DNA of 64,000 nucleotides, taken from contig CAZPFS010000003.1 in NCBI GenBank assembly GCA_964585925.1, positions 17,619 through 81,618 of the forward strand, written 5' to 3'. Source of the stretch: an uncultured Syntrophomonadaceae bacterium (lineage in GTDB: Bacteria; Bacillota; Dethiobacteria; DTU022). How positions within the stretch are numbered: the first letter of the stretch is position 1; each line of letters opens with the position of its first letter. The notes beneath the pieces are model-generated. The model saw only the letters and a program-made list of their open reading frames with translations. It was not told the origin of the DNA and did not search any database. The position numbers were made by a program, and so were the translations under genes. Positions 1-64,000 of this stretch are shown in pieces.

Positions 1-746
1 CCGCCTCCCGTAATATGCGCCGCCCCGGTTATGGCAAATTTCCGGAACAGGGGTTTTACCGCCTGGACATAGATCCGGGTGGGCTTCAGAAGCTCCTCTC
101 CCAGCGAAATCTTCCACCCCGGAGGTATTTCCCCCAGCCCCAAGCCGGATTCATCGGGCAGCACTCGCCTGGCCAGGGAATAACCGTTGCTGTGCAGCCC
201 GGTGGAAGAGAGGCCGATCACCTTATCCCCCGCCGAGATGCCGGAACCGTCGATCAAAAAATCCTTTTCTACTATTCCCACCGCAAATCCGGCCAGGTCG
301 TACTCCCCTTCCGGATAAAACCCGGGCATCTCGGCAGTCTCCCCGCCCAGCAGTGCGCAGCCGGCCAGCCGGCAGCCCTCGGCTACTCCCGAAACTACTC
401 TTTCCACCTGATCGGCTATCAGCTTCCCCACCGCCAGATAATCGAGGAAGAAGAGAGGTTCCGCCCCCTGAGCCAGTATATCATTGACGCACATGGCCAC
501 GCAGTCCTGTCCCACCGTGTCATGCCTGTTCAGAACAAAGGCCAATTTCAGCTTAGTTCCCACCCCGTCGCACCCGGCCACCAGTACCGGGGAACGGAGG
601 CCGGCCAGATCCGGTGCAAACAGACCCCCGAACCCCCCCAGCCCTCCCAGAACCTCCCGGCGGAAAGTGGAGGCGGCCAGGCCCCTGATCCGGTCCACTG
701 CTTTATTCCCGGCCTCAATATCCACCCCGGCCTGCCGGTAACTCAT
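1..746 (-). CDS. purM: Phosphoribosylformylglycinamidine cyclo-ligase (AIR synthetase) PurM. The ATG is at 746-744 and the gene runs off the left edge, so the C-terminus is missing.
   Basis: Minus-strand translation begins [58 protein letters not shown], the classic PurM N-terminus and motifs. GAGGAA RBS upstream. The listed plus-strand ORF 15..854 is its low-complexity antisense artefact. Confidence 0.85.
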
Positions 747-846
747 TTCCTCGTGGTTCAAAAGGCACCTCCCGAAACTGGCTATTCAAGATCCCCCCGG
801 GGACTGTCTTCTCATTCAACACTGCTTTACCCCGGACGCTTCAACC

Positions 847-1056
847 GGGGATAGACCTATCTTGCAGGTCTGTCCCCATACCCTATACTTCCAACCGGGA
901 ACAATCCCATCTGGCAAGTCCGTTCCCATACACCCAATCGGGGATAGACCCATCCGGCAGGTATGTCCCCATACATCCAACCGAGGACAGACCCATCCGG
1001 CAGGTATGTCCCCATACATCCAATCGGGGACAGACCTATCTTGCAGGCCTGTCCCC
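847..1056. repeat. REP-like array of five palindromic hairpin units (ggggaYagacc-N9-ggtMtgtcccc) spaced about 42-51 bp, between purM and the hppA 3' end
   Basis: Units at 847-877, 898-927 (degenerate), 940-970, 985-1013 and 1026-1056. Each unit has 10-11 bp inverted arms with a 9-nt loop, separated by atacatccaatc-type linkers. Confidence 0.8.
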
Positions 1057-1061
1057 AGACC

Positions 1062-3020
1062 CTAGAAAAACAGCGGCGCAAACACCAACGCCACGATGCT
1101 CATCAGCTTGATCAGAATATTCAGAGAGGGCCCGGAGGTATCCTTGAACGGGTCGCCCACCGTGTCACCTACTACCGCTGCCCTGTGGGGATCGCTGCCC
1201 TTTCCACCGTACTCCCCGCCCTCGATATATTTCTTGGCATTGTCCCAGGCTCCGCCGGCATTGGCCATGTAGATCGCCTGCAGCACCCCGGTCACCAGGG
1301 AACCGGCCAGCACTCCGCCCAGGGCCTCCTTGCCCAGAAACGGGATCAGCCCTACCGCCAGCGGCACGGCCACCGCCAGTACCCCCGGGACGATCATTTC
1401 CTTCAAGGCCGCTTTCGTGCTGATATCGACACAGCGGGCATATTCCGGCCGGGCGGTGCCCTCCATCAGGCCGGGAATTTCTTTAAACTGGCGCCGGATC
1501 TCCTCGATCAGCTCGAAAGCCGCATTTCCCACCGCCTCCATGGTGCGGGCGGTAAAGAAGAAGATCAACACCCCGCCGATGAACATGCCGGCAATAACTT
1601 TGTCACTGAGAATGTTGATTGTGTCCAGACCCGCCACCTGAGAATAGGCGGTAAACAAGGCCAGTGCGGTCAGAGCCGCCGAACCGATGGCAAACCCCTT
1701 GCCAATGGCCGCGGTGGTATTGCCCACTGCGTCCAGTTGATCCGTGATCTCCCGCACCTCCGGCTCCAGATCGGCCATCTCGGAGATTCCGCCGGCGTTA
1801 TCGGCCACCGGGCCGTAGGCATCCACGGCCACGGTCATCCCCACCGTGGAGAGCATCCCCACCGCGGCAATGGCTATCCCGTAAACATCCGCCAGTTGAT
1901 AAGATACTATAATTGCCACCACGATCGCCAGCACCGGGATCAGGGTGCTTTTCATCCCCACCGAGAGGCCGCTGATGATGTTGGTAGCCGGGCCGGTCTG
2001 GGAGGCCCTGGCAATATTTTTGACCGGACGGTAATCACCGGAGGTGTAATATTCGGTAACCTTGCCGATCACTACCCCTGCCAGCAAGCCGGCCACTACC
2101 GCCCAGAAGGGCCCCAGATCGCCCAAAACCTCCCTGGTGATAAAAAATGAAACCACCAGGACGATCAGTGCGCTGACCGTGATTCCCCGCTCCAGCACCG
2201 CGCCCAGGCGGGCGCCTTCTTTGGCCCGCACAAAGAAGAAAGCGATCACCGAGGCAATAATCCCCACCGAGGCCACCAGCAGCGGCAATAAAACCCCGCC
2301 CGCCCCGTGAGCCAGGACCCCCACAGTCATTGCTGCGATCAGGGAACCCACGTAAGACTCAAACAGGTCGGCCCCCATGCCGGCCACATCCCCCACATTG
2401 TCGCCCACGTTATCGGCAATCACTCCCGCGTTGCGGGGATCGTCTTCAGGGATGCCGGCCTCGATCTTTCCCACCAGGTCCGAACCCACATCGGCAGCCT
2501 TGGTAAAGATGCCGCCCCCTACCCGGGCAAATAAAGCGATGGAACTGGCCCCCAGGGCGTAGCCGTTGACGATGGCCGGATTTTGGATAAAGATATATAA
2601 AATGCTCAGACCCAGTAACCCCAACCCGGCCACCATCATCCCCATGATGGTTCCGCTGGAGAAAGCCAGGGTCAGCGCCCGGCCCACTCCTTCACGGGCC
2701 GACTGGGCGGTGCGGACATTGGCCTCCGTGGCCACCCGCATGCCTATGTAACCCGCCGCCGCCGACAGGAAGGCGCCCACCACAAAACTCAGCGCGGTCA
2801 GGGGATTGATGGCTAAAAAGAGTACGGCACCCAGGATAATCACAAAGAAAACCAGGTAGAAGTACTCGCGTTTGATGAAGGCCATCGCCCCCTCCTGGAT
2901 GGCACCGGCAATTTCCAGCATGGCGGGGGTGCCCGATTCCGCAGATTTTACTTTGAACCATAACCATAATGCAAATAACAAAGCCAGGATAGCGCATACA
3001 GGCGCCAGGTAAAGATTCAT
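1062..3020 (-). CDS. hppA: Membrane-bound H+/Na+-translocating pyrophosphatase
   Basis: 652-aa polytopic protein with the hallmark V-PPase motifs [27 protein letters not shown] and [21 protein letters not shown]. Confidence 0.9.
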
Positions 3021-3130
3021 TTTAACAAGCCTACCTCCTCGTAATCAGACACTTACCATCTACCGTTTGATTGTTTATCTGATCGGGTTCCGGTTAACCC
3101 GTAAAGCCAGACCTGATCCTCGTGTCGCCA

Positions 3131-3180
3131 AAATACAGGCGGACAGAGTCGTCCTTTCGGGCGGACAGAGTCGTCCGCCC
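3131..3180 (-). terminator. Probable rho-independent terminator after purF: a GC hairpin (gggcggac-agagtc-gtccgccc, plus a tandem half-repeat) followed on the minus strand by tgtatttt
   Basis: Direct repeat ggcggacagagtcgtcc x2. An 8-bp GC stem sits immediately 3' of the purF stop, and the transcribed strand shows a U-tract. Confidence 0.5.
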
Positions 3181-4578
3181 CTACTTGGGTCTGCCCGCCG
3201 GGTAATCCCCGCCAAAACAGGACCAGCAGAGATGCTCCGCCGGCAGGCCGATGGCCTCCGCCACCCCCTGCGGGCTTAAAAAGCCTACCGAGTCGGCCTC
3301 GATCATTTGGGCCACCTCTTCGGCGGTGCGGTTTGCCAGCATCAGCTCCTCATCGCCGGGCATGTCAATGCCGTAATAGCAGGACGAAACGACCGGGGGA
3401 GAGCTAATCCTCAGGTGCACTTCTTTAGCCCCCGCCCGGCGCATCAGCCGGACCAGTTTTAAGCTGGTGGTGCCCCGAACAATGGAGTCGTCCACCAGAA
3501 CCACCTTCTTGTTCTGAACGATTTTCTGCACCGCATTGAGCTTGATGTCAGTTCCCCGTTCCCGGAGTTCCCGGGTGGGTTTGATAAAAACCCTTCCTAT
3601 GTATCGGTTTTTCACCAGGGCCATCTCGTTGGGCAGACCCAGTTGCTCGGCATATCCGGAGGCGGCGGAAATGCTGGAATCGGGAACCCCGGAGACCAGG
3701 TCCGCCTCCACCGGCTGTTCCCGGGCCAGCCGACGGCCCAGTTCCCGGCGCACCAGATGAACATTTTTCCCCTGCAGGTTGCTGTCCGGGCGGGCAAAAT
3801 AAATATATTCAAACACACAGAAAGCGGAACGGAAGCTGCTCACCAGCTGCCGGGAATGCATCCCTTCGCGGTCAAGCACCACCATCTCCCCCGGGTTGAC
3901 ATCCCGGATAAATGCAGCCCCCATGGTATCAAAAGCACAGGTTTCGGAGGCCAGATAGTAGCCTTTCTCACCCAAGGCGGCCAGTGATAAGGGGCGGAAA
4001 CCGTAGCCGTCCCGCAGGCCGATCACCTTTTGTCCGTCGGTAATCACAAAACTAAAGGCGCCTTTGAGCAGGGGCACCACTTGCGCCAGCGCTTCTTCCA
4101 GATCGGGGGCGCCCTGGCGGGCAATCAGATGAGCCAACAGCTCGCTGTCGGTGCGGGTCTGAAAAATGGCCCCTTTCGCCTCCAGCTCGGATCTGAGCCG
4201 GGATCCGTTCAAAAGTCGGCCGTTGTGGCCGACAGCCAGTTCCCCAAAACGGTACCTGAGCACAAGGGGTTGGCTGCTCTCCAGGCGGCGATCTTCTCCC
4301 TGATACGAATAACGGACATGTCCCACCGCGGCGCGGCTGGAAATGGTCTTTAAATCGGTAATCTTTGCAAACACTTCGGAAACCAGGCCCAGCCCCCGGT
4401 GGTGCCACAACCGCCCCCCCCGGCCGTCTCCGGCAGCAATCCCGGCACTCTCCTGCCCGCGATGCTGGAGGGCGTACAGGGCCAGGCAGGTCAGGTAGGC
4501 CAGCGGCAGCCCGGTGGCATAACCGCCACAGATGCCGCAGGCCTCGCGCAGCATTGGATAATCTAACTCATCAGGCAC
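3181..4578 (-). CDS. purF: Amidophosphoribosyltransferase (glutamine PRPP amidotransferase)
   Basis: Propeptide then the catalytic Cys (..MLREACGICGGYAT..), a PRTase motif VVLVDDSIVRGTT, and a C-terminal 4Fe-4S Cys cluster (CWSCFGGDYP). Confidence 0.9.
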   Translation of the reverse strand: MPDELDYPMLREACGICGGYATGLPLAYLTCLALYALQHRGQESAGIAAGDGRGGRLWHHRGLGLVSEVFAKITDLKTISSRAAVGHVRYSYQGEDRRLESSQPLVLRYRFGELAVGHNGRLLNGSRLRSELEAKGAIFQTRTDSELLAHLIARQGAPDLEEALAQVVPLLKGAFSFVITDGQKVIGLRDGYGFRPLSLAALGEKGYYLASETCAFDTMGAAFIRDVNPGEMVVLDREGMHSRQLVSSFRSAFCVFEYIYFARPDSNLQGKNVHLVRRELGRRLAREQPVEADLVSGVPDSSISAASGYAEQLGLPNEMALVKNRYIGRVFIKPTRELRERGTDIKLNAVQKIVQNKKVVLVDDSIVRGTTSLKLVRLMRRAGAKEVHLRISSPPVVSSCYYGIDMPGDEELMLANRTAEEVAQMIEADSVGFLSPQGVAEAIGLPAEHLCWSCFGGDYPAGRPK

Positions 4579-6752
4579 CCGATACCCTCCCTGTAAATAC
4601 GGCCGATCTCCTCAAGCGCCAGATTGACCACCGGCCTGCCGTTATAATTGATCAGCAGCTTCTCTTCGCCCACCGACCCCAGTTCGGTCAGGGGGATATT
4701 ATATTCTTTGGCCAGGGCCGCCAGTTTATCCTGCTTTTCCGGCTTCACCGAGACCAGCACCCGGGAAGGACCTTCTCCAAACAGGGCCGCCGGGGGGTTG
4801 TCCTCGCCGGAAAAAGAGACCGTGGCCCCTTTTTTCCCCCGCAAACAACATTCGGCCAGGGTTACCGCCAGCCCCCCTTCGGAAAGATCGTGGGCTGAAC
4901 TCAAAATTTTTTCAGAGATAACCCGGCAAAGCATTTCCTGGAGCGCTTTTTCCAGCTCCAGATCTATCTCCGCCAGCAGTCCGGCCACCCGGTCATGACA
5001 GACTCTCAGGTAAAGGCTTCCTCCCAGGGAGACCCCGGAAGGCCCCAACAAATAGATTATATCGGAACTGCAGTTAAAAGCAATTTGGCAGCTTTTCTCC
5101 GGATCTTCCAACAACCCCACCGCCCCCACCACCGGCGTAGGATAGACAGCTTTTCCGTTTACCTCGTTGTAAAGGCTGACGTTGCCGCCAACCACCGGCA
5201 CCCCCAGAGCCCGGCAGGCCTCGGCCACTCCCTCAATAGTTCGCCTGAGCTGCCAGTATATATCCGGTCTCTCGGGATTTCCAAAATTCAGGCCGTCGGT
5301 AATTCCCAGGGGTCTGGCCCCCACACAGGCCAGGTTGCGGGTGGCCTCGGCTACCACCAGCATCCCCCCCAGATATGGATCCAGATAAACCAGGCGACTG
5401 TTGCCATCTACAGTAACCGCGATTGCCTGGCCCGTTTCGGGAAGCAGAATGATCCCCGCTTCCTCTCCCGGCCCCTGGGCAACCTGATGGTTTTCGGGAT
5501 CTTTGAACTGTTCCCAGATCCATTCCCGGCTCGCGCCATGGACCGAGCCGAGCAGCTTTTTCAAAACCGGGCCAAGGTCCGTCTCTGTCGGCAGCTGCTC
5601 CGGATCAAACCTTGCCAGTTGCCGATAGTACCGCGGTTCCTGTATTGCCGGAGAGTACTGCGGAGCGCCGCCGGCCACGCCGGCGGCCGGCACCTCCGCC
5701 ACCACCCGGCCCCGGTAAATGATCCGCACCAGATGATCGTCCGTCACCTTGCCGATTACATTAAAATGGAGGCCCCGTCTGGTAAAAATTTCGGCCGCCT
5801 CCCGCTCATGTTCCGGATCGAGCACCACCATCATCCTTTCCTGCGATTCGGAAATGGCGATCTCGTAATCCTCCATATTATCCGCTTTCAGCGGCACTGC
5901 GTCCAAGGTAATCTCCATTCCGGTTTCCGCCCGGGAGGCCATCTCGGTAGCGGCACAGGTGATCCCGGCAGCGCCCAGATCCTGCATACCCAGGGCCAGC
6001 TTCTTTCCGGCCAGCTCCAGGCAGGCTTCCATCAGCAGTTTTCCGGCCGCGGGATCTCCTATATGCATCGCCGTGTCCGTCTCCGGGGCCAGCTCTCCCG
6101 AAGCAAAGGTGGCCCCGTGAACACCGTCCCGGCCGGTGGGGGCGCCGGCCAGGGCCACCAGTTTTCCGGGCTCGGCAGCCTTCCCCCGGATCAACTGCTC
6201 TACCGGCAAAACCCCCACGCACATGGCATTGACCAGAGGGTTACCCTCGTAACAGTCTTCAAATGCGGCCTCCCCGGCCGCCACCGGAAGCCCCAGGCCG
6301 TTGCCGTAACCGGCCACCCCGGCTACAATCCCCTTGAACAGGTAACGACTGCGGGCGCTGCCAAGAGGGCCCAGCCTCAGTGAATTGACCAGGGCCACCG
6401 GCCTGGCCCCCATGGTGAATATATCTCTGACAATACCGCCCACCCCGGTGGCCGCCCCCTGGTAGGGGTCCACCGCCGAGGGGTGGTTATGGCTCTCAAT
6501 TTTAAAAGCCACCGCCCACCCCCGGCCCAGATCGATCACTCCCGCATTCTCTCCGGGCCCCTGCAAAACCCGTTCCCCGGTAACCGGGAAGAGGCGCAGA
6601 GATGATCTGGAGTGTTTATAGCTGCAATGTTCCGACCACATCACACTGAACATACTCAGTTCACAGTAATTTGGTTCCCGCCCCATCTCCCGGCAGATCA
6701 CCATGTATTCCTCGGCGCTCAGGCCCAGCCTCAACCATGGTTTATCTTCCAA
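4563..6752 (-). CDS. purL: Phosphoribosylformylglycinamidine synthase II (FGAM synthase large subunit)
   Basis: 729 aa. N-terminus MEDKPWLRLGLSAEEY..EPNYCELSMFSVMWSEHCSYKHS and duplicated AIRS-like domains typical of PurL. Overlaps purF by 16 nt. Confidence 0.9.
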   Translation of the reverse strand: MEDKPWLRLGLSAEEYMVICREMGREPNYCELSMFSVMWSEHCSYKHSRSSLRLFPVTGERVLQGPGENAGVIDLGRGWAVAFKIESHNHPSAVDPYQGAATGVGGIVRDIFTMGARPVALVNSLRLGPLGSARSRYLFKGIVAGVAGYGNGLGLPVAAGEAAFEDCYEGNPLVNAMCVGVLPVEQLIRGKAAEPGKLVALAGAPTGRDGVHGATFASGELAPETDTAMHIGDPAAGKLLMEACLELAGKKLALGMQDLGAAGITCAATEMASRAETGMEITLDAVPLKADNMEDYEIAISESQERMMVVLDPEHEREAAEIFTRRGLHFNVIGKVTDDHLVRIIYRGRVVAEVPAAGVAGGAPQYSPAIQEPRYYRQLARFDPEQLPTETDLGPVLKKLLGSVHGASREWIWEQFKDPENHQVAQGPGEEAGIILLPETGQAIAVTVDGNSRLVYLDPYLGGMLVVAEATRNLACVGARPLGITDGLNFGNPERPDIYWQLRRTIEGVAEACRALGVPVVGGNVSLYNEVNGKAVYPTPVVGAVGLLEDPEKSCQIAFNCSSDIIYLLGPSGVSLGGSLYLRVCHDRVAGLLAEIDLELEKALQEMLCRVISEKILSSAHDLSEGGLAVTLAECCLRGKKGATVSFSGEDNPPAALFGEGPSRVLVSVKPEKQDKLAALAKEYNIPLTELGSVGEEKLLINYNGRPVVNLALEEIGRIYREGIGCLMS

Positions 6753-6857
6753 CTGCCGCCACCTCCTTGCTATAGTCCTGCCGCCCTTGTGGTACTGCTG
6801 GCGCCCGTTCAGGCCGCCCCTTCATAAACCTGGAGCCTTTTTTTAAACCGGGCCCGA

Positions 6858-7340
6858 TCAGGAACCCCTGAGCTGCCGGTCCGCCTCCTCCACCTTCGCC
6901 GCCAGCTTCTGGCGATAGGCGGCCAATTTTTCCTGCAACCGTTCATTTCCCAGGGAAAGTATATGTACCGCCAGCAATCCCGCATTATAAGCGGCATCTA
7001 TCCCCACCGTGGCCACGGGCACTCCCCGCGGCATCTGGATTATTGAGTAAAGTGAATCCAGCCCATTCAGATGCGCAGCGGCCACCGGCACACCGATCAC
7101 CGGCAATATGGTCATAGAGGCGATTACCCCCGGCAGGTGAGCCGCCCCTCCCGCGCCGGCAATTATGATCTTGATTCCGGCATCCGCCGCCGCCTTTGCA
7201 TAACGGGCCACCTTCTCCGGATGGCGATGGGCGCTGGCAATAACCAGTTCATAACTGACCCCAAACTCCGTAAGCGCCGCCGCACTCTGTTTCATCACCT
7301 CCAGATCCGATCCGCTGCCCATTACTATCCCTACATCCAC
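6858..7340 (-). CDS. purE: N5-carboxyaminoimidazole ribonucleotide mutase
   Basis: 160 aa. [49 protein letters not shown] is the canonical PurE fold. No purK is adjacent. Confidence 0.9.
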
Positions 7341-7395
7341 ATCTGTTCCTCCTTAAATCGTGATCGACTGAACCCGTATTATTTTAGCATATTCA

Positions 7396-7624
7396 TCAAG
7401 GCGAGGACAGATCAATGAGAACACAATGGGGACCATACAATGGGGACAGACCTATCATGCAGGTCTGTCCCCATACCTTGGATCATGCAGGTCTGTCCCC
7501 ATACCTTGGATCATGCAGGTCTGTCCCCATACCTTGGATCATGCAGGTCTGTCCCCAGAAAAAGGGGACAGACCTATCTTGCAGATCCGTCCCCATACCT
7601 TAAATCTTACAGGTCTGTCCCCCA
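7396..7624. repeat. Second REP-like array between the groEL 3' end and the purE start. It holds two full hairpin units (7443-7473, 7565-7595) plus three to four tandem 28-bp half-units (ataccttggatcatgcaggtctgtcccc).
   Basis: The same ggggacagacc / ggtctgtcccc arms as the 847..1056 array. The period-28 direct repeats run 7474-7557 with no unique spacers. Confidence 0.8.
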
Positions 7625-7629
7625 GACCT

Positions 7630-9255
<1,626 letters not shown>

Positions 9256-9281
9256 TTATTTCTACCTCCTTTAACTAAAAA

Positions 9282-9569
9282 TTACTGGACCAAAGCCAGA
9301 ATGTCGTCTTGCCTGAGAATCAGATACTCTTCGCCCTTGATTTTGACCTCCGTGCCGGCATAGCGGGAAAATATGATTTTGTTCCCGACTTTTACCTCCA
9401 TCTCCAAACGGGTGCCGTTATCCAACACCTTGCCCGTTCCCACAGCCATAACTTCTCCCTCCTGGGGTTTTTCCTTGGCCTTGTCGGGAAGGACAATACC
9501 GCTGGCTGTTTTTTCTTCTGCCTCCAGAACCTTCACTACTACCCGATCTCCTAAAGGTTTAAGGTTCAT
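9282..9569 (-). CDS. groS: Co-chaperonin GroES (Hsp10)
   Basis: 95 aa. [29 protein letters not shown]... Confidence 0.95.
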
Positions 9570-9604
9570 TAAACGTCAGACCTCCTTATCACTTGGATGT
9601 GTTT

Positions 9605-9634
9605 TTAGCAGCACTCCCTGTAACCGAGTGCTAA
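9605..9634 (-). promoter_or_regulatory. CIRCE operator (HrcA binding site) in the groES leader
   Basis: ttagcaGCACTC-cctgtaacc-GAGTGCTAA matches the TTAGCACTC-N9-GAGTGCTAA consensus, with a 3-nt insertion in the left arm and a perfect 7-bp core inverted repeat at N9 spacing. It lies between the -10 and the SD of groES. Confidence 0.75.
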
Positions 9635-9648
9635 TAATCACCATAAAA

Positions 9649-9677
9649 ATATTAGCCAACTATCCCTGTACAGGCAA
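9649..9677 (-). promoter_or_regulatory. Probable sigma-A promoter of groESL
   Basis: On the minus strand: TTGCCT (-35, 9677-9672), a 17-nt spacer, TAATAT (-10, 9654-9649). It sits immediately upstream of CIRCE. Confidence 0.55.
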
Positions 9678-9832
9678 CCGGCAACACGGGCGCCCACAGG
9701 TAGAATCCAGGGGAATCAAAGCTTTTGGACAGAATACTTCTGCCTGTCTCCCTTTTGCTCCTTATTCCACCGGATCTATTATTTACCTCGAAACACAATC
9801 TATACGCTGCAAATCCAATAATAAGAAATTGC

Positions 9833-11020
9833 CTATAATACCAGTTCCCTATTTTCCGCCGGCAGTCTCCGGTAGCGATAGGGCTCCAGGGTTTTTGAAA
9901 GATCGGCGATCATCTCGTCCAATTTTTTGCTCAGAGGCAATCCGTGTCGTCTCAGGGAACAGGCCAGTATCAAGGCTATAGTTTGTGGAAAATCAATTCC
10001 CAGATACCTGGCGCTATGACAGAGAGAACCATGGTAGTTCAGGGAAGGTGTGCCGTTAACATCTATTATATATTTTTCCCCCCGATGGCATTCCTTTACA
10101 TCCACCCTTATTGCGTCGGCAGCCCCCAGGGCGCCATAGGTCTTTACCGCCAGATCGGCCAGCTCAAGATAAATTGGCTCTTCATGTCCGATGAATCTGT
10201 GGGCCAGCCCGTTCAACCCCCTGCTTTTCAGATCCGTACTCCTGATCTGCCCGGAGCCGAACCAAATCGGCGGTAAAACTATGGGCTGATCACCCCCCAT
10301 AACTGCCACTGTGTACTCGGGGCCCGGCAGGTACTCCTCCACCAAAAGGCCGGTCCCGTTTAGCAACTCCAGCAAATAGCTAGCCCGGGCCTCAAGTTGG
10401 GGTAAATTTTCAACCAGGGAACCTTCGTCTATACCCAGGCTGTTGCCCCCGCCCAAGGGCTTCACAAATACCGGGAATTGCAAACCCCGAAGATCGTGTA
10501 TTTCGGTTTGGTTGTAAATAGAGAATCCTCTGGGAGTGGGAATTCCCGTCCGTCTGAGTACGAAGTTGGTCAGCTTCTTATTCCGGCATTTGACCATCGC
10601 CTGGATACCGGAATGGCTGACCGGCAGATTCAGCTGATTGAAGGCTTTTTTTACGCAGGCCGCCCCGGAACCGTCATATATGGTTCGCGGCATATCCAGA
10701 AAACCTTCGGCAATATTGAACACAAAGTCAATCGCCGGAATCCGCTTCAGATATATTTCCAGATCCAACCGGGAAGTGAGGTTTAATTTGAATACATTAC
10801 TCCCCGTATCTTTAAGGGCAAAATATATACGCTCCACAGTGTCGGCAGTGGGGCATTCTACTAAATATGTAGCATTTTTTTCCGATTGGATAAGGTTGTA
10901 GGTAAACAAAAGATTTCCGGTCATGCGATCCCCCCAAAAATATATTTCTATTCCCCAATCCATATAGGGGCACAATATCCCCGCCGGCGGATCAAAAGAA
11001 AAATAAAGGTTAAGCTTCAA
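9833..11020 (-). CDS. ATP-grasp enzyme of the D-alanine--D-alanine ligase (Ddl) family with a divergent N-terminal domain
   Basis: 395 aa. The central and C-terminal region has Ddl-like motifs (VFVKPLGGGNSLGI, EEYLPGPEYTVAVMG, IRVDV.....YIIDVNGTPSL). The first ~100 aa are not recognisably Ddl. Confidence 0.6.
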   Translation of the reverse strand: MKLNLYFSFDPPAGILCPYMDWGIEIYFWGDRMTGNLLFTYNLIQSEKNATYLVECPTADTVERIYFALKDTGSNVFKLNLTSRLDLEIYLKRIPAIDFVFNIAEGFLDMPRTIYDGSGAACVKKAFNQLNLPVSHSGIQAMVKCRNKKLTNFVLRRTGIPTPRGFSIYNQTEIHDLRGLQFPVFVKPLGGGNSLGIDEGSLVENLPQLEARASYLLELLNGTGLLVEEYLPGPEYTVAVMGGDQPIVLPPIWFGSGQIRSTDLKSRGLNGLAHRFIGHEEPIYLELADLAVKTYGALGAADAIRVDVKECHRGEKYIIDVNGTPSLNYHGSLCHSARYLGIDFPQTIALILACSLRRHGLPLSKKLDEMIADLSKTLEPYRYRRLPAENRELVL

Positions 11021-11048
11021 GTTGTGGGTAAAGGCAAAGGAAGAACTG

Positions 11049-11222
11049 CTAGAATAGGCCCAGCTGGCAGGTAATTATCTTGATTTTCAGCCGGTTGCAT
11101 GCTTCTCCAATTTCGGATAAGGAGCAACCGGTCTCCGTAGCTATTTTGTGTGCGCTTTGACAGGACAATTTGTTTTCACTGGCCTGGCGGCAGATTATTT
11201 CATCCAGTTTTTCCGGATCCAT
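11049..11222 (-). CDS. Unannotated small ORF of 57 aa (MDPEKLDEIICRQASENKLSCQSAHKIATETGCSLSEIGEACNRLKIKIITCQLGLF), below the ORF-track size cutoff
   Basis: Strong RBS (GGAGGAGAAcgg-ATG). It sits between the metallophosphoesterase and the ATP-grasp gene on the same strand. It has five Cys residues and an HTH-like core (AHKIATETGCSLSEIGEA). Confidence 0.5.
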   Translation of the reverse strand: MDPEKLDEIICRQASENKLSCQSAHKIATETGCSLSEIGEACNRLKIKIITCQLGLF

Positions 11223-11339
11223 CCGTTCTCCTCCCCGGGTGGGTTTTAGGCTCTGTTTAAAAAGCTTTTCGGGTCTAGAAATATTCTTCCGAACCGATTA
11301 TATCACATTGGCAGGCAATTATTTCTGATGATAATGGCC

Positions 11340-11882
11340 TTAGGCCAGCGAAATTATTTTCCCGGTGACCAGCGAATTTTTCAAGGTTAGCAGACCGCAG
11401 GAAGGCTTTGAACCCCACCGGGGATCTACCGGTGATCCGGGGTTGAACATCAACACTCCCCCCTGATCCTGATTGCAGGGGCGATGGGTATGCCCAAATA
11501 TGATTACTCTGGGTTCGTATGCGGAAAAGGCGGCCCGGGCTTTCTGCATAATGGCCGCTCGGTTGCCGTCGCCATGGAGCAGGCCGATCAATATCCCGCC
11601 CGCCCGGATCAGCTTGCGGCGCCCCAATTTCCACAGGTGACCGTGATCCATGTTGCCGGCCACCGCTTCCACCGGGGCCAGGGAAGCCAGCTCCACCAGG
11701 ACGCTTTCTTCCACCAGATCCCCGGCATGTAAAATAAGATCCACCCCGTCAAAAATATTGTACAGCTCCGGGGGGAGAAAGCGCGCCCGTGAGGGGATAT
11801 GGGTATCGGAAACCACCCCGATCCGGAAAACCTGAGCGGCAGGTACAGTATCGATATTGATCAATGCCGGCTCCGTGTTCAT
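11340..11882 (-). CDS. YfcE-type metallophosphoesterase (calcineurin-like phosphodiesterase)
   Basis: 180 aa. GVVSDTHIP...LILHAGDL...GHTHRP is the MPP superfamily metal-ligand signature. Confidence 0.75.
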   Translation of the reverse strand: MNTEPALINIDTVPAAQVFRIGVVSDTHIPSRARFLPPELYNIFDGVDLILHAGDLVEESVLVELASLAPVEAVAGNMDHGHLWKLGRRKLIRAGGILIGLLHGDGNRAAIMQKARAAFSAYEPRVIIFGHTHRPCNQDQGGVLMFNPGSPVDPRWGSKPSCGLLTLKNSLVTGKIISLA

Positions 11883-12063
11883 GATTGCCCGGTCTCCCTT
11901 CGGCCGTTTCGCACAATGTGTCCCTCAAAGATCCTCCCTAACCCGGCGCCTGCATCCTGCAGGGGCGCCCGTATCAGAAGGTCGGCATATAAAACCTCCC
12001 CAAATCGGCTCAATTGTACTATACTATAAACAATATCAAAACTACAAAAAAAGAAGGCATGAC

Positions 12064-12675
12064 TTGAAAAAGAATTGCGTAACCCCTGTTGAAAACGGAT
12101 CTGCCAACAACACAGGCAGATCACTGTCAAAAATTCTGTTTATTTTTCTAAAGATCGGCTTTTTTACTTTTGGGGGAGGTTACGCCATTTTACCCATGAT
12201 CCAGCTGGAAATAGTCGACCGCCAGGGGTGGGTAGATTCGGAAACTTTCCTGGACATTCTGGTAATAAGCCAAAGCTTGCCTGGTCCCCTGGCCTTGAGC
12301 AGTTCCTTCCTGGTTGGCCGGCGGCTGCGAGGAACGGCGGGAGGTTTGATCTCTGCCTTGGGCATTGTTCTGCCCTCTTTTGCAACCATTCTTCTTCTGG
12401 CCGCTTTTTTACTGCCGGTGATCTGGGATAATGTGTTTGTGCGGGCGATCTTTTACGGCCTGCGACCGGCAGTGGTCGCTCTGGTTACCGCGGCAGCCTG
12501 GGAACTGGGGAAAAAATCCATCAAAGACCGCCCGAGTCTGCTTATATTTGCCCTGCTGCTGGCCATCTCCTTGATATTTCGACTGCACCCGGTACTGGTG
12601 CTGGCTCTTGGCGCCGCTTTGGGGCTGATTTGTTTCGGCAAACCAAAATTGCAGGCAAAGGAGCCAAAACCATGA
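12064..12675 (+). CDS. chrA: Short-chain chromate transporter family protein, first half (ChrA N-domain type). The probable start is TTG at 12064; the tracked ORF 11857.. carries a spurious N-extension.
   Basis: CHR signature LKIGFFTFGGGYAILPMIQ. RBS AGAAGG at 12048-12053. The stop overlaps the next gene's start by 4 nt. Confidence 0.7.
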   Translation: MKKNCVTPVENGSANNTGRSLSKILFIFLKIGFFTFGGGYAILPMIQLEIVDRQGWVDSETFLDILVISQSLPGPLALSSSFLVGRRLRGTAGGLISALGIVLPSFATILLLAAFLLPVIWDNVFVRAIFYGLRPAVVALVTAAAWELGKKSIKDRPSLLIFALLLAISLIFRLHPVLVLALGAALGLICFGKPKLQAKEPKP

Positions 12676-13211
12676 GTATGGCCTTACTGGCAAATCTGTT
12701 CTGGTCTTACTTCAAGATAGGTCTGTTCAGCTTTGGGGGGGGTTATGCCATGATCCCCCTGATGGAATCAGAGATCATAGCCCGTCACGGCTGGCTGACG
12801 GCATCGGAATTCATTGACATCATCGCCATTGCAGAAACCACCCCGGGTCCCATCGCCGTAAACTCGGCCACCTATGTGGGCTTTCGGCTGGCTGGAATTA
12901 CCGGTTCCGCCGTGGCCACCATCGGGGTTGTGTCCCCTTCACTGATCATTCTCCTGGCGCTGGGTTCCTTCCTGATGAATACCACAAGGCTGAAAACGCC
13001 CCCCGTGGACAGTGCTATGCGGGGGCTGCGCCCGGCGGTGATCGTTCTTATTTTGCTGGCGGTGATCTCCCTAGGCGAGGCCGGCCTGGTGGACCGGGCT
13101 ACCATTGCTATCGCCTCCGCCCTGTTCCTCAGCAGCATCATCTTCAAAATCAATCCATTCATTCTGATCGCGGCGGGAGCGGTGCTGGGACTTATTTTTT
13201 ATCCGTACTGA
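12672..13211 (+). CDS. chrA: Short-chain chromate transporter family protein, second half
   Basis: MSMALLANLFWSYFKIGLFSFGGGYAMIPL. RBS AAAGGAG 6 nt upstream of the ATG at 12672. The tracked ORF start at 12630 is probably too early. Confidence 0.7.
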   Translation: MSMALLANLFWSYFKIGLFSFGGGYAMIPLMESEIIARHGWLTASEFIDIIAIAETTPGPIAVNSATYVGFRLAGITGSAVATIGVVSPSLIILLALGSFLMNTTRLKTPPVDSAMRGLRPAVIVLILLAVISLGEAGLVDRATIAIASALFLSSIIFKINPFILIAAGAVLGLIFYPY

Positions 13212-13818
13212 GCTCCCCCTCGGGAGGAGAAAAACCGGAAGTTTCACGGATAATGGCTTTGATCAACCCTTCAATCATTTTCCACCAGGGCGGCGACAAC
13301 CACACCGGCAGCAGTGATCCGGGACCGGATGATTCATGATCCCGCCGGTAATAATCCAGGGCAATTCCGCCCAGCCTGATTTTTTTCCGGACCGTCGGAC
13401 AGGTATACAGGCAGGAAAGGGTGTGCTCCCCCACAAGTGAAATCAAACACCGTTTCGGGCAATCGGCGTCAGGGCAAACGGTTTTTACTGCCGGCACATT
13501 GATATAACCGTAACAACCGTCATTTTTCCCCACCGGCAGCCTAATTTTCAGCGAAACCAACACCAGGTTGGGGGAAAAAGGCAGGGGCACACCCTGGCGA
13601 CAGCCGAGGTAACGGCCGTAATTTTGGCGGATAGCCTGCAGATCGGCGCTGTACAGCCGGGCCAGGCGACGCAAATTCCATTTAACCGTCCGCCGGTCGG
13701 AAATAATCTCTCCGCCGGTAGTATAGATGAGCGTGCTGTTTCCTCCCTGGCGATCGTAACAGGGGATCAGCGCCGCCAACCGATCTTTGACTTTTTCCAT
13801 GGCCAACTCCTGTTTCAT
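13192..13818 (-). CDS. Cysteine-rich hypothetical protein (208 aa)
   Basis: No confident family match. Cys-rich segments include CPDADCPKRC and SCLYTCP. A weak ComK-like resemblance is unverifiable from sequence alone. Confidence 0.35.
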   Translation of the reverse strand: MKQELAMEKVKDRLAALIPCYDRQGGNSTLIYTTGGEIISDRRTVKWNLRRLARLYSADLQAIRQNYGRYLGCRQGVPLPFSPNLVLVSLKIRLPVGKNDGCYGYINVPAVKTVCPDADCPKRCLISLVGEHTLSCLYTCPTVRKKIRLGGIALDYYRRDHESSGPGSLLPVWLSPPWWKMIEGLIKAIIRETSGFSPPEGELSTDKK

Positions 13819-13954
13819 ATCCCGCGACGCAGGATTTGGATTAAGGTAAAAGAAAAGCAGCGAGCCTTTTCATCTGCTGATAAAAAAAGACGCTACCGAT
13901 GATCGCGCCCTATCAAGGTATTACAGTATATTATATTTATCGGCTGCTGTAAGG

Positions 13955-14905
13955 TTACTGCCCTTCCGCGTAAAGAGCGATCAAATCGCGGATCTGTTCC
14001 CCAATCCCTTCCTGCAAAGTAACCCGGGGGATGAAACCCAAATCTTCCCTGGCCCGGGAGGTGTCGGCATAGGTATGGGGCGGATCCCCGGCCTGCGTCG
14101 GGAGATGGTTCACTTTGATCGGCTTGCCGGCCAGCCGGCCTATTTCAGCTATAACCTCATTGACGGAAATTCTGGTGCCGCCTCCGATATTATAAACATT
14201 TCCCACCGCCCCCTCCTTGCAGGAGGCGGCCAGGTTGGCCTCCACTATATCGTCTACATAGGTGAAATCGCGGGTCTGCTCCCCGGTGCCGAATATCTGC
14301 AGCTCCTGCCGTCTGCAGGCGGCACGAATAAAGCGATGAAAAGCCATATCCGGCCTTTGTCCGGGACCATAAACCGTGAAATAGCGCAGGGAAACCGCGG
14401 GAACCCTGAAATTGCGGTAATAAAGAGTACACAGGTGTTCCGCCGCCAGTTTGGAAACCCCGTACGGGGAGACCGGTCGGGGCAGGCTTGTTTCTTTCAT
14501 GGGCAAGGAATCTGCTTCGCCGTACACCGAAGATGAAGAGGCAAATACAAACCGCTTCAGGTCGTGTTTCCGGGCCGCCTCCAGCAGACCCTGGGTAACC
14601 AGAATATTGTTGCGGGTATATATGGAAAATTCATGCCCCCAGCTGGCCCGAACTCCGGGTTGAGCAGCCTGGTGAAATACCAGATCAACATCCTCCAAAA
14701 GCCGATCGGGAGAATCCAGCAGATCCTGTTCCAACAGGGTAAAACCGGGATGTTCCCTCAGAGAACGAATATTTCTTTCTTTTATCCAGCGGGGATAATA
14801 GCCGGTAAAACAGTCCACCCCCCGCACCCGGTGCCCCTCCGCGAGCAGGCGACGGGCCAGGTGAGAGCCGATAAAACCGGCGGCCCCTGTAACCAGAGAT
14901 AACAA
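13955..14905 (-). CDS. NAD-dependent epimerase/dehydratase, GalE / UDP-glucuronate decarboxylase-like (extended SDR)
   Basis: N-terminal TGAAGFIGSHL Rossmann motif and a YxxxK active site (YGVSKLAAE). 316 aa. Confidence 0.8.
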   Translation of the reverse strand: MLSLVTGAAGFIGSHLARRLLAEGHRVRGVDCFTGYYPRWIKERNIRSLREHPGFTLLEQDLLDSPDRLLEDVDLVFHQAAQPGVRASWGHEFSIYTRNNILVTQGLLEAARKHDLKRFVFASSSSVYGEADSLPMKETSLPRPVSPYGVSKLAAEHLCTLYYRNFRVPAVSLRYFTVYGPGQRPDMAFHRFIRAACRRQELQIFGTGEQTRDFTYVDDIVEANLAASCKEGAVGNVYNIGGGTRISVNEVIAEIGRLAGKPIKVNHLPTQAGDPPHTYADTSRAREDLGFIPRVTLQEGIGEQIRDLIALYAEGQ

Positions 14906-14945
14906 ATTGCACCACCCTTTCTGCAGGCCGGTCTGGCCCGGCAGT

Positions 14946-15638
14946 TCATTGGCCTTCCATTTCCCCTATTATGTCTTGTACTGCAGCCTTGGGATCCTGC
15001 GCCCTGATTATGGGCTGGCCGATAACCAGATAATCTGCCCCTCCCTGCAGCGCCTCTCTGGGGGTGGAGGCCCGTTTATGCCCGCCGATCTGCCATCCCG
15101 CAGGGCGTATTCCGGGGGTTACCACCAGCAATTGATCCCCAAATCTGTTTTTTAACCCTTGAGCCTCCAGGGGAGAGGCAATGACCCCCCCGCAACCCAG
15201 CCGCTGGGCCTGGCAGGCTCGGTAAATAACCAGCTCGTCCAGAGGACATGGATAACCCATCTCCTGAATGTCCTCCTGATCGAGGCTGGTCAACACGGTT
15301 ACCGCCAGTATTTTCAGCCCCGAGCCCCGCGCCGCCTCCGAGGCCTGTTTCAAAATTTCCCTGTTCCCATGCACGGTCAAAAAAGAGACCCCCATCAGGG
15401 CCACCTGCCGGGTTGCCTGAAAAACGGTGTTCGGCACATCATAAAACTTCAAATCCAGGAATACCCGGTTCCCCCGGGCGAGTATCCATTTGACCATTCT
15501 TTTTCCACCGGTCAGGTAGAGGAGCATCCCCACCTTGAAAAATTTTACCAAGCCATCTAATTTTTTTACCATTTGGCATGCTTCCGCGGGATCATCCAGA
15601 TCAAGGGCGCAGATTATTCTCTCTCTCAGTTCTTTCAC
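14946..15638 (-). CDS. pyrF: Orotidine 5'-phosphate decarboxylase
   Basis: 230 aa. ICALDLDD...FFKVG...LDLKFYDVPNTV are conserved OMPdecase motifs. Confidence 0.85.
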   Translation of the reverse strand: MKELRERIICALDLDDPAEACQMVKKLDGLVKFFKVGMLLYLTGGKRMVKWILARGNRVFLDLKFYDVPNTVFQATRQVALMGVSFLTVHGNREILKQASEAARGSGLKILAVTVLTSLDQEDIQEMGYPCPLDELVIYRACQAQRLGCGGVIASPLEAQGLKNRFGDQLLVVTPGIRPAGWQIGGHKRASTPREALQGGADYLVIGQPIIRAQDPKAAVQDIIGEMEGQ

Positions 15639-15751
15639 TTCTTCCTGAAATATTTTGATGGCCAGACTCTGAATACCAGCCCGGTATAGAATAATATACG
15701 GTTCATTCCAGATACTATTACCGGACCCAAATTTGTCAAGGAGGTTTTACC

Positions 15752-16174
15752 ATGTCATTGATTCCCCATGAGCCATTTAGGTACCTGGAGAGTTTCCGGC
15801 GGGATATAGATCGCTTCATCGGTGATTTCCCCCGGCTATTTCCCGATTTAAGAATTGATGTTTACGAAACAGACAAAGAAATCATCGCCTCCTGTGAAAT
15901 TCCGGGGCTAAAAAGCAAAGACAATATTGATATCGAAATACAGGACCATACCCTAAATTTAAAAGGCAACCTGGATCACCGCCAGGAATTTAGGGAGGAG
16001 CAGATTTATCGGCGGGAACGGTATACCGGAAATTTTCAGCGCACCATTACCCTGCCCGCGGAGGTGGTGGCCGAAGAATCCAAGGCAGTCTACAGAAACG
16101 GCGTGCTTGAAATATCCATGCCTAAAGCCGGTTCCCAGGTCCAGCGTCAGAAAATCGATATAGATTTCCATTAA
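15752..16174 (+). CDS. Small heat-shock protein, Hsp20 / alpha-crystallin family
   Basis: 140 aa with an alpha-crystallin domain (..YRRERYTGNFQRTITLP..GVLEISMPK). Confidence 0.8.
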   Translation: MSLIPHEPFRYLESFRRDIDRFIGDFPRLFPDLRIDVYETDKEIIASCEIPGLKSKDNIDIEIQDHTLNLKGNLDHRQEFREEQIYRRERYTGNFQRTITLPAEVVAEESKAVYRNGVLEISMPKAGSQVQRQKIDIDFH

Positions 16175-17343
16175 TATGTTCGGGGCCGAACCGGGTCCTG
16201 CTCTGAAGGCAGATCCCGGGGGGGAGAAGAACGCCCGGGCTCAGTATCATTTTCCATGTTCTCAGAAGGATAGGCGGGCGCGGAAGGGGTAGTTTTTCCG
16301 GGCAATATTGTCCGGGGGCTTTCGCCAACCTGTACCCCGAACACCAGCTTGATAATCTCTACCCGGACTTTTTCATTAATTACCAGATAGAACAGATCCT
16401 GCCCGTCCCGGGTAATGTACTGGGGATTTCCGGGAAATGTCAGGCTCTGTATATCCCCCTCGCCTATCTCCCGTCCAAACAGAGCCAGTGCCGCCATCTG
16501 GGTACGGGTAAGATTGGTTTCCACCTGTTCAGTCAACGATCTCACAATAGCCGGCAGATCGGCCAATTTACCGGCTTGCTTGAGCTGGTTGAAAGCCGAA
16601 ATTAATATATTCTGCTGCCTTTCAATTCTTCCCAGGTCTCCATCCACTCCCCGGAAGCGAATATAATCCATAAATTGGCTGCCGTTTAAATGCTGCCCGC
16701 CTTTATCCAGCAAAAGCTGCCCGCTGCCGGGTTCCCGGATCTGCACGCCCACCTCGTAATCAATCCCCCCCAGCCGATCAATAATTGCAGCCAGGGAATC
16801 CATGTCCACCTTGAAAAAATAGTGTACCGGCACTCCGCCCAGAAAATCCTGAACCGTACCCAGCACCGTGTTTAATCCGCTCTGATGACGGTTTCCCTCT
16901 GATCCCAGATATTCATACCCGTACATATAGGCACTGTTAATTTTGTCATATTCATCCATCCCGGTTATCCGGACATAGCTGTCCCGGGGAATACTCAACA
17001 TGGTTGTTTTTTTGGTTTTAAAATTCAGGGAGGCGATCATAATCGTGTCCGGACGATAGAGGCGATACCGCTTGTCCCGGGAGGCTGTCCGGTCAAAACC
17101 CAACAAAAGTATGTTGATGATATCCCGGTCAAAATTGCGGGCCACCTCATGCCCCCAGTCTATCCCTTCCAGAGTGTTATCCGGTTTCAACACCCGCAGG
17201 GGATGATTTATATGATGATACAGGGTGAATCCAGCCGCAACCAGCCCAATCAAGCATATGCCCAAAATAACAAATCTGGTGGCTTTTTTATTTAACGGGC
17301 GACAAATATCAGCCATTAGGGTTGACCACTCCTTTTCCCCCAA
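16171..17343 (-). CDS. LytR-CpsA-Psr (LCP) family cell-envelope phosphotransferase
   Basis: An N-terminal TM helix, then the LCP core (INILLLGFD.R......R.DTIMIASLN....T.MLSIPRDSYV). 390 aa. Confidence 0.8.
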   Translation of the reverse strand: MGEKEWSTLMADICRPLNKKATRFVILGICLIGLVAAGFTLYHHINHPLRVLKPDNTLEGIDWGHEVARNFDRDIINILLLGFDRTASRDKRYRLYRPDTIMIASLNFKTKKTTMLSIPRDSYVRITGMDEYDKINSAYMYGYEYLGSEGNRHQSGLNTVLGTVQDFLGGVPVHYFFKVDMDSLAAIIDRLGGIDYEVGVQIREPGSGQLLLDKGGQHLNGSQFMDYIRFRGVDGDLGRIERQQNILISAFNQLKQAGKLADLPAIVRSLTEQVETNLTRTQMAALALFGREIGEGDIQSLTFPGNPQYITRDGQDLFYLVINEKVRVEIIKLVFGVQVGESPRTILPGKTTPSAPAYPSENMENDTEPGRSSPPRDLPSEQDPVRPRTY

Positions 17344-18706
17344 GTCGTTTGTAAAGATTCCCCGCCAGCTGGTTTATATCACCGGCGCCCATAACCAGAA
17401 TATTGTCGCCGGGACGTGCCAGTCGCACCGCCAGTTCCTCCAGTTCATCAAAATTGTCACGGGCATACACCGGGCTTGTCCGGGACCGGCTGAGCAGCCG
17501 GGCCAGCTTTTCTGAACTGACCCCCGCGATCGGTTTTTCTCCGGCCGCATAAATCCGGTGAAGCAATACCAGATCCGCCTCCTGGAAAGCACGGGCGAAC
17601 TCCTCCATAAAGTAAGCGGTACGGGTATAGCGATGGGGCTGGAATATGCAAAAAACCCGTTCCGCGTTGGTCCGGGCAGCCTGAATAGTGGCCCGGACCT
17701 CTGTGGGATGGTGGGCATAATCGCTGATAATCGTAATTCCGTTCACCTGGCCCACTATTTCAAACCGGCGGCCGGCGCCGCTGAATTGAACCAACGAGCG
17801 GGCACAGCCGTTTAAATCCAATCCCAAACAGTCGGCTACTGCAAACGCTCCCAGGGCATTGCTGATATTGTGCCGACCGGGAATGTTCATTTTTACGACT
17901 GCCACCGGCTTTTGTTTTTTGTATAAAGTAAAACAGGAACCGCGGCCGCCTGGGGAAATTTCCCCGGCATACAGATCGGCCTCCCGGTTGTCAAGGGCAA
18001 AGGTAACGGGTTCGGGTTTGATCCCCCCGGCAATCAATTTACGCAGTCTGGGATCATCTGCGCACAGCACCGCCCATCTTTCGGCATTGTTGATAAAAGT
18101 CCGGTATGCCTCCAGAAGGCGGTTGAAATCACCGCCGTAATTTTCAAGATGATCGGGTTCAATGCTCGTGACCAGTGAAATTTGGGGGCGGTATAGCAAA
18201 AAAGAGTGATCGCTTTCACAGGCTTCCGCCACCAGGTAAGGTCCCTTGCCCAAGCGGGCATTTCCCTGGAAGGTGGAGATGATACCGCCCACAATGGCCG
18301 TCGGATCAAGTCCGGCCTTTTCCAGCATCAAAGACAGCAGAGCGGCGGTAGTTGTTTTGCCGTGGGTTCCGGCTACGGCAATACTTGAGCGATCCTCCAT
18401 CAGCGCTGCCAGCAGACGCGATCGGTGCCAGAGGGGGATTCCCCGCTGGCGGGCTTCCAACATTTCCGGGTTATCTTCCGGGATGGCCGTGGAATATACC
18501 ACCAACTGGCAGTTGTCAATATTCCCGGGGTGGTGGCCGTAACAAATTTCAATCCCCTGGCGGGAAAGATGCCTGGTGATCTCGGATTCTTTTAGATCGG
18601 CACCGGAAACCTGCAGGCCCATATTCCGTAAAACCTGGGCCAGGGCGCTCATGCCATAACCGCCGATACCGATAAAATACACATGCCCTATCGATCGCGG
18701 TAACAT
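17309..18706 (-). CDS. murC: UDP-N-acetylmuramate--L-alanine ligase
   Basis: 465 aa. VYFIGIGGYGMSALAQVL...VAGTHGKTTT is the Mur ligase signature. Confidence 0.9.
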   Translation of the reverse strand: MLPRSIGHVYFIGIGGYGMSALAQVLRNMGLQVSGADLKESEITRHLSRQGIEICYGHHPGNIDNCQLVVYSTAIPEDNPEMLEARQRGIPLWHRSRLLAALMEDRSSIAVAGTHGKTTTAALLSLMLEKAGLDPTAIVGGIISTFQGNARLGKGPYLVAEACESDHSFLLYRPQISLVTSIEPDHLENYGGDFNRLLEAYRTFINNAERWAVLCADDPRLRKLIAGGIKPEPVTFALDNREADLYAGEISPGGRGSCFTLYKKQKPVAVVKMNIPGRHNISNALGAFAVADCLGLDLNGCARSLVQFSGAGRRFEIVGQVNGITIISDYAHHPTEVRATIQAARTNAERVFCIFQPHRYTRTAYFMEEFARAFQEADLVLLHRIYAAGEKPIAGVSSEKLARLLSRSRTSPVYARDNFDELEELAVRLARPGDNILVMGAGDINQLAGNLYKRLGGKGVVNPNG

Positions 18707-18908
18707 TCAAACCTCCCGGAGGATAAAACCAGCATACCCTATTTTATGCTTTCATCTTACAGCCTGCTGCCAATTAATTATAACAGAAGGCGCCCGGTTG
18801 CTCAATTGGGCCGCTTTGGCAAAAATATTTTTATGTCTACTGTTATCCGGTTATAAAGCAGCGGGTACAGGCATATATTGGTTAGATGATCTAAATTCCG
18901 GTAAAAGT

Positions 18909-18987
18909 AATCCACATTATCCACAGAGTTATCCCCATTAAAACCATTATGCGATCGTTCTGTACCAGCTTCCTCACAATATCCACA
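18909..18987 (-). promoter_or_regulatory. Cluster of four same-orientation DnaA-box-like 9-mers upstream of murC: taatccaca, ttatccaca (perfect), ttatcccca, atatccaca
   Basis: On the murC-sense strand these read TGTGGATTA, TGTGGATAA, TGGGGATAA, TGTGGATAT. Three of them fall within 31 bp (18909-18938) and the fourth is at 18979-18987. Confidence 0.45.
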
Positions 18988-19017
18988 TCAGGTTGACATA
19001 AGTTTGTGAAATTTTAT

Positions 19018-20250
19018 CTACAGCTCCAGGAAAGGAACCGCATTGAGGGTAAGGGGCGCAAATTTTTGAACCAGGAATTCAGGATAAGCCGCCGAGGCCA
19101 CCATGGCCGCATTATCGGTACACAGCTCGGGGGGGGGACAATGGAGGGCAATCCCGTCTAATTCCATCTCCAATCGCCTCCGCAACTCCCGGCGAAGACA
19201 GGAATTTGCCGCCACCCCGCCTCCCAGCAGCACCGTAACCGCCCCTTTTTCCCGGGCCGCCAGAACTGTTTTTTCAACCAGAACCTCTACCACCGCCGCC
19301 TGAAAAGATGCCGCCAGATCCGGCTTGTTTACCGGTTCCTGCCTTTGCTTCTGATGGTGAATATAATTTATTACCGCCGATTTGAGACCGCTGAAACTGA
19401 AATCAAACCGTCTTTCCTCCCCCAGATAGGCCCGGGGAAACCCGACGGCGTTAGGATTTCCCTTGACAGCCAGGGCATCGATCGCCGGCCCTCCCGGATA
19501 GCCCAGCCCCAACACCCGGGCCACCTTATCAAAGGCCTCTCCGGCCGCATCGTCCTTGGTCTGCCCGAGCAGGGCAATATTTCCCGCCTGCGGGATCGAT
19601 ACCAAAGAGGTATGTCCTCCCGATACCAGCAACCCCACCGCGGGTAATTCAATATCGGCTCCGGTGAGCATATTGGAGTACAGATGGGCTTCGAGATGAT
19701 TAATGGCAATAAGCGGCCGCCGCAACATATAAGACAAAGCCTTGGCCGTGGATACGCCTACCAGCAGCGCTCCCACGAGCCCGGGTCCGTAAGAGACCGC
19801 AATGGCATCGAGTTGTGACCCGAAAATTCCCGCTTCCTGCAGGGATTGCTCGATCAGGGGATTGATCAGCTCCAAGTGACAGCGGGAGGCAATTTCCGGC
19901 ACGACCCCTCCAAACCTGGCATGGATTTCCACCTGGGAAGAAACCACATTGCTCAATATCCGGCGCCCGTTTTCCACCACGGCCACCGCCGTTTCATCGC
20001 AGGAGGTCTCCAGGCCCAAAATCAACACCCGTCTTCCCTCTTCATGGTCCCGCCGGGGGAGTATTTCATTTTCTTTTTCCAAATCCCGCCGGGATGTGGT
20101 TCCGGCCCCCCCGAAATTATCAAGTGGCGGAATACCGCCCTCGCCAAGGCCCGCACCCGCCCGCCGGCAGAAACCATATTCATCCTGACCCATGCCTGTT
20201 TTACCCTCCCCATCGGGCGCCCACAACCGTTGCCATAAGCAGTTCCACAA
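19018..20250 (-). CDS. tsaD: tRNA N6-adenosine threonylcarbamoyltransferase TsaD (Kae1/Gcp). The true start is probably GTG at 20028, giving ~337 aa; the tracked ORF has a 74-aa spurious N-extension.
   Basis: ..VLILGLETSCDETAVAVV.. and His-motif regions. RBS GAGGGAAG just upstream of the GTG. Confidence 0.85.
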   Translation of the reverse strand: MWNCLWQRLWAPDGEGKTGMGQDEYGFCRRAGAGLGEGGIPPLDNFGGAGTTSRRDLEKENEILPRRDHEEGRRVLILGLETSCDETAVAVVENGRRILSNVVSSQVEIHARFGGVVPEIASRCHLELINPLIEQSLQEAGIFGSQLDAIAVSYGPGLVGALLVGVSTAKALSYMLRRPLIAINHLEAHLYSNMLTGADIELPAVGLLVSGGHTSLVSIPQAGNIALLGQTKDDAAGEAFDKVARVLGLGYPGGPAIDALAVKGNPNAVGFPRAYLGEERRFDFSFSGLKSAVINYIHHQKQRQEPVNKPDLAASFQAAVVEVLVEKTVLAAREKGAVTVLLGGGVAANSCLRRELRRRLEMELDGIALHCPPPELCTDNAAMVASAAYPEFLVQKFAPLTLNAVPFLEL

Positions 20251-20255
20251 TCCTT

Positions 20256-20741
20256 CTACAGCTCATCTTTGGTCATAAGCAGCGCATCTTCGTCGAAATA
20301 ATATTTTTTACGCACCCCTTTTACCACAAAGCCATATTTCTCGTAGAGGTGGCGAGCCACCGAGTTGCTGGGACGCACCTCCAGGGTCATCCGACCGGCT
20401 CCCGCCCGGCGGGCTTTGTCCATGAGCTCCAACAGTAAAGCAGTGGCGATCCCCTGGCCGCGAAAGTTCCTGTCCACCGCCAGTGTGGTCAGATGTGACT
20501 CGTCCATAATTACCCATATACCGCCATATCCCACTACCTGTCCCTCCAGGCGGGCTACCCGGTACACTGCCAGGCGGTTTTTGTGGAGTTCGGATTCAAA
20601 CGACTGGCGCGACCAGGAATGGGTGAAAGAAAATTTTTCAATCAGCATTACCCGATCCAGATCCTGTTCTTCCATCGGGTCAATGGTTAATATATCACCG
20701 CGTTTAAGCTCCAAATTGATACCCCCTGAAAAAGTTCCCAC
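20256..20741 (-). CDS. rimI: Ribosomal-protein-alanine N-acetyltransferase (GNAT)
   Basis: GNAT acetyl-CoA motif (Q/RGQGIATALL). Its position between tsaB and tsaD is the classic operon placement. Confidence 0.75.
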   Translation of the reverse strand: MGTFSGGINLELKRGDILTIDPMEEQDLDRVMLIEKFSFTHSWSRQSFESELHKNRLAVYRVARLEGQVVGYGGIWVIMDESHLTTLAVDRNFRGQGIATALLLELMDKARRAGAGRMTLEVRPSNSVARHLYEKYGFVVKGVRKKYYFDEDALLMTKDEL

Positions 20742-20777
20742 TGCATCATTTTCGACCCTTGCTGCACAATTACCGGA

Positions 20778-21509
20778 TCATGAACACCCGGGCGGGTGAT
20801 GCTTTGATCGCTGTTTTAACTTGCGTTCCGCTTCCGGAAGACGAATATAGATCGGCAACGCCTGCTCATAAGTCGTGGATCGGGTTTCTTCCAGTATCTG
20901 CTTCCCCCGCCAGGCTACCGGCCCCGCTCGGTTCAGGCTCAGCGGAACAAGCAACGCCTGTTTCGCCAAAACCCGGCGAATCTCTTGACCATAGGATTTC
21001 AGACCTTCTCCCAGGAATGTAACCGGCTGTTCAAACTCGGCGGCCCGGGTCAACAGCGCCTCCAGTTTCATCGCCCCCGGGGGCATTATTTCCTCCAGCC
21101 GGTAGGGATGTGCTGCCTGCCGCCGGTAAAATGCCCCGTATACCTCTTCCCGGCGGGCATCGAGAAACGGGCAGATCAGCATCCCCGGACCGGTTACCGT
21201 TTCCGCCAGCGCTTCCAGGGTTGACACTCCCACCGCCGGAATGGAGAGGCCCTGGGCAAGTCCCCTGGCCGTGGCCACCCCGATCCGGATCCCGGTAAAC
21301 GATCCCGGTCCGGCGGCAACCGCTATTCCCGTAAGTTTATCCCGTTCCACCTGGCAAAATTCCAGCAGACTGTTGATCAGGGGCATCAACTGCTCCGAGT
21401 GGGTTTTTTTAACATTTACCGTCATTTCGCCCAACAGGCTTTCCGGCCCGAGAAGGGCCGCACTACAGGCCAGGGTGGCGGTATCTATTCCCAAGATAAG
21501 CATTTTCAT
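20778..21509 (-). CDS. tsaB: tRNA threonylcarbamoyladenosine biosynthesis protein TsaB (inactive Kae1 paralogue)
   Basis: MKMLILGIDTATLACSAALL.. at the N-terminus. 243 aa. Confidence 0.8.
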   Translation of the reverse strand: MKMLILGIDTATLACSAALLGPESLLGEMTVNVKKTHSEQLMPLINSLLEFCQVERDKLTGIAVAAGPGSFTGIRIGVATARGLAQGLSIPAVGVSTLEALAETVTGPGMLICPFLDARREEVYGAFYRRQAAHPYRLEEIMPPGAMKLEALLTRAAEFEQPVTFLGEGLKSYGQEIRRVLAKQALLVPLSLNRAGPVAWRGKQILEETRSTTYEQALPIYIRLPEAERKLKQRSKHHPPGCS

Positions 21510-22051
21510 ACCTCCCGGCCGTCAGGCCCGTGGGTCGGCAGATACAGCCTGCCGTTTATTTTCCAACTGATGCCGTTCAGGACAGCCTCCACCAGCAGAG
21601 AGCCTGTTTGATCATATGGCGTAAACCGTAGCCGCCGCCCCTCGCCTTCAGCGTCAAAAAACCGCTCCAGGCTTATCTCCAGGTGAGGATTAACAACCCC
21701 CGGAAAGCGATCCGCCCATTCAATTAGGGCCACCCCCTCGCCGGGCAGGTATTCTTCAAAACCCAGACAGTGGATTTCTTTCTCCGAAAGGCGGTAAAAG
21801 TCAAAATGATAGACCGGAAACCGGCCCGAATACATATTCATGAGTATAAAAGTAGGGCTGGTAACCTCTCGGGTTGCTCCCAGCCCCCTGATAATTCCCC
21901 TGGCTAGAGCGGTCTTGCCGGTACCCAGCTCACCATTAAGAGTAATTACCAGGGGAGAATTTACCACTCCGCCCAAGATCTGCCCTATGTACACTGTTTC
22001 CGCCTCCTGGCGGGTAGTTAAAACCGACTGTCCATACATTTGAAAAACCAA
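21506..22051 (-). CDS. tsaE: tRNA threonylcarbamoyladenosine biosynthesis ATPase TsaE (YjeE)
   Basis: P-loop variant GELGTGKT and a size typical of TsaE. Its stop overlaps the tsaB start by 4 nt. Confidence 0.8.
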   Translation of the reverse strand: MVFQMYGQSVLTTRQEAETVYIGQILGGVVNSPLVITLNGELGTGKTALARGIIRGLGATREVTSPTFILMNMYSGRFPVYHFDFYRLSEKEIHCLGFEEYLPGEGVALIEWADRFPGVVNPHLEISLERFFDAEGEGRRLRFTPYDQTGSLLVEAVLNGISWKINGRLYLPTHGPDGREV

Positions 22052-22176
22052 CCTTGTTTTGAAATTTTCTACGTGGTATTATAGCCCTCGCCGGTTTAAA
22101 ATGCAAATTTGAGCCCAGTTGAACCAAGCGGGGCTGCTATGGTCTTATAACTGCAAGCAAGGAAGGCCGCACCAAA

Positions 22177-22899
22177 ATGGAAACTGCCCAAAAAACCGTT
22201 TCATCCGTAACCGGGCTTGATCTGCGCTTAGGAATAATGGATGCTGTGCCCATCGTTCTCGGCTATCTGCCCCTGGGATTTGCATTTGGTGTTCTGGCCA
22301 AAGATGTTGGAATCACCGTTTTTCAGGCCACCATGATGTCTGTGCTCTGCTTCAGCGGGGCCGGCCAATATGTCGCCATCGGTATTCTCAAGGCCGGCGG
22401 AGCGGCGGTGACCGTGATCATGGCCAACATTCTGGTCAATTCCAGGTACCTGCTATTTTCCGCCTCCACGGTGCCCTACCTCAAAAACCGGGTCCCCCCA
22501 TTTGCCGCCGCCCTGATATCCTACGGGCTGACCGATGAAACCTATGCCGTATCCATGGGGCGCTACCGGAACCACCACCCCACCTTGCCCTACCTGGCCG
22601 GGTTGAACCTGACCGCCCACCTGGGATGGATCGGCAGCACCCTGATCGGCTCCCTGGCCGGAAATTACCTGGCGGATATCGGCGCGTGGGGATTGGGGTT
22701 TGCCCTGCCGGCAATGTATACCTGTTTGCTGGTGTTGGTGATTATCCGCAGATCCCATCTGCTGGCCGCAATTTCGGCGGCGCTGATCTGCCTGGCTACC
22801 GGTTACTTTTTTCCGGGAACCATGGACAGCCTTTCAAACATCATTATCGCCACCATTGCCGGCGCGACCTTGGGAGTGATCTGTGATGGACCAAACTAG
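22177..22899 (+). CDS. azlC: AzlC family branched-chain amino acid permease/exporter subunit
   Basis: 240-aa polytopic membrane protein with AzlC-like topology. It overlaps the small AzlD partner. Confidence 0.7.
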   Translation: METAQKTVSSVTGLDLRLGIMDAVPIVLGYLPLGFAFGVLAKDVGITVFQATMMSVLCFSGAGQYVAIGILKAGGAAVTVIMANILVNSRYLLFSASTVPYLKNRVPPFAAALISYGLTDETYAVSMGRYRNHHPTLPYLAGLNLTAHLGWIGSTLIGSLAGNYLADIGAWGLGFALPAMYTCLLVLVIIRRSHLLAAISAALICLATGYFFPGTMDSLSNIIIATIAGATLGVICDGPN

Positions 22900-23221
22900 T
22901 TTCTGGTTGATGATGATCGGTATCTCCGCGGCCAGTTTATTGCCGCGAATCCTGCCGGTGGCCTTGCTCTCCCGCCGGGAATTTCCGGCGCCAATCAGGA
23001 AATGGCTGTCATTTGTGGCCCCCTCTGTTCTGGGGGCCCTCACCGCGCTGAGCGTCTTCGCACCCGACGGCCAAATCGATCTGCACCCAGGCAACCTGTA
23101 CATCTGGGCTTTCGTGCCCTCTTTGATTATTGCCCTAAGAACACGGAATTTATTTTACACCCTCCTGGCAGGGATAGCCGCCCTGGCCATCCTCAGCCGA
23201 CTGATCTATGGTGTGAGGTAG
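22883..23221 (+). CDS. azlD: AzlD family branched-chain amino acid transport protein
   Basis: 112-aa membrane protein with 3-4 TM helices immediately after azlC, overlapping it by 17 nt. Confidence 0.65.
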   Translation: MMDQTSFWLMMIGISAASLLPRILPVALLSRREFPAPIRKWLSFVAPSVLGALTALSVFAPDGQIDLHPGNLYIWAFVPSLIIALRTRNLFYTLLAGIAALAILSRLIYGVR

Positions 23222-23269
23222 GTAAGGGGGCGGACCGGGGCGTCCGCTCCTACCTGTTTCCGCCTTCTT

Positions 23270-25255
23270 TTATTGATGCCCATCCGCCGGCGCCGATAGG
23301 GCCTCCAGTTCCATGCTGATCCGTTCCCACTGCTTGAGCAGTTCGCCGGCCCCGGCCTGTTCGGCGCGAAGTTTTTCATGGAGTTGTTTCACCTTGGCAT
23401 AATCACTGTAAATGTGGGGATCGGCGAGTTCGAGCTCCAGGGAGGCAATTTCCTGCTCAACCGCCTGGATAGCTTCCTCCACCTCCTGTTGCCGCTGTTC
23501 AAGTAGGCGCGCCTGTCTCCTATGAGCTGAAGGTTCGGCAGGAATTTTTTTGTTTGCCCGGGGTGCGGGCAGCCGCGCGGTTTTTCGCCCGGTTGTATCC
23601 TGCTCCCGGCCTGGCCCGCCGCGCTCCATATATTCTCGAAAACTGCCGTTATATATGGTCAGCCTCCCCTCAGCCAATTCAAACACCCGGTTGACCAGAG
23701 TGTTTAAAAAATAACGGTCATGGGAGACCAGCACCAGCGTTCCGGGATAATCCCGCAGCATTTGTTCCAGCTCCTCCAGGGAAATCAAATCCAGATGGCT
23801 GGTCGGTTCGTCAAGCAGCAGGCAATTGTTTTCAATCAATTCCAGCCGGGCCAGAGCAAGTCTGCATTTTTCTCCGCCGCTTAATTGACTGATCCGTTTA
23901 TACACCTGTTCACCTGTAAATAAATAGCGGGCCAGGTAACTGCGGGCTTCTGAAATGCCCAGATCGGTTGCAGAAATGATTTCATCGAGAAGCGTATTTT
24001 GGGGGTTCAGCTTTTCCTGCTCCTGGGAAAAATAGGCCACTTTTACCGAAGGGCCTGCTTTGATGCTTCCGGTTCCAGGTTTCTCCTCTCCGGTGATCAA
24101 CTTCAGTATGGTGGTCTTGCCCGCACCGTTGGGTCCTACCAGCGCCACCCGGTCACCCCAGTGGATCTGAAAATCAATATTCTCAAAGAGGGGCCGGCCT
24201 CCAAATCCCTTGCCGACACCCCGGAATTCAATGACCTGCCGGCCGCTCCTTCCCTGGAAATTAAAACCCGGGTGGAAGGCCGTCCTTTGTTCGGGCTGCT
24301 CGATCAGCTCCATCTTTTGCAGGCGTTTTTGCCGGCTGGCCGCCTGCCTCTTGGTACGCTCATCGATCTTGGCCTCCCGGATAAATTTTTCTTCCTTCTG
24401 TATAACTGCCTGCTGGTTGATATAGGCCCGGGCCTGGGTCAATTTCTCTTGTTCCCGCCGGTCCTGAAAATAACTGTAGTTGCCGGGGTAGCTTTTTACT
24501 GAGCCCCGGTCCAGGAACAATATTTTTCCCGCCACCCGATCCAGAAAGAAACGATCATGGGTAACAACAATCAGCGACTTCGGCCAGTCGGACAAGTATT
24601 TTTCCAGCCATTCCAGCCCCTGCCGGTCGAGGTAGTTGGTGGGTTCATCCAGCAGCAGCAGATCCGGATCCCTGAGGAGCAGCGCCGCCAGCCAAGCCCT
24701 GGTTTTTTCCCCGCCGCTAAACCGGCCAAGCTCCCGATTCAAATCAAGCCGGCTGAAGCCAAGCCCCCCGGCCACAGACTGAAGCCTGCTCTCCAGCTCG
24801 TACCCGCCCTGCTGCTGGAACTGCCCCGCTATTTCGCCATAACGCTGCAATAATTTTTCCAGCCGGGAAGCCTCACCGGAAGGACAGCCGGATATTTCTC
24901 TTTCCAAACAGTTGATCTCCTGCGCCAACCCCCGCAGCGGTTGTTGGGCCTGTTCCAGATGATGACGCAGGGTCTGTCCCTCCAATACCGGAGGTTTTTG
25001 GGGCAGGTAACCGACAACGGTTTGTTTGGATAAATATATTTCTCCCCGGTCAAGCTGAAGTTCACCGGCGATCGCTTTCAACAGAGTGGTTTTGCCTGAT
25101 CCGTTGGAGCCGATCAGGCCTGCTTTCTCTCCGGGCTGTATCTGGAAAGAAACGCCGGTCAGCACCGGCCGGTCCGCAAATGATTTGTATAACTCGGAAA
25201 CAGATAATACCGTCACTTCTTGCCCCTTTCCGGGTCGGCTGCACTGCAACAGCAA
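23270..25255 (-). CDS. ABC-F family ATPase (two ABC domains, no TMD, C-terminal coiled-coil extension); translation-factor or ribosome-protection type
   Basis: Two Walker A motifs (GSNGSGKTTLLK, GPNGAGKTTILK), two LSGGEK signatures, and a long charged linker and C-terminal arm. Confidence 0.85.
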   Translation of the reverse strand: MLLQCSRPGKGQEVTVLSVSELYKSFADRPVLTGVSFQIQPGEKAGLIGSNGSGKTTLLKAIAGELQLDRGEIYLSKQTVVGYLPQKPPVLEGQTLRHHLEQAQQPLRGLAQEINCLEREISGCPSGEASRLEKLLQRYGEIAGQFQQQGGYELESRLQSVAGGLGFSRLDLNRELGRFSGGEKTRAWLAALLLRDPDLLLLDEPTNYLDRQGLEWLEKYLSDWPKSLIVVTHDRFFLDRVAGKILFLDRGSVKSYPGNYSYFQDRREQEKLTQARAYINQQAVIQKEEKFIREAKIDERTKRQAASRQKRLQKMELIEQPEQRTAFHPGFNFQGRSGRQVIEFRGVGKGFGGRPLFENIDFQIHWGDRVALVGPNGAGKTTILKLITGEEKPGTGSIKAGPSVKVAYFSQEQEKLNPQNTLLDEIISATDLGISEARSYLARYLFTGEQVYKRISQLSGGEKCRLALARLELIENNCLLLDEPTSHLDLISLEELEQMLRDYPGTLVLVSHDRYFLNTLVNRVFELAEGRLTIYNGSFREYMERGGPGREQDTTGRKTARLPAPRANKKIPAEPSAHRRQARLLEQRQQEVEEAIQAVEQEIASLELELADPHIYSDYAKVKQLHEKLRAEQAGAGELLKQWERISMELEALSAPADGHQ

Positions 25256-25308
25256 AGCCGGTATATGTCATTTCTTCAATATTATACACTATCCAATAAA
25301 AGTACTGC

Positions 25309-25365
25309 TTGACATCTGAAAGCCGGCCCGGTAATATGAAACAGGATAGCATACCAACCGGTCGG
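25309..25365 (+). promoter_or_regulatory. Near-consensus sigma-A promoter plus palindromic operator for the TetR operon
   Basis: TTGACA (25309-25314), a 17-nt spacer, TAATAT (25332-25337). An inverted repeat ACCAACC-GG-TCGGT lies at ~25350-25365, between the -10 and the RBS. Confidence 0.65.
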
Positions 25366-25383
25366 TACAGGAAGGGGAAATCA

Positions 25384-25983
25384 ATGATGAGCAACGGGGG
25401 ATCGGGCGAAGAAACCCGCACCCGGATATTGAAATCGGCAGGCCTTTGTTTTGCCCGGGTGGGCTATGACCGGACGGGCGTGGCTGAGATTTGCCGGCAG
25501 GCCAAGGTGAGCAAGGGCTCGTTTTATTATCATTTTGAAAGCAAAAGATCAGTATTGATGAGTCTGCTGGAGGTCTGGCTGACCCAGCTGGAGAGGGGAT
25601 TGGCCCGGGCCGCAGAAGATTCCCGAGGCGCCCCGGAATCATTGCTGAAGATGAGCGGGGTGATCAAATGGCTGATCCAGCCCGAGTACAAACAGGCGCC
25701 TATATTTTTGGAGCTCTGGTCACAGGCCAGCCGGGATGAAGAGGTAAGAAAGCAAACCATCGCCACCTACTCAAAATACCGGCAACTCTTTGCCGCCCTG
25801 ATCAGCCGGGGAAACGATGAGGGCTCCCTGGCCGGTATTGATCCGGTTTCCGGTGCCCAGGTGATTCTATCCCTGGCCAGCGGGATCTTTTTACAGAGCC
25901 TGCTGGACCCGGAAGGGGCCGATTGGGAGAAGGTGGCGGAGGACAGTATTCTAATCATACTAGAGGGATTGAAAAGGAGGTAA
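25384..25983 (+). CDS. TetR/AcrR family transcriptional regulator. The start is likely ATG at 25384; the tracked ORF from 25309 would include the promoter.
   Basis: N-terminal HTH TRTRILKSAGLCFARVGYDRTGVAEICRQAKVSKGSFYYHF. RBS GGAAGGGG upstream of 25384. Confidence 0.8.
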   Translation: MMSNGGSGEETRTRILKSAGLCFARVGYDRTGVAEICRQAKVSKGSFYYHFESKRSVLMSLLEVWLTQLERGLARAAEDSRGAPESLLKMSGVIKWLIQPEYKQAPIFLELWSQASRDEEVRKQTIATYSKYRQLFAALISRGNDEGSLAGIDPVSGAQVILSLASGIFLQSLLDPEGADWEKVAEDSILIILEGLKRR

Positions 25984-25987
25984 TCTC

Positions 25988-27028
25988 ATGGTGTTGGTTA
26001 CCGGCTCTGCCGGACATATCGGCAATGTATTGATTCGCAAATTGTTACAGCAAGGGGAGCAGGTCAGGGCGCTGGTTCTTCCCGGAGAAAACACCGATTC
26101 ACTGCAGGGCCTCCATGTTAAGATGACCGTGGGAAATGTGCTGGATCCGGCCTCATTGCGCCGGGCCATGCAGGGTATTGATACGGTATACCATCTGGCA
26201 GGAATCATTTCCATTGTCCCCGGAGATGAACAGATCATGAGGAAAGTAAATGTGGAAGGGGCAAAAAACGTGGCCGAAGCCGCGCTGGCCTGCGGGGTCA
26301 AAAAGATGATCCATGTCAGCTCAATTCACGCCCTGAGAAGAGAACCTTCTGGGACAGTGGTGGATGAAAGCACTCCCTTTGACCCGCACAGCCCGGCCGG
26401 GGGCTATGACCAGACCAAAGCCGAAGGGACGCTGGCCGTATTGTCGGTGGCGAAAAGGGGCTTGAAAGTGGTGGTCCTTTGCCCCACCGGAGTGATCGGA
26501 CCCTATGATTTTAGGTCCTCCGAACTGGGACAGCTGGTGTTGAATTTTTCCCGGCGCCGGTTGCATTTCTTAATCAACGGCGCCTTTGATTTTGTCGATG
26601 TGCGGGACGTAGCCCGGGGACTGATCCAGGCGGCCTCACGGGGGAAGCCCGGGGAAACCTACATTCTTTCCGGGACACGCCTGAGCCTGGTTGAACTGCG
26701 AAAAGTGGTGCAGGCCTCCGCCGGAATTTGCTCTCCCCTGACAATGGTGCCCTTTAAAACAGCTTTGTTTTTTTCCCGGTTTACCCAACACCTGTACCGG
26801 CTGTTCGATTCAACTCCCCAGTACACCACCTATTCCCTGCAAACGGTGATCGATAACAGCTGTTTCAGCCATGAAAAAGCCTCCCGGGAGCTGGGTTACC
26901 GAACCCGGCCGATCGACGATACGGTTAAGGATTTTTTAAAGTGGCACCAGTCCTTTTTTTTGGAACGCCCTCTGACCGGGCAGCACAAAACCAGGCGCCG
27001 TTGGCAAAATTTAAAGGAACCCAATTAG
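25988..27028 (+). CDS. NAD(P)-dependent oxidoreductase of the extended SDR family (3-beta-HSD / dihydroflavonol-reductase-like)
   Basis: MVLVTGSAGHIGNVLIRKLL Rossmann motif. 346 aa. It sits 5 nt after the TetR stop, probably co-transcribed. Confidence 0.7.
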   Translation: MVLVTGSAGHIGNVLIRKLLQQGEQVRALVLPGENTDSLQGLHVKMTVGNVLDPASLRRAMQGIDTVYHLAGIISIVPGDEQIMRKVNVEGAKNVAEAALACGVKKMIHVSSIHALRREPSGTVVDESTPFDPHSPAGGYDQTKAEGTLAVLSVAKRGLKVVVLCPTGVIGPYDFRSSELGQLVLNFSRRRLHFLINGAFDFVDVRDVARGLIQAASRGKPGETYILSGTRLSLVELRKVVQASAGICSPLTMVPFKTALFFSRFTQHLYRLFDSTPQYTTYSLQTVIDNSCFSHEKASRELGYRTRPIDDTVKDFLKWHQSFFLERPLTGQHKTRRRWQNLKEPN

Positions 27029-27049
27029 GATCAAAAGCATACTTTTAGA

Positions 27050-28462
27050 TTAACGATATTTGCTCATAATATCCCTATTCAGAGTCACCGGCGGCAGGTA
27101 ATTTTCGGGTAACAGGCACTTGTATGTAGCCCCGTTAAGCCTTTCTTTGAATTCTTTTATTGCTTTATCTACCAGGTCCTGCTTGATAAACAACTCTGCT
27201 GCAGTGGATGAAAGAAGTTTGGAGGCCACATCCATGGATTTTTTCCCAATAGAAGATTCACTGCAACTTGCGACCCCCCAATTATGCCACCCTGAATTTT
27301 GAGGAGCCATGGCAATCCAGGCAGTGGCATAGGGGGCATTCCAGCTATATTCGGAAGTGTCACAAACTCCGGTATAACCCCCTCCAAAAGGGGCAATTTT
27401 AGTTGCCAGTCCTGTTTCGGGTACTCCCATTTGACGTTGAATTTTTCCGGCTATTTCTTGTTCTTCATTTGTAAATTGCGGTGGCCCGATTTCCTGGAAA
27501 TTTTTGTGAAGCACCTCCGCCAAAGTGCGGCTGGGAATTTTATGATGGGTAGCGGTAATTATTTCTACCTTGAGTCGGGTTTCGGTAGCCAACGCAGCCC
27601 CCTTGGCGCAATTGGTTACCCGTTTCATGGCGTTTTCCGCTTCTTCGGTAGTTACAAATCGTCCAATATACCATGCGGTAGCCCTGTCCGGGACAACACT
27701 TGGAAATTCAGGACCCGTATCACTGAAGGTATAATTGATCGAATTGGCAGCATCGGGGGGGCAACCGGGATAAATATGCTCCCGAAGCATTTCCACGGCA
27801 TGGCCCTGCAGTATGGCTGCATCCAAAGCGCTTCTCCCATGCCAAGGCGAATTGCCATGGGAGGTTTTGCCCTTAAAATGATATTTTATACTAAAATAGG
27901 CACAGCAGCTGTCAAAGTCAGCCCTGTTATAACAAAAAGGATGCCAATCCAGAAAAGCATCAACATCATTGAAATAACCCGCTCTCCCCAGGAAAGGTTT
28001 TCCAATACAAAGCTCCTCCGCCGGACATCCAAAGAGCTTAATCGTGCCGGACAACGCAAATTTATCCAACGCCTTTTTTATGGCGATACCAGCCTTAACT
28101 GCCGCTGCCCCCAGTAAATTATGTCCGCATCCATGCCCGGGTGCGCCTGCAGTGATCGGCTTTTTCTTCGTCGACCCGGCCCTCTGGGAAAGGCCGGGTA
28201 ATGCGTCATATTCAACATTTAATCCAATAACCGGTCTTCCATTGCCATAAGCGGCCACAAAAGCCGTGGGCATGCCCGCCGCTGCTTCTTCTACCTTGAA
28301 CCCCTTAAGTTTAAGTAAATTTATATAAATTTTGGAGGAAGCAAATTCCTGCATTGCCAATTCGGCGCTTTCCCAAACCCGTGACGACGCATTGTAGTAT
28401 TCATTTTTATTTTTCTCATTCCATTCGAGAATAAAGCTTTTAATTTGCTTTAATTTATCCAT
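27050..28462 (-). CDS. M20D-family amidohydrolase (AbgB / YgeY-type peptidase-dimerisation protein)
   Basis: 470 aa. M20 metal-binding regions are present (GHGCGHN..). It resembles aminobenzoyl-glutamate utilisation protein B-type enzymes. Confidence 0.7.
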   Translation of the reverse strand: MDKLKQIKSFILEWNEKNKNEYYNASSRVWESAELAMQEFASSKIYINLLKLKGFKVEEAAAGMPTAFVAAYGNGRPVIGLNVEYDALPGLSQRAGSTKKKPITAGAPGHGCGHNLLGAAAVKAGIAIKKALDKFALSGTIKLFGCPAEELCIGKPFLGRAGYFNDVDAFLDWHPFCYNRADFDSCCAYFSIKYHFKGKTSHGNSPWHGRSALDAAILQGHAVEMLREHIYPGCPPDAANSINYTFSDTGPEFPSVVPDRATAWYIGRFVTTEEAENAMKRVTNCAKGAALATETRLKVEIITATHHKIPSRTLAEVLHKNFQEIGPPQFTNEEQEIAGKIQRQMGVPETGLATKIAPFGGGYTGVCDTSEYSWNAPYATAWIAMAPQNSGWHNWGVASCSESSIGKKSMDVASKLLSSTAAELFIKQDLVDKAIKEFKERLNGATYKCLLPENYLPPVTLNRDIMSKYR

Positions 28463-28527
28463 TTATATCCTTCCAATCTAACGCTTGGGAACATTAATAT
28501 CCTGGTAAAACTGCTCCGTGTCCCAGA

Positions 28528-30165
28528 TTAATCTCCCGAGTTATACATATAAACCGGAATGCTGGGATCCGCGGCCTGAGTTCTGTGCCTGACAAAGTAA
28601 GGCGCCAGGTTAAAAATCAAATTTCTGTATTCTTTTTCATCAGGGGTAAGGCTCCTTGATGCTTTTTCCGCAAGAACCCCTTCCAGTTCCGCCTCATCAA
28701 TATCTGCATGCCGGCCGGCGGAAACTACTACCTTACCATTAACAATAACCGTGTCAACACATTGGGCTGTAGCGCGATAGTTCAGTAGTTCAACAGGGTC
28801 GTCGGCAAAAGCGGCATGGCAACCGCAAACGCGCTTGTGATCCAGCAAAATCATATCGGCACATCGCCCAGGCTCAAGCGCGCCGACAGCCGAACCAAGA
28901 CCAACTACGGAGGCACCGTCGGTGGTGACCATTTTAAAACATTGCGTGCTTGAAAGGGGCTTCAAATTCGGCAATGGAGGCCGGTGCAGGTTTCTGGCCA
29001 AGCGCATTTCCATGAATATGTCCTCATTATCGTTGATTGTTGTGCCATCCATGCCCAGGGCCACTACAATACCCCGTTCCAACATAGACAAGACGGGAGC
29101 AATACCGCTTCTTAAACGCAAATTGGCGCTCGGACAATGAACAATAGACGCACCTGTTTCGGCAATGACATCCAAATCGGTTTCATTCAACCACACGCCG
29201 TGAGCAAAGGAGCTTTTTGAATTGAGAATACCCACTTTTTGCAATCTCCTGAGCAGCCCTTCAGGATAAGCCGTTTTTGCATATCGACGATGCTCAAGAC
29301 TTTCCTGCAGATGCATATGCAGGCAGATGCCCAGCTCTTTTTGGAGCAGCGCCATCTTCTCCATAAGTTCATCACTGCAGTTAAAGGGAATAAGACTTCC
29401 CAGAGCTAATGTAACCAGGTCATTTTCTTTGTTCAGCTGATCATATGTGTCGCGGGCAACGGCAAAATAATCTTCTTGCGGAATAAGTGAGTAGCGCCCC
29501 AGGGCCGAATAGGCTTTTTCTTTTAAATCGGAAGGCAAACTTTCAAAAAAATTAGCGTCATCCGACGGATCCATGGTTAACCCTATTCTGCCCCTGTCCT
29601 GCATTTCCATAGCGAATACTACCCGAATCCCCGCATCTTTATAAGCTCGAATTGTGGTATTGATATCCTCAATATATTCCTTAAGCCCGGCATTGCGGCG
29701 GGTGTGTCGCCGGTGCGAGTGCAATACTGTAGTGACCCCCGTGCGTAAAAGCCGGAGAGCTGAATACAGAGTATCATAGTAAATATCGGTAGTTCTTTCG
29801 GCACGCAGGGCAAATATAAAATTTTCTAAAACGTCGTCGGTTGTGCCCAATTGAAACGTACTTAACCCCCGTCCATGATGATGAGAGTTAACCAACCCCG
29901 GGGACACAATAAACTCAGAACCGCCGATGGTTTTTTCTTCCGGATACTCTTTCTTCAGATCATCATATAATCCTATTTTATCGATTTTTCCACCCTTTAC
30001 TAATATGCCGGCGTCTCGCCAAACTTTTTCCGGAGTGATTACATATCCTCCTGTTACGATCACCACAATCCCTCCCAATGGTTGGTTGTTATCATAAACT
30101 GTTATCTTGTAGGGGTATTTTTTTACCGGATGCGCAGCGGTCCCGGTGCAGTATCCATCAACCAT
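28528..30165 (-). CDS. Metal-dependent amidohydrolase (TIM-barrel; chlorohydrolase / SsnA / guanine-deaminase-like). The real start is probably a GTG near 30063.
   Basis: HxH motif (VNSHHHG). The amidohydrolase-typical N-terminus IVTGGYVITPE...DAGILVKGGKIDKIG is preceded by RBS GGGAGGG. The tracked ORF adds ~34 spurious residues. Confidence 0.7.
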   Translation of the reverse strand: MVDGYCTGTAAHPVKKYPYKITVYDNNQPLGGIVVIVTGGYVITPEKVWRDAGILVKGGKIDKIGLYDDLKKEYPEEKTIGGSEFIVSPGLVNSHHHGRGLSTFQLGTTDDVLENFIFALRAERTTDIYYDTLYSALRLLRTGVTTVLHSHRRHTRRNAGLKEYIEDINTTIRAYKDAGIRVVFAMEMQDRGRIGLTMDPSDDANFFESLPSDLKEKAYSALGRYSLIPQEDYFAVARDTYDQLNKENDLVTLALGSLIPFNCSDELMEKMALLQKELGICLHMHLQESLEHRRYAKTAYPEGLLRRLQKVGILNSKSSFAHGVWLNETDLDVIAETGASIVHCPSANLRLRSGIAPVLSMLERGIVVALGMDGTTINDNEDIFMEMRLARNLHRPPLPNLKPLSSTQCFKMVTTDGASVVGLGSAVGALEPGRCADMILLDHKRVCGCHAAFADDPVELLNYRATAQCVDTVIVNGKVVVSAGRHADIDEAELEGVLAEKASRSLTPDEKEYRNLIFNLAPYFVRHRTQAADPSIPVYMYNSGD

Positions 30166-30180
30166 CTATCTGGAATTTAC

Positions 30181-30888
30181 TTATTGGATTCCCAAATACG
30201 ATTTTTTAATATCCTCATTTTTAATCAGTTCTTCCGCAGAACCTGAACTGACAATATTTCCGGTTTCCAAAACATAGGCCCGATCAGCCAATTTTAAAGC
30301 CGCCCTCACATTTTGCTCAACCAATAGAATTGATAAACCTCTTGATCGGAGAAGATTTAGTGTGTCGAATATTATCTTGACATTGGTCGGTGCAAGCCCC
30401 AATGATGGCTCATCAAGAAGGATTAAGGTGGGATGGCTCATCAACGATCTGGCAACAGCCAACATCTGTTGTTCTCCGCCGCTGAGAGTGCCCCCCAATT
30501 GATCACTTCGTTCTTTGAGTCTGGGAAAAAGCTCGTATACCAAAGCCAGGTCATCATCCAGCTTATTCCTGTCGGAACGGCACAGAGCACCAATTTTAAG
30601 ATTTTCATAGACGGTAAAATAAGGGAATATTCGCCTCCCTTCAGGTGTTTGACATATTCCCAGTCTCAACCTTTCCTCGGGGGGAAGGCTGTCAATTCTT
30701 ATGCCCTTGAACCATATTTGCCCGGACATCAATTTAAGTATACCGGATATGGTCATCAAGGTCGTAGTTTTTCCGGCGCCGTTTGCACCGATGATGGAAA
30801 CTATCTCCTTCTCCTTTACCGATAAAGAAACCCCGTGCAAAACTTTTATATTGTCATAACCCGTTACAATATCTTTTAGCTCAAGCAA
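30181..30888 (-). CDS. livF: Branched-chain amino acid ABC transporter ATP-binding protein LivF type. Probable TTG start at 30888; the tracked ORF start at 30984 overlaps livG by 104 nt.
   Basis: Walker A GANGAGKTT, signature LSGGEQQML. RBS GGAGGGG 7 nt upstream of the TTG. Confidence 0.8.
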   Translation of the reverse strand: MLELKDIVTGYDNIKVLHGVSLSVKEKEIVSIIGANGAGKTTTLMTISGILKLMSGQIWFKGIRIDSLPPEERLRLGICQTPEGRRIFPYFTVYENLKIGALCRSDRNKLDDDLALVYELFPRLKERSDQLGGTLSGGEQQMLAVARSLMSHPTLILLDEPSLGLAPTNVKIIFDTLNLLRSRGLSILLVEQNVRAALKLADRAYVLETGNIVSSGSAEELIKNEDIKKSYLGIQ

Positions 30889-31780
30889 TATTTTCCCCTC
30901 CAAGATAAATCTCAATGACTTTGGGGTCGTTTTGAATTGCCTCCGGACTTCCCTCCGCAATTTTTGTTCCATGATTGAGAACAATAACCCGGTTTGAAAC
31001 TCCCATCAGCACCTTCATGTGGTGCTCTACAATTATGATGGTTATGCCCATATCATTGATTTTTTTAAACAGCTTAATCGATTCCAGCGCCTCTTGAGTG
31101 TTCATGCCGGCGGTTGGTTCATCGAGCAGGAGCAATGACGGCTTTGTTCCGATCGCCCTTGCTATTTCCAGCCGGCGCTGGTTCCCATATGAAAGATTCC
31201 CCGCAATAATATTTTTCGAATCGTCCAATCCAAAAACCACTAAAATATTCCTGGCTTGGTGGTATAGTTCCTCTAATTCCTGTTTCGCTCTCCCGGTTCT
31301 AGCGATCATGCTTAATTTACTGCTCCTGGCATGCAGGTAACAGCTTATCAGCACATTATCTATAACTTTTAATTCTTTGAACAACCGGATGTTTTGGAAA
31401 GTACGAGATATTCCTGTCTTGGTTACCGCATCCATTTTAAAATTCGTGATGTCCCGGTTCTGGAACAATATTTTGCCGTTAGTGGGTAAAAACATACCGG
31501 TAATCAGGTTGAAGGTAGTGGTTTTTCCCGAACCGTTTGGTCCAATGAGGCCCAAAATTTCTCCCTTGTTTACAATTAAACTGACATCATTTACAGCGCG
31601 GACTCCTCCGAATTCCTTGGTTATATTCTTAAGTTCAAGCAAAATATTCACCTCCCCGGTACTAGTTTTTTTGTTTTGCGGCATATTTTGGCTGTCAGGT
31701 TTTTGTAAATCCCGGTAATTCCATTTGGAGCGTATATAATAAGATAAATCAATATTACGCCATAGACAACCAACCTCCAT
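30881..31780 (-). CDS. livG: Branched-chain amino acid ABC transporter ATP-binding protein LivG type. Probable TTG start near 31642 (MLELKNITKEFGG..).
   Basis: Walker A GPNGSGKTT, signature LSYGNQRRLEIA. RBS GGGGAGGTG upstream of the TTG. The tracked N-terminus overlaps livM by 133 nt. Confidence 0.8.
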   Translation of the reverse strand: MEVGCLWRNIDLSYYIRSKWNYRDLQKPDSQNMPQNKKTSTGEVNILLELKNITKEFGGVRAVNDVSLIVNKGEILGLIGPNGSGKTTTFNLITGMFLPTNGKILFQNRDITNFKMDAVTKTGISRTFQNIRLFKELKVIDNVLISCYLHARSSKLSMIARTGRAKQELEELYHQARNILVVFGLDDSKNIIAGNLSYGNQRRLEIARAIGTKPSLLLLDEPTAGMNTQEALESIKLFKKINDMGITIIIVEHHMKVLMGVSNRVIVLNHGTKIAEGSPEAIQNDPKVIEIYLGGENIA

Positions 31781-32634
31781 TCCCCCAGCATACGGAGGTA
31801 TTCCATCAGAAAGGTTATGATTGCAGCCCCTATCAAAGGACCCGTAATTGTACCGAGCCCGCCCAGAATAGCCATCGTAACCACCATAATTGAAGCTGGG
31901 CCGGAGAAGCTGTCGGGACTTATAAAACCAATGTAATGTGCATAAAAAGCTCCTGCCAAACCGGCAATAAAAGCGCTTATGGCGAATGCCAGCACTTTGC
32001 TGTAATAAGTGTTAACACCTACGGAGGCCGCGGCTATGTCATCGGATTTAAGGACCCTCCATTCCAGGCCTACTCTGGAGCTGCAAATCAAATTTATCAG
32101 GATGGTCACAATCAACAAAATGATCATTATCAAATACAATATATGGTTTCGGGAACAGAATTTAAATCCAAACAACACGATTTGGGGGACTCGGGGAAGG
32201 CCTGAAGGGCCCCCTGTAACCCCGACCAAATTTTTGAATAAAAGAAATGCAATTTGCTGAAAGCCCAACGTTGTAACCGCAAAATAAATTCCACGGGTCC
32301 GCAAGCTGGGCAATCCAATCAAAACCACACCCAGTAAACAAGCAGTTGATGCGCCAATAAAGATGGTGGCTATGATCGGCAAATCATAACGCATGCTGAG
32401 AATTGCGGAAGTGTAGGCGCCCATTCCAAAAAGAGCGCCGTGGCAAAGAGACATCTGCCCCGCAAACCCGGTTATGATATTCAGGCTGCCGGCCAACAAA
32501 CCATAAATCAAGATTATGATCATCAAATGCAGAACATAATTGCTTCGTATGATTTGCGGCAAAACCAGTATCAGTAACAGGAGAATCCCTTTGATAACCC
32601 ATTTATATCGATCCAGCTTCATCATTGATTCCAT
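31648..32634 (-). CDS. livM: Branched-chain amino acid ABC transporter permease LivM type
   Basis: 328-aa polytopic membrane protein. Its operon position is between livH and livG. Confidence 0.75.
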   Translation of the reverse strand: MESMMKLDRYKWVIKGILLLLILVLPQIIRSNYVLHLMIIILIYGLLAGSLNIITGFAGQMSLCHGALFGMGAYTSAILSMRYDLPIIATIFIGASTACLLGVVLIGLPSLRTRGIYFAVTTLGFQQIAFLLFKNLVGVTGGPSGLPRVPQIVLFGFKFCSRNHILYLIMIILLIVTILINLICSSRVGLEWRVLKSDDIAAASVGVNTYYSKVLAFAISAFIAGLAGAFYAHYIGFISPDSFSGPASIMVVTMAILGGLGTITGPLIGAAIITFLMEYLRMLGEWRLVVYGVILIYLIIYAPNGITGIYKNLTAKICRKTKKLVPGR

Positions 32635-32709
32635 CCTTTTAAAATCGCATGTTAAATTAACATAGTTTAGCTTTGCTTTCCAACCAAATTTATAGCGTGT
32701 TTTGTTCCA

Positions 32710-33582
32710 TCACATTTTTTTACCAAATATGCCGGTTGGTCTGAAAACAAGCATTACAATCAACAGAAAAAAAGCAACTATATCCCGATACCCGGAGAAC
32801 AAAAAGGATTCAGCCAGCCCCTCGATAAGACCAAGGGCAAAGCCGCTGACAATCGCTCCGGCGATATTGCCCATCCCTCCGATAACCACCAATACAAAAG
32901 CCTTGAGCCCCAATGTTTCGCCCATTGTTGGTTGCAAAACAAAAATCGGGGCAATTAATACTCCGGCAACTCCGGCCATCCCTGCCGCGAGGGCAAAAGA
33001 ATAAGAAACGACCTTGTTAACCCTCACGCCAACCAATCTGGCCATATCATTGTCTTGTGAATACGACCTGATCTCCAAGCCTAACCAGGTGCGTCTGATC
33101 AGGTAATTCAGGGCAATTAGAAGTATCACCGCAGCGATGATAATTATTATCCTTTGCACGCTCATCGATACACTTCCAAACTGAACCACCTGATCTGCAT
33201 AAGGGGTATGAAAGCTTCTAGGCACTGAGCCAAATACGATCTGGGCCAAATTCTGAAGAAGTACAGCCAAGCCGAGGGATGCCATTAATTGGTTTAAAAT
33301 ATGTTTTCCCCGGAGCGGGCGAAATATCAACCGCTCAGTGGAAACCCCTATTATAGCCGCCAGAAAAAAAGCGCCGATCAAAGAACCGAAATAACCAATA
33401 CCCAAGTAGGAATACAACACCATGCCCAGGTACGCGCCGATCATGTACTTCTGCCCGTGCGCAAAATCAATAACCTGCAATACCCCGGTAATCAGGGTAA
33501 GCCCTGTGGCGACTAAGGTATAAATCCCTCCCCTTACAAGGCCGTGTATAATTTGTTGTGTCAGTTCTTCCATTACATTCAT
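32710..33582 (-). CDS. livH: Branched-chain amino acid ABC transporter permease LivH type
   Basis: 290-aa membrane permease immediately after the substrate-binding protein gene. Confidence 0.75.
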   Translation of the reverse strand: MNVMEELTQQIIHGLVRGGIYTLVATGLTLITGVLQVIDFAHGQKYMIGAYLGMVLYSYLGIGYFGSLIGAFFLAAIIGVSTERLIFRPLRGKHILNQLMASLGLAVLLQNLAQIVFGSVPRSFHTPYADQVVQFGSVSMSVQRIIIIIAAVILLIALNYLIRRTWLGLEIRSYSQDNDMARLVGVRVNKVVSYSFALAAGMAGVAGVLIAPIFVLQPTMGETLGLKAFVLVVIGGMGNIAGAIVSGFALGLIEGLAESFLFSGYRDIVAFFLLIVMLVFRPTGIFGKKM

Positions 33583-33661
33583 TCCATTCTAGTAAGATAA
33601 TAAAAATGTTAATAGGAAGAATTAACGGGGGCGATCTCAAAATCACCCCCGTTTAACCGAT

Positions 33662-34837
33662 TTATTCTGCCATTAGTTCTTCCATGGTATACAATTGCTT
33701 GTCGGCAAGAACCCTTTTCCCGTCTCGGATCACAGAAAACAATTGTTGGAATTCAAGCTGACCTTTTTCATCAAAATGAACCGGTCCCATGGGGCTTCCC
33801 AGACCATCTGTCGCCGCAATAGCATCCCTTACCTTGATCGGGTCTGCGCTTCCGGCACGCTCGATCGCATCCAGAACAATGAGCAACCCGCCATATCCTT
33901 CGGCTGCATAATTGGTAGGAAGGTATCCATATTTATTTTCAAATGTTTCAACCAATTTTTTGGTCGCGCTGTTTCTGAGGAAGGTTGGCTCAAAAACCGA
34001 TTTAATGATCATCCCCTCAGCGCTGTCACCGGCAATCCTGATCAGCTCATCGTCAGCCAGTCCGCCAAAACCGCCAAGTTGCGTTTCAATTTTAAGCTCC
34101 TTAGCCTGACGAACAATTTGGGCGCCGTCTCCAACCCAAGAGGCAATCAAGATCATATCGGGGTTGGTTCCCTGAACCTTGGTCAGGAGGTTATAGTAAT
34201 CGGTTTCCCCGGGGTTATGTGTTTCAGCCGCCACGATTTCCAAGCCCAATCTTTGGGCCGGTTGGGCAAATGATTCATAGGTTGTTCTGCCGAAGTCATC
34301 GTTGGGGTAAATAATGGCTACTTTTTCATATTCTAAAATGTTTTTTACATATTCCGCAATTGCTTCCGCCTGAAATCTTGCCTGGGTGGTTACCCGGAAT
34401 ACAAAATGATAACCCAGCTCAGTGATATCCGGGGCAAGAGCAGCTGTAAGCACCGGTATTTGCGCAGATTCGAAATCAGGCAAAACCGCCAATACACATG
34501 GGCTGTTGAAAGGCCCCAACACGGCTGTTACGTTATGCTGGGTTATTATTCTGTTTGCAGCATTAATGCTCTCATCAGGTTTTGCCGCATCATCAAAAAC
34601 TACCAAATCAATTTTGCGCCCCAGCACGCCGCCGGCATTGTTTACTTCCTCGATGTGCATTTGAATCGCTCTTAAAGGTTCTTCCCCCAGATATGCCGCC
34701 GATCCGGTAAGGGGTCCAATAAACGCAAGCTGTATAGGCTCCTCTGCTGCTTCTTCCTCGGCAGTACAACCAGCCAGGACAAAAAGTAACAAACATGTTA
34801 ATATCACAGACAATACTATGCTGTTACGAAGACGCAT
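33662..34837 (-). CDS. livK: ABC transporter substrate-binding lipoprotein, LivK / periplasmic binding protein type I
   Basis: Signal peptide plus lipobox (VLAGCTAEEEAAEE) and a type-I PBP fold. 391 aa. Confidence 0.75.
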   Translation of the reverse strand: MRLRNSIVLSVILTCLLLFVLAGCTAEEEAAEEPIQLAFIGPLTGSAAYLGEEPLRAIQMHIEEVNNAGGVLGRKIDLVVFDDAAKPDESINAANRIITQHNVTAVLGPFNSPCVLAVLPDFESAQIPVLTAALAPDITELGYHFVFRVTTQARFQAEAIAEYVKNILEYEKVAIIYPNDDFGRTTYESFAQPAQRLGLEIVAAETHNPGETDYYNLLTKVQGTNPDMILIASWVGDGAQIVRQAKELKIETQLGGFGGLADDELIRIAGDSAEGMIIKSVFEPTFLRNSATKKLVETFENKYGYLPTNYAAEGYGGLLIVLDAIERAGSADPIKVRDAIAATDGLGSPMGPVHFDEKGQLEFQQLFSVIRDGKRVLADKQLYTMEELMAE

Positions 34838-34941
34838 TTTGCAATACCCCCTGATTTTTATTTACATATGTTGTTAGTTGGCATCGGCACCGCGTTGATT
34901 TATTTGTTGGATCACCCCATTTTGGTTGATTGCCGAAGGGA

Positions 34942-36675
34942 TCAGATTTCCTTCAGCAGTTCCAAAGAACAATTCAAGGCATCATAGCATTGATTTCTTC
35001 TTCTCATTGCCCTGGTATAATGGGTTTTGTAATTTTCGCTCTCTACCGGAAATCTTTCAAGACGTTCGAGATCCGTAAGGCCGGGCAATGGATTTTTTAA
35101 ATCCGACAGGCCATATGTGTCCTGCCCGTATCTGCCGATCACGGTATGCCTGACAGGCAGCGTGTACCGACACAATTTCATGAGGATCTTATTGATATTT
35201 TTTATTTGTTCACTGGCTATGGTCATTTTTTTCAGATCACCCTTGAGCTGTTCCAATTTTTTTGCCTTCTCCGTAAATCCATTGTTCAACTCGATCAGGC
35301 TGCTGATATCAATATCATGCTTTTCACCCATTTTTTCCAGCCTGGATAACCGCTGGGTAAATTCATCAGCCACACTGCAAAATTCAAAAGGCAAAATATC
35401 CCGATTCAGCATTTCCCATACAAAACCGGCATTGCACCTCAGATCCCTCATCAGAACATTTTCATCAACCTTGTCAATGGTGTCCAGATCGCTGTGATAC
35501 CACCAGCCAAGAATAGCTCCTTTCCATTTGGCTATTTCTTGGTGAGAATGCATGGAAAGACCAAACAGGGATGGAATACCTATTCCAAAAAATGATTGGT
35601 CGCCAATCTTGTCCTGCCGTATTTCATCATAAGGAGTATCCTTTAAAAATTTTGCGGCAACCTGACGGGCAAACAGTTTTAATTCAGCTGTGCTCCAAGC
35701 GACAAACCGTGAGGCTCCCAACATGCCCGGGGAATCAATGTTTAAATAGGCGATCCCATTGTTTTGCAACTGGCTCCAGTTATGATCCACATACCATGTG
35801 GAGCCTTCCATAATGCCTGTTTCATGGCCGGGCCAAAATCCAATGACCACACTCCTTTTTAAACGAGGTTGATTTTGGGCCAAAACACGGGCAATTTCCA
35901 TGGTAACAGCGTTTCCCGTCGCATTGCAGGTAACCCCTGCATTCCAGGCATCATAGTGCCCCCCCACCACAATAAATTTTTCAGGTTCATCATTACCCTG
36001 AATAAAGCCAAGCGGTTCAATAATTTTACGCCACTCCCGCGTACATTCGCTTTTGATCCAAAGCGTTACCTTCCCGCGCCGGCAGAGCTCTATTAAACGA
36101 TCGCCGTCTTTCCTCATGATGCTGACAACCGGTATTTTAGGCATCTGCTTGATATCTTCAGGTGTTGGATTGCCCCAGGGAGCTTTAACCGTCCCATACG
36201 TTAAATTTTCAAACTCAGGAGATCCCCAATTTGCCATTACAACCGCAAGAGCGCCGTTTACGGTGGCAATTCGTACCTTTTCGGGACGCGGGGGATCATA
36301 TGACAAGTCAAGCAAAACTATCTTGTTTTTAACATCTAAGCCGTTATACCTTTCCTCTTTGCCCTCCCCAAGATATACAACTTCTCCTTCCAATCCCTCT
36401 TTGGGAGTGGACACACCTTGCGCAAAAACAGAACAAGGTAATTCTGCAGCTTCAGGCGCTAAAATTTTTAACCGGCCGCTTATGGGGAAGGAAACCAAAC
36501 CATCCAGGTAATGTAAATGTGTATCTACCCCTGCCCCTTGCAGTTCGGTTTGGATATAGCGGGAAACCTCTTTTTCCACCTCAGTACCGGATAATCGCTC
36601 CTGAGCTATGTCGGTAATGTTATTGATATCTTTAAATGTCCTGGAAATTGAAAGTTGATCGATATAATCCAGCAT
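34942..36675 (-). CDS. M28-family metallopeptidase with a PA (protease-associated) domain (glutamate-carboxypeptidase-II / transferrin-receptor-like)
   Basis: 577 aa with Zn-ligand regions (GGHYDAW, GHETG). The domain order is PA, then peptidase, then a dimerisation-like C-terminus. Confidence 0.6.
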   Translation of the reverse strand: MLDYIDQLSISRTFKDINNITDIAQERLSGTEVEKEVSRYIQTELQGAGVDTHLHYLDGLVSFPISGRLKILAPEAAELPCSVFAQGVSTPKEGLEGEVVYLGEGKEERYNGLDVKNKIVLLDLSYDPPRPEKVRIATVNGALAVVMANWGSPEFENLTYGTVKAPWGNPTPEDIKQMPKIPVVSIMRKDGDRLIELCRRGKVTLWIKSECTREWRKIIEPLGFIQGNDEPEKFIVVGGHYDAWNAGVTCNATGNAVTMEIARVLAQNQPRLKRSVVIGFWPGHETGIMEGSTWYVDHNWSQLQNNGIAYLNIDSPGMLGASRFVAWSTAELKLFARQVAAKFLKDTPYDEIRQDKIGDQSFFGIGIPSLFGLSMHSHQEIAKWKGAILGWWYHSDLDTIDKVDENVLMRDLRCNAGFVWEMLNRDILPFEFCSVADEFTQRLSRLEKMGEKHDIDISSLIELNNGFTEKAKKLEQLKGDLKKMTIASEQIKNINKILMKLCRYTLPVRHTVIGRYGQDTYGLSDLKNPLPGLTDLERLERFPVESENYKTHYTRAMRRRNQCYDALNCSLELLKEI

Positions 36676-36757
36676 TTACATCACCCCTTATAAATTTATA
36701 GATTTCAAAACGGACAAAATTTTTAAAAGGCACCTTGTCCCGCAAAAAATAGGTGAA

Positions 36758-37660
36758 TCAACGATTCCTTAAAAATACCGGCAATTGTTCCTCTTTTTGA
36801 CCCTTGTATTGGCAGTGTACAACAACATGATCGACCTTGGTGTTTTTCGCCTGTTGGGCGGATCTGATATCACAGGTCTCACAAATGGCTTTTCTCGGCA
36901 TCAGCGGAGGCTCGCCTTTGATCGACTCTATCAGGCTGATTGCTTTTTCAAGAGCCGCGCTGTCTCCCTCCGCAATCAAGCTTACCGAACCTTCCGAACC
37001 GCCGTGGCCTCCGGAGGCGACATGAAAGCCGTCAACTCCGGTCAGAATCTTCAATGCTTCGATTTCCGTGATTACCCTGGCCCCTGTAAGCGGAATCATT
37101 CCAAGTTTCATGCCGCTGCAATAATCGAGTTTTTGTATCCCGCACAGCTCAACAGACTGTTTTACCGAAGGCACCATTTTTTCCAAACCGACGGGAGAAA
37201 TAATTTGTATCCCCTGGGCTAAAAGCATTCCTATAGCCCATCCTACAGCTCCTCCTTCCGGATGGCCGACAAAAGCTGCAACGTTGCCTTCCCTATCCAG
37301 GGCATTGGCGCCTTTAACAAAAACTGAGTTTTTATCAAACTGGACCAACATCTCGGCCATGGTGGGGGTGGGGGGTTGAATTTCTCCCCTGTCAATAAAC
37401 AAACTGATCGGTTTCTCTTCAACCAGCGTTTGGCAAGTAACCCCTTTGGTCAGAACCCCGGATAGATACTTATTCCGGTCAAACAGCTCATTAAATTTTT
37501 CTTTTCCCAGGATTTCTTCCGCCACATATACATTTGTTGATCCCAATTGGATATGCAACTTGCCGTTTCTTAAAGCGTTTTTTATCTCCTTCATTTCGGC
37601 AACGCCTTTTCCAATAAGCCTTTTTGATTCAGCAGGTGTTAGTACAAATAATGCACGCAT
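36758..37660 (-). CDS. Conserved hypothetical protein (300 aa), operonic with the CyuA-like gene upstream
   Basis: No family recognised. It has a Gly-rich segment (ASGGHGGSEGS) and a C-terminal Cys/His cluster (ICETCD...VVVHCQ). Confidence 0.4.
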   Translation of the reverse strand: MRALFVLTPAESKRLIGKGVAEMKEIKNALRNGKLHIQLGSTNVYVAEEILGKEKFNELFDRNKYLSGVLTKGVTCQTLVEEKPISLFIDRGEIQPPTPTMAEMLVQFDKNSVFVKGANALDREGNVAAFVGHPEGGAVGWAIGMLLAQGIQIISPVGLEKMVPSVKQSVELCGIQKLDYCSGMKLGMIPLTGARVITEIEALKILTGVDGFHVASGGHGGSEGSVSLIAEGDSAALEKAISLIESIKGEPPLMPRKAICETCDIRSAQQAKNTKVDHVVVHCQYKGQKEEQLPVFLRNR

Positions 37661-37828
37661 TTGATTCCCTCCTTAAATATAGTAACCAACCGCTGATTTT
37701 GAGGCAGCCGATAAACACCCATATTTGCTAAAATATTTCGGTACATTTCGGCTCTACCTCACTTATTCCTGCATTTCCCCTCACTACGAAAAAGATTGGA
37801 ATACCCCAACTGTTTGGTTTTATTCCAA

Positions 37829-39253
37829 TTATCCCATGGATTCGATAATCTGAACCAAGGCTTTATCCGCGCACTGCATTCCTTTGTTGACCAGGAAGGA
37901 AGCGTTGCCAATAGTGTGTTCGGCGCCGGGACCAACAATTCCGTCCTTGGGCTGAATAACAACACCCCGTATCGCCAGCATAGCGGCATCATAAGCGGTG
38001 CTTGCAGCCACAGAGAGTTTTAAGGCACAGCCTCCTTTGGCACCGTCGCAGATCATTCCGGCAAGAGCGCCGATAACATTGATCACCGCCGCCTGTAAAT
38101 CCAGATCGCTGCCGCCCTGTAAATACGCCAGCGCGGCTGAAGCCCCTGCACCGGCGGCAATTGCACACCCGCAAACGGGGGTCAGAATTCCAATTTTTGA
38201 TTTTATGTATATAGTTATCAGAGTACTCAGCGCAATGGCTCTTAAAACATTTTCCTCTGAGATCTTATTTATCTCTGCAAAGGTGCCAATCGGAACAATG
38301 GCGGTAATACCCTGGTTTCCGCTCCCCGCGATAGCCGCTACCGGAAAATCCAAACCATTCATTCGCACATCACAGGCTGCCGAAGTGAGAATCTTTATTC
38401 GATTGAATAGATGCAAATTGGATGTTTTTGCTTTTGTATCCCCATATATTTCCTGCAAAGCCGCGCCAAAAAAATTAACCCCTACCTCTTTTAAACCTGC
38501 CCGGGCTATTTGCATATTCATTTCCCAGCTGTCACTTAGAAATTCAATTTCTTTGGGATCAATTTCATGTATAAATTTGATTATTGCAGCCAAATCCAAT
38601 CCATCAAGGGCGCTTCCTTTGTAATTACCTGCTCCGCAGGGATTGCAAAGAATTGCATTTCCGTTATGCTCCAAACAAACGACATTCGTATGGTTTCCTG
38701 TAATCAGACAGCGACCGTGATCGCTGTCAGTCTTTATACAAACATCAATGTATAGGCCAAATTGCTCGCGTATTTTTATTTCAATTAATGACGCGTTTAC
38801 CATTTTTATGGCTTTACCAATGTCATCTTCATTGATGTCCTTTAAAACCTCCAATTGGTATTGCGGTTTCCCGGCAATCACGCCCAATGCCACCGCATAG
38901 TCAAGCCCTTTTAGGGTTGTCCTAGGAATCGTAACTCGCAGACAATTTTTATAAAAATTATTATCCACCAAAACCGTTATTGACTTAATTTCACCGGATG
39001 TTTTTTCCCTTGCCAGCGCTCCCGCATAGGCCAAAGCCACAGGTTCAGTGCAGCCCAAAGCCGGCTGTATATTGCTTTTTAAAATGTTTAGTACAGCTTC
39101 CTCGTTCAAAATATAATCACCTGCTTCTTCATATTCATCAACTGCTGTATCCTTGTTAAATACAAACAGCAATATGCATGCCATGTCTGGATTGCGGCGC
39201 TGCAATTGCTTTTTCAGGAAAATCACTGTTACGCAAACCGGAAACTTTATCAT
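37829..39253 (-). CDS. UPF0597 / serine-dehydratase-like protein of the YhaM (CyuA) L-cysteine desulfidase family
   Basis: Motifs shared with E. coli YhaM: ALGCTEPVALA, GNHTNVV, GSGNQGITA, MICDGAKGGCALK. The tracked start may be ~30 aa too early. Confidence 0.65.
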   Translation of the reverse strand: MIKFPVCVTVIFLKKQLQRRNPDMACILLFVFNKDTAVDEYEEAGDYILNEEAVLNILKSNIQPALGCTEPVALAYAGALAREKTSGEIKSITVLVDNNFYKNCLRVTIPRTTLKGLDYAVALGVIAGKPQYQLEVLKDINEDDIGKAIKMVNASLIEIKIREQFGLYIDVCIKTDSDHGRCLITGNHTNVVCLEHNGNAILCNPCGAGNYKGSALDGLDLAAIIKFIHEIDPKEIEFLSDSWEMNMQIARAGLKEVGVNFFGAALQEIYGDTKAKTSNLHLFNRIKILTSAACDVRMNGLDFPVAAIAGSGNQGITAIVPIGTFAEINKISEENVLRAIALSTLITIYIKSKIGILTPVCGCAIAAGAGASAALAYLQGGSDLDLQAAVINVIGALAGMICDGAKGGCALKLSVAASTAYDAAMLAIRGVVIQPKDGIVGPGAEHTIGNASFLVNKGMQCADKALVQIIESMG

Positions 39254-39403
39254 ATTGATAAATATAGCCGTCCGGAATTAGCCCTATGCTCCCTTTTCTT
39301 CCCGCAATCCCGGTATTATCATATTGATAATAAGCATTTATTATAGTTACCAAATGTCTAAATCGTTCAATAGCAGGAGAAGTTTAAGGATAAGCGAAGT
39401 ATA

Positions 39404-41212
39404 TTGAATAGGTTGCCAAATGCCAAACAACAGGGCTTGCTCGCCAGGTTTATGGGGAATACTGCCTGTGATCCTGAGGAAGGGGTTTTCATGCAAAACA
39501 TTGCCGAAGTTATTGCAAGTGTATTGAAATTAGATGTAACTATTGTAGACAAAAATTTGAGCCGGGTCGCCGGCACGGGCTATTATTTTGATAAAGTGAA
39601 CACATTAATACCCTGTGGCTCTTCTTTTGATTTTGTACTAAGCACCGGCAAGAAGATGGTAATATCCAATGTGGGAGATGGCCTATGTCAGGGATGTTCA
39701 ATGCGGGAGAGTTGCGTTGAATTGGCCCATGTATGTTGCCCCATATGTATCGAAGAAAAACCAATCGGCGTCCTGGGCCTGGTAGCCTTTGATTCGGAAC
39801 AACGCAGCCGTTTGTTAAATGCATTGAATGACTATGAGGATTTTTTAGATCAAATATGTAATTTAATTGCCGCAAAAATTCGCGGAGATGAAACTATCGA
39901 CGAATTGCTGGCGGCGCATAGCCAGATCAGCATTATTATGCAGACTGTCAATGAAGGCATGATGCTTGTTAATGATCAGGGTCGGGTAACTTATTGCAAC
40001 AAGGCTTCGGAAATCCTTCTTGAAACCCCCGCCGGGCTTATTGTTGGTCGGCACATTAAAGAAATATTCAACGATACCGAAATGGACTGGTCAAAACCAC
40101 TGCAAGAGGATTTTGAATTCAGAGAAGTAACCAGGGTGGAACAAAATCATAGAATCAGTTGCTTTGTTACCAACAAGCCCGTGCAGGTAGACCATAAGTA
40201 CCTTGGAGCGGTCCTAACCTTTTACACGGCAAGCACCGTACACAGGTTGGTGGGGGAATTTTCCAGTGATCAGATAGATCATAGCTTCAATACTATCCTC
40301 GGCAACAGCAAGGCCATTGTAGAATGTAAGCACCAGGCCGCTTTGGCGGCAAAAAGCAACTCCACCGTCTTGATTACCGGCGAAACGGGCACCGGCAAGG
40401 ATCTGTTGGCGCGTGCGATACATAGTTCCAGCAGTAGAAAGGAAAAAGCTTTTATTGCCATAAACTGCGCGGCTATTCCGGAAACACTGCTGGAGAGTGA
40501 ACTTTTTGGTTATGAGGAAGGGGCATTTACCGGGGCAAAAAAGGGGGGGAAACCGGGTAAATTTCAATTGGCCGACGAGGGCACCCTGTTTCTTGATGAA
40601 ATTGGAGACATGCCCCTATTTTTGCAAGTTAAATTATTGCGTGTACTTCAGGAAGGCTCTGTAGAGAGGGTAGGAGGGGTAAATAAAATCCCGCTCAATG
40701 TGCGTATTATTGCCGCTACCAACCGCAATTTGGGGGAGCTTACAAAGCACGGTGAGTTCAGGGAAGATCTTTTTTATAGAATTAATGTTATTCCCATCGA
40801 GATCCCCCCTTTGCGCGAAAGATCCTCCGATGTTAGGATTCTTATTGATCATTTTTTGGAACATTACGGCAAACTGCTGGAGAAGCCATACCTGCGTTTC
40901 TCACCGGAAGCGCTGCAACTTTTGTGCAATCACAATTGGCCCGGTAATGTGCGGGAGTTGGAAAACATTGTGGAATATGCTGTGAATATGGCCACTGCAG
41001 GTAGAATTACCGTTGAAAATTTACCTAAAAAATTACAAATAGACAAAGATACGGAAGCGGTTACACCTCTGGCGGAATTGGAAAAAAAGGAACTGCAGAA
41101 GGCCCTTAACTATTTTGGAAATACTACAGAATCCAAGAAAAAAATATCATCTGCCCTCGGAATCAGCATCGCTTCGGTATATCGTAAATTAAAACTGCAC
41201 GGCTTGGCTTAA
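39404..41212 (+). CDS. Sigma-54-dependent transcriptional activator (GAF-like Cys-rich sensor, PAS, AAA+ sigma-54 interaction domain, Fis-type HTH). The likely start is ATG ~39491 (MQNIAEVIAS..).
   Basis: Walker A GETGTGKDLLARAIH, the GAFTGA motif (EEGAFTGA), ESELFGYE, and a C-terminal HTH. RBS GAGGAAGGGG before 39491. Confidence 0.85.
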   Translation: MNRLPNAKQQGLLARFMGNTACDPEEGVFMQNIAEVIASVLKLDVTIVDKNLSRVAGTGYYFDKVNTLIPCGSSFDFVLSTGKKMVISNVGDGLCQGCSMRESCVELAHVCCPICIEEKPIGVLGLVAFDSEQRSRLLNALNDYEDFLDQICNLIAAKIRGDETIDELLAAHSQISIIMQTVNEGMMLVNDQGRVTYCNKASEILLETPAGLIVGRHIKEIFNDTEMDWSKPLQEDFEFREVTRVEQNHRISCFVTNKPVQVDHKYLGAVLTFYTASTVHRLVGEFSSDQIDHSFNTILGNSKAIVECKHQAALAAKSNSTVLITGETGTGKDLLARAIHSSSSRKEKAFIAINCAAIPETLLESELFGYEEGAFTGAKKGGKPGKFQLADEGTLFLDEIGDMPLFLQVKLLRVLQEGSVERVGGVNKIPLNVRIIAATNRNLGELTKHGEFREDLFYRINVIPIEIPPLRERSSDVRILIDHFLEHYGKLLEKPYLRFSPEALQLLCNHNWPGNVRELENIVEYAVNMATAGRITVENLPKKLQIDKDTEAVTPLAELEKKELQKALNYFGNTTESKKKISSALGISIASVYRKLKLHGLA

Positions 41213-42597
41213 CCGCCTGCTTCAGTTCTAAACTGGTTTAAAATAGACAAATAATCATCCGGCGTATCCAGATCCATCAATATTTCCGGTGCATCCACTT
41301 CCACCGGACAAAGATCACGATCGCTCAAGCAATGGAGCAACTGGCTTCCTCCCCGGTCTCCCTTTAGCTCCATCAACATGGGCCAGGTCCGGCGATCAAA
41401 CAGCACGGGGTTTCCCCGGCGGCCCCGGTAAGTGGGATATACGGCCAGGGGAAGACGGCTGCGGTAGCGTTCAAGCAAACTGCTATAGACCCGGGCCGGA
41501 ATAAACGGCTGATCCCCCAGTATAAACATGGCTCCCTGGGAGGTGGCAGACACCTGAGAAAGCCCTGCCTGTAAAGAGGTGGAAATCCCCAGCTGCGCAC
41601 GTTCGTTGATCACAACCTTCAGCTTGAACCTGGACAGGCGTGCGCCCAGCCAGGCTGTTTCCGGGTTGATCACCACAATGATCTCACCGTCACTAGACCG
41701 GATCAGGTTTTGCAGGGTCTGTTCCAGCACGGTGGAGTCGCCAAGTTCCAGGGTCATCTTGTCTTTGCCCATGCGCCTGGACAAACCGGCTGCCAGCACC
41801 ACCCGGGACACCTCCGGCGCCGCCCTTTCCCCGCTTATGCCGAAAATAAATTGCAGGGGCACCGGCCGGCAGGCAGAGGTAAAAACAATATGGCGAATAT
41901 CATCAATGCCCGCCGTCAAATCGGCTATTTTTGTTATTATCCCGGGATCAGAAATCAGATCTGCCTGATTGAATACCGGCACCGTGCGGGCTCCCGGGGC
42001 CTGGCGGCAGCCCAGTTCAACCATCCATTTCATGCCGCGTACCAGGTGCTCGGCGGTGATGGTTTCACCCATCTGCATCCGGGCAATTATCGAAAATAGT
42101 TCCGGCCGGTGGACTGTCCCCGGGCTCAGGGCGGTTCCCAAACCGATCAAACCCATTACCGGCAGGGCTAGGCCGGAATCTGGGGGCAGTACCGGCTCAT
42201 GGGAGGCATACCCTTTAAGCGGTTTTCTCGCCGCCCCGTCGCATTCCGCTAAAGCAAAGGATACTTCCGGCTCCGAGACGATCCGCCCCGGCCAGGAAGG
42301 ATCTATCCCCTTGAGCTTGCCTTCCGGCAGCAGACCTGCGGCCAGGACTACCGGATCCCTCCCGGCGGGCAGTAGTCTCAATTTGCGGACAACTTCAGTC
42401 AGCGTTCCGGCCAAGATCAGGGGGAAAGAAGGATGTTGGAAGATCTTGGTGGTGGTGGTTACTACTACCTTTTTCTCCCCTCCGGCCAGTTCGCCCGCCA
42501 GCAGATACAGCAGGGATGTTTTTCCCCCGGCCCCGTATATGGATATTATTTCTTTCTGCTTGATCCCCAAACAGGATGAAAGCAGCAAATTATTCAT
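41209..42597 (-). CDS. Fusion of a YqeC-type selenium-dependent-hydroxylase accessory protein (N-terminus) with a MocA/MobA-like molybdenum-cofactor cytidylyltransferase (C-terminus)
   Basis: The N-terminus has a P-loop-like GAGGKTSLLYLLAGEL. The C-terminus has the MobA-like VLAAGLSRRMG.DK.......TVLE...N signature. 462 aa versus two separate genes (yqeC, mocA) in E. coli. Confidence 0.65.
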   Translation of the reverse strand: MNNLLLSSCLGIKQKEIISIYGAGGKTSLLYLLAGELAGGEKKVVVTTTTKIFQHPSFPLILAGTLTEVVRKLRLLPAGRDPVVLAAGLLPEGKLKGIDPSWPGRIVSEPEVSFALAECDGAARKPLKGYASHEPVLPPDSGLALPVMGLIGLGTALSPGTVHRPELFSIIARMQMGETITAEHLVRGMKWMVELGCRQAPGARTVPVFNQADLISDPGIITKIADLTAGIDDIRHIVFTSACRPVPLQFIFGISGERAAPEVSRVVLAAGLSRRMGKDKMTLELGDSTVLEQTLQNLIRSSDGEIIVVINPETAWLGARLSRFKLKVVINERAQLGISTSLQAGLSQVSATSQGAMFILGDQPFIPARVYSSLLERYRSRLPLAVYPTYRGRRGNPVLFDRRTWPMLMELKGDRGGSQLLHCLSDRDLCPVEVDAPEILMDLDTPDDYLSILNQFRTEAGG

Positions 42598-42617
42598 CTT
42601 TCGCCTTCCCGATTGTT

Positions 42618-43046
42618 TTACCCCATGGCCTCAAAATATTTGTCAAACAGCTCCAGAAACAGATGCCGGGCTTCTTCCTGAAACAAGGCGAACTTCATTA
42701 CCAGACCCCTCCCCTCCGGGGTCAGTTCAGAGCCTCCCCCTGAGTTGCCGCCGATGGTTCTGGTAAGCAGCGGAAACCCCAACCGCCTTTCCAGCAAATC
42801 TACCAGCCGCCAGGCCTGGCTGTAAGACATGCCGATCTCTTTGGCCGCGGCCCTGAGAGACCCGGTCCGTTCAACCCGGTTCAAGATATCGCAGGGGCCG
42901 TCCCCAAATACCTTTTTTCCCCGGTCCTCCAGCCAGATCTTGCAACCGGGCTCAAGGTTCATTTTGTTCACCCTTGGCTTCCGGGGTGCGGCCATCAAAT
43001 ACCCGCCTCCGGACCGCAATGATCTCCGAAAGAATACTGACCGCAA
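42618..43046 (-). CDS. ModE N-terminal-like winged-helix regulator (molybdate-responsive type). The probable start is ATG at 42962 (MNLEPGCKIWLED..).
   Basis: GSLRAAAKEIGMSYSQAWRLV matches the ModE N-domain HTH. The tracked ORF overlaps xdhC by 95 nt; the shorter form overlaps by 11. Confidence 0.55.
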   Translation of the reverse strand: MRSVFFRRSLRSGGGYLMAAPRKPRVNKMNLEPGCKIWLEDRGKKVFGDGPCDILNRVERTGSLRAAAKEIGMSYSQAWRLVDLLERRLGFPLLTRTIGGNSGGGSELTPEGRGLVMKFALFQEEARHLFLELFDKYFEAMG

Positions 43047-43776
43047 TTTCGGCAGGGGTCTCGGCCCCTATCTTGAGCCCGATAGGAGCATGAACCCGGT
43101 CCAGATCTTTGGGATCGACCCCCAGATCACGCAAGTTGCTGAATGTGGCCTCCACCTTTTGGGCACTGCCGATCATTCCCAGATAGGGGACAGGTGAGCC
43201 GATGGTTTTTTCAAGGGCCAGCTGATCGTATTTATGGCCGCGGGTAATTATGGTGATATAAGTCTGCGGTCCAATATGGGCCTGTTCCAGCAACTCTCCG
43301 ATTTCCCCTACCAGCAGTTGGTCGGCGGAGGGAAAAAGATCGCGGTTGCAGAACTCCTCCCGATCATCCAGCACGGTTACCGCAAGGCCGATCATTTTGG
43401 CCATTGCCGCCAGGTGCTGGGAAATATGCCCCGCCCCCACTATAAGCAAAGTTTCGGGAGTCAGAAAGGGTTCAATAAACAACGCCGCTTCCCCGCCGCA
43501 GATCATGCCGGCACTTTCCCCCTCCCGGGCAGTCAACTGCCTCTGATAGAGGCGGCAGCAGTTTTTTTCCATCACTTCGAGGGCAACCTGTATCGCCTCT
43601 TCCTCCAACTCTCCTCCCCCCACGGTACCTGTTTTTCTCCCCCGGGAATCCACCAGCATTTTAAAACCAACCCTGGCCGGGGCGGAGCCTTTTGTCTCCA
43701 CCACCGTTACCAATGCCGCCGGTTCCCCTTTTTCAACTGTTTTCAACAGCTCCCGATACACTTCCAGCACCTTCAA
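42952..43776 (-). CDS. xdhC: XdhC/CoxI-family molybdenum hydroxylase maturation factor
   Basis: XdhC N-domain (PAALVTVVETKGSAPARVGFKMLV) plus a Rossmann C-domain (LLIVGAGHISQHLA). 274 aa. Confidence 0.8.
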   Translation of the reverse strand: MKVLEVYRELLKTVEKGEPAALVTVVETKGSAPARVGFKMLVDSRGRKTGTVGGGELEEEAIQVALEVMEKNCCRLYQRQLTAREGESAGMICGGEAALFIEPFLTPETLLIVGAGHISQHLAAMAKMIGLAVTVLDDREEFCNRDLFPSADQLLVGEIGELLEQAHIGPQTYITIITRGHKYDQLALEKTIGSPVPYLGMIGSAQKVEATFSNLRDLGVDPKDLDRVHAPIGLKIGAETPAEIAVSILSEIIAVRRRVFDGRTPEAKGEQNEP

Positions 43777-44807
43777 TTACCTCCTTTGCCGAAAGAACAG
43801 TTGGGAAAACGACAGGGCGAGCAACCCCGGCAAAGCCCTCCGTGCCCCAATTTGGAAATATGCCGGGCAGTAATTTTTTCACCGGTTAAAATGCGGGGCA
43901 GCAGAACATCGAGTATGGTGGTTCGAAAATACATGGCGCAGGCCGGCAGTCCTATAACCGGAATCTCGCCCAAGTAGGAGAGCATGAACATGGCCCCCGG
44001 AAGCACCGGCGCGCCGTACTTTACCAGCTCCGCCCCGGACAGTTTGATCCCGGTGGGGGTGACATCATCCGGGTCTACCGACATTCCCCCGGTCACAATT
44101 ACCATCCGGCATCCTTTTTCCAGAAGCTTATTGATGGCCGCAGCAATCCGGGGAGCATCATCATCCACGTAAAGCAGGTGAGGATCATCCAGGCCAAAAT
44201 AAGCCGCTTTCCCTTTAATCACGGGAGCAAATCCATCCTTTATCCTGCCGTTTTTTATTTCATGACCGGTAATAATTACTCCCAGGCTTATTTTGTAATA
44301 CTGAAGAACACTGAGCGGATAACAACCCGGTGAGCAGATCTGCTCCACCTGCCGGATAGTATGATCGGAGACCACCAACGGTATTACCTTTACCCCGGCA
44401 ACCTTTTCCCCCTTGTCGACCGGTGAATTGGTATGAATGGTGGATACAACCACCTCCGGAAGACTGTTTAAGGCATTTATCTGTTCAACATCGATCTTTA
44501 AAAGCCCTCTTTGAAGAGAAACCAGGTTTATACGGCCCTCGGAGGGTCCCTCCAGCTGCAGCCCGGAACCGGCCAGCATCCGGGCAATTTTCTCCCCCGC
44601 TTCATCCTCATGGAGATCGCCGGGTTCCAGTTCAATGGAATAGATATGCCGCTTTCCCAGATCCAATAAAACCGGTACATCCTCCGCCGTGATCCGGTGG
44701 CCCTTTTTGAACCGGGGCCCCTTGAAGGTCCCTTTTTCTATTTTGGTAATATCATGACAGATTATTTTGCCAATGGATTCTTCGGTTTTATAATTACTGA
44801 TTTTCAT
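43773..44807 (-). CDS. Molybdopterin-binding (MoCF-biosynthesis, MogA/MoeA-like) domain protein with a unique N-domain and a Cys-rich tail
   Basis: MoCF signature RMVIVTGGMSVDPDDVT. The C-terminus is CRGCSPCRFPNCSFG. It is operonic with xdhC. Confidence 0.55.
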   Translation of the reverse strand: MKISNYKTEESIGKIICHDITKIEKGTFKGPRFKKGHRITAEDVPVLLDLGKRHIYSIELEPGDLHEDEAGEKIARMLAGSGLQLEGPSEGRINLVSLQRGLLKIDVEQINALNSLPEVVVSTIHTNSPVDKGEKVAGVKVIPLVVSDHTIRQVEQICSPGCYPLSVLQYYKISLGVIITGHEIKNGRIKDGFAPVIKGKAAYFGLDDPHLLYVDDDAPRIAAAINKLLEKGCRMVIVTGGMSVDPDDVTPTGIKLSGAELVKYGAPVLPGAMFMLSYLGEIPVIGLPACAMYFRTTILDVLLPRILTGEKITARHISKLGHGGLCRGCSPCRFPNCSFGKGGN

Positions 44808-44920
44808 CTTTTCACCTCGTTTGCCTTGAACAGCTTTTGCTCACAAAATCTTGCCCAAATCCTGAAAGCGCGACCATGATCGTTATTTGTTTGTAAGCAT
44901 AACGGTCTTAAAAAAAATAT

Positions 44921-45715
44921 TCAGGGCAGGAAATGCAACACCGCCTCCAGCACACCTCCTCCCACGGCTCGGGCCTTGTCGGAGATGGACCGGAAGTCAA
45001 CCTCCGCCCCTCGGGGATCTACATCTCCCACCTTCATTCCCTTGCTTGCCGGGAGGCCATTATAGAGCAGACCCCGCACCAGACCGTCGGTTCCCGCCGC
45101 CACGGGAATGCGGCCTACCTCCGCCACCGGCTGGCCCGTTTCAACCAAATCGCCAATTTTGACCAGAGCTTTGAATATCCCATCCGCCGGCGCCCGGAGA
45201 AGCCTTCCCGCCGCCACCCCGGAAACCCCCCCCGGAATACCGGTATTTTCGGCAGCGCTTCCCTGGTAATATACTTTTCCCAGATCGTGCCCGCGCTTGG
45301 TCTCTATTACGGCGTGAACCTCCTGCCCGGCTTCAAATCCCGGCCCCAGTCCGATTACCACCCGGGCATCGCCGATCCTGGTGGTGGTGGCTGTTTTGGC
45401 CATTACCGCATCCACCAGCACCTCCGGCTGAAGTTTCTGCACCAGGCAAGACTCCGGATCGATCAGCACTGCTATCTCCCGGCCATCGATCACCCGGTAA
45501 GCCTCCTCCGCCGTGGCACAAAGCCTGGCCCGAACCCCTTCCACCTCAAAAAGCCCTTCATACACTGCCGAGGAAAAGGCTACTGTGCGCCTCACTGTGA
45601 GGGGCCGGGGAAGTTCCAGCATGATCTGCCGGAAACCGGCCCTGTGCAGGCGGTGTGCCACCCCCGAAGCCAGGTCCCCCGCTCCCCTGATAATTACCGT
45701 CTGTGAAAATTTCAT
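44921..45715 (-). CDS. Rossmann-like SDMH accessory protein (YqeB / EF2563-family-like, TIGR03309-type)
   Basis: 264 aa. N-terminus VIIRGAGDLASGVAHRLHRAGF. It is the first gene of the minus-strand accessory operon, and its family assignment is from memory. The plus-strand ORF 44933..45706 is judged to be the antisense artefact. Confidence 0.5.
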   Translation of the reverse strand: MKFSQTVIIRGAGDLASGVAHRLHRAGFRQIMLELPRPLTVRRTVAFSSAVYEGLFEVEGVRARLCATAEEAYRVIDGREIAVLIDPESCLVQKLQPEVLVDAVMAKTATTTRIGDARVVIGLGPGFEAGQEVHAVIETKRGHDLGKVYYQGSAAENTGIPGGVSGVAAGRLLRAPADGIFKALVKIGDLVETGQPVAEVGRIPVAAGTDGLVRGLLYNGLPASKGMKVGDVDPRGAEVDFRSISDKARAVGGGVLEAVLHFLP

Positions 45716-45743
45716 CGATATTTAACAACCTTTCCGGATTAAT

Positions 45744-45774
45744 TTGTCGCCATGGGGATAGGCCTGGGCTTAAG
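45744..45774. repeat. Solitary degenerate REP-like unit (ggggataggcctgggcttaagatatgtcccc)
   Basis: It shares the ggggatag... / ...atgtcccc arms with the units at 940-970 and 985-1013. Confidence 0.5.
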
Positions 45775-45809
45775 ATATGTCCCCGCGATTTGGTAACCCC
45801 TATTTGTTT

Positions 45810-46100
45810 TCCTTTGAGTAAATCCCTTTAAATCCCCCTAAATCCCCCTTTAAAAAAGGGGGACTTTTTCGGCTGCCCCTTTAAAAAAGGATGCCTCTTG
45901 GATTATCATCTGGAATAAATTGCCTCACTGCCCTTTTAAAAAGGGATACCTTTTTTGGCTTATCACTTATCATTTAAAATGAATTGCCTCACCTTGCTCT
46001 TTTATTAATAAGAAGGATTTGTTTTGCTTACTCCTTAAAAAGACTTAATTGCCTCACCTTGCCCTTTTATGGGGGGACTTTTTCGGCTGCCCCTTTAAAA
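45810..46100. repeat. Repeat-dense AT-rich intergenic block with about six copies of the inverted repeat CCCCTTT-AAA-AAAGGGG, two copies of gggggactttttcggctg, three copies of aattgcctcacYtg, and a triple aaatcccYtt direct repeat
   Basis: Copies at 45834-45852, 45866-45880, 45921-45935, ~45990-46006 (degenerate), 46051-46066 (variant) and 46083-46097. It lies upstream of the SDMH accessory operon and downstream of the xdh operon. Confidence 0.7.
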
Positions 46101-46151
46101 AAGGGGGCCGGCTTCTTTCATTTTTATCCCTTTCGCCGTAAATCTAAAAAT

Positions 46152-46177
46152 CCCTGCCCCTTGGCCAAGGGGCAGGG
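46152..46177 (-). terminator. Rho-independent terminator of the xdh operon (and possibly bidirectional)
   Basis: Perfect 11-bp stem ccctgcccctt-ggcc-aaggggcaggg, followed on the minus strand by aTTTTT and on the plus strand by a T-rich run. It lies 15 nt past the Mo-subunit stop. Confidence 0.75.
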
Positions 46178-46192
46178 ACCACAAAATATTGT

Positions 46193-48574
46193 TTATTTTT
46201 GATCCTTGATCGCCTGCAGCACCCTTTCCGGAGTCAGGGGGAAGGTAGTCAACTCGATCCCTATCGCGTCGGCTACTGCGTTGGCAATGGCGGGACCAAC
46301 GGCAATCATAGGTTGCTCACCGATCCCGCGCACCCCAAAGGGACCGTCTTTTTCCGGTGTTTCCAAGGCAAATCCCTTTAGATAAGGGGTGTTCTCAATA
46401 GTTGGTATCTTGTAGTCGGTAAAGTTCGGATTTAAAATTCGGCCTTGGTCCAACTTGATCTCCTCATAAAGGGCGGTCCCCAGACCCATAATAGTCCCCC
46501 CGTGGATCTGAACCAGGCATTGCTGCGGGTTTACCGCCTGCCCCACATCCAGAGCCGTGGCCAACTGCAGGACAGTGATTTCACCAGTTTCCGGGTCTAC
46601 CTCCACCTCGGCTGCAGTAGCTCCAAAGGTCCAGAACATGCCTGGATTCCCCTGCCCGGTTTCGGGATCAAGATTGGTCATCTTGGAAGGAATATATGAT
46701 CCCCGGCCGATGATCGGCCCATGGATCCCCTCGCCGGTAGGCTTTTTATAGCTGTCGGCCAGGATTCTCAAAGGAACCTGTTTCGATCGGTCCTTTTTCC
46801 AGTATACCGTGTCATCTTCCAGTTCCATTTCCCCGGCCGGCACCCCCAGCTCCAGTGAACCCAGTTCCAGTATCTGCCGGCGGGCATCTTCCGCGGCCTT
46901 TATCACCGCATGCCCCAAAGCATAGGTGGTCCGGCTGCCTACGGTCTGCCACTCGTAGGGACTGTAATCGGTATCGGGAATACGGATGGCAAATTTCTCC
47001 ACCGGGATTTTCAATGTTTCAGCGGCAATCTGGCACATGGCGGTCAGCATGCCCTGCCCCATCTCGGTTGCGCTTACCGAAAGATGAACGGTACCGTCCT
47101 CATTAATCCGGATAATCGCCGAGGAGGAAGCATTGCTGGGCTGGGCCGGCGCTTTCACCAGACCGGCCAGACCTTTTCCGCGGAATTTCCCGCTATCCCG
47201 CTTACGCCACTCCACCGCTTCGGCTGCCGTCCGCAGGCAGTTCATAAAAGATGAATCCTCTATTTTCTGTCCGGTAGCGGTAGTGGATCCCTCTTTCATT
47301 CCATTGAGGAGACGCACATCCAGCGGGTCCAGTCCCAGTTTTTTAGCAATTTCATCCATTTGCCGTTCAATGCCCCACTGCATCTCGCACATGCCAAAGC
47401 CCCGCACCGGGCCGCCTACCGGGTTGTTGGTATAAACACAATAAGAATCCGTCTTGATATTTGGAATATCATACGCCCCGGCAGAGCTGTAAGCCGCCGC
47501 TCGGGTAATATTTACACCATATTCGGTGTAAGCCCCCCCGTCCCAGATCATTTTGTACTCCATGGCCGTGATCCGGCCATCTTTGCGCACCCCGGTTTTC
47601 AGGTGGCCATACATCGCCTGGCGGGTAAAAGTGCACTGCATATCTTCTTCCCGGGTGTACACTACGCGCACGATGTATCCGGGGCATTTTCTGGCCAGGG
47701 GTATAACCAGCCCCTCCATGGTGGCCCCGGCTTTGCCGCCGAACCCGCCGCCGATATAACTGGAAACGACTCTAATTTTGTGCAGGGGCATCCCCAGACA
47801 TTTGGCCAACAGTTGCCGCACGGTAAACGGAGACTGGGCGGTGCTCCAGACCGTCAACTTACCGTCAAAGCCCCATAGAGCGGCCGCTTTATGGGTTTCT
47901 ATGGTCACATGCTGCATCTGAGGAACATAGTAATCCCCTTCGATGATCAGATCTGCCTCGGCAAATCCCTCTTCCACATTCCCTTTGCGGATTTTGCTGT
48001 GATTGCTGATGTTTGTTCCCGCTTCAGGGTAAAAAATAGGAACAACCTCGTAGCTCCCCAGATCCTCATGAATCAATGGCGCGCCGGGTTTCATCGCCTC
48101 CAGGGGATTGAATACCGCCGGAAGTTCTTCGTATTCCACCTGGATCAGATCTACAGCCTGTTGGGCTATATCTTCCGTGGTGGCAGCAACCGCGGCCAGC
48201 GGTTCTCCGAAAAAGCGGACCTTATCCACGGCAAAGAAAGTCCGGTCAACCAGATAAAGCCCCACCCGGTTACGGGAACATTCTTTCCCGGTCGCTACTG
48301 CCCTTACGCCCGGCAAAGCCTCCGCCCGGCTGGTATCTATCCGTTTTATCCGGCCGTGGGGGATAGTCGATTTTTTAATTTTGGCATAAAGCATGGGGGC
48401 CATGCTCAGATCCTCAATATATCTGGCACTGCCGGTCACCTTTTCCTCCGCTTCTATCCGGGAATATGTTTTCCCCACATAGGTTAAGGATGGCATATTT
48501 TCTCCTCCTTTCCTCCTTACTTGGAGCAGGCTTTGATCGCCTGCCGGATTTCCTGATAGGCCCCGCAACGGCAC
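46193..48574 (-). CDS. Xanthine dehydrogenase-family molybdopterin-binding large subunit (purine hydroxylase, SDMH context). The probable start is ATG at 48496 ([11 protein letters not shown]..).
   Basis: Aldehyde-oxidase/xanthine-dehydrogenase a/b hammerhead and MoCo-binding domains across ~770 aa. Strong RBS AGGAGGAGAAAAT before 48496. Confidence 0.85.
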
Positions 48575-48987
48575 AGGTTGCCGCTCAGCGCCTCGCTGAT
48601 CTCCTCATCATCCGGATTGGGGTTCCGGTTTAACAGGGCCCGGGCTGAAATAATCACCCCCGGCGTGCAGTAGCCGCATTGAAAGGCGGCGTGATCGATA
48701 AATGCCCGCTGAACCCGATCCAGCTCTCCATTTTTAGCCAGCCCTTCAATGGTTACCAACTCTTTCCCTTCCAGCTCCGCCGCCAGCACCAGGCATGAGT
48801 TTATCGGCACCTCATTCAACAGCACCATACAGGCGCCGCACTCCCCTACCTCGCATCCTTCCTTGGTTCCGGTAAGTTTCAGCTCTTCCCGGATGAAGTT
48901 GAGAAGGGTCTGCTGGGGACAGACCTCCCGGATCTCCTTCATACCGTTAACAGTAAATGAAATGGTCAGCTTTCCGGACATGAGCAC
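48517..48987 (-). CDS. Xanthine dehydrogenase-family [2Fe-2S] small subunit
   Basis: Plant-type ferredoxin Cys motif ([12 protein letters not shown]) and a second 2Fe-2S motif (CGYCTPG...CRCGAY). 156 aa. Confidence 0.9.
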
Positions 48988-49808
48988 ACCTCCCTGGTCT
49001 CTTCCAGTCCGCGGCGCACCAGAACTTCAGCCAGATGGTAGCGGTATTCCCTGGAGCCCCGCAAATCCGTGATGGGAGAAATGTCATTCTTGACCAGTCC
49101 GGCCGCTTGGGACAGATCTGTTATGTTATCCGCATTGATTGCTTTTTCTACCGAAACAGCTCTAACCGGGGTGGGAGCTACCGCTCCCAGGGCGATTCGG
49201 ACCTCCCCGCGCCATCTCTGGACGGCCACCCCTACCGTAGCCAGATCCACCGAACGGGTCCGGGAGATTTTCTTGTAAACCCCTTTTCCCTGGGGGTAGG
49301 GCCGGGGAATAACCACTGCCGTTACCAGTTCTCCTGCCTTGAGGGCACTTTTCCCGGGACCGGTAAAAAATTCTTCGATGGGAACGCTGCGCCTTCCGTC
49401 CGGTCCGGCTATCTTGACCCGCGCCCCCAGGCAGTACAGGGGAGCGGCGGTATCCGCTGCCGGGGAGGCATTGCAGATATTTCCCACCAGGGTAGCCCGG
49501 TTGCGGACAGAATAAGAGCCGATGCTGTGGCAGCCTTCCGCCAGAACCGGCACATTTTTTCTCACCGGATCGAACCGCAGGATCTGATTCAGGGTTACCC
49601 CGGCGCCGATAGTAATTCCGTCCTGATCTTCTTTCAGTATTTTCAGCTCTTCAATGTCCTTGATATCCACCAATTGCCGGGCTTTGAATTTGCCACCCCG
49701 GATTCCCACCAGCAGATCCGTGCCACCGGCCAACAAATAAGTGCCCTCCGTTTCCAGCCACTTCATGGCCTGGGAAAGGTCGGAACACTTTTGATAAGTA
49801 AACGGCAT
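48966..49808 (-). CDS. Xanthine dehydrogenase-family FAD-binding medium subunit (CoxM-like)
   Basis: FAD-binding PCMH-type domain (AGGTDLLV) and a CO-dehydrogenase flavoprotein C-domain. 280 aa. Confidence 0.85.
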   Translation of the reverse strand: MPFTYQKCSDLSQAMKWLETEGTYLLAGGTDLLVGIRGGKFKARQLVDIKDIEELKILKEDQDGITIGAGVTLNQILRFDPVRKNVPVLAEGCHSIGSYSVRNRATLVGNICNASPAADTAAPLYCLGARVKIAGPDGRRSVPIEEFFTGPGKSALKAGELVTAVVIPRPYPQGKGVYKKISRTRSVDLATVGVAVQRWRGEVRIALGAVAPTPVRAVSVEKAINADNITDLSQAAGLVKNDISPITDLRGSREYRYHLAEVLVRRGLEETREVCSCPES

Positions 49809-49890
49809 CTCCTTTTTTCACCTCCACCAGTATTTAATAGCGGGGCAAGAATAAGGTTTGCCCAGACAAGCGAATGATCCGCAGATCATC

Positions 49891-51189
49891 CTATTTGGCC
49901 AGCTCCTTCAGCGCCTCCACAAAGATCTCCATCGGCGGCAGAACAACGCCCGCCCCGATCTGCCCCACACCGGGTTCCTTGTGGGCAATACCGGTATTAA
50001 TTCGGGGCAGAATCCCTTTCTCCACCACTTTTAGGACGTCGATACCGGTGGGGGTGCCTTTAAAATCAAGAGCCGGGATATTGAAATTCTTGTTCTCCGC
50101 AAACGTAATCTCATACATCTCATTGGTAGCTTCATAAGCCATGCTGGGTTTCCCGCCAATGAAATTGACAATCGCCGGCGCTGCGGCCATGGCAAACCCG
50201 CCGATACCCACGGTTTCCGTGATCACGGAATCCCCGATATCGGGATTGGCATCATTTGCGGTAAACCCGGAGAAATAAAGCCCCTTCGGGGTCTGGCAGG
50301 GCGCGGTAAACCACTTGTCACCGGTGCCGCTGACCCGGATTCCAAACTCGGTACCGTTGCGGGACATGGTGCTCACGATGGAACTGCCCTCAATACCATG
50401 GGCGGCTACGGCCATGGTCTTGCAGGAGGCCATGATCGCGTTGAGGGACGTCAGATCGTTGCTATGCATAAAGGCCAGCACTTCCGCCGCGGCGGTAGGT
50501 TTGATCTCTTTGAAAAAGGGGCAGGTATTGGTCAGGTCAAGACGCGGGGTATCATATTCGCGCCGCCGGCCAAACTCAGTCTCGGCGATATAGGGGGCCA
50601 CGGTGCGGATAAACAAAGAAGTGGTGGCCCGGTTGCGGTTGTGTCCATCATCCCCCATATGCAGGGCCTGGGCAATGATCGATTTTATATCAACCCCCCC
50701 GGAGAGCTTGACCGCTTCTTTCAGCACAGTGGCATAAACCTCATCCAGCCAGCGCAGACGCCTGAGTACCCCCTCATCGTAAGCGCCATAACGAAGAACT
50801 TTCCCGTATCCTTCATTCATGTTGGAAAAAGTGTACCCGCCATGCTCTTTATCTTCAATAATAAACACCATCTGAGAAGGGGTGGTTACTCCGGCCATGG
50901 GCCCCACCGCATTGTAATGGTGGCAGGGAGCATACTCGATATCCCCGGAAGCAGCCAGTTCCCGGGCTTCTTCCACATTACGGGCCTTTTTTTCATGGAT
51001 TAAACCCCCAATAATCGCACCTTTCAGTGGCCCGCTCATGTTTTCCCAGGATATGGGGGGGCCGGCGTGAAGAATCAGGTTGTCCTTCATGCCCGGAATG
51101 ACATCTCTGGCCCGTCCAATATCCACCCATACGGGGCGGGAACTCATCATCCTTTCTACAGCTTTGAGATTTGCCTGATCTACACTCAT
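49891..51189 (-). CDS. DUF1116-family protein (YlbE-like; putative oxamate carbamoyltransferase component)
   Basis: 432 aa. Its size and placement next to fdrA and carbamate kinase match the E. coli fdrA-ylbE-ylbF-ybcF neighbourhood. The family assignment is from memory. Confidence 0.5.
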   Translation of the reverse strand: MSVDQANLKAVERMMSSRPVWVDIGRARDVIPGMKDNLILHAGPPISWENMSGPLKGAIIGGLIHEKKARNVEEARELAASGDIEYAPCHHYNAVGPMAGVTTPSQMVFIIEDKEHGGYTFSNMNEGYGKVLRYGAYDEGVLRRLRWLDEVYATVLKEAVKLSGGVDIKSIIAQALHMGDDGHNRNRATTSLFIRTVAPYIAETEFGRRREYDTPRLDLTNTCPFFKEIKPTAAAEVLAFMHSNDLTSLNAIMASCKTMAVAAHGIEGSSIVSTMSRNGTEFGIRVSGTGDKWFTAPCQTPKGLYFSGFTANDANPDIGDSVITETVGIGGFAMAAAPAIVNFIGGKPSMAYEATNEMYEITFAENKNFNIPALDFKGTPTGIDVLKVVEKGILPRINTGIAHKEPGVGQIGAGVVLPPMEIFVEALKELAK

Positions 51190-51219
51190 TTGATGGAACC
51201 TCCAGTTTCAAATTTGAGT

Positions 51220-51247
51220 GGTGCTGCCGCCTTCAGGCGGCAGCACC
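51220..51247 (-). other. Perfect 12-bp GC-rich stem-loop (ggtgctgccgcc-ttca-ggcggcagcacc) in the 92-nt gap between the cyclase gene and the DUF1116 gene
   Basis: An intra-operon hairpin with no clean U-tract (actcaaattt follows), so it may be an attenuator, a processing site or a weak terminator. Confidence 0.5.
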
Positions 51248-51281
51248 GGGAGCCCGATAACTTACCGGATAACCATGCTGA

Positions 51282-52067
51282 CTACTCCAGAAAGGCCACC
51301 ACCCGGGCAAAAGCCGATTCGCCGCCCTTGAACTTGAAGGGGAAACAACCGATATTGAGCCTTTTGTTTTGCAATTCCGGGGCGCCGATATCGCCGCCCA
51401 GATTTTCCATATGCAGACAGTTGTGTCTAAACAGGGCATTGTGGGTCAACTGGTAATGATCTTCGGGGAAAAGCTTATCCACCGCTTCTTTGCCCCCAAA
51501 CCTTTTTTCCGCTGCTGCCCGTACCCGGTCACACTGTCCGAAAGTTCCCTTGCCCAAAAACCTGCCGATGGGCAGATTCATGGGGTGATCAGTGGATACG
51601 GCGTCTACTCCCCAGATCTTTATCTTTTTGTCCAGCAGCCATTGCACCATATCAGGATGAGCGCCGGGATGATAATGTATATATCTTTCTTCATCGGCTT
51701 CGGGCCCCAAGGCCGCGTATCTGTACCAACCGGTATGCAGCACCAGAAGATCGCCTTCTTTAACTTTCACTCTTTTTTCAATCATTTCGGGAGTATAGGC
51801 AGCCAGGTCATCCATCTCGTCCCTCAAGTCCACGATAACCCCCGTTCCGTACAGCCATTCCAGGGGGATCTCGTCAATGGTCATCCCGTCGGTAATGAAA
51901 TGGCGGGCTGAATCCAGGTGGGTTCCGATATGCAGCGAAGTCTTGATATATTGGGCATTGACTCCGTGTTCCACTTTTCTTTTGAAATACTTGACTTCAA
52001 AGGGAGGATAATAGGGCCAAAAGGTGGTATCCTGATTCAGGGGCTGTGAAAGATCATACAATTTCAT
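51282..52067 (-). CDS. Putative cyclase / kynurenine-formamidase-like metal hydrolase (PF04199 type)
   Basis: HIGTHLDSARH motif (HxGTHxDxPxH). 261 aa. Confidence 0.65.
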   Translation of the reverse strand: MKLYDLSQPLNQDTTFWPYYPPFEVKYFKRKVEHGVNAQYIKTSLHIGTHLDSARHFITDGMTIDEIPLEWLYGTGVIVDLRDEMDDLAAYTPEMIEKRVKVKEGDLLVLHTGWYRYAALGPEADEERYIHYHPGAHPDMVQWLLDKKIKIWGVDAVSTDHPMNLPIGRFLGKGTFGQCDRVRAAAEKRFGGKEAVDKLFPEDHYQLTHNALFRHNCLHMENLGGDIGAPELQNKRLNIGCFPFKFKGGESAFARVVAFLE

Positions 52068-52215
52068 AATTGATTACCTCCTGATTGTAATTGTGAAACC
52101 TTTATTTTCCACACCACAACTGTTTCCGGCAAAATATTTTTCAGGGACAAACCACCTCCCGGGTACATATTTGCAATGCCTTAAAATCGAATCCCAATCG
52201 CAAATATTAAAACTG

Positions 52216-52401
52216 TTATTTCAATTTATCCAGAAGCCTGAGCAGGTTTTCATCCCCCATTGCCGGCGGCTTCCATAGAACATGCACCACCGGCGCCCCT
52301 TTCAGCTTCAGGCTTTCGGCAAACCCCTCCAGGCCGAGGTTGATGACCTTGGGCCCGGCGGTAAAAAGCTGTTGAATATTGGTTGGCGATTGGCCAGTCA
52401 T
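52216..52401 (-). CDS. Small hypothetical protein (61 aa) between fdrA and the cyclase gene
   Basis: RBS GGGGGG 6 nt upstream of the ATG. Its start abuts the fdrA stop. Confidence 0.4.
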   Translation of the reverse strand: MTGQSPTNIQQLFTAGPKVINLGLEGFAESLKLKGAPVVHVLWKPPAMGDENLLRLLDKLK

Positions 52402-52415
52402 GGTTATCCCCCCTG

Positions 52416-54038
52416 TTAGAATTCAAGTACCGCCCCTGCAAACAGCGCTGCCTCGGCATTGCTGGGCAATACGTGCACCTTGTTTTGAATGAGTTTTTTC
52501 ACCTGTTCCCGGCGGTTCTGGGGATCGTCGTCCGTGCCGCATACGGAGGCCACAAACACCGGAGCGCTTCCCCCGGTTTCCCGGCGGGCCCGGTCGATGG
52601 CCTCCAGGGCTGACCCGGCCGGATCGGGGTGGGCATTATATCCCAACACCAGATCCAACATTATTACTGCCGTCCGGGGATCCTTTGCCTCGGCCACAAT
52701 CCGTTGGTTGCGGACGGTGGGATCTATCATCGGATGAAGCCGCCCCTGAGTAAACTCGTCATCCCCAAAATCAATAATGGTATGTCCCCGGCTGTGGTAG
52801 GCGTCTTCCAGGGCCAGCTCGGGATCCAGGGACACATTGGAATAGATAGCCCCCAATTTTTTTTGCAGTAAAACCATTGTTTCGTAGGCCAGCGTGCCCC
52901 CCGAAAACAATCCCCGGAAAAATTTCCGATCCCCGGTGAGCAGGCTTCTTTCTTTCTCCGCAGCCTGCTTTACCCGGCAGTTCATCTCTTCCGGGCGGTA
53001 GTTCTGCTTTCTCAAGGCTGCCACGGCCCTGGCAGCCGCTTCTTTCAGAGTCTGCGCGGGTTCGCAGCCAGATGAAAGCACCTGCTCCGGGCTGGCGCCG
53101 ATAAAATTCACGATCACCGGTTTCGGGCTGCCGGCAGCCGCCTGAAGCACCTTGGAGGCAACCTGCGGCTCCGGAGGCTTGGAAACAATCACAATTATCC
53201 TGGTGGAGGGGTCCGAAATTAAGGCCTCGAGGCCCATGATCATGGTAATCCCGCCCACCTCGCCTTTCAGATCCCGTCCCCCGGTACCGATCCCATGGGT
53301 AATGCCTTCCCCCAGGTTATGGATCAAGGTGGAAACCTCCTGCAAGCCGGTGCCGGCTGCCGCCACAATTCCTATCCCTCCGGCCCGGACCTCATTGGCA
53401 AAAGCCAGCGGAGTGCCGTTAATAATGGCGGTACCGCAATCGGGTCCCATTACCAGCAATCCTTTCTGCCGTGCTTTCTGTTTGAGGGCTTTTTCATCGG
53501 TCAGCGGAACGTTGTCGCTGAAAATCATCACGTGCAGCCCGGCCTCCAGGATACGCTCCGCCTCCCGACGGACATGTCGGCCGGGAATGGAGAGAAGAGC
53601 CAAATTGGCCTCGGGGAAATGCTTCAGGGCGGTGTCAAAAGTCCTGGGAACAAATTCACCGGCCGCCTGATCATGTTCCACCGGCCTGTTCAGTTCCTCC
53701 AGAGCCTGGTTGACAGCTGCCTCTGCCTGACACGGGGTGGCCGCGTTGACCGCGATGATCAGGTCATTGGCTTCCGCTTCCCGTTCAATTTGTTCGGTGA
53801 GAAGGCCGCTGGTCTGTAGAAATTTCTTGTTATGATCGGTTCCTACAATTATCTCGGCTCCCAGTACTCCCTCCTGCTCCCGGATCAAACTCGAAAGGCG
53901 CATCAGGTAAACCGAATCTCGGAAACAGTTTTTATAAATGTGTGTTTTTATAGACATTGAATCCTTCCCCCTTGATTTGAGGTGGTCTTCACCCTTTAGG
54001 CTACCGGGGCCTAGGCGTTTTTGAGGCTGGTTTTCCAT
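52416..54038 (-). CDS. fdrA: FdrA-family protein (succinyl-CoA-synthetase-like CoA-binding plus ligase-CoA domains)
   Basis: 540 aa with an FdrA-like domain order. It is adjacent to carbamate kinase and DUF1116, as in E. coli. Confidence 0.65.
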   Translation of the reverse strand: MENQPQKRLGPGSLKGEDHLKSRGKDSMSIKTHIYKNCFRDSVYLMRLSSLIREQEGVLGAEIIVGTDHNKKFLQTSGLLTEQIEREAEANDLIIAVNAATPCQAEAAVNQALEELNRPVEHDQAAGEFVPRTFDTALKHFPEANLALLSIPGRHVRREAERILEAGLHVMIFSDNVPLTDEKALKQKARQKGLLVMGPDCGTAIINGTPLAFANEVRAGGIGIVAAAGTGLQEVSTLIHNLGEGITHGIGTGGRDLKGEVGGITMIMGLEALISDPSTRIIVIVSKPPEPQVASKVLQAAAGSPKPVIVNFIGASPEQVLSSGCEPAQTLKEAAARAVAALRKQNYRPEEMNCRVKQAAEKERSLLTGDRKFFRGLFSGGTLAYETMVLLQKKLGAIYSNVSLDPELALEDAYHSRGHTIIDFGDDEFTQGRLHPMIDPTVRNQRIVAEAKDPRTAVIMLDLVLGYNAHPDPAGSALEAIDRARRETGGSAPVFVASVCGTDDDPQNRREQVKKLIQNKVHVLPSNAEAALFAGAVLEF

Positions 54039-54135
54039 GTAGTACAGTGCTCATTACCCGGGTTTTTGCGGGAAACAGACTGCGGTTCAATGGTATGCCC
54101 TCAATACTTCAAATATTCTCAGCCAGATCACTTGC

Positions 54136-55074
54136 TCAAGGCTCGATCTGGGTTCCGGCCTTACCTTCTACGGCAGAAACTGCCTGTTCCAGTGAGGTAA
54201 TAACTGCCCTTTTCCCGGATTTACATGCAAACCGGACCGCCGCTTCCGCCTTGGGGCCCATGCTGCCATCGGCAAAGTGTCCCTGCCGAATATATTCTCT
54301 CATCTGGGCCGCGCTCACCGTCCCCAGCTCCTGCTGATCCGGCTTCCGGTAATTGAGAAAAACCTTTGGCACATCAGTCAACATTAAAAACAGCTCTGCG
54401 CCCACGATTTCCGCCAGCTGCTCACCGGCCAGATCTTTGTCGATTACCGCTTCCACACCCTGCACAGTACCTCCCGGCTCCCTGATGACCGGTATGCCCC
54501 CTCCTCCGGAGGCTATCACCAGGCAGGAACTCTCCACCAGCGTTTTGATGGTATTCCCTTCAAATATCTCCAGGGGGAAAGGGGAGGGAACAACCTTTCT
54601 CCAGCCCCGCCCCGAATCTTCCACCCATACCTCGTTTTTCTCCACAGAATTTTTGAGAGCCTCCTCCCTGGAGTAGAACGAACCTATGGGTTTCGTAGGG
54701 TTGGCAAAAGAAGGATCATTTTTGTCCACTACCACCTGGGTGATAAGGGTAACCACCGCTTTGTTTATCCGGTGGCGAATCAGCTCATTTGTTAACTGCT
54801 GCTGCAACATATACCCGATCTGCCCCTGACTCATTGCCCCACAGATGTCAAGGGGCATGGGAGGGGTTTTTTGTCGCGACAGCTCGTTTTGAAAGTGAAT
54901 CTTGCCTACCTGCGGTCCATTGCCGTGAGTAATTACCAGATCATGTTCTCCAATCAGCTTGACCAGTTGCCGGCAGGCGACGGCAATATTTTCGTACTGT
55001 TCTTCGGCAGTCCCCAATTGTCCCGAAGTCAGCAGCGCGTTTCCTCCAAGGGCTACTACGATTCTCATTATCAC
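54136..55074 (-). CDS. Carbamate kinase (ArcC / YqeA-like)
   Basis: MRIVVALGGNALL N-terminus and the amino-acid kinase fold. 312 aa. Confidence 0.85.
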   Translation of the reverse strand: MIMRIVVALGGNALLTSGQLGTAEEQYENIAVACRQLVKLIGEHDLVITHGNGPQVGKIHFQNELSRQKTPPMPLDICGAMSQGQIGYMLQQQLTNELIRHRINKAVVTLITQVVVDKNDPSFANPTKPIGSFYSREEALKNSVEKNEVWVEDSGRGWRKVVPSPFPLEIFEGNTIKTLVESSCLVIASGGGGIPVIREPGGTVQGVEAVIDKDLAGEQLAEIVGAELFLMLTDVPKVFLNYRKPDQQELGTVSAAQMREYIRQGHFADGSMGPKAEAAVRFACKSGKRAVITSLEQAVSAVEGKAGTQIEP

Positions 55075-55320
55075 TTAAACCTCCCAGATCAATTGTGCAG
55101 CTGCAAACCCGCTCCCGCTGCCAATTCCAATCATAACACCCGGGGCTGGAGGTCTGGAATTAATTTTCTATTGTTAATATTATATGCAAGCAGAGGCTCT
55201 TCCTTTAGTTTATATAACCAAATCGCAGGTAATTGTTTGTGTAAACAATACAAATAATATATTGACAAATGGTTTTTTCCCTGCTACTGTTTAGTTGCCC
55301 AATCATATCCGGAGGTGCCT

Positions 55321-57028
55321 GATGAAAAAACAGTACGGTATTACCGTGGAGGAAGCGCTCACTCTGGAAGTTGTAAACCGCCTCAATGTGGTCGGAGGAG
55401 GCCAGGGGCTGGAGCGTGTAATCAAACTGGTAAATGTTATCGAAGCACCCGATATTATGGACTGGGTTTTGGAAGGAGAATTTTTACTTACTACCGGTTA
55501 CTCATTCCGAGAATTCCCGGAGTTGATGACCATGCTGGTGGCCAAAATGGCCCAAGCCAACAGTGCCGGGCTGGCCATCAAGCCCAAGCGGTTTATCAAA
55601 GAAATTCCACCCGATTTGATTGCCAGCGCCGACCGGAACGGTATTCCCCTGCTGGAAGTACCCTACGATCTTTCTTTTTCAGAGATTATCGCCCCCATTT
55701 TGGGGGTCATTGCCAGCAAACAAAACCAGGTCCTGCAAAAGTTGGAACAGGGTAACCGTAAACTGACGGAGATGATGCTTCACGGCAGCACCCTTGGGGA
55801 TCTGTGTTACGAAACTTCCCTGCTCATCCATAACCCGGTAGCCATCATGGATATGGACGGGAAACTATACACCAGCCCGCTGTGTCCGAACAAAGAACAG
55901 TTTGAACTGTTTTTTTCCAAGGACAGCATTGAAGTAAAGAATGACAAGCTGCGTTTCGGCAATATCAAAGAGATCAAGTATTCCATGGAGTCCACTCCCG
56001 GGAAAGACATACCGGGTACCCTGCAGGCGGTTCGGATCCCCATTGTCGCCGACAAATCAGATTATGGGGATATTTACTGCATAATCAACAACCCGATCAG
56101 CGAACCGGATATATTGTTATTGGAAAGGGCCGCCACTATAGCCGCCCTTGAATTTACCAAACGCAAGGCTGTTTTTGAAATAGAAAAAAACTATCATAAT
56201 GAATTTTTGGAAATTTTGCTGTCATACGACTCTGAAAATGAGGATGAAATTATCAGGCGTGCCGGCAGGTTCAATCTCAATCTTCAAAAACCGACCGCGG
56301 TTATAATCATCAATGATCAGTGGGAAAGCAAGGAGCGGGATTTGATCCCGGTTTCCTTGAAAGGCATGAACGAACAGACCGCCAAGGAGCAGCTGTTGAC
56401 CATGATCCACAGCTTCAAGGGACTGCCCGACTGCAACCATTTGTTTGTGGGGATAAAAGGTGCGTATATTATTGTGGTGGTCCAACTGTGCGAGGAAACC
56501 CCTTCCGACAATTTGAAACATGTTGTTTCCAGCCTGTTGAATTTTCTGACCGTGAAAGCCGGTTTAAAAAACAACCATTATATCAAATTCGGAGTTGGCC
56601 GGCCGGGAGAGGGAATCGCCAATATCAAGCGGAGTTACCGGGAAGCCTGGGAGGCCCTCAGAATCGGACTCTTTTCCAACAAATCTTCGGTGATGTATTT
56701 TGACGATCTGGGTTTTTTTAAAATTTTGAGCGAAAAGAGCAGGCATGAGCTGGCAAAATTTGTAGATGAACTGCTTTATCCGGTGCTGGAATATGACCGG
56801 CAAAAAAACGGTGAACTGCTAAAAACACTGCAAACTTATTTTGAAACGAACCGTAATTTCAAGCTTACCTCCCAAAAGATATTTACTCATTACAATACCA
56901 TTTTGTACCGGATAAGAAAGGTTGAAGAGTTGACCGGGATCAGCCTGAATAATCCCGAAGATTCCCTGAATGCAGAAATTGCGGTAAATATTCATAAACT
57001 GCTGCGCTCCGGCAAAAGCGGGCCCTAA
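55321..57028 (+). CDS. PucR/CdaR-family purine catabolism transcriptional regulator. The start is likely ATG at 55321 (MKKQYGITVEE..).
   Basis: N-terminal PucR domain and the C-terminal PucR-type HTH (..TSQKIFTHYNTILYRIRKVEELTGISL). RBS GGAGGTG before 55321. Confidence 0.8.
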
Positions 57029-57056
57029 GCAATTGGCAAAGCCTTTCACCATTTGT

Positions 57057-57095
57057 CCCCAATTTTAAGGGGTTGCCTCATTTCGAGACAACCCC
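57057..57095. terminator. Bidirectional terminator between the convergent pucR-like and permease genes
   Basis: Two overlapping hairpins, ccccaattttaagggg and ggggttgcctcatttcgagacaacccc, in a 105-nt convergent gap. Confidence 0.55.
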
Positions 57096-57133
57096 TGATT
57101 CCTGCTGATTACCCAAACACCTTGACCCAGGTA

Positions 57134-58552
57134 TTAACCGCTCACCGCTTCGGATTTTGCGGCTTCTTCATCGTGAATATAAGCGGTGATCCCGCGTTCG
57201 GCATCGGTGCCCGGAATAATATTATCCAGGATCAAGCCCAGAACTGCCGCTACCGCCATGCTGGTAGAGCAGATAGTGGTGATGATATCCGCCAACCAGG
57301 GCGCCCCTTCAATGACGATATTGGCGTCCGCAATATAGACCGGGACGCTCAAACCCATAAACAGGGAGAACCCGACGATCATTAGGTTGCGCATGGAGCT
57401 CATGTCTGCTTTGGCGGTATTGCTGAGGCCTACCGATGAAATAAGGCCAAACAGCGTGCAGTACAGAGCGCCGACAATGGGCTGGGGAATGGTGGCCACC
57501 AGGCCTCCAAATTTTCCTAAAATGCCCAGAACTACAAACACCACGGCGGCCACGTTAACCACATAGCGGCTGGCCACCTTGGTCAGACCTACCAGCCCGA
57601 TATTTTCGGTATAACTGGTGCTGGCAAAACCACCAAAGATACCGGAGAACAAGCAGCCCACACCCTCAAACCCGATTCCCCGGTTGATCTGTTTTGGAGT
57701 GGGCCTGCCTACTCCCGCCGCGGCGGCAATGGCGTGATAATCGCCGTAGGATTCAATAATCGAACCCAGATAACCGGCTAGAATTATCAGGAAGAAACTA
57801 AAACTAAATTTTGGCAATCCCCAAGGGAAGATAATTTTCCAGCGGACCCAGTCCGCCACCTTTACGGCCGTAAAATCTACAAAGCCGGGGTTTGCCGGAT
57901 CGAAGACACCGGTAACGGAGCAGATCACCGCCACCAGATAACCGATTACCACCGCCAGCAACACCGGGAACAGAGCAAAGAAAGGTTTTTTGGGGCCGAT
58001 AATCAGCGAGAACAAGAAGCACAAAATCATTACCAGTATGGAGATGGGCCAGTTCCCACCGGCCCAGGGCGCACCCACACTGTACAGAGCCAACCCGATC
58101 AAGCAAATAACCGGGCCGATAACCACCGGAGTTACTATTCTTTGAAGCTTACCAATGATTCCTGTAAAACCAACTAAAATTTCTACCAGCGCGCCCAGAA
58201 TAATAGCTCCGTTTATGTACGTCATGGTTATCGGTCCGCCTCCGGCAGCAGCGGTAGCAGCTATAATGCCGAAGAAAGGCCCTAAAAATGCAAACGATAC
58301 CCCTTGGACGATGGGGAGCCTGGTGCCGAAGTTAACCTGAAAGAACGTGGCCACCCCGGAAGCAAGCATTGCACAGGCCACCATCACCGAGGTCTGGTAG
58401 GGATCCATCCCTATTGTGGCTGCCAAGAGCAAGGGCACGGCAACCGTGGCCCCAAACATGGTCAGCATGTGCTGAAACGCCAGACCCAGTGATTTGATAA
58501 ATGGTTTAGGAATATCATCCAGTGTGTATATCATTTTTTCTGCATCCAACAC
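57134..58552 (-). CDS. Nucleobase:cation symporter-2 (NCS2) family xanthine/uric-acid-type permease
   Basis: 472 aa with ~13 TM helices and the NCS2 signature LGLAFQHMLTMFGATVAVP. Confidence 0.85.
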   Translation of the reverse strand: MLDAEKMIYTLDDIPKPFIKSLGLAFQHMLTMFGATVAVPLLLAATIGMDPYQTSVMVACAMLASGVATFFQVNFGTRLPIVQGVSFAFLGPFFGIIAATAAAGGGPITMTYINGAIILGALVEILVGFTGIIGKLQRIVTPVVIGPVICLIGLALYSVGAPWAGGNWPISILVMILCFLFSLIIGPKKPFFALFPVLLAVVIGYLVAVICSVTGVFDPANPGFVDFTAVKVADWVRWKIIFPWGLPKFSFSFFLIILAGYLGSIIESYGDYHAIAAAAGVGRPTPKQINRGIGFEGVGCLFSGIFGGFASTSYTENIGLVGLTKVASRYVVNVAAVVFVVLGILGKFGGLVATIPQPIVGALYCTLFGLISSVGLSNTAKADMSSMRNLMIVGFSLFMGLSVPVYIADANIVIEGAPWLADIITTICSTSMAVAAVLGLILDNIIPGTDAERGITAYIHDEEAAKSEAVSG

Positions 58553-58805
58553 GATATTATCACCCTCCTTACCTAATTATTTTTTCATAATTTTTTTTAC
58601 GCTGTCTTGAACAGTATTCAAATAAAGCCTTTGGTCCTCACCCCTTCCCTGCATGATTTTTGCGACGGGTACACCTATTTAAACAAGTTGCGGAAGTTGG
58701 TATAGCCTAAATATTTAGACAGCGGTCTGAGGCATTATTTCCACAAGCCGCCGGATCAATCCTCTAGCAACGTTTAATAAAACAGATGTTATTCTTTTGT
58801 TTACT

Positions 58806-59714
58806 TTAGCTGAATGTTTTGACAGGTGGCAAAAAATTGTTCAATGTGTACCAGATGGCCGAAGCCAGATCATAACCGGTGCCGGAACCGATATCCAATA
58901 CGCTGTTTATGCTCTTCTGAGCAAGGGTGCCGCCAAACATTCCCGACAGCAGGTTTCTCACCGGTTCCATGGACAAGCCGCGCCGGGCCATCTCCAGCAT
59001 ATGGGCCCCCATGCGCGTGGTGCAGGAGCCCGAGCCGGGTGGGTAGGGAGGGGGCGACCAACGAATATGGGTGGAATGAAAATAATAGCGGCAGGCCAGC
59101 AGGCATCCGTGAATCAAATCATCCCCGGAAGGGGAGGCTCCCTTGCCCAGGCCGCACAAATTACGAAAATATAGGGCAAATTTTTCTTTGTTTACGGTAA
59201 ATGCAGCCTGAACCAGGGGAGGAAAGCTTTCCACCAGCTTGGCTCGAAAATAACTATCGCCGCCCCTAAATCCCAGCAGGACACTACTGTCCGGCGCCTC
59301 TTTGACCAGGGATAGCCGGTGGCGGAGAACGCCAAGTGAGCGGGCGATTGTTTCCCGATTGGCAACCGGAAGAGGGGGGGGATCAAACCGGCAGGCCGGG
59401 CTATCAGCCCAATTAATAACCAGCAGCCTGTTCATTCCCTCCAAGATGATCTTGCCGGACTGAAACCGGCCTGTGGATTGGGGATCGATCTGGCGCCGAA
59501 AGATGTTGAAATCCTCTTTTTGGAGACAGATCGCCGCCGGCCCTTTGTACAGGGCCGGATCGGCAATAGTCAGCAGGTGAGGCCAACCGCGGACATCAAT
59601 ATTCACTGCCCGCCGATGAAGAGACAGCACCTGCAACGGACCCTCTGTACGGCAATCCGCCAGATCGGCGGCATGCCATTCGGCGGCCATATACTTTGTT
59701 TCAATTCTATTCAT
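58806..59714 (-). CDS. Hypothetical protein (302 aa); a possible DUF2877/YlbF-like partner of the adjacent carbamoyltransferase
   Basis: GLGKGASPSGDDLIHG motif. Its position is immediately downstream of the carbamoyltransferase. The family assignment is unverified. Confidence 0.35.
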   Translation of the reverse strand: MNRIETKYMAAEWHAADLADCRTEGPLQVLSLHRRAVNIDVRGWPHLLTIADPALYKGPAAICLQKEDFNIFRRQIDPQSTGRFQSGKIILEGMNRLLVINWADSPACRFDPPPLPVANRETIARSLGVLRHRLSLVKEAPDSSVLLGFRGGDSYFRAKLVESFPPLVQAAFTVNKEKFALYFRNLCGLGKGASPSGDDLIHGCLLACRYYFHSTHIRWSPPPYPPGSGSCTTRMGAHMLEMARRGLSMEPVRNLLSGMFGGTLAQKSINSVLDIGSGTGYDLASAIWYTLNNFLPPVKTFS

Positions 59715-59743
59715 ATCTTGTTCACATTTTCGAATTTTTAGGG

Positions 59744-60808
59744 CTACAGGTTATGATTGAGATAATACTCAAAAATATTGCGATCCCGGCTGAATATCGT
59801 GGCAACCAGGGCCGCCCGGATCCACATCCCGTTGCGGACCTGCCTCCAGTAGGCCGCGCGGGGATCCTCGTCCACCTCGCGGGATATCTCCTGCCTTCTG
59901 GGCAGGGGGTGCATAATGATGGCATCCGGTTTCATCAACTTAACCTGCTTGCCGGTAATGGAATAATGAGCCAGATCCAGTTTTTGGCTGGTTCCATCTA
60001 CTTCATCCCACTCATCCTGAAGCCTGGTCATGTAAATAGCGTCGACCTGGGGAATGATGCCCTCGAAATCCCCGGTCACCTCATAACAGACCCCGGCTTG
60101 ATCAAGGCAGGATTTGAGATCATCGCCTATCTGAAAGCCGTCCGGTGCCACAAAGTACTGCTTGATCCCCTCATATTTGATCAATAGCTGGGACAGGGAA
60201 CGAACGGTCCGCCCGCGCAGCAGATCACCTACAAAGGCAATCTGTTTGTTGTTGATCCCCCCCCGGCTCTGGAAACTGCGCTTCAAGGTATATATATCCA
60301 GCAGGGCCTGGGTGGGGTGCTGATCTTTACCTGAGCCGGCGTTGATTACCGGCACCGGCCGTTCGGTACGGTCCAGCAATTCAGAGATTGTTTCGGCAAA
60401 ATTTGCCTTGTGATGGCGCATGATAATTATATCAAAATAAGAAGAAAATATGCGGACCGTATCCTCTTCCGACTCGCCTTTTATTTCAGAGGAGGTCTTG
60501 GGATCCCGGACCTCGGCGCACCTTATACCCAGGATCTGACAGGCACTGTAAAAGGAGAGAAAGGTCCGGGTGGAGGGTTGTACAAAATAAAGCATAGCCC
60601 GTTTATGATGCAGGGTCGACTCCAGAAATTCCATACCGGCTTTGGTGTTGGCAATTTCCCTGATTTTATCCGCCAGATTGCATATTTCTTCGATGAATTC
60701 CCGGCTAAATTGCTGGGCCTTAATACAGTGATAGATTTTACCTTTCTGTTTCAAGCCATACACTCCTTTGCCATAATATAACCGGCTGATTTTGGAGCTG
60801 ATGTACAA
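59744..60808 (-). CDS. Aspartate/ornithine carbamoyltransferase superfamily protein, YgeW-like catabolic transcarbamylase
   Basis: STRT motif variant (PSTRTF) for carbamoyl-phosphate binding. Its N-terminal region and size (354 aa) are atypical versus ArgF/PyrB. Confidence 0.7.
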   Translation of the reverse strand: MYISSKISRLYYGKGVYGLKQKGKIYHCIKAQQFSREFIEEICNLADKIREIANTKAGMEFLESTLHHKRAMLYFVQPSTRTFLSFYSACQILGIRCAEVRDPKTSSEIKGESEEDTVRIFSSYFDIIIMRHHKANFAETISELLDRTERPVPVINAGSGKDQHPTQALLDIYTLKRSFQSRGGINNKQIAFVGDLLRGRTVRSLSQLLIKYEGIKQYFVAPDGFQIGDDLKSCLDQAGVCYEVTGDFEGIIPQVDAIYMTRLQDEWDEVDGTSQKLDLAHYSITGKQVKLMKPDAIIMHPLPRRQEISREVDEDPRAAYWRQVRNGMWIRAALVATIFSRDRNIFEYYLNHNL

Positions 60809-60843
60809 TGCCCCGGGCAGATGACAACCGCAGGGTCAGGCCA

Positions 60844-62031
60844 TCAGATGATTTTTTCCTGTTGGAGCCGGGAGATCTCCGGCGAGCCATAACCCAAACT
60901 GTTCAGAATCTCCTCGGTATGCTGACCCAGGGCGGGGGGGGGCAAAGTGATCGCTCCCGGAGTGCCGGACAATTTTATAGGAATACCGAGCATCTTTATT
61001 TTCCCGGCAGTGAGATGTTCCCGTTCCACCACCATCTCCCTGGCGCTCACGTGGCTATCGGTCAGCACCTGATCCAAGGTGCGGATCCTACCGCAGGGAA
61101 CGCCGGCCTGTTCCATAATTTCCATCCACTCGGCGGTGGTTTTTTCCACGGTAAACTGTTCGATTATTTTTTTTAGTTCCGCCGGATGCCGGTTGCGGCT
61201 GTTCATGTCCGAAAAGCGAGGATCCTGATTCAATTCCGGGAAACCCAGGGCACGGATAAAGTTTTCCCAGAGGCGCTGATTGCCCACTGCGAATATAACA
61301 TACCCGTCTTTTGTTTCAAAGCTTTCATAGGGGGTGATCATGGGATGGCGGTTGCCTACCCGACCCGGGGCCTCTCCGGTGGCCAGGAAATGGCCGGCTT
61401 GGTAAGTGAGAATGGAGATTATGGAATCCATCAGGGAAATATCCACAAACTGTCCCTTCCCCGTTTTTTGCCGAACCAGCAATGCCAGCAGAATTCCTTC
61501 AAAGGCATTGTGACCTGCCAGTATATCGGCAATGGCTACCCCCACCCTTTGGGGGGGGCCGTCGGGAAATCCGGTAATGCTCATCAGCCCCGCTTCTCCC
61601 TGGATCATAACATCAAAACTGGGTTTTTCTTTGTACGGGCTGTTGTGGCCGTACCCGGTAACGGAGCAGTAAATGATATTTTTATTGATCTGTTTTACCT
61701 CTTCATAGGTCATTCCCATCTGGGCAGTTACCCCTACCCGGAAATTTTCTACAAAAATATCTGCCTCCCGGATCAATTGCATTACTATCTGCCTTGCTTT
61801 TTCCTGGCGCAGATTCAGAGTTATGCTTTTTTTGTTGCGGTTAAATGACAGAAAATAGGCAGATTCTCCGTTGATAAAGGGAGGCCCCAGAGCGCGGGAA
61901 TCGTCGCCCTTGCCCGGGGTTTCCACTTTTACAACCTCCGCCCCCATATCGCCCAACCTCATCGTACAGTAAGGCCCGGCAATAAACCTGCTCAAATCTA
62001 CTACCTTTACTCCAGCCAATGGTTTGTCCAC
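60844..62031 (-). CDS. Family III CoA-transferase (CaiB/BaiF/Frc type)
   Basis: MDKPLAGVKVVDLSRFIAGPYCTMRLGDMGAEVVKVE is the canonical family III N-terminus. 395 aa. Confidence 0.8.
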   Translation of the reverse strand: MDKPLAGVKVVDLSRFIAGPYCTMRLGDMGAEVVKVETPGKGDDSRALGPPFINGESAYFLSFNRNKKSITLNLRQEKARQIVMQLIREADIFVENFRVGVTAQMGMTYEEVKQINKNIIYCSVTGYGHNSPYKEKPSFDVMIQGEAGLMSITGFPDGPPQRVGVAIADILAGHNAFEGILLALLVRQKTGKGQFVDISLMDSIISILTYQAGHFLATGEAPGRVGNRHPMITPYESFETKDGYVIFAVGNQRLWENFIRALGFPELNQDPRFSDMNSRNRHPAELKKIIEQFTVEKTTAEWMEIMEQAGVPCGRIRTLDQVLTDSHVSAREMVVEREHLTAGKIKMLGIPIKLSGTPGAITLPPPALGQHTEEILNSLGYGSPEISRLQQEKII

Positions 62032-62325
62032 TATCTCATCCTCCTATCATTTGCAATTTGTTTCTATGCCTGAATATATATTTCCTGCCTTCAAGGGCGC
62101 TTATGCGTTGATTTTCACAAGCAATTCTACTTATCATACTCCTTGATCTCTTTAAATTCCACCGGATTTTCCATGTTCGGCCCGATTTGCATTTAAACTT
62201 TACCTGTCCAGAAAATATCGGCTGGATCCGGTAAAAACCCTGCGTTATGGCTAAATAATTTTTCTAGAAGGGAATGAAGCTTTGTTTTTCGGGGAAAATT
62301 AGACCTAAAAGGAGGGAATTATTTA

Positions 62326-62778
62326 ATGGATCAGGTCAGACCGGTTGTGATCAAGTTTATCTACATTGCAGCGATAACCCTTATCTTCTTTACTTTTTTA
62401 TTGGTCCCCTCACTGTCGATACTGTCATCCCTGGTTATGTCAGCGGTAGTAACCCTGGTTTTATTCTTCGTCGGTGACCGGTTTATATTAACCCGCTTCG
62501 GGGCGCTAACCTCTTCTATCGCCAATTTTGTATTAGCCGCCCTGGTATTCAGCCTGGCCGGATCTTTCATTAGCCGGCCCCTCTCCGCCGGAGCAATTTT
62601 TTCCGCGGCGGCAGTAATTGGGGTGGCCGAATGGTTTTACTACCGTTACGTTCAGGAAGCCCCGATCATGGCGGGAGAATCTGGAGGGGGTGACCAATCC
62701 CAGGAGCAGGGCGAACACCAGGAAGGCCAGCAAGGACCGGAACAGCCCGGAGACAATCCGGATGGGTCACAGAATTAG
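62326..62778 (+). CDS. Small membrane protein with an acidic Gly/Gln-rich C-terminal tail (YndM-like)
   Basis: 150 aa with 3-4 TM helices and a low-complexity tail. RBS AAAGGAGGG upstream. Confidence 0.5.
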   Translation: MDQVRPVVIKFIYIAAITLIFFTFLLVPSLSILSSLVMSAVVTLVLFFVGDRFILTRFGALTSSIANFVLAALVFSLAGSFISRPLSAGAIFSAAAVIGVAEWFYYRYVQEAPIMAGESGGGDQSQEQGEHQEGQQGPEQPGDNPDGSQN

Positions 62779-62906
62779 ATCGAATACGTTCCTTTGATAC
62801 AGGGCAGAATGTGATTATAAGGGGATGGTTCGCCGTTTGTAAACAGTGAACCATCCCCGTTTTTCCTACCCTATTTTTTTCTATCTTTAAATTATCCGGT
62901 TATTTT

Positions 62907-64000
62907 CTATTTGGCCGCCCCCACATCGATGCCTTCACCGGGCACTTTCTTTTTAAAGCCCCACCCGGTCCAGTTGACCAGTTTGAGCGGTTTACCGTCC
63001 ACATCGGCCAGCAGCAAAGGTTTGTCGGATTTCTGGGTAGCCAGAGATACCACTACCAGCAGAACTATGGACACGATAAAAGCCGGAACCGAGCCTATGT
63101 ACACGGCGTCCCAAATAGCCCAATCCATATAGGGCACCCCCGCTTCCACCACGCCTATATTGGCGTCTTTCGTCATGGGCAGGTATAAAAGAATAAAAAC
63201 AATCCAGGAGGCAAATCCCCCCAACAAGGCCGTCACCGCACCGGACTGATTGGCCTTTTTCCAGAAATATCCCGCGGCATAAGGGGCCATCAGCCCAATC
63301 AATATTATGGACCAGGCAATAACCATCAGAAAATAGATGGTCTCCGCAAACAGAGCCAGGAACAGAGACACCAGCGCCACTATCGGAACGCACAGTCGGG
63401 TGATCCTTAATTTGGTTTGATCACTGGCGTCGGGTTTGAAATGACGTACCACATTGAAACCAATTATGGAAGAGGCCGCCAACAGCGCGCTGTCCGCGCT
63501 GGACATGGTGGCCGCAATGACGCCGCACACAAATATCACCATTATGATCGGAGGCAAAAATTTCACGGCCAGCATGGGCAGGATCATCTCCGTCTGCGGG
63601 ATGCTCAGTGCGGGATCTACCTCAAACATCACGATACCCAGCATTATGGGGATCAATCCCACCGTCAGATACAAAATGCCGGCAATATAGGCGCTGTAGA
63701 CCGATGTTTTTTCGTCTTTTGCCGAAAGAGTCCGCTGCATCAGGTCCTGGGCCGGGATACTGCCCAGGCCGATGGAGATCCAGGCACCGATATAATAAAT
63801 CCATCCCGGCAGACCGAGATAGCCAAGATATCCGCCTTCCTTGACCGGCCCCATGGCAAAGCTGGGCAGTTCAGACCAGTTACTGGCATGCGATATAAAG
63901 TATTCCCAACCCCCGATATGCGATATCGCAAACGGAACCATGATCACCAAACCTAATATCAAAAGGATCATCTGGTAAACATCGGTAACCGTAACGGACC
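62907..64000 (-). CDS. Sodium:solute symporter (SSS) family transporter. The N-terminus lies beyond the right window edge; the tracked Met at 63971 is internal.
   Basis: The reading frame stays open from 63971 to 64000. SSS-type TM helices are present, and the 354 aa seen lack TM1-3. Confidence 0.7.
   Translation of the reverse strand, partial: SVTVTDVYQMILLILGLVIMVPFAISHIGGWEYFISHASNWSELPSFAMGPVKEGGYLGYLGLPGWIYYIGAWISIGLGSIPAQDLMQRTLSAKDEKTSVYSAYIAGILYLTVGLIPIMLGIVMFEVDPALSIPQTEMILPMLAVKFLPPIIMVIFVCGVIAATMSSADSALLAASSIIGFNVVRHFKPDASDQTKLRITRLCVPIVALVSLFLALFAETIYFLMVIAWSIILIGLMAPYAAGYFWKKANQSGAVTALLGGFASWIVFILLYLPMTKDANIGVVEAGVPYMDWAIWDAVYIGSVPAFIVSIVLLVVVSLATQKSDKPLLLADVDGKPLKLVNWTGWGFKKKVPGEGIDVGAAK

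Follow-up and report, generated by a model that had tools for sequence, protein, structure and literature searches.

The mycobacterial MIRUs are direct tandem units of 40–50 nt that occupy dispersed intergenic sites in operons, are oriented with transcription, abut the upstream stop codon and vary in copy number among strains; they are not strong palindromes and may encode small peptides. The pneumococcal BOX elements are reportedly built as boxA-boxB(n)-boxC, with a module of about 45 nt repeated head-to-tail in variable number, and are said to form stable RNA structures. MITEs, i.e., terminal inverted repeats around an internal segment, are usually 100–400 bp long and are accompanied by a target-site duplication. 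The class closest to the repeats described here, the REPs, is defined by a short palindromic unit with a stem of 5–13 bp and a loop of 2–20 nt (PMC3733652, Table 1). Most REPs are found downstream of a coding region, with flanking ORFs that are unidirectional or convergent, and tandem-reiterated clusters are known; among the catalogued GTAG REPs, a head-to-tail arrangement is under-represented (PMC3733652). In their survey, Di Nocera et al. (2013, PMC3733652) list GTAG repeats for Proteobacteria, Cyanobacteria, Chloroflexi and the PVC superphylum, and for no other group. BIMEs and REPINs are pairs of REPs in inverse orientation (PMC3479197, PMC3337134), and, according to the part of PMC12306157 that summarises Liang et al. 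2015, REPs of E. coli lower translation when fewer than 16 nt separate them from a stop codon.

Here, we describe two arrays of hairpin repeats, one behind hppA (array 1) and one behind groEL (array 2), in a 64,000-nt stretch of DNA from an uncultured Syntrophomonadaceae bacterium, which we call the window. Our analysis favors the view, to which we give a probability of about 65%, that these are members of a REP-like family of small non-coding repeats in a clade of uncultured Bacillota, with rare dispersal, local tandem growth and a role as RNA 3′ hairpins. The preliminary description of this DNA had proposed a REP-like family at gene 3′ ends, and this holds up, in that the repeats are dispersed, extragenic and hairpin-forming, and lie directly 3′ of hppA and groEL and, in relatives, of uppP.

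With the GTAG REPs, the unit shares its range of stem and loop sizes, an extragenic location just downstream of genes with co-directional neighbors, and absence from coding sequence, together with a conserved non-pairing tag at one foot of the hairpin, occasional tandem reiteration, a presence that varies among relatives and a hairpin that is plausibly active as RNA. It differs from them in that the foot reads GTAT or GTAA and not GTAG, which places this family (family 1) outside the GTAG-foot definition, in that the arrays in the window are strictly head-to-tail, and in that the host belongs to the Bacillota, a phylum absent from the 2013 catalogue. GTAG REPs typically number tens to thousands per genome; here we count two arrays and one relic in 64 kb. 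As in BIMEs and REPINs, clusters of REP hairpins with short conserved linkers are found in intergenic spacers, including spacers inside operons, but every full unit here has the same orientation. The label “BIME-type”, which had also been applied to these repeats, does not fit, since all seven full units run head-to-tail on one strand and BIMEs need inverse pairs (PMC3479197).

The arrays resemble the BOX elements in organization only, i.e., both are intergenic repeats of Firmicutes with a tandem module of about 45 nt in variable number; they differ in that no boxA- or boxC-like terminal modules were seen here, and in that each unit here is itself a hairpin. Direct tandem units, dispersed intergenic sites with a location inside an operon, an orientation with transcription, abutment to the upstream stop codon and a variable copy number are shared with the MIRUs, and we know of no sequence relation between these and our unit. 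We rejected a MITE, the unit being only a hairpin of 43–45 nt with no duplicated flanks at its junctions in the window or in two contigs from relatives (L097 and L105), and also a CRISPR array, which would have unique spacers between identical repeats and cas genes close by, as the linkers are themselves repeated and no cas domains were found in the window.

Results

Anatomy and folding of the repeat unit

The window contains seven full hairpins of 31 nt with stems of 11–13 bp, five in array 1 and two in array 2. Searching for GGGGACAGACC-N9-GGTCTGTCCCC with up to three mismatches returned matches at 847, 940, 983, 1026, 7442 and 7564, where none is expected (100 shuffles). Read on the gene-sense strand, each unit of about 43–45 nt consists of a non-pairing foot (A)GGTAW, the hairpin GGGGACAGACC-TGCAAGATA-GGTCTGTCCCC and a tail GATTRG. 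An alignment on the sense (minus) strand, for which we took ten units of four independent loci, gave the consensus AAGGTAT-GGGGACAGACC-TGCAAGATA-GGTCTGTCCCC-GnTTGGA, where the G-T-A of the 5′ foot is nearly invariant over independent loci and the fourth base is not G (the foot is GTAT in the window, GTAA in L097, L094 and L105, and GTCT in the first unit of array 1, u1). The core stem of 11 bp extends to 13 bp with U-A and G-U pairs, and the loop measures 5–9 nt.

The core ggggacagacc-N9-ggtctgtcccc had been described as a hairpin with an 11-bp stem, and this hairpin is real: five units, among them u1 and u5 of array 1 and hairpins A and B of array 2, fold strongly as sense RNA (−18 to −24 kcal/mol, z −4.7 to −7.2), with weak folding in the inner units of array 1. 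The sense strand folds more stably than the antisense strand (u1, −23.5 vs −17.9 kcal/mol; hairpin A, −20.8 vs −11.6 kcal/mol), and in the 11-bp core the non-Watson-Crick cells comprise 9 G-U and 7 unpaired cells in the sense direction and 3 G-U and 13 unpaired cells in the antisense direction. This asymmetry of wobble pairs (9 of 12, p about 0.07, with units that are not independent of each other) is suggestive only. Overall, 94.6% of the cells pair, and there is a single compensatory change, which is located in u4.

A covariance model of the unit scored the seven full units at 40–68 bits on the minus strand (four of them also register on the plus strand, at 17–25 bits), and detected nothing else in the window below E 0.06. 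All seven run head-to-tail on the minus strand and so share the orientation of the genes upstream of them. GC skew is negative over the whole plus strand, which makes the minus strand the leading strand as well, and the orientation bias could therefore stem from replication and not from transcription.

In our Rfam searches, the window had no match that reached gathering score and the two arrays had none even at E up to 1; no Rfam family at all, purine riboswitches included, was detected along the window. Nothing similar to the unit was found in collections of plasmid, phage and viral contigs, and a literature search for the 11-mers returned unrelated primer sequences only. No target-site duplication or clean pair of empty and filled sites could be defined, and no Y1/RAYT or other transposase was found among the 55 window ORFs scanned with Pfam, where a REPtron of the GTAG REPs would have a cognate RAYT (TnpA-REP) gene flanked by the repeats. 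No homologue of the translated array ORFs was found among 5.8 billion proteins, and they belong to no Pfam family; since, in addition, neither period (43 and 28 nt) is a multiple of three, we regard the ORFs in the repeats as artefacts, as the preliminary description already did.

Array 1, between hppA and purM

On the minus strand, the gene order is groES-groEL, array 2, purE-purL-purF-hppA, array 1 and purM. Array 1 (847–1061, minus strand) lies between the H+-pyrophosphatase gene hppA upstream (1062–3020, minus strand) and the 5′ part of purM downstream (1–761, minus strand; TTG start at 759–761), which runs off the window. Both arrays start 0 nt past the upstream stop codon (groEL, TAA-AGGTCTGGGGGACAGACC; hppA, TAG-GGTCTGGGGACAGGCC). 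An ORF of 279 aa on the plus strand (15–854), whose apparent end lies inside the first repeat, was rejected as spurious, as it is antisense to purM and matches no Pfam family. Because the real gene at 15–854 is purM on the minus strand, array 1 is located between co-directional, not convergent, genes; the spurious ORF could mislead annotation into placing it between convergent ones.

Five full units follow the hppA stop codon (1062–1064), including a degenerate one at 897–927, just as had been reported earlier. They are arranged head-to-tail with a period of 43 nt, each consisting of a hairpin and a linker of about 12 nt (GATTGGATGTAT), with the hairpins spanning 847–1056 and the foot of the first hairpin 5 nt past the stop; Tandem Repeats Finder reports a period of 43 with 4.1 copies and 81% matches for 881–1057. 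The two outer units are the best preserved by folding, with u1 (hairpin GGGGACAGGCCTGCAAGATAGGTCTGTCCCC, 1026–1056) scoring 67.7 bits with the covariance model and u5 (847–877) close to consensus at −17.9 kcal/mol. The three inner units, u2–u4, are eroded (−10 to −14 kcal/mol, z −0.3 to −1.6): u2 (983–1013) folds at −13.6 kcal/mol and u3 (940–970) at −10.8 kcal/mol, and u4 (897–927) is the most diverged unit and carries the sole compensatory double change, from G-C to A-U. An 85-nt spacer (762–846, minus strand), which has no counterpart in relatives and contains no promoter-like site, leads from the array to the ribosome-binding site and TTG start of purM. No U-tract follows the hairpins of array 1 and no intrinsic terminator site was found within it; as these hairpins are without a U-tract and purM lies downstream in the same operon, array 1 cannot be a terminator.

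Array 2, between groEL and purE

Array 2 (7396–7629, minus strand) occupies the spacer between groEL upstream (7630–9255, minus strand) and purE downstream (6858–7340, minus strand), extending from 0 nt past the groEL TAA (7630–7632) to just upstream of the pur promoter; the genes purE-purL-purF (3181–7340, minus strand) lie between it and hppA. It had been taken for a run of units of about 45 bp, and actually consists of two full hairpins (7442–7472 and 7564–7594) and four 28-nt half units bearing one arm, half of the loop and the linker. Reading from groEL, the first, partial unit (7595–7629) has the foot AGGTCT, a 5′ arm, half a loop and a linker, and is without a 3′ arm; the fourth, diverged 28-nt half unit is found here (7595–7622). 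Hairpin A (7564–7594, or 7557–7594 with the TTTTTCT that follows it) has 13 pairs, including 2 G-U, on the sense strand, and is the only terminator-like site downstream of groEL (7594–7564 in minus-strand direction). The pattern of a rho-independent terminator fits only this hairpin with its TTTTTCT, the other six full units being without a U-tract. Next come three identical 28-nt half units (7473–7556), each with a 5′ arm, TGCATGAT and CCAAGGTAT and with the 3′ arm missing, for which Tandem Repeats Finder reports a period of 28 with 3.7 copies and 100% matches (7454–7557); they look like recent slippage copies. Hairpin B (7442–7472), with a perfectly palindromic stem (−24.1 kcal/mol), and a degenerate remnant of further units (7396–7441, with GAGGACAGATC at 7403–7413 and GGGGACCATAC) complete the array. 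The independent Logan contigs L001 and L095 both end within 7473–7556, and both edges of array 2 are exactly reproduced by them.

Just downstream of array 2 lies the extended −10 box of the pur operon promoter (TGCTAAAAT, 7381–7389, minus strand), which is kept in the relatives L096, L099 and L103, with L097 having TAAAAT without TG. The pur operon leader behind this box is short (7341–7395). Upstream of groES, a CIRCE-like inverted repeat, GCAGCACTC-N9-GAGTGCTAA (9608–9634), represents the expected HrcA operator. We rejected a CIRCE operator (TTAGCACTC-N9-GAGTGCTAA, located upstream of groES or dnaK) as an identity for the repeats themselves, which differ from it in sequence and sit downstream of groEL, the true CIRCE being the one at 9608–9634.

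An eroded copy elsewhere in the window

We treat the sequence at 45754–45784, in a spacer 39 nt upstream of a gene starting at 45715, as an eroded relic of one unit, of uncertain orientation. Its arms differ from GGGGAYAGACC-N9-GGTMTGTCCCC at two positions, with 0.03 sites of four or fewer mismatches expected per window; pairing between the arms is lost (z −0.4), and the covariance model gives 9 bits (E 2.4). A solitary copy had earlier been placed at 45744–45774: the family arms are indeed recognizable, but the position has to be corrected and the hairpin is lost. Half-site matches at 12710–12741, 48915–48925, 24971, 42111 and 52779 were discarded, as they lie in coding sequence, are at chance level (1.6 per window) and give no hit with the covariance model. 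The family content of the 64-kb window is then two arrays and one relic, and further loci were found only in relatives (about 150 kb read).

The neighborhood of the relic contains other features. Four CCCCTTTAAAAAAGGGG(G) hairpins are clustered at 45845–46113, two of which (45858–45895 and 46072–46109, 38 nt) are 95% identical, in a 480-nt spacer downstream of the gene for the large subunit of a molybdenum hydroxylase and adjoining the relic. The surrounding region, at about 41200–62000, is a cluster for purine/oxamate catabolism with YqeC/MobA-like, XdhC and MoCF-biosynthesis genes, genes for a three-subunit molybdenum hydroxylase, for AllG/AllH-type oxamate carbamoyltransferase subunits, a cyclase, a CoA ligase and carbamate kinase, and for a PucR regulator, a xanthine/uracil permease, an OTCase-like protein and a CoA-transferase.

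The groEL and pur genes in relatives

We compared the window with contigs of uncultured Bacillota found via GroEL (91–94% protein identity, 81–86% groEL DNA identity). Most of these relatives are devoid of the repeats. Two of them, L096 and L099, keep the order groES-groEL-purE-purL-purF-hppA-purM without the repeats. The gap between hppA and purM measures 10 nt in L096, 49 nt in L099 and 300 nt in the window, and the gap of only 10 nt in L096 implies co-transcription of the two genes. The position of hppA between purF and purM is conserved in relatives that are 74–81% DNA-identical over the region (1–7340 of the window, 6902–14247 of L096 and 4864–13285 of L099); the presence of hppA inside the pur operon is, judging from these gene orders, ancestral. 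The repeats had been thought to mark the junction where hppA is interposed; since L096 and L099 have hppA at this position without repeats, its insertion is older than array 1 and unrelated to it. The spacer between purF and hppA in L096 (11090–11200) contains its own, different G-rich repeated hairpins (gggggaaaggggaccggcaaccaagtcccctttcc; gatgggggag... twice), and intergenic hairpin repeats of several kinds seem to be common in the clade.

Between groEL and purE, the gap is 128 nt in L096 and 162 nt in L099, with a canonical terminator inside it (caggctgct...agcagcctgcttttt). This groEL terminator, cagg[ct]aggctgct...agcagcct[ga]cttttt, is present in all six relatives examined (L096, L097, L098, L099, L103 and L104) and absent from the window. 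In L097 and L104, whose groEL DNA is only about 85% identical to that of the window, the native terminator is followed by one unit (aaggtaaGGGGACAGACCtgcaagcttaGGTCTGTCCCCgattagg) in the same place and orientation as array 2. The family is thus not species-specific, as had been suggested, the unit being found both in these two contigs and at uppP of other MAGs.

Our scan of metagenomes identified a single contig with the unit, L094, in which two tandem units start 7 nt past the uppP stop codon. Four contigs with a UppP 99% identical to that of L094 (L105–L108) have one unit, i.e., a 45-nt indel relative to L094 at 97.2% DNA identity, and a diverged orthologous unit is present after uppP in L109 (78% DNA identity; 15.6 bits, E 0.003). 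These copies sit between uppP and ftsK. Taken together, the unit is present in six other assemblies and at unlinked sites, after groEL, hppA and uppP, with the relic in a fourth spacer. Units are always extragenic, either 0–8 nt past an upstream stop codon or just behind a terminator, and all units that can be assigned to a strand are in sense orientation, the eroded relic alone being uncertain. Copy number differs among relatives, with none, one or an array after groEL and one vs two after uppP. From the comparisons at groEL and uppP, we conclude that the family is clade-level, in part old and vertically inherited and in part recently gained, and variable in copy number.

Other hairpin families

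The window also contains a second hairpin family with a true GTAG tag, GTAG-GGGCGGAC-N6-GTCCGCCC. One copy, whose GTAG includes the TAG stop codon of purF and which is followed by a partial duplication of 20 nt, is at 3159–3184 (minus strand), and another at 23228–23253 (minus strand), 17 nt past the stop codon of an ABC-F gene. This family also occurs at 5950–5971 of L098 and 4304–4325 of L095. In L098, whose GroEL is identical to that of L097, it is inverted and located just behind the groEL terminator, i.e., at the spot taken by the family-1 unit in L097 and L104, which points to the post-terminator spot being an insertion hot spot. With a second, GTAG-tagged family present, it becomes more credible that this clade has a REP-type system.

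A scan of genome contigs found the arms GGGGACAGACC/GGTCTGTCCCC only in unrelated taxa, with other loops. In these loci (L002–L093), the arms are part of multi-copy hairpin families with longer stems and different loops, and the hosts are two Ferrovaceae, Proteobacteria LL6.bin58, an “Enterobacteriaceae” binchicken MAG, Desulfofustis and Treponema. About ten of the copies have the hairpin precisely at the center of a perfect palindrome whose outer arms (18–48 nt) are copy-specific; such palindromes might be explained by nested repeats, by foldback elements or by assembly artefacts. Examples of arm-family loci are L082 3013, L051 5533, L022 6661, L020 3033 and L088 5696. Between paired hairpins in the Ferrovaceae loci, we found housekeeping ORFs only and no RAYT.

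Discussion

The family described here is a new addition to the REP-type bacterial repeats, and a real but fairly ordinary feature of its hosts. We propose that a unit would arrive at a site by a rare dispersal event and would then multiply locally by slipped-strand or unequal recombination, with the identical 28-nt half units of array 2 as the presumed freshest case. Transcription of the upstream gene would run into the units, which would form the 3′ end of its message and fold into very stable hairpins, and, going by their folding and location, they probably act as an RNA 3′ hairpin or terminator. Hairpin A, together with its U-tract, would now be the intrinsic terminator of groESL in place of the ancestral one; it is very probably used, because the ancestral terminator has been lost and nothing else is in place.

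A function as 3′ mRNA stabilizer or terminator, as given in the preliminary description for the repeats in general, is consequently plausible where hairpin A and TTTTTCT replace the terminator of the relatives, but termination does not extend to array 1, in which U-tracts are absent. Array 1 must let transcription reach purM, as it is without U-tracts and inside the pur operon, and its hairpins would most likely be intercistronic barriers to 3′–5′ exonucleases or partial attenuators, as described for REPs. The effect would be to uncouple the levels of purF-hppA from that of purM. Located 1–8 nt from stop codons, the hairpins would also fall inside the range of less than 16 nt within which E. 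coli REPs lower translation, going by the summary in PMC12306157.

The weakest step in this scheme is the agent of dispersal, which would probably be a single-strand Y1/HUH enzyme with specificity for hairpins, of the RAYT or IS200 type. What suggests such a candidate is that the non-pairing 5′ foot is conserved and the strandedness strict, as in substrates of RAYT/IS200-type Y1 enzymes (PMC3479197).

The repeats could instead be selfish or neutral, without any function for the host, and owe their persistence only to the tolerance of spacers behind stop codons; the terminator-like appearance of hairpin A would then be incidental. The decay of the inner units of array 1 (z −0.3 to −1.6), the erosion of the copy at 45754, the finding of one compensatory change only and the fact that relatives do well without the repeats all agree with this. 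However, the ancestral groEL terminator is gone, with hairpin A and its U-tract alone in its place, and the element persists at the uppP site over lineages that are 78% DNA-identical, so that we consider a complete lack of function unlikely.

A wider origin for the repeats is conceivable from the arms shared with unrelated taxa, which may be no coincidence: all these families would be substrates of one horizontally spreading lineage of hairpin-specific HUH/Y1 enzymes, and, within a mobile hairpin system that crosses phyla, the arrays in the window would form the branch of the Bacillota. Group 1 RAYTs span Proteobacteria and Clostridia (PMC5581495). We regard this extension of the REP-like reading as highly doubtful.

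It is also very improbable that there is no mobile family, and that the arrays arose purely from a terminator-type hairpin duplicated locally at each site, or through gene conversion between two sites 6.4 kb apart. Growth by slippage is evident, both in the perfect 28-nt copies and in the one vs two units after uppP, and only two arrays are present in 64 kb; but the same foot, loop and tail recur on other contigs behind uppP and, in a lineage with 85% DNA identity, behind groEL, where the unit stands beside the native terminator and does not replace it, and the native terminators of the relatives are unrelated to the unit in sequence. Scarcely plausible are arrays of DNA operators for a regulator of purine genes: although both arrays lie upstream of pur genes (purE and purM) and an inverted repeat spaced by N9 resembles operators such as CIRCE, relatives have the same pur operon without the repeats, other copies are located between uppP and ftsK, the conserved pur −10 box is downstream of the array and not inside it, and the true CIRCE (9608–9634) is elsewhere. 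We give next to no credence to an assembly artefact or protein-coding sequence, as, although short-read contigs break inside array 2, leaving the copy number of the 28-nt repeat without independent confirmation, and ORFs cross the arrays, its edges are reproduced by L001 and L095, six other assemblies contain the unit as well, and the translations are without homologues or Pfam families, with periods (43 and 28 nt) that are not multiples of three.

The REP-like family that we favor, together with the second, GTAG-tagged family, adds two families to a clade of uncultured Bacillota, a phylum for which the REP catalogue (PMC3733652) lists none. Arrays of this kind break short-read assemblies and yield spurious ORFs, and a model of the unit would improve the annotation of such MAGs. 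[quoted passage not shown]

Follow-up and report, generated by a model that had tools for sequence, protein, structure and literature searches.

A member, encoded upstream of groESL, of a widespread family of small cysteine-containing proteins of anaerobes, and its possible role in molybdenum and tungsten cofactor metabolism

Mop/molbindin TOBE proteins, MobB, XdhC and Moco carrier proteins are small, non-catalytic proteins that are encoded in or beside the operons for biosynthesis of the molybdenum cofactor (Moco). The delivery of molybdenum (Mo) and tungsten (W) to molybdopterin in anaerobes, and the discrimination between the two metals, are still incompletely understood, and a new small accessory protein would therefore offer biochemists a concrete and inexpensive object of study. 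Genes for the biosynthesis, transport and utilisation of Moco and its tungsten counterpart (Tuco) are controlled by Moco RNA motifs (PMC2408646).

The present analysis concerns a 57-aa protein, S, encoded in a stretch of 64,000 nucleotides (the window) from an uncultured Syntrophomonadaceae bacterium. The best explanation overall, which we consider probable, is that S is a real gene, that it forms no unit with the ATP-grasp ligase gene beside it, and that its product may assist Moco/Tuco metabolism as a dimer with thiol ligands. The features of the window referred to below are as follows.

7630 to 9255, minus strand: groEL (Cpn60)
9282 to 9569, minus strand: groES (Cpn10)
9608 to 9634, no strand assigned: CIRCE (HrcA operator), an inverted repeat upstream of groES with 2 mismatches (0.01 expected by chance)
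9833 to 10924, minus strand: ATP-grasp ligase of the Ddl family, divergent in sequence (363 aa); in the lineage of the window its gene is an insertion between S and groES
11049 to 11222, minus strand: S, a small Cys-containing HTH-like protein (57 aa) and stand-alone single-domain C...CQLGxF member, based on the ORF, homologues, alignments and an AF2 model
11228 to 11234, minus strand: Shine-Dalgarno sequence GGAGGAG, read in the sequence 5 nt before the ATG of S
11340 to 11882, minus strand: metallophosphoesterase of the YfcE family (180 aa), co-directional with S and separated from it by 117 nt on its upstream side
12064 to 13211, plus strand: split chromate-transporter pair (chrA; 203 + 179 aa), from public gene calls (Chromate_transp)
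13955 to 14905: epimerase, syntenic with the epimerase of locus L084
46193 to 48574: XDH-family molybdoenzyme, 35 kb from S

S is a genuine and conserved protein-coding gene. A first-pass annotation of the window had described an ORF of 57 aa with a strong ribosome-binding site and five cysteines at 11049-11222 on the minus strand, and this description agrees with the sequence itself (Cys at positions 11, 21, 33, 42 and 52), with the GGAGGAG element, with the homologues, and with a dN/dS of approximately 0.2 (0.23/1.15) against the closest orthologue, which is found in locus L047 (L numbers denote the loci compared). A word-indexed search queried with the 57-aa sequence alone returned only S itself, and an exhaustive phmmer search was required; among 1.84 billion representatives it yielded 422 matches at E<=1e-3 (counted as 50%-identity clusters), 46 of them at E<=1e-10, with the best E-values reaching 4e-16. 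A profile search of the family led to 2318 90%-identity clusters. The ORF had also been regarded as unannotated, which was mistaken, since the public gene calls on the source contig already list S as a 57-aa product without a Pfam match. The gene is kept in the syntenic region of several relatives, where it lies upstream of groESL.

The identities proposed for the genes on either side of S proved broadly correct. The upstream neighbour is a YfcE-type phosphoesterase, as had been proposed, with a Pfam Metallophos_2 match (E=7.7e-34) and a TIGR00040 score of 107.8 bits against a cut-off of 56.25; the chrA pair is divergent from it and forms the left border of the block. On the other side, CIRCE precedes groES in all relatives whose groES upstream region is present (9/9) and marks groESL as a separate heat-shock transcription unit. 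Because CIRCE falls between S and groES, S is located outside the HrcA-controlled unit, and its membership in a CIRCE/HrcA heat-shock unit was rejected. Promoter and terminator scans of positions 9200-12200 gave results no better than those from shuffled sequence.

The ligase encoded between S and groES had been recognised as a Ddl-like ATP-grasp enzyme, and this identity is borne out by a Pfam Dala_Dala_lig_C match (E=9e-17) and by alignment to Ddl structures in the PDB. Its start is most likely the ATG at 10924, with whose Met all of the aligned homologues begin (16/16); the upstream TTG start at 11020 that had been used before adds a spurious 32 aa. The first ~100 residues had been called unrecognisable. 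This remains true of solved Ddl structures, to which the subfamily profile is matched only from about residue 90 (residues 90-331; 3r23, E=7e-33), but not of the subfamily itself, in which the region is conserved, nor of the NCBIfam Ddl model NF002378, which aligns from residue 32. Although the central and C-terminal domains align to solved Ddl structures, as is the case for Ddl/Van enzymes, the protein differs from Ddl in that it has no Pfam match to Dala_Dala_lig_N, scores far under the NCBIfam Ddl cut-offs (NF002378, 99.1 vs 243; TIGR01205, 70.3 vs 245.65), and carries invariant motifs of its own subfamily (C24, AEGF, CRNK and IDVNGTPSL). This subfamily is confined to sporeformers, and its members usually stand alone with variable neighbours. 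The possibility of an ordinary second housekeeping copy of ddl, which had been named as the alternative, was rejected on account of the low scores and the distinct sporeformer subfamily, and the divergence from Ddl stands.

According to the first-pass annotation, the phosphoesterase, S and the ATP-grasp ligase would form one functional module, for example for regulated amino-acid or peptide ligation or for small-molecule modification. The three genes do follow one another on one strand, both in the window and in its close relative L047 (GroEL 94% identical), in which the stop codon of the phosphoesterase gene overlaps the start codon of the ligase gene. However, their order in L047 is phosphoesterase, ATP-grasp, S, so the arrangement is unlike between the sole two genomes that have all three genes. 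Neither S nor the phosphoesterase was found within 6 kb of the ligase in any of the orthologous ATP-grasp loci (0/45), and the orthologous ligase was present in only one of the 80 metagenome S loci (L047) and missing from the other 79, in a scan that required the CQLGC pattern and whose sample of S loci is for that reason biased toward one subtype. Moreover, locus L001 (GroEL 91% identical) has the order chrA, ATP-grasp, groES, groEL, with the chrA pair directly abutting the ligase gene; this genome lost, or never had, S and the phosphoesterase at this site, yet keeps the ligase beside groES. The three genes were not co-localised in independent lineages. A tandem homologue of S, unrelated to the window arrangement, is divergent to another Ddl-like ATP-grasp gene in L127-L129, and this might be taken to favour the module; but the ligase in L127 is only 30% identical (over the C-terminal two-thirds), belongs to a different subfamily, and has an operon partner that is not a phosphoesterase, and this adjacency was rejected as support. 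The module is largely refuted by synteny, and we regard it as very improbable.

A different, older arrangement of the clade emerges from the remaining loci, namely (epimerase ...) YfcE-type phosphoesterase, S, CIRCE, groES, groEL. The order from phosphoesterase to groEL, without the ATP-grasp gene, was found in L060, L084 and L085 (the loci including groEL, with GroEL identities to the window of 79-84%), and L054 is the same except that it ends after S. In all four loci the phosphoesterase and S genes are co-directional with a gap of 20-35 nt, and the upstream phosphoesterase gene may be co-transcribed with S; no such pair was found among the surveyed S loci outside the clade of the window. 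L057 and L081 contain S, CIRCE and groESL without the phosphoesterase, while in L082, L104 and L118 the slot of the window ATP-grasp is held by MoeA or MoaB genes. The ligase gene has joined S only in the immediate lineage of the window, with another position in the nearest relative, and the adjacency of the two genes is a local, lineage-specific accident of gene order, not a conserved functional unit. The result for the window is thus mainly corrective, in that the three genes represent a lineage-specific juxtaposition beside groESL and not a ligation system to pursue.

The useful by-product of the analysis is the family of S itself, which is very widespread in anaerobes (Bacillota, Chloroflexota, Deltaproteobacteria-type and other lineages). 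The domain comprises ~55 residues and ends in a C-terminal tail of the form K-I-x-x-C-Q-L-G-x-F. In alignments of single-domain members the invariant positions are C21, G39, K48, C52, Q53, G55 and F57, and the window S carries every one of these family-defining positions in three alignments. The earlier description of the protein as Cys-rich holds in that five Cys are present and that C21 and C52 are invariant throughout the alignments, but the other three Cys are not family-invariant. The main form of the family consists of tandem two-domain proteins (~127-145 aa), while S in the window is a stand-alone single domain. Since each domain has two invariant Cys, one at the start of helix 2 and one in the C-terminal tail, the tandem proteins contain four, as observed in 83 such sequences. 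A third Cys in the tail (C56; CQLGCF) is present in 10/10 of the stand-alone homologues from the unbiased search. The tail of the window S reads CQLGLF, with Leu in place of the C56 of these stand-alone forms, a residue that the first repeat of the tandem proteins regularly has here.

When S and nine homologues were scanned against Pfam and NCBIfam, none of the families there passed its threshold, and the longer members of the S family (156-202 aa) contain no additional Pfam domain. The nearest model, and the sole curated family with recurrent similarity to the S family, is DUF7645 (PF24655), a domain without known function, whose scores for the S family mostly fall short of the threshold. It matches 35/77 stand-alone homologues at E<=0.1 (best E = 7.5e-6) over the span from helix 1 to helix 3, and the window S at 13 bits (E=0.1), which does not reach the gathering cut-off of 27 bits; unlike the region matched by DUF7645, the S family has the CQLGxF tail beyond it. 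Literature searches for DUF7645 and CQLGCF, and a search combining MoeA, tungsten, riboswitch and hypothetical protein, found no paper. The S family is therefore large and unstudied, with no curated model in Pfam/NCBIfam and no literature found.

Comparison of gene neighbourhoods suggested a connection of this family with Mo/W cofactors. MoeA or MoaB (MoCF_biosynth) genes were detected in 16 of the 96 S-family loci and in 0/45 control loci, whose combined length is comparable (Fisher p = 0.0014; ~0.05 after collapse to distinct architectures), a comparison in which the loci are phylogenetically non-independent, the control set comes from different taxa, and the CQLGC pattern of the metagenome scan favours one subtype of the family. 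In L118, S is followed by MoeA (with a gap of 17 nt), MoeA-PBP_like and MoaB/Mog, and in L104 by MoCF_biosynth, both loci sharing one syntenic slot before groESL. In L087, the Moco riboswitch RF01055 of Rfam (84 bits) is located directly upstream of S, and MoeA begins 10 nt after S; this is the one case of the riboswitch in ~100 S-family loci scanned. The tandem form is found in L139 together with MoeA, MoeA-PBP, XdhC and a MocA-like gene, beside MoaD/ThiS and an XDH-type molybdoenzyme, and it abuts MoaE in L135. In addition, 7 loci have a gene for a MobB-like protein on the upstream side of S, and 3 have one for a MoaA-like radical SAM protein on the downstream side. Moco/Tuco biosynthesis is the sole genomic theme of the S family that crosses phyla. 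Approximately 80% of the loci have other, lineage-specific neighbours (GGDEF/ClpB/DnaJ; LeuA_dimer + CstA; HemX/HemA; Pil genes). The window copy of S is not linked to Moco genes: an Rfam scan of positions 9000-13500 gave no match at E<=1, tblastn of the MoeA, MobB-like and radical SAM neighbours against the 64-kb window found nothing, and the only related gene in the window is that of the XDH-type molybdoenzyme, whose presence in this organism counts in favour of the link.

On the other hand, S might act through its thiols in a general way that is not specifically linked to Moco, for example as a small Fe-S or Zn protein, as a carrier of persulfide, or as a factor associated with redox or chaperone functions, and the Moco neighbours would then merely reflect the general metallocofactor environment of anaerobe genomes. 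The invariant Cys would fit such a role, as would a range of other neighbours (ferredoxin, flavodoxin, NifS/NifU, cysteine-synthase-type PALP, CooC/CooT, NifX-like and DUF364 proteins, as well as thioredoxin-reductase-like, AhpC and HemA/HemX proteins), a HemD fusion, and the location near groESL or ClpB/DnaJ in two separate context types. However, Moco genes are the only class of neighbours that recurs across several unrelated architectures, and this class includes both operon-like coupling (gaps of 10-17 nt) and the Moco riboswitch, whereas the chaperone context is weakened by the CIRCE element, which puts S outside the HrcA-controlled unit. A purely general thiol function appears distinctly unlikely to us.

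The predicted structure is relevant to another possible role. The AF2 model of S (pLDDT 84; topology H-E-H-H-E), for which an alignment of tandem homologues was used, confidently reproduces the HTH-like core that had been noticed in the sequence, and the tandem form was modelled with pLDDT 80. Each domain is predicted to be a three-helix, winged-HTH-like unit, with the invariant C21 placed at the N-terminus of helix 2. The predicted fold is a helix-turn-helix-like bundle of a generic kind that lacks a specific structural relative: similar folds include winged-HTH and tri-helical HTH proteins (FapR, NiaR, ArsR/SmtB-type CzrA, homeodomains), the C-terminal domain of uL11, the N-terminal helical domain of NuoE/NDUFV2, HoxF and FdsB/FdsG, and the small NfnC subunit, and PDB sequence searches with the single S sequence and with the profile found nothing below E ~0.1.

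A fold of this type could belong to a small winged-HTH transcription factor that senses metals or redox state and works as a homodimer, the tandem forms being pseudo-dimers. Its Cys would respond to Mo/W, to a different metal or to the oxidation of thiols, and it would regulate adjacent genes, namely Moco genes elsewhere and the gene of the phosphoesterase or of the ATP-grasp ligase here. Weak matches of some family members to HTH_10, Xre-like-HTH, HTH_36 and MarR_2, and the leading position of S in the moeA operons of L087, L118 and L082, are consistent with such a regulator. However, all matches to curated HTH families are below threshold, and the L087 operon is already controlled by a riboswitch. 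The structural matches to non-DNA-binding helical domains (the NuoE N-terminal domain, NfnC and uL11) are equally good. In contrast to winged-HTH regulators, the family is conserved chiefly at the two Cys and in the KIxxCQLGxF tail rather than in the putative recognition helix; within helix 3, E37, G39 and N43 are conserved and basic residues are few. The window S is acidic (pI 5.7, net charge -1.4, compared with a family median pI of ~7.9) and offers no basic DNA-binding surface. S thus combines an HTH-type fold with neither a basic, conserved recognition helix nor membership in a curated HTH family, and a regulatory role seems unlikely.

Our best guess is that S would be an accessory protein in Moco/Tuco metabolism that acts as a dimer with thiol ligands. 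The protein would form a homodimer that mimics the tandem form, and the 2+2 invariant thiolates of this dimer would bind a metal or sulfur species or a cofactor. As an accessory to Moco/Tuco biosynthesis, it would probably work with MoeA-type metal insertases. A more specific version of this proposal, which we offer tentatively as one possibility, is that the C...CQLGxF family might represent an unrecognised component of the Mo/W cofactor pathway, a four-thiolate protein (dimeric or tandem) that would hand Mo/W, a thio-metalate, Moco or a persulfide to MoeA-type insertases and possibly aid the selection of Mo versus W, with the window S as a stand-alone orthologue.

The closest counterparts of such a protein would be the small Mo-handling accessory proteins. 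S differs from them in its predicted helical fold, which is neither a TOBE beta-barrel nor a P-loop fold, and in having no sequence similarity to them. Like those of the Mo-handling accessory proteins, the genes of the S family are located beside Moco biosynthesis genes, including MoeA, MoaB, XdhC, MocA and MoaE.

Several features were located around the small gene for the 57-aa protein S in the window:

11222-11049, minus strand: S ORF, 57 aa, product MDPEKLDEIICRQASENKLSCQSAHKIATETGCSLSEIGEACNRLKIKIITCQLGLF
11228-11234, minus strand: Shine-Dalgarno sequence GGAGGAG, 5 nt ahead of the S ATG
11882-11340, minus strand: YfcE-family metallophosphoesterase, 180 aa, upstream of S on the same strand (Metallophos_2, E=7.7e-34)
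Divergent from the phosphoesterase: split chrA pair, from the public gene calls
9833-10924, minus strand: Ddl-family ATP-grasp, downstream of S (Dala_Dala_lig_C, E=8.9e-17)
9608-9634: CIRCE/HrcA operator between the ATP-grasp gene and groES, 2 mismatches to consensus

The ATP-grasp gene is followed by CIRCE and then by groES and groEL, and CIRCE was kept in 9/9 related loci in which the groES upstream region was present. The first-pass annotation had described an unannotated ORF with a strong ribosome-binding site and five cysteines, next to a YfcE-type phosphoesterase, and this observation was largely borne out, with corrections. The Shine-Dalgarno sequence and the cysteines (positions 11, 21, 33, 42 and 52 of the window sequence) are present, and the phosphoesterase, which scored 107.8 bits against TIGR00040 (cut-off 56), is an ordinary member of the YfcE family. 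The S ORF is already called in the public annotation of the source contig, so "unannotated" holds only relative to the ORF track used at that stage.

A word-indexed homologue search with S returned S alone. An exhaustive phmmer search of 1.84 billion cluster representatives retrieved 422 proteins at E<=1e-3 (46 at E<=1e-10), and a profile built from 11 stand-alone homologues retrieved 2318 clusters at 90% identity, named "hypothetical" wherever any name was given. The phmmer homologues and a dN/dS ratio of about 0.2 (dN 0.23, dS 1.15) against the nearest orthologue, in locus L047 (68% identity), show that S is a real, conserved gene. The majority of the relatives are 127-145 aa long and carry the domain in two copies (tandem S), stand-alone copies of 56-86 aa also being present. 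Occasional fusions of tandem S with the C-terminal half of HemD (P0004, 295 aa) or with an alpha/beta hydrolase (P0080, 358 aa) were found in the representative search. C21, G39, K48, I49, C52, Q53 and G55 are invariant in stand-alone forms, and L54, C56 and F57 are conserved in at least 90% of them; no tandem protein (n=83) lacks any of the four cysteines that match C21 and C52 in its two repeats. The Leu at position 56 of the window protein is unusual among stand-alone forms and normal in the first repeat of tandem proteins. C11, C33 and C42 are not family-wide, C42 being found in 44% of the stand-alone forms and C33 being confined to a subclade. HMM scans, proposed earlier as a check, gave no Pfam or NCBIfam model at threshold for S or its homologues, and the sole recurrent similarity was a sub-threshold one to DUF7645 (Pfam; 13 bits for the window protein, cut-off 27), seen at E<=0.1 in 35 of 77 relatives (lowest E 7.5e-6). 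A distant relationship of the family to DUF7645, itself uncharacterised and with no mention found in the searchable literature, is probable, and S is a further member of a large, uncurated "hypothetical" family of unknown function.

The AlphaFold2 model of S is confident (pLDDT 84) and contains helix 3-13, strand 18-20, helix 21-31, helix 35-45 and strand 48-50, and a tandem form was modelled at pLDDT 80. The predicted order of elements is winged-HTH-like, in agreement with the HTH-like core noted earlier, and would suit a metal- or redox-sensing mini-wHTH regulator. The family is conserved mainly at its cysteines and in its C-terminal tail, not in the putative recognition helix, and the window protein is acidic (pI 5.7), which argues against a classical DNA-binding role, disfavoured though conceivable; the regulator reading is considered rather unlikely.

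The first-pass annotation had also proposed that the phosphoesterase, S and the ATP-grasp ligase form one three-gene module. Among 45 genome loci with an orthologous ATP-grasp (L001-L045, 6 kb per side where the contig allows), neither the S domain (small-domain HMM; window positive control E=4e-30) nor the phosphoesterase (phmmer) was present, and the neighbours varied, including ABC exporters, FtsW/RodA/SpoVE, MurJ, GerA and spore permease, and FeoB. In the close relative L001 (GroEL 91%, ATP-grasp 59% identical to the window), the chrA pair is followed by the ATP-grasp gene, groES and groEL, with no room for S or the phosphoesterase. From the side of S, the ATP-grasp was present in 1/80 metagenome loci, collected with a search pattern requiring CQLGC. 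This locus, L047 (GroEL 94%, S 68%, phosphoesterase 76%, ATP-grasp 63% identical to the window), has a different order, namely phosphoesterase, ATP-grasp, S, CIRCE and groES. Among the loci compared, the three genes are shared only by the window and L047, and the module is not supported.

In more distant clade members (L054, L060, L084 and L085; GroEL 79-84% identical to the window where groEL is on the contig), the phosphoesterase gene is followed by S with gaps of 20-35 nt and no ATP-grasp; CIRCE and groESL come after S in three of them, and L054 stops just past S. S also lies upstream of CIRCE-groESL, without the phosphoesterase, in L057, L081, L104 and L118, and the epimerase gene at 13955-14905 of the window is syntenic with that of L084. 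These gene orders make (epimerase ...) phosphoesterase, S, groESL the older layout; the phosphoesterase-S pair is conserved within this clade only, and the ATP-grasp is a recent arrival whose position differs between the two genomes having it.

The only additional observation in favour of the module comes from L127-L129 (3053-5423), where a tandem S is divergent to an operon that encodes an unannotated 171-aa protein and a Ddl-like ATP-grasp of another kind. However, this ligase is just 30% identical to that of the window and is not paired with a phosphoesterase in its operon, and a single functional unit of the three genes is regarded as very improbable. PALP enzymes, NifS and NifU are also encoded near this pair, a second, independent S/ATP-grasp adjacency that may be due to chance.

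Clustering of the neighbours of S in the 80 loci revealed several lineage-specific syntenies: a thioredoxin-reductase-like gene, S, then GGDEF, ClpB and DnaJ; a LeuA_dimer protein, S and CstA; topoisomerase I, a MobB-like protein, S, CcsA/HemX and HemA; an LPG-synthase-like gene, S and Pil genes; and the groESL type, with S before CIRCE-groESL. CcsA/HemX and HemA lie downstream of S in 7 loci, which makes tetrapyrrole genes a recurrent context. A general Fe-S, thiol or persulfide protein with no tie to the molybdenum cofactor would fit the neighbours HemA/HemX, NifS/NifU, ferredoxin, flavodoxin and CooC/CooT, and the HemD fusion. Biosynthesis of the molybdenum/tungsten cofactor (Moco/Tuco) is the sole neighbour theme that crosses synteny types and phyla, and the general thiol reading is judged improbable.

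MoeA or MoCF_biosynth was found in 16/96 S-family loci (560 kb) vs 0/45 ATP-grasp control loci (503 kb), giving a Fisher p of 0.0014, or about 0.05 with related loci collapsed to about 7 architectures. The S-family loci are not independent, and the metagenome sample was drawn with the CQLGC pattern. The single cases are more telling than this count. In L118, S is followed after 17 nt by MoeA, MoeA-PBP_like, MoaB/Mog, a protease and then CIRCE-groES, and in L104 by MoCF_biosynth and then groES; in both, Moco genes take the slot of the window's ATP-grasp. Genes for Moco/Tuco biosynthesis, transport and utilisation are known to be regulated by Moco RNA motifs (PMC2408646). L087 contains a full-length Moco riboswitch (RF01055) at 5791-5930 on the plus strand (84 bits vs a gathering score of 36, Rfam), S (about 5995-6168) comes directly after it and MoeA (6178-7416) starts 10 nt past S, an arrangement that puts this S at the head of a riboswitch-controlled moeA operon. 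The tandem S P0181 (L139, 138-10160) ends a co-directional run of MoeA, MoeA-PBP_like, XdhC (XdhC_C) and MocA-like (NTP_transf_3) genes and faces MoaD/ThiS, a second MocA-like NTP_transf_3 gene and three subunits of an XDH-type molybdoenzyme. Moreover, a tandem S abuts MoaE in L135, and in L133 another is accompanied by DUF1847, DUF134 and a NifX-like Nitro_FeMo-Co protein. MobB-like proteins are encoded ahead of S in 7 loci, and in 3 loci S is followed by a MoaA-like radical-SAM/ArsR fusion. One riboswitch was counted in about 100 S loci scanned, and most S loci have unrelated neighbours. No Moco biosynthesis genes were found within the 64-kb window; the large subunit of an XDH/aldehyde-oxidase-family molybdoenzyme at 46193-48574 (minus strand; Ald_Xan_dh_C, MoCoBD_1, MoCoBD_2), 35 kb from S, shows that the organism uses Moco.

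The family is characterized by a small helical domain with two invariant cysteines, and tandem, four-cysteine forms predominate. As a putative homodimer, stand-alone S would probably bring together four thiolates as in the tandem proteins; a metal species, a cofactor or a persulfide would be the ligand of such a site, and S would assist MoeA-type metal insertion or Moco handling. A Moco/Tuco-related role of the family has an about even chance of being correct, and the specific thiolate-carrier mechanism is less likely than not. The suggestive family-level link to Moco/Tuco biosynthesis is the new element here; S is of low interest as a finding in the window and of moderate interest as a pointer to its family.

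Other features of the window include perfect 28-bp tandem repeats (7454-7557; 3.7 copies, 100% match) directly past the groEL stop, with a degenerate 1.9-copy array beside them (7576-7630). A 43-bp array (881-1057, 4.1 copies) has the core GGGGACAGACC in common with the 28-bp repeats, in opposite orientation. Between the chrA pair and the epimerase gene lies an ORF of 202-208 aa (13192-13818, minus strand) without a Pfam match; the related loci examined contained no homologue of it.

The ATP-grasp start was placed at the ATG at 10924 (363 aa) because all sixteen homologues (16/16) begin there, and the earlier 395-aa version carries 32 spurious N-terminal residues. Its description as a Ddl-like catalytic half behind about 100 unrecognisable residues held in part: Dala_Dala_lig_C is matched, Dala_Dala_lig_N (Pfam) is not, and PDB Ddl structures align over residues 90-331 only, but the start had been misplaced by 32 aa. 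The subfamily is Ddl-like and well-defined (invariant C24, AEGF, CRNK and IDVNGTPSL), and its hosts are sporeformers, including Neomoorella, Calderihabitans, Thermanaeromonas, Alkalihalobacterium, Evansella, Anaerobacillus and many Bacillota MAGs. Recurrent neighbours such as SpoVE/FtsW, MurJ and Ger proteins, and SipL in L047, hint that the enzyme acts in the cell envelope or in sporulation, a lead separate from and independent of S. In L047 (1246-4479), the gene for a SipL-like sporulation protein (SPOCS and LysM, 501 aa) lies 2 nt upstream of the phosphoesterase gene, whose stop overlaps the ATP-grasp start, which suggests that the three form one transcription unit in that genome. A Mur-ligase-family gene and a LytR_cpsA_psr gene (17309-18706 and 16171-17343, minus strand) lie 6-7 kb from the window's ATP-grasp and may represent a cell-envelope context for it rather than for S. 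Compared with a housekeeping Ddl, which is ruled out, the window's ATP-grasp falls far under the NCBIfam Ddl cut-offs (99 bits vs 243 and 70 vs 246) and is without Dala_Dala_lig_N; it belongs to a distinct, uncharacterised Ddl-like subfamily restricted to sporeforming Bacillota.

Follow-up and report, generated by a model that had tools for sequence, protein, structure and literature searches.

A CyuA-type desulfidase gene, a Liv-type importer and hydrolases in a candidate sigma-54-controlled catabolic island

Which genes does the sigma-54 activator at one end of this locus control, and what might they break down? The locus (27050-41212) was studied within a 64-kb window, the whole stretch of DNA that was analysed. 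A preliminary description had listed an M20D enzyme, a TIM-barrel amidohydrolase, liv genes, an M28/PA peptidase, a 300-aa protein, a CyuA-like protein and a divergent activator. Open reading frames and Pfam or NCBIfam matches confirmed this gene content as real. Ten minus-strand genes (27050-39109) overlap or are separated by short gaps, with the activator divergent on the plus strand (Table 1). The 11 genes form a compositional unit, with a GC3 of 0.43-0.51 against 0.55-0.69 in every flanking gene. With slightly better than even confidence, we read the region as a foreign, self-contained catabolic island of about 14 kb, horizontally acquired and consisting of a regulator and a divergent ten-gene operon. 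The switch is of a known type; the whole gene combination was seen in no other genome examined, which supports the initial view of an uncharacterised arrangement.

Table 1. Positions of genes and regulatory features in the window
Feature	Position	Strand	Remarks
M20D-family amidohydrolase, 470 aa	27050-28462	-	Last gene of operon; TIGR01891 176.8 bits (cut-off 153.75)
Divergent TRZ/ATZ/SsnA-clade TIM-barrel metal amidohydrolase/deaminase, ~512 aa	28528-30066	-	Amidohydro_1 E=3e-49
LivF-type ATPase	30181-30888	-	NF008626 E=3e-74; start overlaps livG stop
LivG-type ATPase	30881-31651	-	NF008449 E=5e-77; start overlaps livM stop
LivM-type permease	31648-32625	-	Refined start; BPD_transp_2 E=2e-39
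LivH-type permease	32710-33582	-	BPD_transp_2 E=1e-41
Strong 13-bp hairpin after binding-protein gene	33624-33653	-	No U-tract; -24.3 kcal/mol, z=-3.2
LivK/LivJ-type substrate-binding lipoprotein	33662-34837	-	Lipobox LAGC; Peripla_BP_6 E=2e-69
PA-domain M28-family metallohydrolase, 577 aa	34942-36675	-	Pfam M28 E=2e-16, PA E=6e-7
Conserved 300-aa protein	36758-37660	-	Five invariant Cys; no Pfam or NCBIfam match
Weak stem-loop, then UCUUUUUC, after desulfidase gene	37795-37829	-	Centroid -12.2 kcal/mol, z=-0.8
CyuA/CdsB-type [4Fe-4S] L-cysteine desulfidase homologue, 426 aa	37829-39109	-	First gene of operon
Sigma-54 (-24/-12) promoter ATGGCATGCATATTGCTGT	39184-39166	-	GG at 39182-39181, GC at 39170-39169; 1 mismatch to TGGCAC-N5-TTGCW
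UAS2, proximal enhancer site, palindrome identical to UAS1	39247-39261		~97 bp upstream of inferred transcription start
UAS1, distal enhancer site, perfect palindrome TTATCATATTGATAA	39316-39330		~166 bp upstream of inferred transcription start
Sigma-54 enhancer-binding activator, 573 aa	39491-41212	+	GAF-like domain with C-x2-C-x5-C-x6-CC, PAS, AAA+ with GAFTGA, Fis-type HTH

The activator was originally thought to face a 150-bp divergent region with no -24/-12 promoter, and both points were overturned. Alignments with all homologues, YgeV among them, begin at ATG 39491 (RBS GAGGAAGG), the start of its gene in place of 39404. For the CyuA-like gene, homology to CyuA of E. coli, M. maripaludis and N. 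glycerini sets in at TTG 39109 (RBS AGGTGA); this is its start codon, and not 39253, where the longest ORF (37829-39253) starts. The divergent region therefore measures about 380 bp, and it holds a near-consensus promoter and two perfect 15-bp palindromes. The promoter, at first missed, lies hidden within the over-long ORF call of the CyuA-like gene. In the scan for sigma-54 promoters that the preliminary description had suggested, this site came first in the window by PWM score, no other credible sigma-54 site was found there, and its 18.5 bits fall among the values of 29 published SigL promoters. Any site of at least 18.5 bits appeared in 11 of 400 shuffled windows, with a chance expectation of about 1e-4 per 200 nt on one strand. 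Its strand and distance to the start codon are correct, and transcription would start near 39157. The two palindromes lie 69 bp apart and are the only exact copies in the 64 kb. They match published DioR UAS sites, the N. glycerini sites and an E. coli site upstream of ygfK. Judged from sequence, promoter and palindromes are present as a sigma-54 promoter with its classic enhancer sites, supporting the description of a sigma-54-controlled catabolic locus. The palindrome is clade-wide and the same as the site of the purine regulator DioR, and so cannot alone point to cysteine.

Pfam matches of the activator comprise Sigma54_activat (E=2e-71), AAA_lid_14, PAS, HTH_8 and a weak GAF, and sequence comparison places it in the YgeV/DioR/CdsR2 clade. 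Its identity is 55% to a Neomoorella glycerini enhancer-binding protein (EBP) and 36% to the YgeV of E. coli; the two alignments begin at 39488-39491. The sensor had been called unusually Cys-rich; the motif is real but is a family trait and not peculiar to this locus. C-x2-C-x5-C is invariant in 17 aligned relatives and present in E. coli YgeV, whilst the CC pair is common among relatives but not universal. The N. glycerini protein is the closest relative with a known context. A CyuA-like gene follows it, and the space between the two genes carries the palindromes and promoter known from the island, here as three TTATCA-N3-TGATAA-type sites and a promoter scoring 21.9 bits. The PAS domains of these two activators are 40% identical, against at most 27% for all other relatives including YgeV. 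That the CyuA-like proteins of the island and of N. glycerini are only 31% identical counts against our reading of the island.

The first gene of the putative operon encodes a protein matching SDH_alpha/UPF0597 (PF03313, E=6e-51) and the L-cysteine desulfidase of PDB 9fsl (E=1e-35), with 36% identity to E. coli CyuA. Invariant residues are the Cys and Glu of GCTE, an Arg, the Asn of SGNQG, three cluster Cys and a Lys, so that the defined set of essential L-cysteine desulfidase residues is complete. These include the Cys/Glu pair that separates cysteine desulfidases from serine dehydratases. The predicted desulfidase active site is thus conserved.

The importer resembles the LIV-I (LivJ/K-HMGF) branched-chain system in its five components and in the gene order K-H-M-G-F, but all components fall below the NCBIfam equivalog cut-offs. 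The nearest PDB entries of the binding protein are Leu/Ile/Val binders. Relative to LivJ, Ser79 is kept, Tyr202 is replaced by Trp, Thr102 by Leu and Glu226 by Gly. Glu226 clamps the free alpha-ammonium group, and its loss, with that of Thr102, argues for a different ligand.

The hydrolases could not be tied to the hallmark enzymes of purine degradation with which they had been equated (M20D and SsnA/HyuA-like, including a YgeY type). The amidohydrolase retains intact HxH, HxHxxE, H and D motifs and lies below every NCBIfam equivalog cut-off. It scores 163-182 bits with SsnA models (cut-offs 444-455) and is about equally close to other deaminase models. Its longest ORF is 28528-30165, and it probably starts at GTG 30066/30063 (511-512 aa). 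No other protein shares its 50% cluster, the best representative outside it being 39% identical, and its nearest relatives of about 510 aa likewise have no assigned function. In the PDB, the M20D enzyme comes closest to HmrA (3ram) and Xaa-Arg dipeptidases. It belongs to another M20 subfamily than YgeY, and comparison with the E. coli YgeY gave no match at E<=1e-5. The M28 metallohydrolase lacks a signal peptide and is predicted to be cytoplasmic. Its closest homologues lie in operons of an importer, a racemase-family gene and an M20 gene, one of which adjoins an EBP C-terminus; at locus L014, M20D and M28 homologues are adjacent.

Taken together, we propose one sigma-54-controlled operon in a self-contained island, joining an Fe-S lyase, an importer and hydrolases, a reading we favour by a narrow measure. 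The activator would bind the two palindromes and, with an inducer occupying its GAF-like/PAS sensor, would use ATP to open the promoter. The transcript would begin with the desulfidase-type lyase and most probably read through two weak hairpins into the remaining nine genes. The importer would likely take up an amino-acid-like compound, N-blocked, ureido or cyclic, that has no free alpha-ammonium group. Stepwise deblocking by the hydrolases may then yield cysteine or another beta-substituted alanine much like it, which the desulfidase would split to pyruvate, ammonia and sulfide. The operon thus probably degrades a small nitrogen/sulfur compound as far as pyruvate; we infer the inducer, the substrate and the joint transcription of the ten genes. 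A ureido, carbamoyl or amino-acid intermediate had already been put forward as a candidate, and a ureido, carbamoyl or N-blocked amino acid appears a reasonable substrate class because the binding protein lacks the clamping Glu. The cytoplasmic M28 enzyme, the operons of its homologues and the adjacency at L014 also count for this class. The gene set was not found together elsewhere, and comparison therefore lends no support to a single pathway.

The promoter might instead serve the desulfidase gene only, as a cysteine detoxification or utilisation module like CdsR-cdsB. The nine downstream genes would then belong to one or several units of their own, for taking up and hydrolysing amino acids or peptides in general, and would merely co-travel. 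We consider this unlikely, though a serious alternative. In Clostridia, cdsB forms a unit by itself, and unrelated NifU and Fur genes follow the N. glycerini CyuA-like gene. The 300-aa, M28 and M20D families also occur elsewhere without CyuA. After the desulfidase gene comes a gap of 168 bp, whose stem-loop and U-run are possibly a leaky terminator or attenuator, and a further stem-loop with a U-run follows the 300-aa gene; both count against a single operon, yet neither is more stable than shuffled sequence. The hairpin after the binding-protein gene is probably an mRNA stabiliser or attenuator. Against separate units, the 168-, 82- and 104-bp internal gaps contain no sigma-70-like or sigma-54 promoter match, the operon genes are all alike in strand and composition, and the island has a single regulator.

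The island adjoins a molybdenum-hydroxylase/purine cluster (yqeC-mocA, yqeB, an XDH-family hydroxylase, a YgfM-like gene and carbamate kinase), and it might serve anaerobic purine/urate degradation as an accessory lower branch or as an alternative to the usual one. Its importer would then take up a ureide left by ring opening (diureidopropionate, albizziin or 2,3-diaminopropionate, for instance), with the amidohydrolase and M20D enzyme acting in place of SsnA/HyuA and YgeY. Pyruvate would be formed by the Fe-S lyase instead of the PLP enzyme YgeX, and the activator would sense a purine-derived inducer. The YgeV/DioR regulon serves the reductive urate (2,8-dioxopurine) pathway and includes XdhD-YgfM, YgfK, SsnA, HyuA, YgeW, YgeY and YgeX (bioRxiv 10.1101/2025.05.19.654654; 10.1101/2025.04.24.650524; PMC12990295). 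The island shares with it the EBP clade with its Cys motif, the enhancer motif (identical in form to DioR sites of C. botulinum, C. tetani and C. sporogenes), similar neighbours and a family logic of ring-opening amidohydrolase, M20 ureidohydrolase and pyruvate-yielding lyase. Enzyme substitutions are known in that pathway, such as UacY for YgeW, and the missing alpha-ammonium clamp would also fit. However, the pathway's defining enzymes are all absent from the island: it has no orthologue of SsnA, YgeY, HyuA, YgeX or YgfK, and the window no homologue of YgfK/UacX, HyuA, YgeW, YgeX or YgeY. The adjacent purine genes differ in composition, have a PucR-type regulator, and showed no palindrome and no sigma-54 promoter in the window scan. 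The lyase keeps the cysteine-desulfidase Cys/Glu pair, the two pathway papers report no CyuA-type enzyme and no ABC importer for these clusters (the regulon has a nucleobase permease), and the activator's nearest relative of known context, which its PAS sensor resembles, controls a CyuA-like gene and not purine genes. Of the suggested purine link, regulator clade and DNA motif thus stand; the link itself is unproven and, as a reading of the island, improbable.

Cysteine-forming and cysteine-degrading systems also offer parallels to the proposed operon. Pseudomonas AtcB/AtcC convert 2-aminothiazoline-4-carboxylate to L-cysteine by a hydantoinase/carbamoylase-type route. The concept of an amidohydrolase opening a cyclic or N-carbamoylated precursor and an M20-type enzyme freeing the amino acid may be shared, but the island enzymes come from other subfamilies (deaminase-clade amidohydrolase, M20D), making this an analogy only. 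The CyuR-cyuPA system of E. coli and Salmonella, for anaerobic cysteine import and desulfidation, uses sigma-70 rather than a sigma-54 EBP. Like the island, it encodes a CyuA-type desulfidase, with all key residues shared, together with an importer; its importer is the CyuP permease rather than an ABC system, and it has no hydrolases. Its regulator CyuR belongs to the Lrp family (10.1101/2023.05.16.541025).

The closest characterised analogue is the sigma-54/CdsR-controlled CdsB of C. difficile, a cysteine-induced, SigL- and CdsR-dependent cysteine desulfidase (Gu et al. 2018, PMC5767170; Nie et al. 2019, PMC6615313; Soutourina et al. 2020, PMC7438776). The preliminary description did not mention it. 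In both systems an EBP of about 580-590 aa (PAS, AAA+ with GAFTGA, Fis-type HTH) is encoded beside a CyuA-family gene, and an inverted-repeat UAS lies upstream of a -24/-12 promoter. With CdsR and CdsB compared by published description, the first gene in each case encodes a desulfidase with an intact active site. The half-sites differ (TCTCA/TGAGA in C. difficile, TTATCA/TGATAA in the island), and cdsB is monocistronic whereas nine further genes lie downstream in the island. The cdsB promoter ATGGCATGTATTTTGCTAT is near-identical to that of the island.

A preliminary description had listed the genes at 27050-41212, hereafter the island, and ORF calling together with domain scans confirmed that list: the gene for a sigma-54 enhancer-binding protein (EBP) is divergent from ten minus-strand genes, a predicted operon that begins with a CyuA-like gene. 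Both divergent genes start inside their longest ORFs. Homology of the CyuA-like ORF to the CyuA proteins of E. coli, M. maripaludis (crystal structure) and Neomoorella glycerini begins about 48 codons in, and the TTG at 39109 with its ribosome-binding site fits as the start. For the regulator, the start codon at 39491, preceded by a GAGGAAGG ribosome-binding site, is where the alignment of all homologues begins, E. coli YgeV included. The true divergent intergenic region is thus about 380 bp. Public gene calls carry the 474-aa long form of the CyuA-like protein, in which the promoter and palindromes are buried; correcting this call uncovers a textbook sigma-54 promoter and enhancer sites.

Features of the island and of the flanking purine-type genes
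Feature	Position	Strand	Basis
M20D amidohydrolase	27050-28462	minus	TIGR01891, above cut-off
TIM-barrel amidohydrolase, TRZ/ATZ/SsnA/deaminase clade	28528-30165 (long ORF call)	minus	domain scans
livF, livG, livM, livH, livK-like binding-protein gene	30181-34837	minus	domain scans
PA+M28 metallohydrolase	34942-36675	minus	domain scans
300-aa protein	36758-37660	minus	no Pfam or NCBIfam match
SDH_alpha/UPF0597 CyuA-like gene	start TTG 39109	minus	homology and RBS AGGTGA
Sigma-54 EBP, GAF-like + PAS + AAA+ (GAFTGA) + HTH_8	start ATG 39491	plus, divergent from operon	domain scans
yqeC-mocA fusion	41209-42597		
yqeB, XdhC-like N-half	42952-43776		34% identity
MoCF_biosynth gene between the yqeB halves	43773-44807		
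yqeB, C-half	44921-45715		52% identity
Cluster: AllG, PF04199 cyclase, FdrA/AllF, carbamate kinase, PucR regulator, xanthine/uracil permease, AllH, aspartate-carbamoyltransferase-type catalytic subunit, family III CoA-transferase (closest to oxalate/formyl-CoA types)	49891-62031		FdrA/AllF and carbamate kinase above cut-off; CoA-transferase below cut-off

Within the intergenic region lies ATGGCATGCATATTGCTGT (39184-39166, minus strand), a -24/-12 element that the preliminary description had reported absent because it took both divergent genes at their longest ORFs. That description had also proposed scanning with a sigma-54 promoter matrix. Run on the window with a matrix of 29 published C. 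difficile SigL promoters, the scan ranked this site first at 18.5 bits, inside the range of the training sites. Among 400 shuffled windows, 11 held any site that good, and a 200-nt one-strand interval should contain about 1e-4 of them by chance. A second sigma-54 promoter within the operon was rejected, the next-best sites (27929 and 28739) being intragenic and lacking the -12 GC. The perfect palindrome TTATCATATTGATAA occurs twice upstream of the promoter, at 39247-39261 and 39316-39330, about 97 and 166 bp from an inferred transcription start near 39157, and has no further exact copy in the 64 kb. The region has the layout of the regulator's clade, a -24/-12 promoter with TTATCA-N3-TGATAA inverted repeats 80-200 bp upstream. 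At the sequence level the target promoter of the regulator is resolved, a solid but conventional regulatory result. A sigma-70-like TTATCA-17-TATTAT (39316-39344, plus strand), a consensus match only, overlaps the distal palindrome and faces the regulator gene, an arrangement that would permit activator autoregulation. An Rfam search of the window and island returned no riboswitch or other RNA family, and rpoN does not lie within the 64-kb window.

The regulator carries an AAA+ domain (PF00158, E=2e-71). Its HTH_8 domain scored 21.5 bits (E=2e-4) against the Pfam cut-off of 22 bits, and the C-terminus aligns with the HTH of its relatives. The sensor region, a GAF-like domain followed by PAS, had been singled out as unusually rich in cysteine; the motif C-x2-C-x5-C-x6-CC is real but is a trait of the clade. 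Its C-x2-C-x5-C part is invariant in 18 aligned sequences (17 relatives and the regulator) and is present in E. coli YgeV, compared separately, which lacks the CC pair. This conservation in YgeV and all relatives rules out the motif as a locus-specific cysteine sensor.

The palindrome is also shared across the YgeV/DioR/CdsR2 clade. DioR was reported in a comparative SigL study to control dpaL-pbuX-pyrC, ygeW-ygfK-ssnA-ygeY and yqeC-ygfJ-yqeB-xdhC, and its sites in C. botulinum, C. tetani and C. sporogenes, (A)TTTATCA-N3-TGATAA(T), are exactly the island palindrome. By contrast, the CdsR2 and DioR sites of C. difficile are a TCTCA-N3-TGAGA variant, and CdsR1 sites differ too. E. coli K-12 has an exact TTATCATAATGATAA between mocA and ygfK (locus L097, 17790-17804), which is likely to be bound by YgeV and matches the clostridial DioR sites in form. 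It lies upstream of the ygfK-ssnA-ygfM-xdhD urate operon. No strong -24/-12 match was found at this locus, where the best (9.4 bits with the clostridial matrix) is upstream of ygeW. TTATCA-N3-TGATAA is thus common to E. coli YgeV, clostridial DioR and CyuA-linked activators, so that neither the palindrome by itself nor motif-only regulon prediction can separate purine regulons from cysteine ones. Typing the regulator by its palindrome was rejected: as CdsR-like because the palindrome equals DioR sites, and as DioR-like because it is clade-wide (E. coli ygfK, N. glycerini).

Gene context and the sensor domain were more informative. The closest relative with readable context, an N. glycerini EBP with 55% identity, is encoded directly upstream of a CyuA-like gene, and between the two genes lie a 21.9-bit sigma-54 promoter and three palindromes of this type. 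In the PAS domain, the island regulator shares 40% identity with the N. glycerini regulator and at most 27% with any other relative tested; its PAS alignment with YgeV is confined to 42 residues, at 24% identity. On this context and PAS-domain identity we place the regulator, by sequence, in a CyuA-linked subgroup of the clade. A 75%-identical relative (P0127) is on a contig that stops 147 bp past the gene and has no palindrome or promoter. Another clade member, 49% identical, lies upstream of genes for a PALP enzyme and an SHMT-like protein and adjoins rpoN (locus L013). There, a GTATCAGGATGATAC palindrome and a 13.4-bit promoter (11853-11951) overlap the start called for the PALP gene; this call, too, is probably over-long.

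All ten operon genes share one strand. Neighbouring genes abut or overlap from livH to livF; the amidohydrolase gene begins about 114 nt past livF (15 nt if its long ORF is taken), and another 65 nt separate it from the M20D gene. The internal gaps of 168, 82 and 104 bp showed neither a sigma-70-like nor a sigma-54 match. The first two genes are each followed by a stem-loop with a U-run, its stability no better than that of shuffled sequence. The simplest reading would be read-through from a single promoter across the ten genes. An unusually stable 13-bp GC-rich hairpin without a U-tract (33624-33653, minus strand; z=-3.2) follows the binding-protein gene and is typical of those that raise binding-protein mRNA relative to the permease genes.

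Base composition sets the island apart. All 11 island genes, M20D to regulator, have a GC3 of 0.43-0.51, against 0.55-0.69 in every flanking gene on either side, and the shift falls at two convergent gene ends (27028/27050 and 41209/41212). This contrast indicates that the regulator and operon arrived together and are foreign to their neighbours. The island DNA had no match among known plasmids, and CyuA homologues on plasmids were uninformative at 36% identity or less.

The CyuA-like protein was compared with the features by which a 2025 structural study defined CyuA: three strictly conserved cluster cysteines, the catalytic Glu25 and Cys23 of the GCTE motif, which is absent from serine dehydratases, Arg223 and Asn239 of the anion/carboxylate site, and Lys339 near the cluster. 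Numbered from TTG 39109, C313, C354 and C361 align with the [4Fe-4S] ligands Cys287, Cys329 and Cys336 of MmCyuA, the catalytic GCTE is present as G19-C20-T21-E22, and R249, N265 and K364 match Arg223, Asn239 and Lys339. All of these residues are invariant in a three-way alignment of the window protein, E. coli CyuA (36% identity) and the N. glycerini protein. At the sequence level, the protein is a cysteine desulfidase.

The preliminary description had linked the island to urate and purine degradation. The reductive urate pathway comprises XdhD-YgfM, YgfK, SsnA, HyuA, YgeW (with YqeA), YgeY and YgeX, the last converting 2,3-diaminopropionate to pyruvate (10.1101/2025.05.19.654654, 10.1101/2025.04.24.650524, PMC12990295). 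In neither of two papers on the pathway is there mention of an ABC importer or of a CyuA-type enzyme. A purine-type cluster does flank the island, with a yqeC-mocA fusion, a split yqeB and an XDH-family molybdenum hydroxylase with 2Fe-2S and YgfM-like subunits, and tblastn of E. coli proteins found flank homologues of XdhD, YgfM, YqeB, YqeC, MocA and YqeA. The XdhD/YgfM-type hydroxylase, which scored below all equivalog cut-offs, and YqeB, YqeC and MocA are encoded at 41209-49670, outside the island, and none of the flanking purine genes has the palindrome or a sigma-54 promoter. YgfK, HyuA, YgeW, YgeX and YgeY had no match in the window (tblastn, E<=1e-5, at least 80 aa). The amidohydrolase retains the HxH, HxHxxE, His and Asp motifs but is not an SsnA by IPR017700/TIGR03314/NF005540, scoring 163.4 and 182.5 bits against cut-offs of 455.5 and 444, about equal to its scores with several deaminase models; identity to E. 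coli SsnA is 27-32%. The M20D protein, of the TIGR01891 type, is nearest to HmrA and Xaa-Arg dipeptidases, not YgeY. A purine-linked island is thus supported only in part: adjacency, the regulator clade and analogy at the family level stand in its favour, orthology of the pathway enzymes fails, and we consider such a role unlikely.

Further features of the flank were also observed. The hydroxylase accessory genes (41209-45715) are rearranged relative to E. coli, and the longest ORF at 49035-49877 (plus strand) has no domain match, the real gene there by tblastn encoding the YgfM-like FAD subunit (49017-49670, minus strand). The second nitrogen-catabolic cluster, beyond it, resembles an ATP-yielding branch of the oxalurate/oxamate type next to the XDH genes.

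All five components (K-H-M-G-F) of a LIV-I/HAAT importer were found, and the binding protein carries a lipoprotein signal (LAGC). In LivJ, Ser79, Thr102, Tyr202 and Glu226 clamp the alpha-ammonium and alpha-carboxylate groups, Glu226 pairing with the alpha-ammonium. Relative to LivJ (26% identity), the binding protein keeps Ser79 and replaces Glu226 with Gly, Thr102 with Leu and Tyr202 with Trp; the Glu226 column is anchored by an invariant TQ...G...G. We infer from these pocket changes that they point to an amino-acid-like ligand without a free alpha-amino group. Such a ligand would fit a deaminase-clade amidohydrolase, an M20D enzyme of deacylase/decarbamoylase type and a terminal beta-eliminating lyase. 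Speculative candidates are N-acyl- or N-carbamoyl-cysteine, aminothiazoline or thiazolidine carboxylates, and purine-derived ureides.

Three enzymes of the operon belong to little-known groups. The 300-aa protein family has more than 5,700 matches and no Pfam domain, with 57-64% identity across Firmicutes, Thermodesulfobacteriota and Planctomycetes and five invariant cysteines (C76, C173, C260, C263 and C283). Its predicted fold is only distantly like the eIF2B/ribose-phosphate-isomerase (RpiA)/CoA-transferase superfamily, with no Foldseek match in the PDB at E<=0.001. The family recurs beside creatinase-like M24, long PF04199 cyclase and SBP_bac_5 genes (genome loci L003-L011 and L099), and once beside a PrpR_N-type sigma-54 activator; the closest homologue (P0002) has M24, cyclase and SBP_bac_5 neighbours and no CyuA. 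The amidohydrolase is the sole member of its 50% cluster, with at most 39% identity among 1.84 billion representatives, and its nearest relatives (about 510 aa) are likewise without assigned function. A metagenome scan returned relatives of 27-31% identity only, of no use for synteny.

The M28/PA protein has no signal peptide and is thus predicted to be cytoplasmic. In M28 peptidases a Glu-Glu pair normally provides the general base and a metal ligand. The PA/M28 family has an invariant His284-Glu285 at this position (alignment A2), and the protein may be other than a conventional aminopeptidase. The family is widespread in archaea, Asgard MAGs included. A profile scan found it at 78 genome loci in bacteria and archaea, none with a CyuA-like, 300-aa, amidohydrolase or EBP gene nearby and one with an adjacent M20D homologue; scanning genomes with the single M28 sequence gave 118 pattern matches and no relative. 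The closest homologues (47%) lie beside a racemase-family gene, an Opp-type importer and an M20 peptidase, once with an EBP C-terminus upstream. Literature on PF06032/DUF917, a neighbour of these homologues, yielded nothing informative.

The components of the island are recurrent parts of small-amide import and hydrolysis operons. Their combination, which the preliminary description had not recognised as a characterised arrangement, is unique in the data reached, and none of the other genomes and contexts examined shows it. The island could encode a complete undescribed pathway from an imported blocked compound to the Fe-S lyase, a sulfur/Fe-S analogue of the lower reductive urate pathway, which we regard as rather improbable. 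In such a pathway the DioR/YgeV-clade sensor would induce the uptake of a derivative, cyclic or N-carbamoyl/N-acyl, of either cysteine or a beta-substituted alanine; candidates include 2-aminothiazoline-4-carboxylate, a thiazolidine carboxylate, N-carbamoyl-cysteine and a purine-derived ureide. The orphan amidohydrolase, atypical M28 protein, M20D enzyme and Cys-rich 300-aa protein would then yield the substrate of the Fe-S lyase, which would replace the PLP enzyme YgeX. If true, the 300-aa family would gain its first functional lead. Should the ten genes act together, they would form a new route by which an anaerobe turns a cyclic or N-blocked compound that it imports into pyruvate, ammonia and sulfide, relevant to H2S production, and would for the first time place three uncharacterised enzyme groups in a functional context: the 300-aa family with its thousands of members, the M28 subgroup with an unusual HE motif and the amidohydrolase subfamily of about 510 aa.

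The predicted regulatory core is a further example of an already known arrangement, a CyuA-type desulfidase under sigma-54/EBP control. A precedent is cdsB of C. difficile, a cysteine desulfidase gene that cysteine induces via SigL and the EBP CdsR (PMC5767170, PMC6615313, PMC7438776); its promoter, ATGGCATGTATTTTGCTAT, is nearly identical to that of the island. The extended operon is a new gene combination, whose potential novelty lies in the three uncharacterised enzymes and the importer ligand.

Follow-up and report, generated by a model that had tools for sequence, protein, structure and literature searches.

A YqeC::MocA fusion gene in a molybdenum-cofactor maturation gene set of an uncultured Syntrophomonadaceae bacterium: YqeC as a possible NTP-dependent helper of the cytidylyltransferase

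The window analyzed in this study is a stretch of 64,000 nucleotides from an uncultured Syntrophomonadaceae bacterium (assembly GCA_964585925.1, contig CAZPFS010000003.1). Its minus strand carries, between positions 41209 and 45715, five genes encoding maturation helpers for a xanthine-dehydrogenase-type molybdenum enzyme. All five open reading frames were found where a sequence-only reading had placed them, and their claimed identities were borne out by Pfam and NCBIfam matches. The yqeB gene (44921..45715) encodes a 264-aa selenium-cofactor marker protein (TIGR03309, 340 bits; cutoff 220) that matches E. coli YqeB over its C-terminal half (residues 269-527) at 52% identity and the homologue in a related cassette (L086) at 51%; the protein stands alone here, whereas that of E. 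coli is fused to XdhC. It is followed by the gene for a MogA/MoaB-like protein of 344 aa (43773..44807), in which a region of about 170 aa precedes the MoCF domain (PF00994 MoCF_biosynth, residues 176-306, E 8e-19). The Cys-rich tail ascribed to this protein is present as a CxxCxxCx4C motif at residues 326-337 (C326-x2-C329-x2-C332-x4-C337), and is kept in the L086 member, which is 43% identical over its full length. Searches of the PDB gave weak matches to MogA and gephyrin-G. The MoCF gene adjoins the fusion gene described below in 9 of the 80 best GTDB loci. The xdhC gene (42952..43776) encodes a Moco chaperone of 274 aa (PF02625 and PF13478), whose best NCBIfam match, NF045664 XdhC_rel_AOR, scored 279 bits, below the cutoff of 350. 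The L086 cassette has other fusion boundaries, with a fused ModE-N::YqeC followed by MocA, YqeB, XdhC and MoCF.

The fourth gene (42618..42962) encodes a winged helix of the ModE N-terminal type, 114 aa in length (PF00126, 48.5 bits; TIGR00637, the ModE N-domain, 65.5 bits, below the 98.5 cutoff). Its mechanical open reading frame extends over 42618-43046, but translation probably begins with the ATG at 42962, which agrees with the N-termini of homologues (M..CKIWLE) and leaves an 11-nt overlap with the end of xdhC. The last gene (41209..42597) encodes a single protein of 462 aa, assigned by Pfam, NCBIfam, homologue alignment and AlphaFold, in which a YqeC domain (residues 1-255, 41833..42597) is joined to a MocA-type molybdenum cofactor cytidylyltransferase domain (residues 263-462, 41209..41811; PF12804 at residues 266-422, E 5e-35). 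The N-terminal half indeed belongs to the YqeC family (PF19842 at residues 18-166, E 1e-31; TIGR03172, 122.8 bits against a cutoff of 73). By its sequence, the other half is of the MocA and not the MobA type: TIGR03310 (MocA) gave 171 bits, under its cutoff of 186, versus 33 bits for TIGR02665 (MobA); the MocA-related PDB entries 2we9 and 3d5n matched at E 1e-36 to 1e-39 and MobA at E 1e-12; and the N-terminal motif LAAGLSRRMG resembles TAAGLSSRMG of E. coli MocA, unlike LAGGKARRMG of MobA. Foldseek gave a target-normalised TM of 0.9 for this domain.

A three-subunit hydroxylase of the xanthine dehydrogenase family is encoded just upstream on the same strand (46193..49808), with FAD (48966-49808), 2Fe-2S (48517-48987) and Mo (46193-48574) subunits recognized by Pfam and NCBIfam, the top models being XdhA/B/C_XDHase, every one scoring below its cutoff. 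The synteny AllG-FAD-FeS-Mo-YqeB-...-YqeC::MocA is repeated in nine loci. The accessory genes and xdh are separate transcription units with a predicted terminator between them, a hairpin (46149..46180) with a 14-bp stem, eight G-C pairs and a T-rich tail just past the stop codon of the Mo subunit gene. The long region upstream of yqeB (45716..46148), presumably the promoter/operator of the accessory unit, contains the palindrome CCCCTTTAAAAAAGGGG four times and GGTGAGGCAATT three times at a spacing of 64-65 nt; window-wide, these motifs occur 7 and 3 times versus 0.31 and 0.53 expected by chance. Both motifs are absent from related loci, and no Rfam family matched the region. The unit could well be a self-contained molybdenum-cofactor maturation set for this hydroxylase, the two probably lying within a purine/oxalurate catabolic island. 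The client enzyme is probably selenium-dependent. No selD is present in the window, as had been stated before, its sole AIRS/AIRS_C protein being PurL (729 aa, 4563-6752); selenium dependence is therefore inferred from the marker families YqeB and YqeC only.

The YqeC::MocA fusion is genuine. A frameshift or sequencing error as its origin was excluded by a GGAAGG ribosome-binding site at the start, a junction that aligns without gaps to 23 homologues, and recurrence. Both Pfam domains occur in one protein in more than 110 clusters (90% identity), and a single open reading frame holds YqeC and MocA in 79 of the 80 best GTDB loci, which cover Bacillota, Desulfobacterota, Chloroflexota and Acidobacteriota. 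The closest relative, in a Syntrophomonadaceae MAG (L002), is 63% identical. Where the genes are not fused, yqeC and mocA are neighbors whose stop and start usually overlap (Table 1, PMC2432076). Zhang et al. 2008 already lists YqeC::MocA in Moorella thermoacetica, tabulates YqeB::MocA and XdhC::YqeB fusions elsewhere, and drew the same inference of a functional link from such fusions (PMC2432076). The window thus adds one more case to a fusion type that occurs widely and has been on record since 2008. The suggestion that the fusion ties YqeC physically to the MCD-forming enzyme is reasonable, and is strengthened by conservation, by the linker and predicted structure, by the YqeC tree and by the adjacency of unfused genes, but it does not hold as a new clue. 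Taken as a whole, the sequence-only interpretation is partly supported.

The fold and motifs support a predicted SIMIBI-class P-loop NTPase fold for the YqeC domain. Its P-loop, G22-x-G-G-K26-T27 (42517-42534), is conserved and two residues short of the canonical one, and further conserved motifs are T47-T50, E118-x-D120-G121 and N210-Q-A-D213; E. coli YqeC and the Anaerolineae members have lost the Asp of the last, NKxD-like motif. This loss and the short P-loop weigh against the NTP-dependent role proposed below. Invariant or near-invariant residues specific to the family are K94, G97, K128, E134, P135, H163 and R164.

The winged helix had been called a ModE-like regulator. The ModE-N assignment stands, but profile searches with Pfam and NCBIfam found no Mop/TOBE domain, the molybdate-binding half, in the 114 aa. 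Rather than being simply an operon regulator, the protein is part of the YqeC module, because ModE-N is a recurrent fusion partner (ModE-N::YqeC in at least 34 protein clusters) and obligate upstream neighbor of YqeC: it lies directly upstream of YqeC::MocA in all eight of the best 80 loci that carry it, and also in L084 and L085, where the two genes form a module isolated among housekeeping genes.

We propose, with a probability of about one half, that YqeC serves the cytidylyltransferase to which it is bound as an NTP-dependent helper, at the point where MCD is synthesized and passed to XdhC/YqeB. Molybdopterin would be held or prepared by the MoCF-domain protein, and the MocA domain, by homology to E. 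coli MocA, would convert Mo-molybdopterin and CTP to the cytosine dinucleotide cofactor MCD. YqeC, joined to MocA by a linker of 5-7 residues, might gate or assist MCD formation and hand-off through nucleotide binding or hydrolysis. It would thereby be the functional counterpart, in the MCD branch, of the MobB adaptor that accompanies MobA and is often fused to it, without being a MobB homologue. From the established role of XdhC and from C. difficile genetics, XdhC would then take the cofactor, YqeB would add the labile terminal ligand, presumably selenium, its donor being the selenophosphate of a SelD whose gene lies elsewhere, and the finished cofactor would be inserted into the apo-enzyme. 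The fusions and strict adjacency suggest that the winged helix partners YqeC, most simply as a DNA-binding partner for which YqeC serves as effector domain in place of the absent Mop.

It is also possible, although unlikely, that YqeC is itself a selenium-specific catalyst, a SIMIBI-type, kinase/ligase-like enzyme in the manner of BioD, PurA or CTP synthase. With NTP it would activate either the selenium donor or the Mo=O/Mo=S position, and it would load the labile Mo=Se ligand onto MCD at the exit of the fused MocA active site (substrate channelling), with YqeB and XdhC as carriers. YqeC and YqeB are the accepted marker pair for the selenium-cofactor trait (PMC2276186; PMC2432076; PMC5029168), and 28 of 80 loci have YqeB no more than 10 kb from the fusion; among the 24 loci that also have a Mo-hydroxylase subunit, this is so in 17. 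Beyond the nucleotide motifs, the alignment shows numerous charged invariant residues (K94, K128, E134, H163, R164), a pattern that would suit a BioD/PurA-type small-molecule enzyme as well as an adaptor. However, deletion of yqeC in C. difficile gave no phenotype in purine growth, unlike that of selD or of yqeB, which mimics selD (PMC11448449), and these mutant data fit a helper rather than an essential catalytic role. Against a selenium catalyst stand also four SelD-lacking organisms with YqeC (Zhang et al. 2008, PMC2432076), the bare ModE-N and YqeC::MocA modules of L084 and L085, and three loci (L003, a short contig, L004 and L008) in which MoCF, XdhC, ModE-N and YqeC::MocA lie beside a different Mo hydroxylase and no YqeB was found in the locus DNA examined.

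Somewhat more doubtful is that the fusion reflects only co-expression of coupled neighbors in one pathway, through repeated neutral loss of a stop codon and with 1:1 stoichiometry, so that YqeC could act at any maturation step. Overlapping adjacent yqeC and mocA genes are common (PMC2432076), and the pathway also joins XdhC::YqeB and YqeB::MocA, as well as YqeC::MocA::HAD-phosphatase triples in Anaerolineae. The YqeC family comprises 5136 representatives at E<=1e-10; of the top 150, scored for fusion state, 67 are fused, and fused and unfused forms interleave on the domain tree, where the state switches at least 24 times, so the fusion boundary is evolutionarily cheap. Yet the order is invariably YqeC, then MocA, the short linker is conserved in length, and the fusion is kept in at least 79 species representatives over several phyla at 30-66% identity. 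AlphaFold moreover predicts a single compact body (pLDDT 92.8, pTM 0.90), which would imply that the domains meet in a definite interface instead of being loosely strung together. We regard as least probable that YqeC is mainly a cofactor or nucleotide sensor for ModE-N, the two forming a split or, in some genomes, fused one-component regulator of maturation genes that reports Moco/MCD status, with MocA attached to couple sensing with its own product. The ModE-N::YqeC fusions, the strict adjacency of the two, the missing Mop domain, source of the ModE molybdate response, and the palindromes upstream of yqeB, which could be operators, all favor a sensor. But a fused ModE-N is lacking from the majority of YqeC genes, those of E. 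coli and C. difficile among them, the winged helix is a neighbor in only 8 of the 80 best fusion loci, the palindromes are absent from related loci, the sequences preceding ten ModE-N genes showed no common operator, and the invariant catalytic-type NTPase motifs point beyond ligand sensing.

The window winged helix shares the motifs GS(L/I)..AA...(M/I)SY..AW and GG..GGG with the N-terminal winged-helix/dimerization domain of E. coli ModE. It is not ModE proper, because it has 114 rather than 262 aa, lacks the C-terminal di-Mop molybdate-binding domain and scores below the TIGR00637 cutoff. The E. coli yqeB-yqeC/mocA (ygfJ) locus (b2875-b2877), likewise in a purine-catabolism/Mo-hydroxylase region, has the XdhC, YqeB, YqeC and MocA domains in common with the window (identities of 52% for YqeB, 32% for YqeC and 26% for MocA). 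There, however, XdhC and YqeB are the fused pair (XdhC::YqeB, 541 aa), the adjacent yqeC and mocA remain separate genes with divergent transcription, and no ModE-N or MoCF-344 gene was found in the stretch examined. E. coli MocA is established biochemically as the MCD synthase. MobB is dispensable in vivo, which parallels YqeC in C. difficile. MobA::MobB fusions, which likewise combine a Moco nucleotidyltransferase with a P-loop NTPase helper, offer an analogy for YqeC::MocA (NCBIfam NF011056; Geobacter GSU3147, PMC2700814). Their order is reversed, MobA being N-terminal and adding GMP where the MocA type adds CMP, MobB has about 170 aa and a canonical P-loop whereas that of YqeC is shorter, and the YqeC profile matched E. 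coli MobB over 29 P-loop columns only (probability 33%); MobB is therefore an analogue of YqeC with no detectable homology.

To date, yqeB and yqeC have been tested genetically only in C. difficile, in which a yqeB yqeC double mutant was complemented only partly by yqeB (Johnstone & Self 2024, PMC11448449), as would suit a helper role for YqeC. Its yqeC-mocA-'molybdopterin cofactor biosynthesis protein' cluster, 3' of xdhA1-xdhB1, has the same neighbors, but the genes are unfused and yqeB lies elsewhere in the genome, whereas in the window they are fused and yqeB is in the set. That report gave YqeB and YqeC 'no known predicted domains', while YqeC is here assigned a P-loop NTPase fold. In Moorella thermoacetica, HP2(YqeC)::COG2068(MobA-related) (2089404-2090771, about 455 aa) has the same domains in the same order and adjoins HP1/YqeB, XdhC and a Mo-hydroxylase subunit, as here; the organism and operon order differ (PMC2432076; BMC Genomics 9:251). 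Zhang et al. 2008 (PMC2432076) left HP2 without a fold assignment and the linkage of ModE-N to YqeC unmentioned, and both are given here.

The minus strand between 41209 and 45715 carries five open reading frames, and ORF calling and profile searches confirmed both the coordinates and the identities that the sequence-only reading had given them. YqeB (44921-45715) scores 340.2 bits against TIGR03309, above the equivalog cutoff of 220; it shares 52% identity with the C-terminal half of E. coli YqeB. The next gene (43773-44807) encodes a 344-aa protein, MoCF-344, in which residues 176-306 form a MogA/MoaB-like MoCF_biosynth domain and which ends with the C-terminal motif C326-x2-C329-x2-C332-x4-C337. 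Its N-terminal ~170 residues (1-170) are conserved, with a full-length identity of 43% to the protein of a related locus, L086, and matched no Pfam or NCBIfam model. This region is an uncharacterised domain, combined in one protein with a four-Cys tail and a fold of the MogA type. XdhC (42952-43776) was recognised by PF02625 and PF13478. The mechanical ORF of the ModE-N winged helix spans 42618-43046; from the N-termini of ten homologues and the local sequence we place its start at ATG 42962, which gives a protein of 114 aa. The last gene is the yqeC::mocA fusion (41209-42597, 462 aa), which matches TIGR03172 over residues 17-216 and TIGR03310 over residues 266-451. The genes are tightly packed, with overlaps of 4 nt (MoCF/xdhC) and 11 nt (xdhC/ModE-N) and spacings of 20 nt (ModE-N to the fusion gene) and 113 nt (yqeB to MoCF). 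A G+C-rich hairpin of 14 bp, followed by a T-rich tail (46180-46149, minus strand), lies directly 3' of the Mo-subunit stop of the preceding hydroxylase genes, and a gap of 477 nt precedes yqeB. We therefore consider the five genes to be a transcription unit of their own.

The fusion is genuine. Profile analysis identified the N-terminal half as YqeC, above the curated cutoffs (TIGR03172 122.8 versus 73.05 bits; PF19842 110.6 versus 27.6), and BLAST alignment with E. coli YqeC (32% identity) revealed the common motifs GAGGKTS, TTTT, E-x-DG, EP and VHR. The C-terminal domain scores 171.3 bits against TIGR03310, under the cutoff of 186.45, and covers positions 3-187 of the 188 in the profile. 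No other nucleotidyltransferase model comes close to TIGR03310, the MobA model reaching 33 bits, and the shortfall is probably a near-miss of a domain embedded in a fusion. In alignment, the N-terminal signature of the domain (VLAAGLSRRMG) resembles that of E. coli MocA (ITAAGLSSRMG) rather than that of E. coli MobA (VLAGGKARRMG), and a MocA-type DLDTPDDY stands where MobA has NVNTPEEL. The AAG and AGG forms are said to separate CTP from GTP enzymes, a distinction reportedly made by Neumann and colleagues in J Biol Chem in 2011. The MocA-related PDB entries 2we9 and 3d5n were matched at E values of 1e-36 to 1e-39 and MobA at 1e-12, and Foldseek gave a TM of ~0.9, normalised to the target. The fused domain can thus be classed as MocA-type, not MobA-type, and is predicted to have CTP:Mo-molybdopterin cytidylyltransferase activity.

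A frameshift or an assembly artefact as the origin of the fusion was ruled out. A GGAAGG ribosome-binding site precedes the gene, the N-terminus of its product is common to the homologues, and both Pfam domains occur in one protein in more than 110 clusters (33-66% identity, 440-500 aa). In GTDB contigs, one genome per species, 79 of the best 80 loci carried the pair as one ORF. These came from Syntrophomonadaceae, Dethiobacteria, other Bacillota, Moorellales, Desulfovibrionaceae, Syntrophales, Anaerolineae/Chloroflexota and Acidobacteriota. In the window YqeC is accompanied by YqeB and a Mo hydroxylase; among the same 80 loci, YqeB was found within 10 kb of the fusion in 28 and a Mo subunit in 24. 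The YqeC-domain profile retrieved 5136 cluster representatives at E<=1e-10, and the best 150 of these included 67 YqeC::MocA proteins and 77 free YqeC proteins of ~255 aa. In a rough neighbour-joining tree of the YqeC domains of those 150, fused and free forms are interleaved with at least 24 changes of state, which indicates that the YqeC-MocA boundary has been opened and closed repeatedly. An AlphaFold2 model of the whole protein, built with a 24-sequence alignment, reached pLDDT 92.8 and pTM 0.90 and placed a linker of ~5-7 residues between the last YqeC strand (248-255) and the first MocA strand (263-269).

Other fusions were also seen. Triple fusions of YqeC::MocA with a HAD-IIA phosphatase (Hydrolase_6 + Hydrolase_like; 737-776 aa) occur in Anaerolineae (loci L034 4949-7186, L038 121-2331, L040 8834-11161 and also L042), and in other Chloroflexota (L061, L065, L068, L071, L081) a second MocA-like ORF directly follows the fusion. 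In at least ten clusters a class I SAM-methyltransferase domain is N-terminal to YqeC in one protein of ~430-470 aa (representatives P0219, P0247, P0301, P0305, P0308, P0310 and others, from deltaproteobacterial and Dehalococcoidia MAGs).

Structural comparison of YqeC revealed similarity to the SRP/MinD/BioD-type NTPases of the SIMIBI class. The values against known NTPases were 10.5 for BioD, 10.4 for UreG, 9.6 for CooC and 8.8 for HypB, and Foldseek returned weaker matches to NifH, MeaB and FtsY. The Walker A motif, G22-x-G-G-K26-T/S, follows strand 1 (17-22) and is invariant. The hydrophobic strand 114-118 leads into an acidic Walker B motif, E118-x-D120-G121, which is likewise invariant, and strand 2 ends with the conserved T47-T50. 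N210-(K/Q)-x-D follows strand 208-210 and is partly conserved, its Asp being missing from Anaerolineae members and E. coli YqeC. The P-loop is two residues short of the canonical length. Outside the class motifs, K94, G97, K128, E134, P135, H163 and R164 are invariant or nearly so and specific to the family. By predicted fold and motifs, YqeC can be assigned to the SIMIBI class of P-loop NTPases and would be expected to use a nucleotide. This allows YqeC to be approached as a P-loop NTPase, K26, T27, E118 and D120 being its predicted catalytic residues. In an incomplete literature search we found no paper that gives YqeC a fold or mentions ModE-N::YqeC fusions.

The gene before the fusion had been read as a ModE-like regulator. 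The winged helix is probably of the ModE-N type: it scores 65.5 bits against TIGR00637, under the cutoff of 98.5, and 48.5 against PF00126, above that of 26.6, and the characteristic motifs are present. Profile searches found no Mop/TOBE match in the 114-aa protein, which therefore lacks the C-terminal di-Mop/TOBE molybdate-binding domain that defines ModE. Among the best 80 loci, a free ModE-N gene lies directly upstream of YqeC::MocA in all eight that have one. In GCA_900198705.1 (L084/L085, 9652-11380), ModE-N (112 aa) and YqeC::MocA form a two-gene module that stands by itself amid genes for sporulation and housekeeping (dpaAB, dapA, RNase J, clpP and ftsK); Mo hydroxylase, YqeB and XdhC are all absent within 10 kb. 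The DNA upstream of this stand-alone module (L084) includes GATAAGGCGCGCCTTATC. ModE-N is also fused N-terminally to YqeC in at least 34 protein clusters (362-408 aa; P0211, P0218, P0260-P0290; L086 10001-11131) from Clostridia-type genomes. These fusions and the strict upstream adjacency, including that in the isolated two-gene module, lead us to regard the winged helix as part of the YqeC module and as more than an operon regulator. In the E. faecalis locus a ModE-type gene, EF2572, is likewise present.

The 477-nt gap (45716-46192) between the Mo-subunit gene and yqeB contains the palindrome CCCCTTTAAAAAAGGGG four times (45845, 45876, 45930, 46090) and GGTGAGGCAATT three times on the minus strand, spaced 64-65 nt. 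Both exceed chance expectation and occur within the window only in this gap; related loci lack them, and neither matched an Rfam family. Possible identities are operator sites, stacked hairpins and a decayed small repeat element. A riboswitch ahead of yqeB or the ModE-N genes, for instance the Moco RNA motif, was rejected, since the window, L002, L005, L084 and L086 contained none at the Rfam gathering score, and Rfam hits in 45650-46250 were at chance level. The convergent sigma-54 activator (39404-41212, plus strand) was also rejected as regulator of the unit because yqeB has no -24/-12 element in front of it. The sole good match, TGGCATGCATATTGCT (39183-39168, minus strand), is at the head of the divergent minus-strand operon 27050-39253, and the total count of such matches is not above chance. 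The activator, of GAF-PAS type with PrdR as best model (under cutoff), probably serves that operon, which encodes an SDH_alpha-like protein, a 300-aa unknown, an M28 peptidase, a branched-chain-type ABC transporter, an amidohydrolase and an M20 peptidase. As TGGCATGCATATTGCT falls inside an annotated 474-aa ORF, the start of this ORF is probably mis-set. G+C is 43-47% over 27000-40000 and 50-60% in the flanks (58-60% at 1-8 kb, 53-56% at 42-54 kb), a dip that suggests a horizontally acquired block. The stop codons of yqeC::mocA and the activator gene overlap by 4 nt (41209-41212), no terminator was found between the two genes, and transcription from both sides must collide there.

The client hydroxylase is encoded upstream on the same strand (46193-49808). 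Its three subunits have XdhA/B/C_XDHase as best models, all under cutoff, with 4-hydroxybenzoyl-CoA reductase a close runner-up. An AllG-like gene is also upstream on this strand. The region 49891-62031 encodes AllG-like, cyclase, FdrA/AllF-like, carbamate kinase, PucR, xanthine/uracil permease, AllH-like, OTCase-like carbamoyltransferase and family III CoA-transferase proteins and, from its gene content, resembles a purine/oxalurate-type catabolic island. In nine related loci AllG is the gene immediately before the FAD subunit, suggesting that the hydroxylase has a conserved connection with oxalurate/oxamate metabolism. Anaerobic purine-degrading hydroxylases matter in the disposal of urate by gut bacteria, and the unit bears on how a labile selenium (or equivalent sulfur) ligand is installed on their Mo cofactor. 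To our knowledge, labile selenium in the mature enzyme has no sequence signature. The hydroxylase scores 352 bits against TIGR03311 (Se_dep_XDH; cutoff 830). As had been noticed, the 64 kb contain no selD, the only AIRS-fold protein being PurL, so that selenium dependence is argued here solely from the marker families YqeB and YqeC.

Our best reading overall, to which we give a probability of about 0.5, is that YqeC serves as an NTP-dependent helper, in physical association with MocA, at the formation and hand-off of MCD. It would act in the conversion of Mo-molybdopterin to MCD and in the passage of the product to XdhC/YqeB, where the labile ligand would be installed before cofactor insertion. 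YqeC would then be the functional analogue of MobB in the MCD branch. Domain identities, the class of fold, the conserved motifs and the recurrence of both fusion and cassette are shown here, whereas we infer that a nucleotide is used, in which order the steps run, what donates the selenium and what ModE-N and the Cys-tailed MoCF protein do. That YqeC is instead a SIMIBI enzyme specific for selenium would agree with the presence of both families that mark the SDMH trait in one transcription unit, but we consider it unlikely. Loci L003 (a short contig), L004 and L008 combine a different Mo hydroxylase with MoCF, XdhC, ModE-N and YqeC::MocA, and YqeB was not found in their DNA examined; YqeC occurs in four organisms lacking SelD (Zhang et al. 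2008, PMC2432076); and in C. difficile deletion of yqeC has no phenotype while that of yqeB phenocopies selD (Johnstone & Self 2024, PMC11448449). Together these loosen the tie between YqeC and selenium.

A broader proposal is that YqeC is no selenium factor and forms, as a previously unrecognised SIMIBI NTPase, an obligate module with MocA and the Mop-less ModE-N, gating cofactor hand-off by NTP and doubling as effector domain of a Moco-status transcription factor. We hold this to be doubtful; if true, the accepted equation of YqeB plus YqeC with a selenium cofactor trait would lump together two different steps, one of selenium chemistry carried out by YqeB and one of general MCD maturation carried out by YqeC. 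A sensor-regulator made of ModE-N and YqeC is the least probable of all; the ModE-N::YqeC fusions would fit it, but against it no shared operator was found upstream of the ModE-N genes of ten loci. Somewhat less improbable is a mechanistically neutral joining of coupled neighbours. A MobA-related gene right after yqeC, often overlapping it, in most of the 32 genomes of Table 1 in Zhang et al. 2008 (PMC2432076) would favour such a joining, with which the recurrence of the fusion sits less easily. The MocA-bound helper remains our preferred reading.

The proposal that the fusion is a clue to a link between YqeC and the MCD-forming enzyme was correct as an observation and not new, as the argument has been in print since 2008. 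Haft & Self 2008 (PMC2276186) described the yqeB-yqeC-ygfJ neighbourhood and XdhC::YqeB fusions. Table 1 of Zhang et al. 2008 (PMC2432076) lists an HP2::COG2068 (YqeC::MobA-related) fusion in Moorella thermoacetica (2089404-2090771) and HP1::COG2068 (YqeB::MobA-related) fusions in Carboxydothermus, Dorea and two Ruminococcus species. Since the fusion and its implication are on record, the window does not newly raise the question of ligand installation. It is a new instance of a known architecture; this work contributes a fold for YqeC and a broader network of fusions, which make YqeC experimentally approachable.

MocA emerges as a hub, fused alternately to YqeC or YqeB. Outside the P-loop, YqeC has no detectable sequence or profile homology to MobB and is not placed in that family. 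The closest locus, L002 from a Syntrophomonadaceae MAG (63% identity), keeps the full order AllG-FAD-FeS-Mo-YqeB-MoCF-XdhC-ModE-N-YqeC::MocA. L086 (GCA_040767605.1, Clostridia-type) divides these six domains differently among its genes, as [ModE-N::YqeC]-MocA-YqeB-XdhC-MoCF340, with no Mo hydroxylase found within 10 kb; its YqeB shares 51% identity with that of the window, and the 43% identity of its MoCF protein includes the Cys motif. This recurring compact cassette (ModE-N, YqeC, MocA, YqeB, XdhC and Cys-tailed MoCF), with its shuffled fusion boundaries, provides a defined set for reconstitution. In E. coli the boundary is drawn elsewhere: XdhC and YqeB are fused in one protein of 541 aa, yqeC adjoins it and mocA is divergent.
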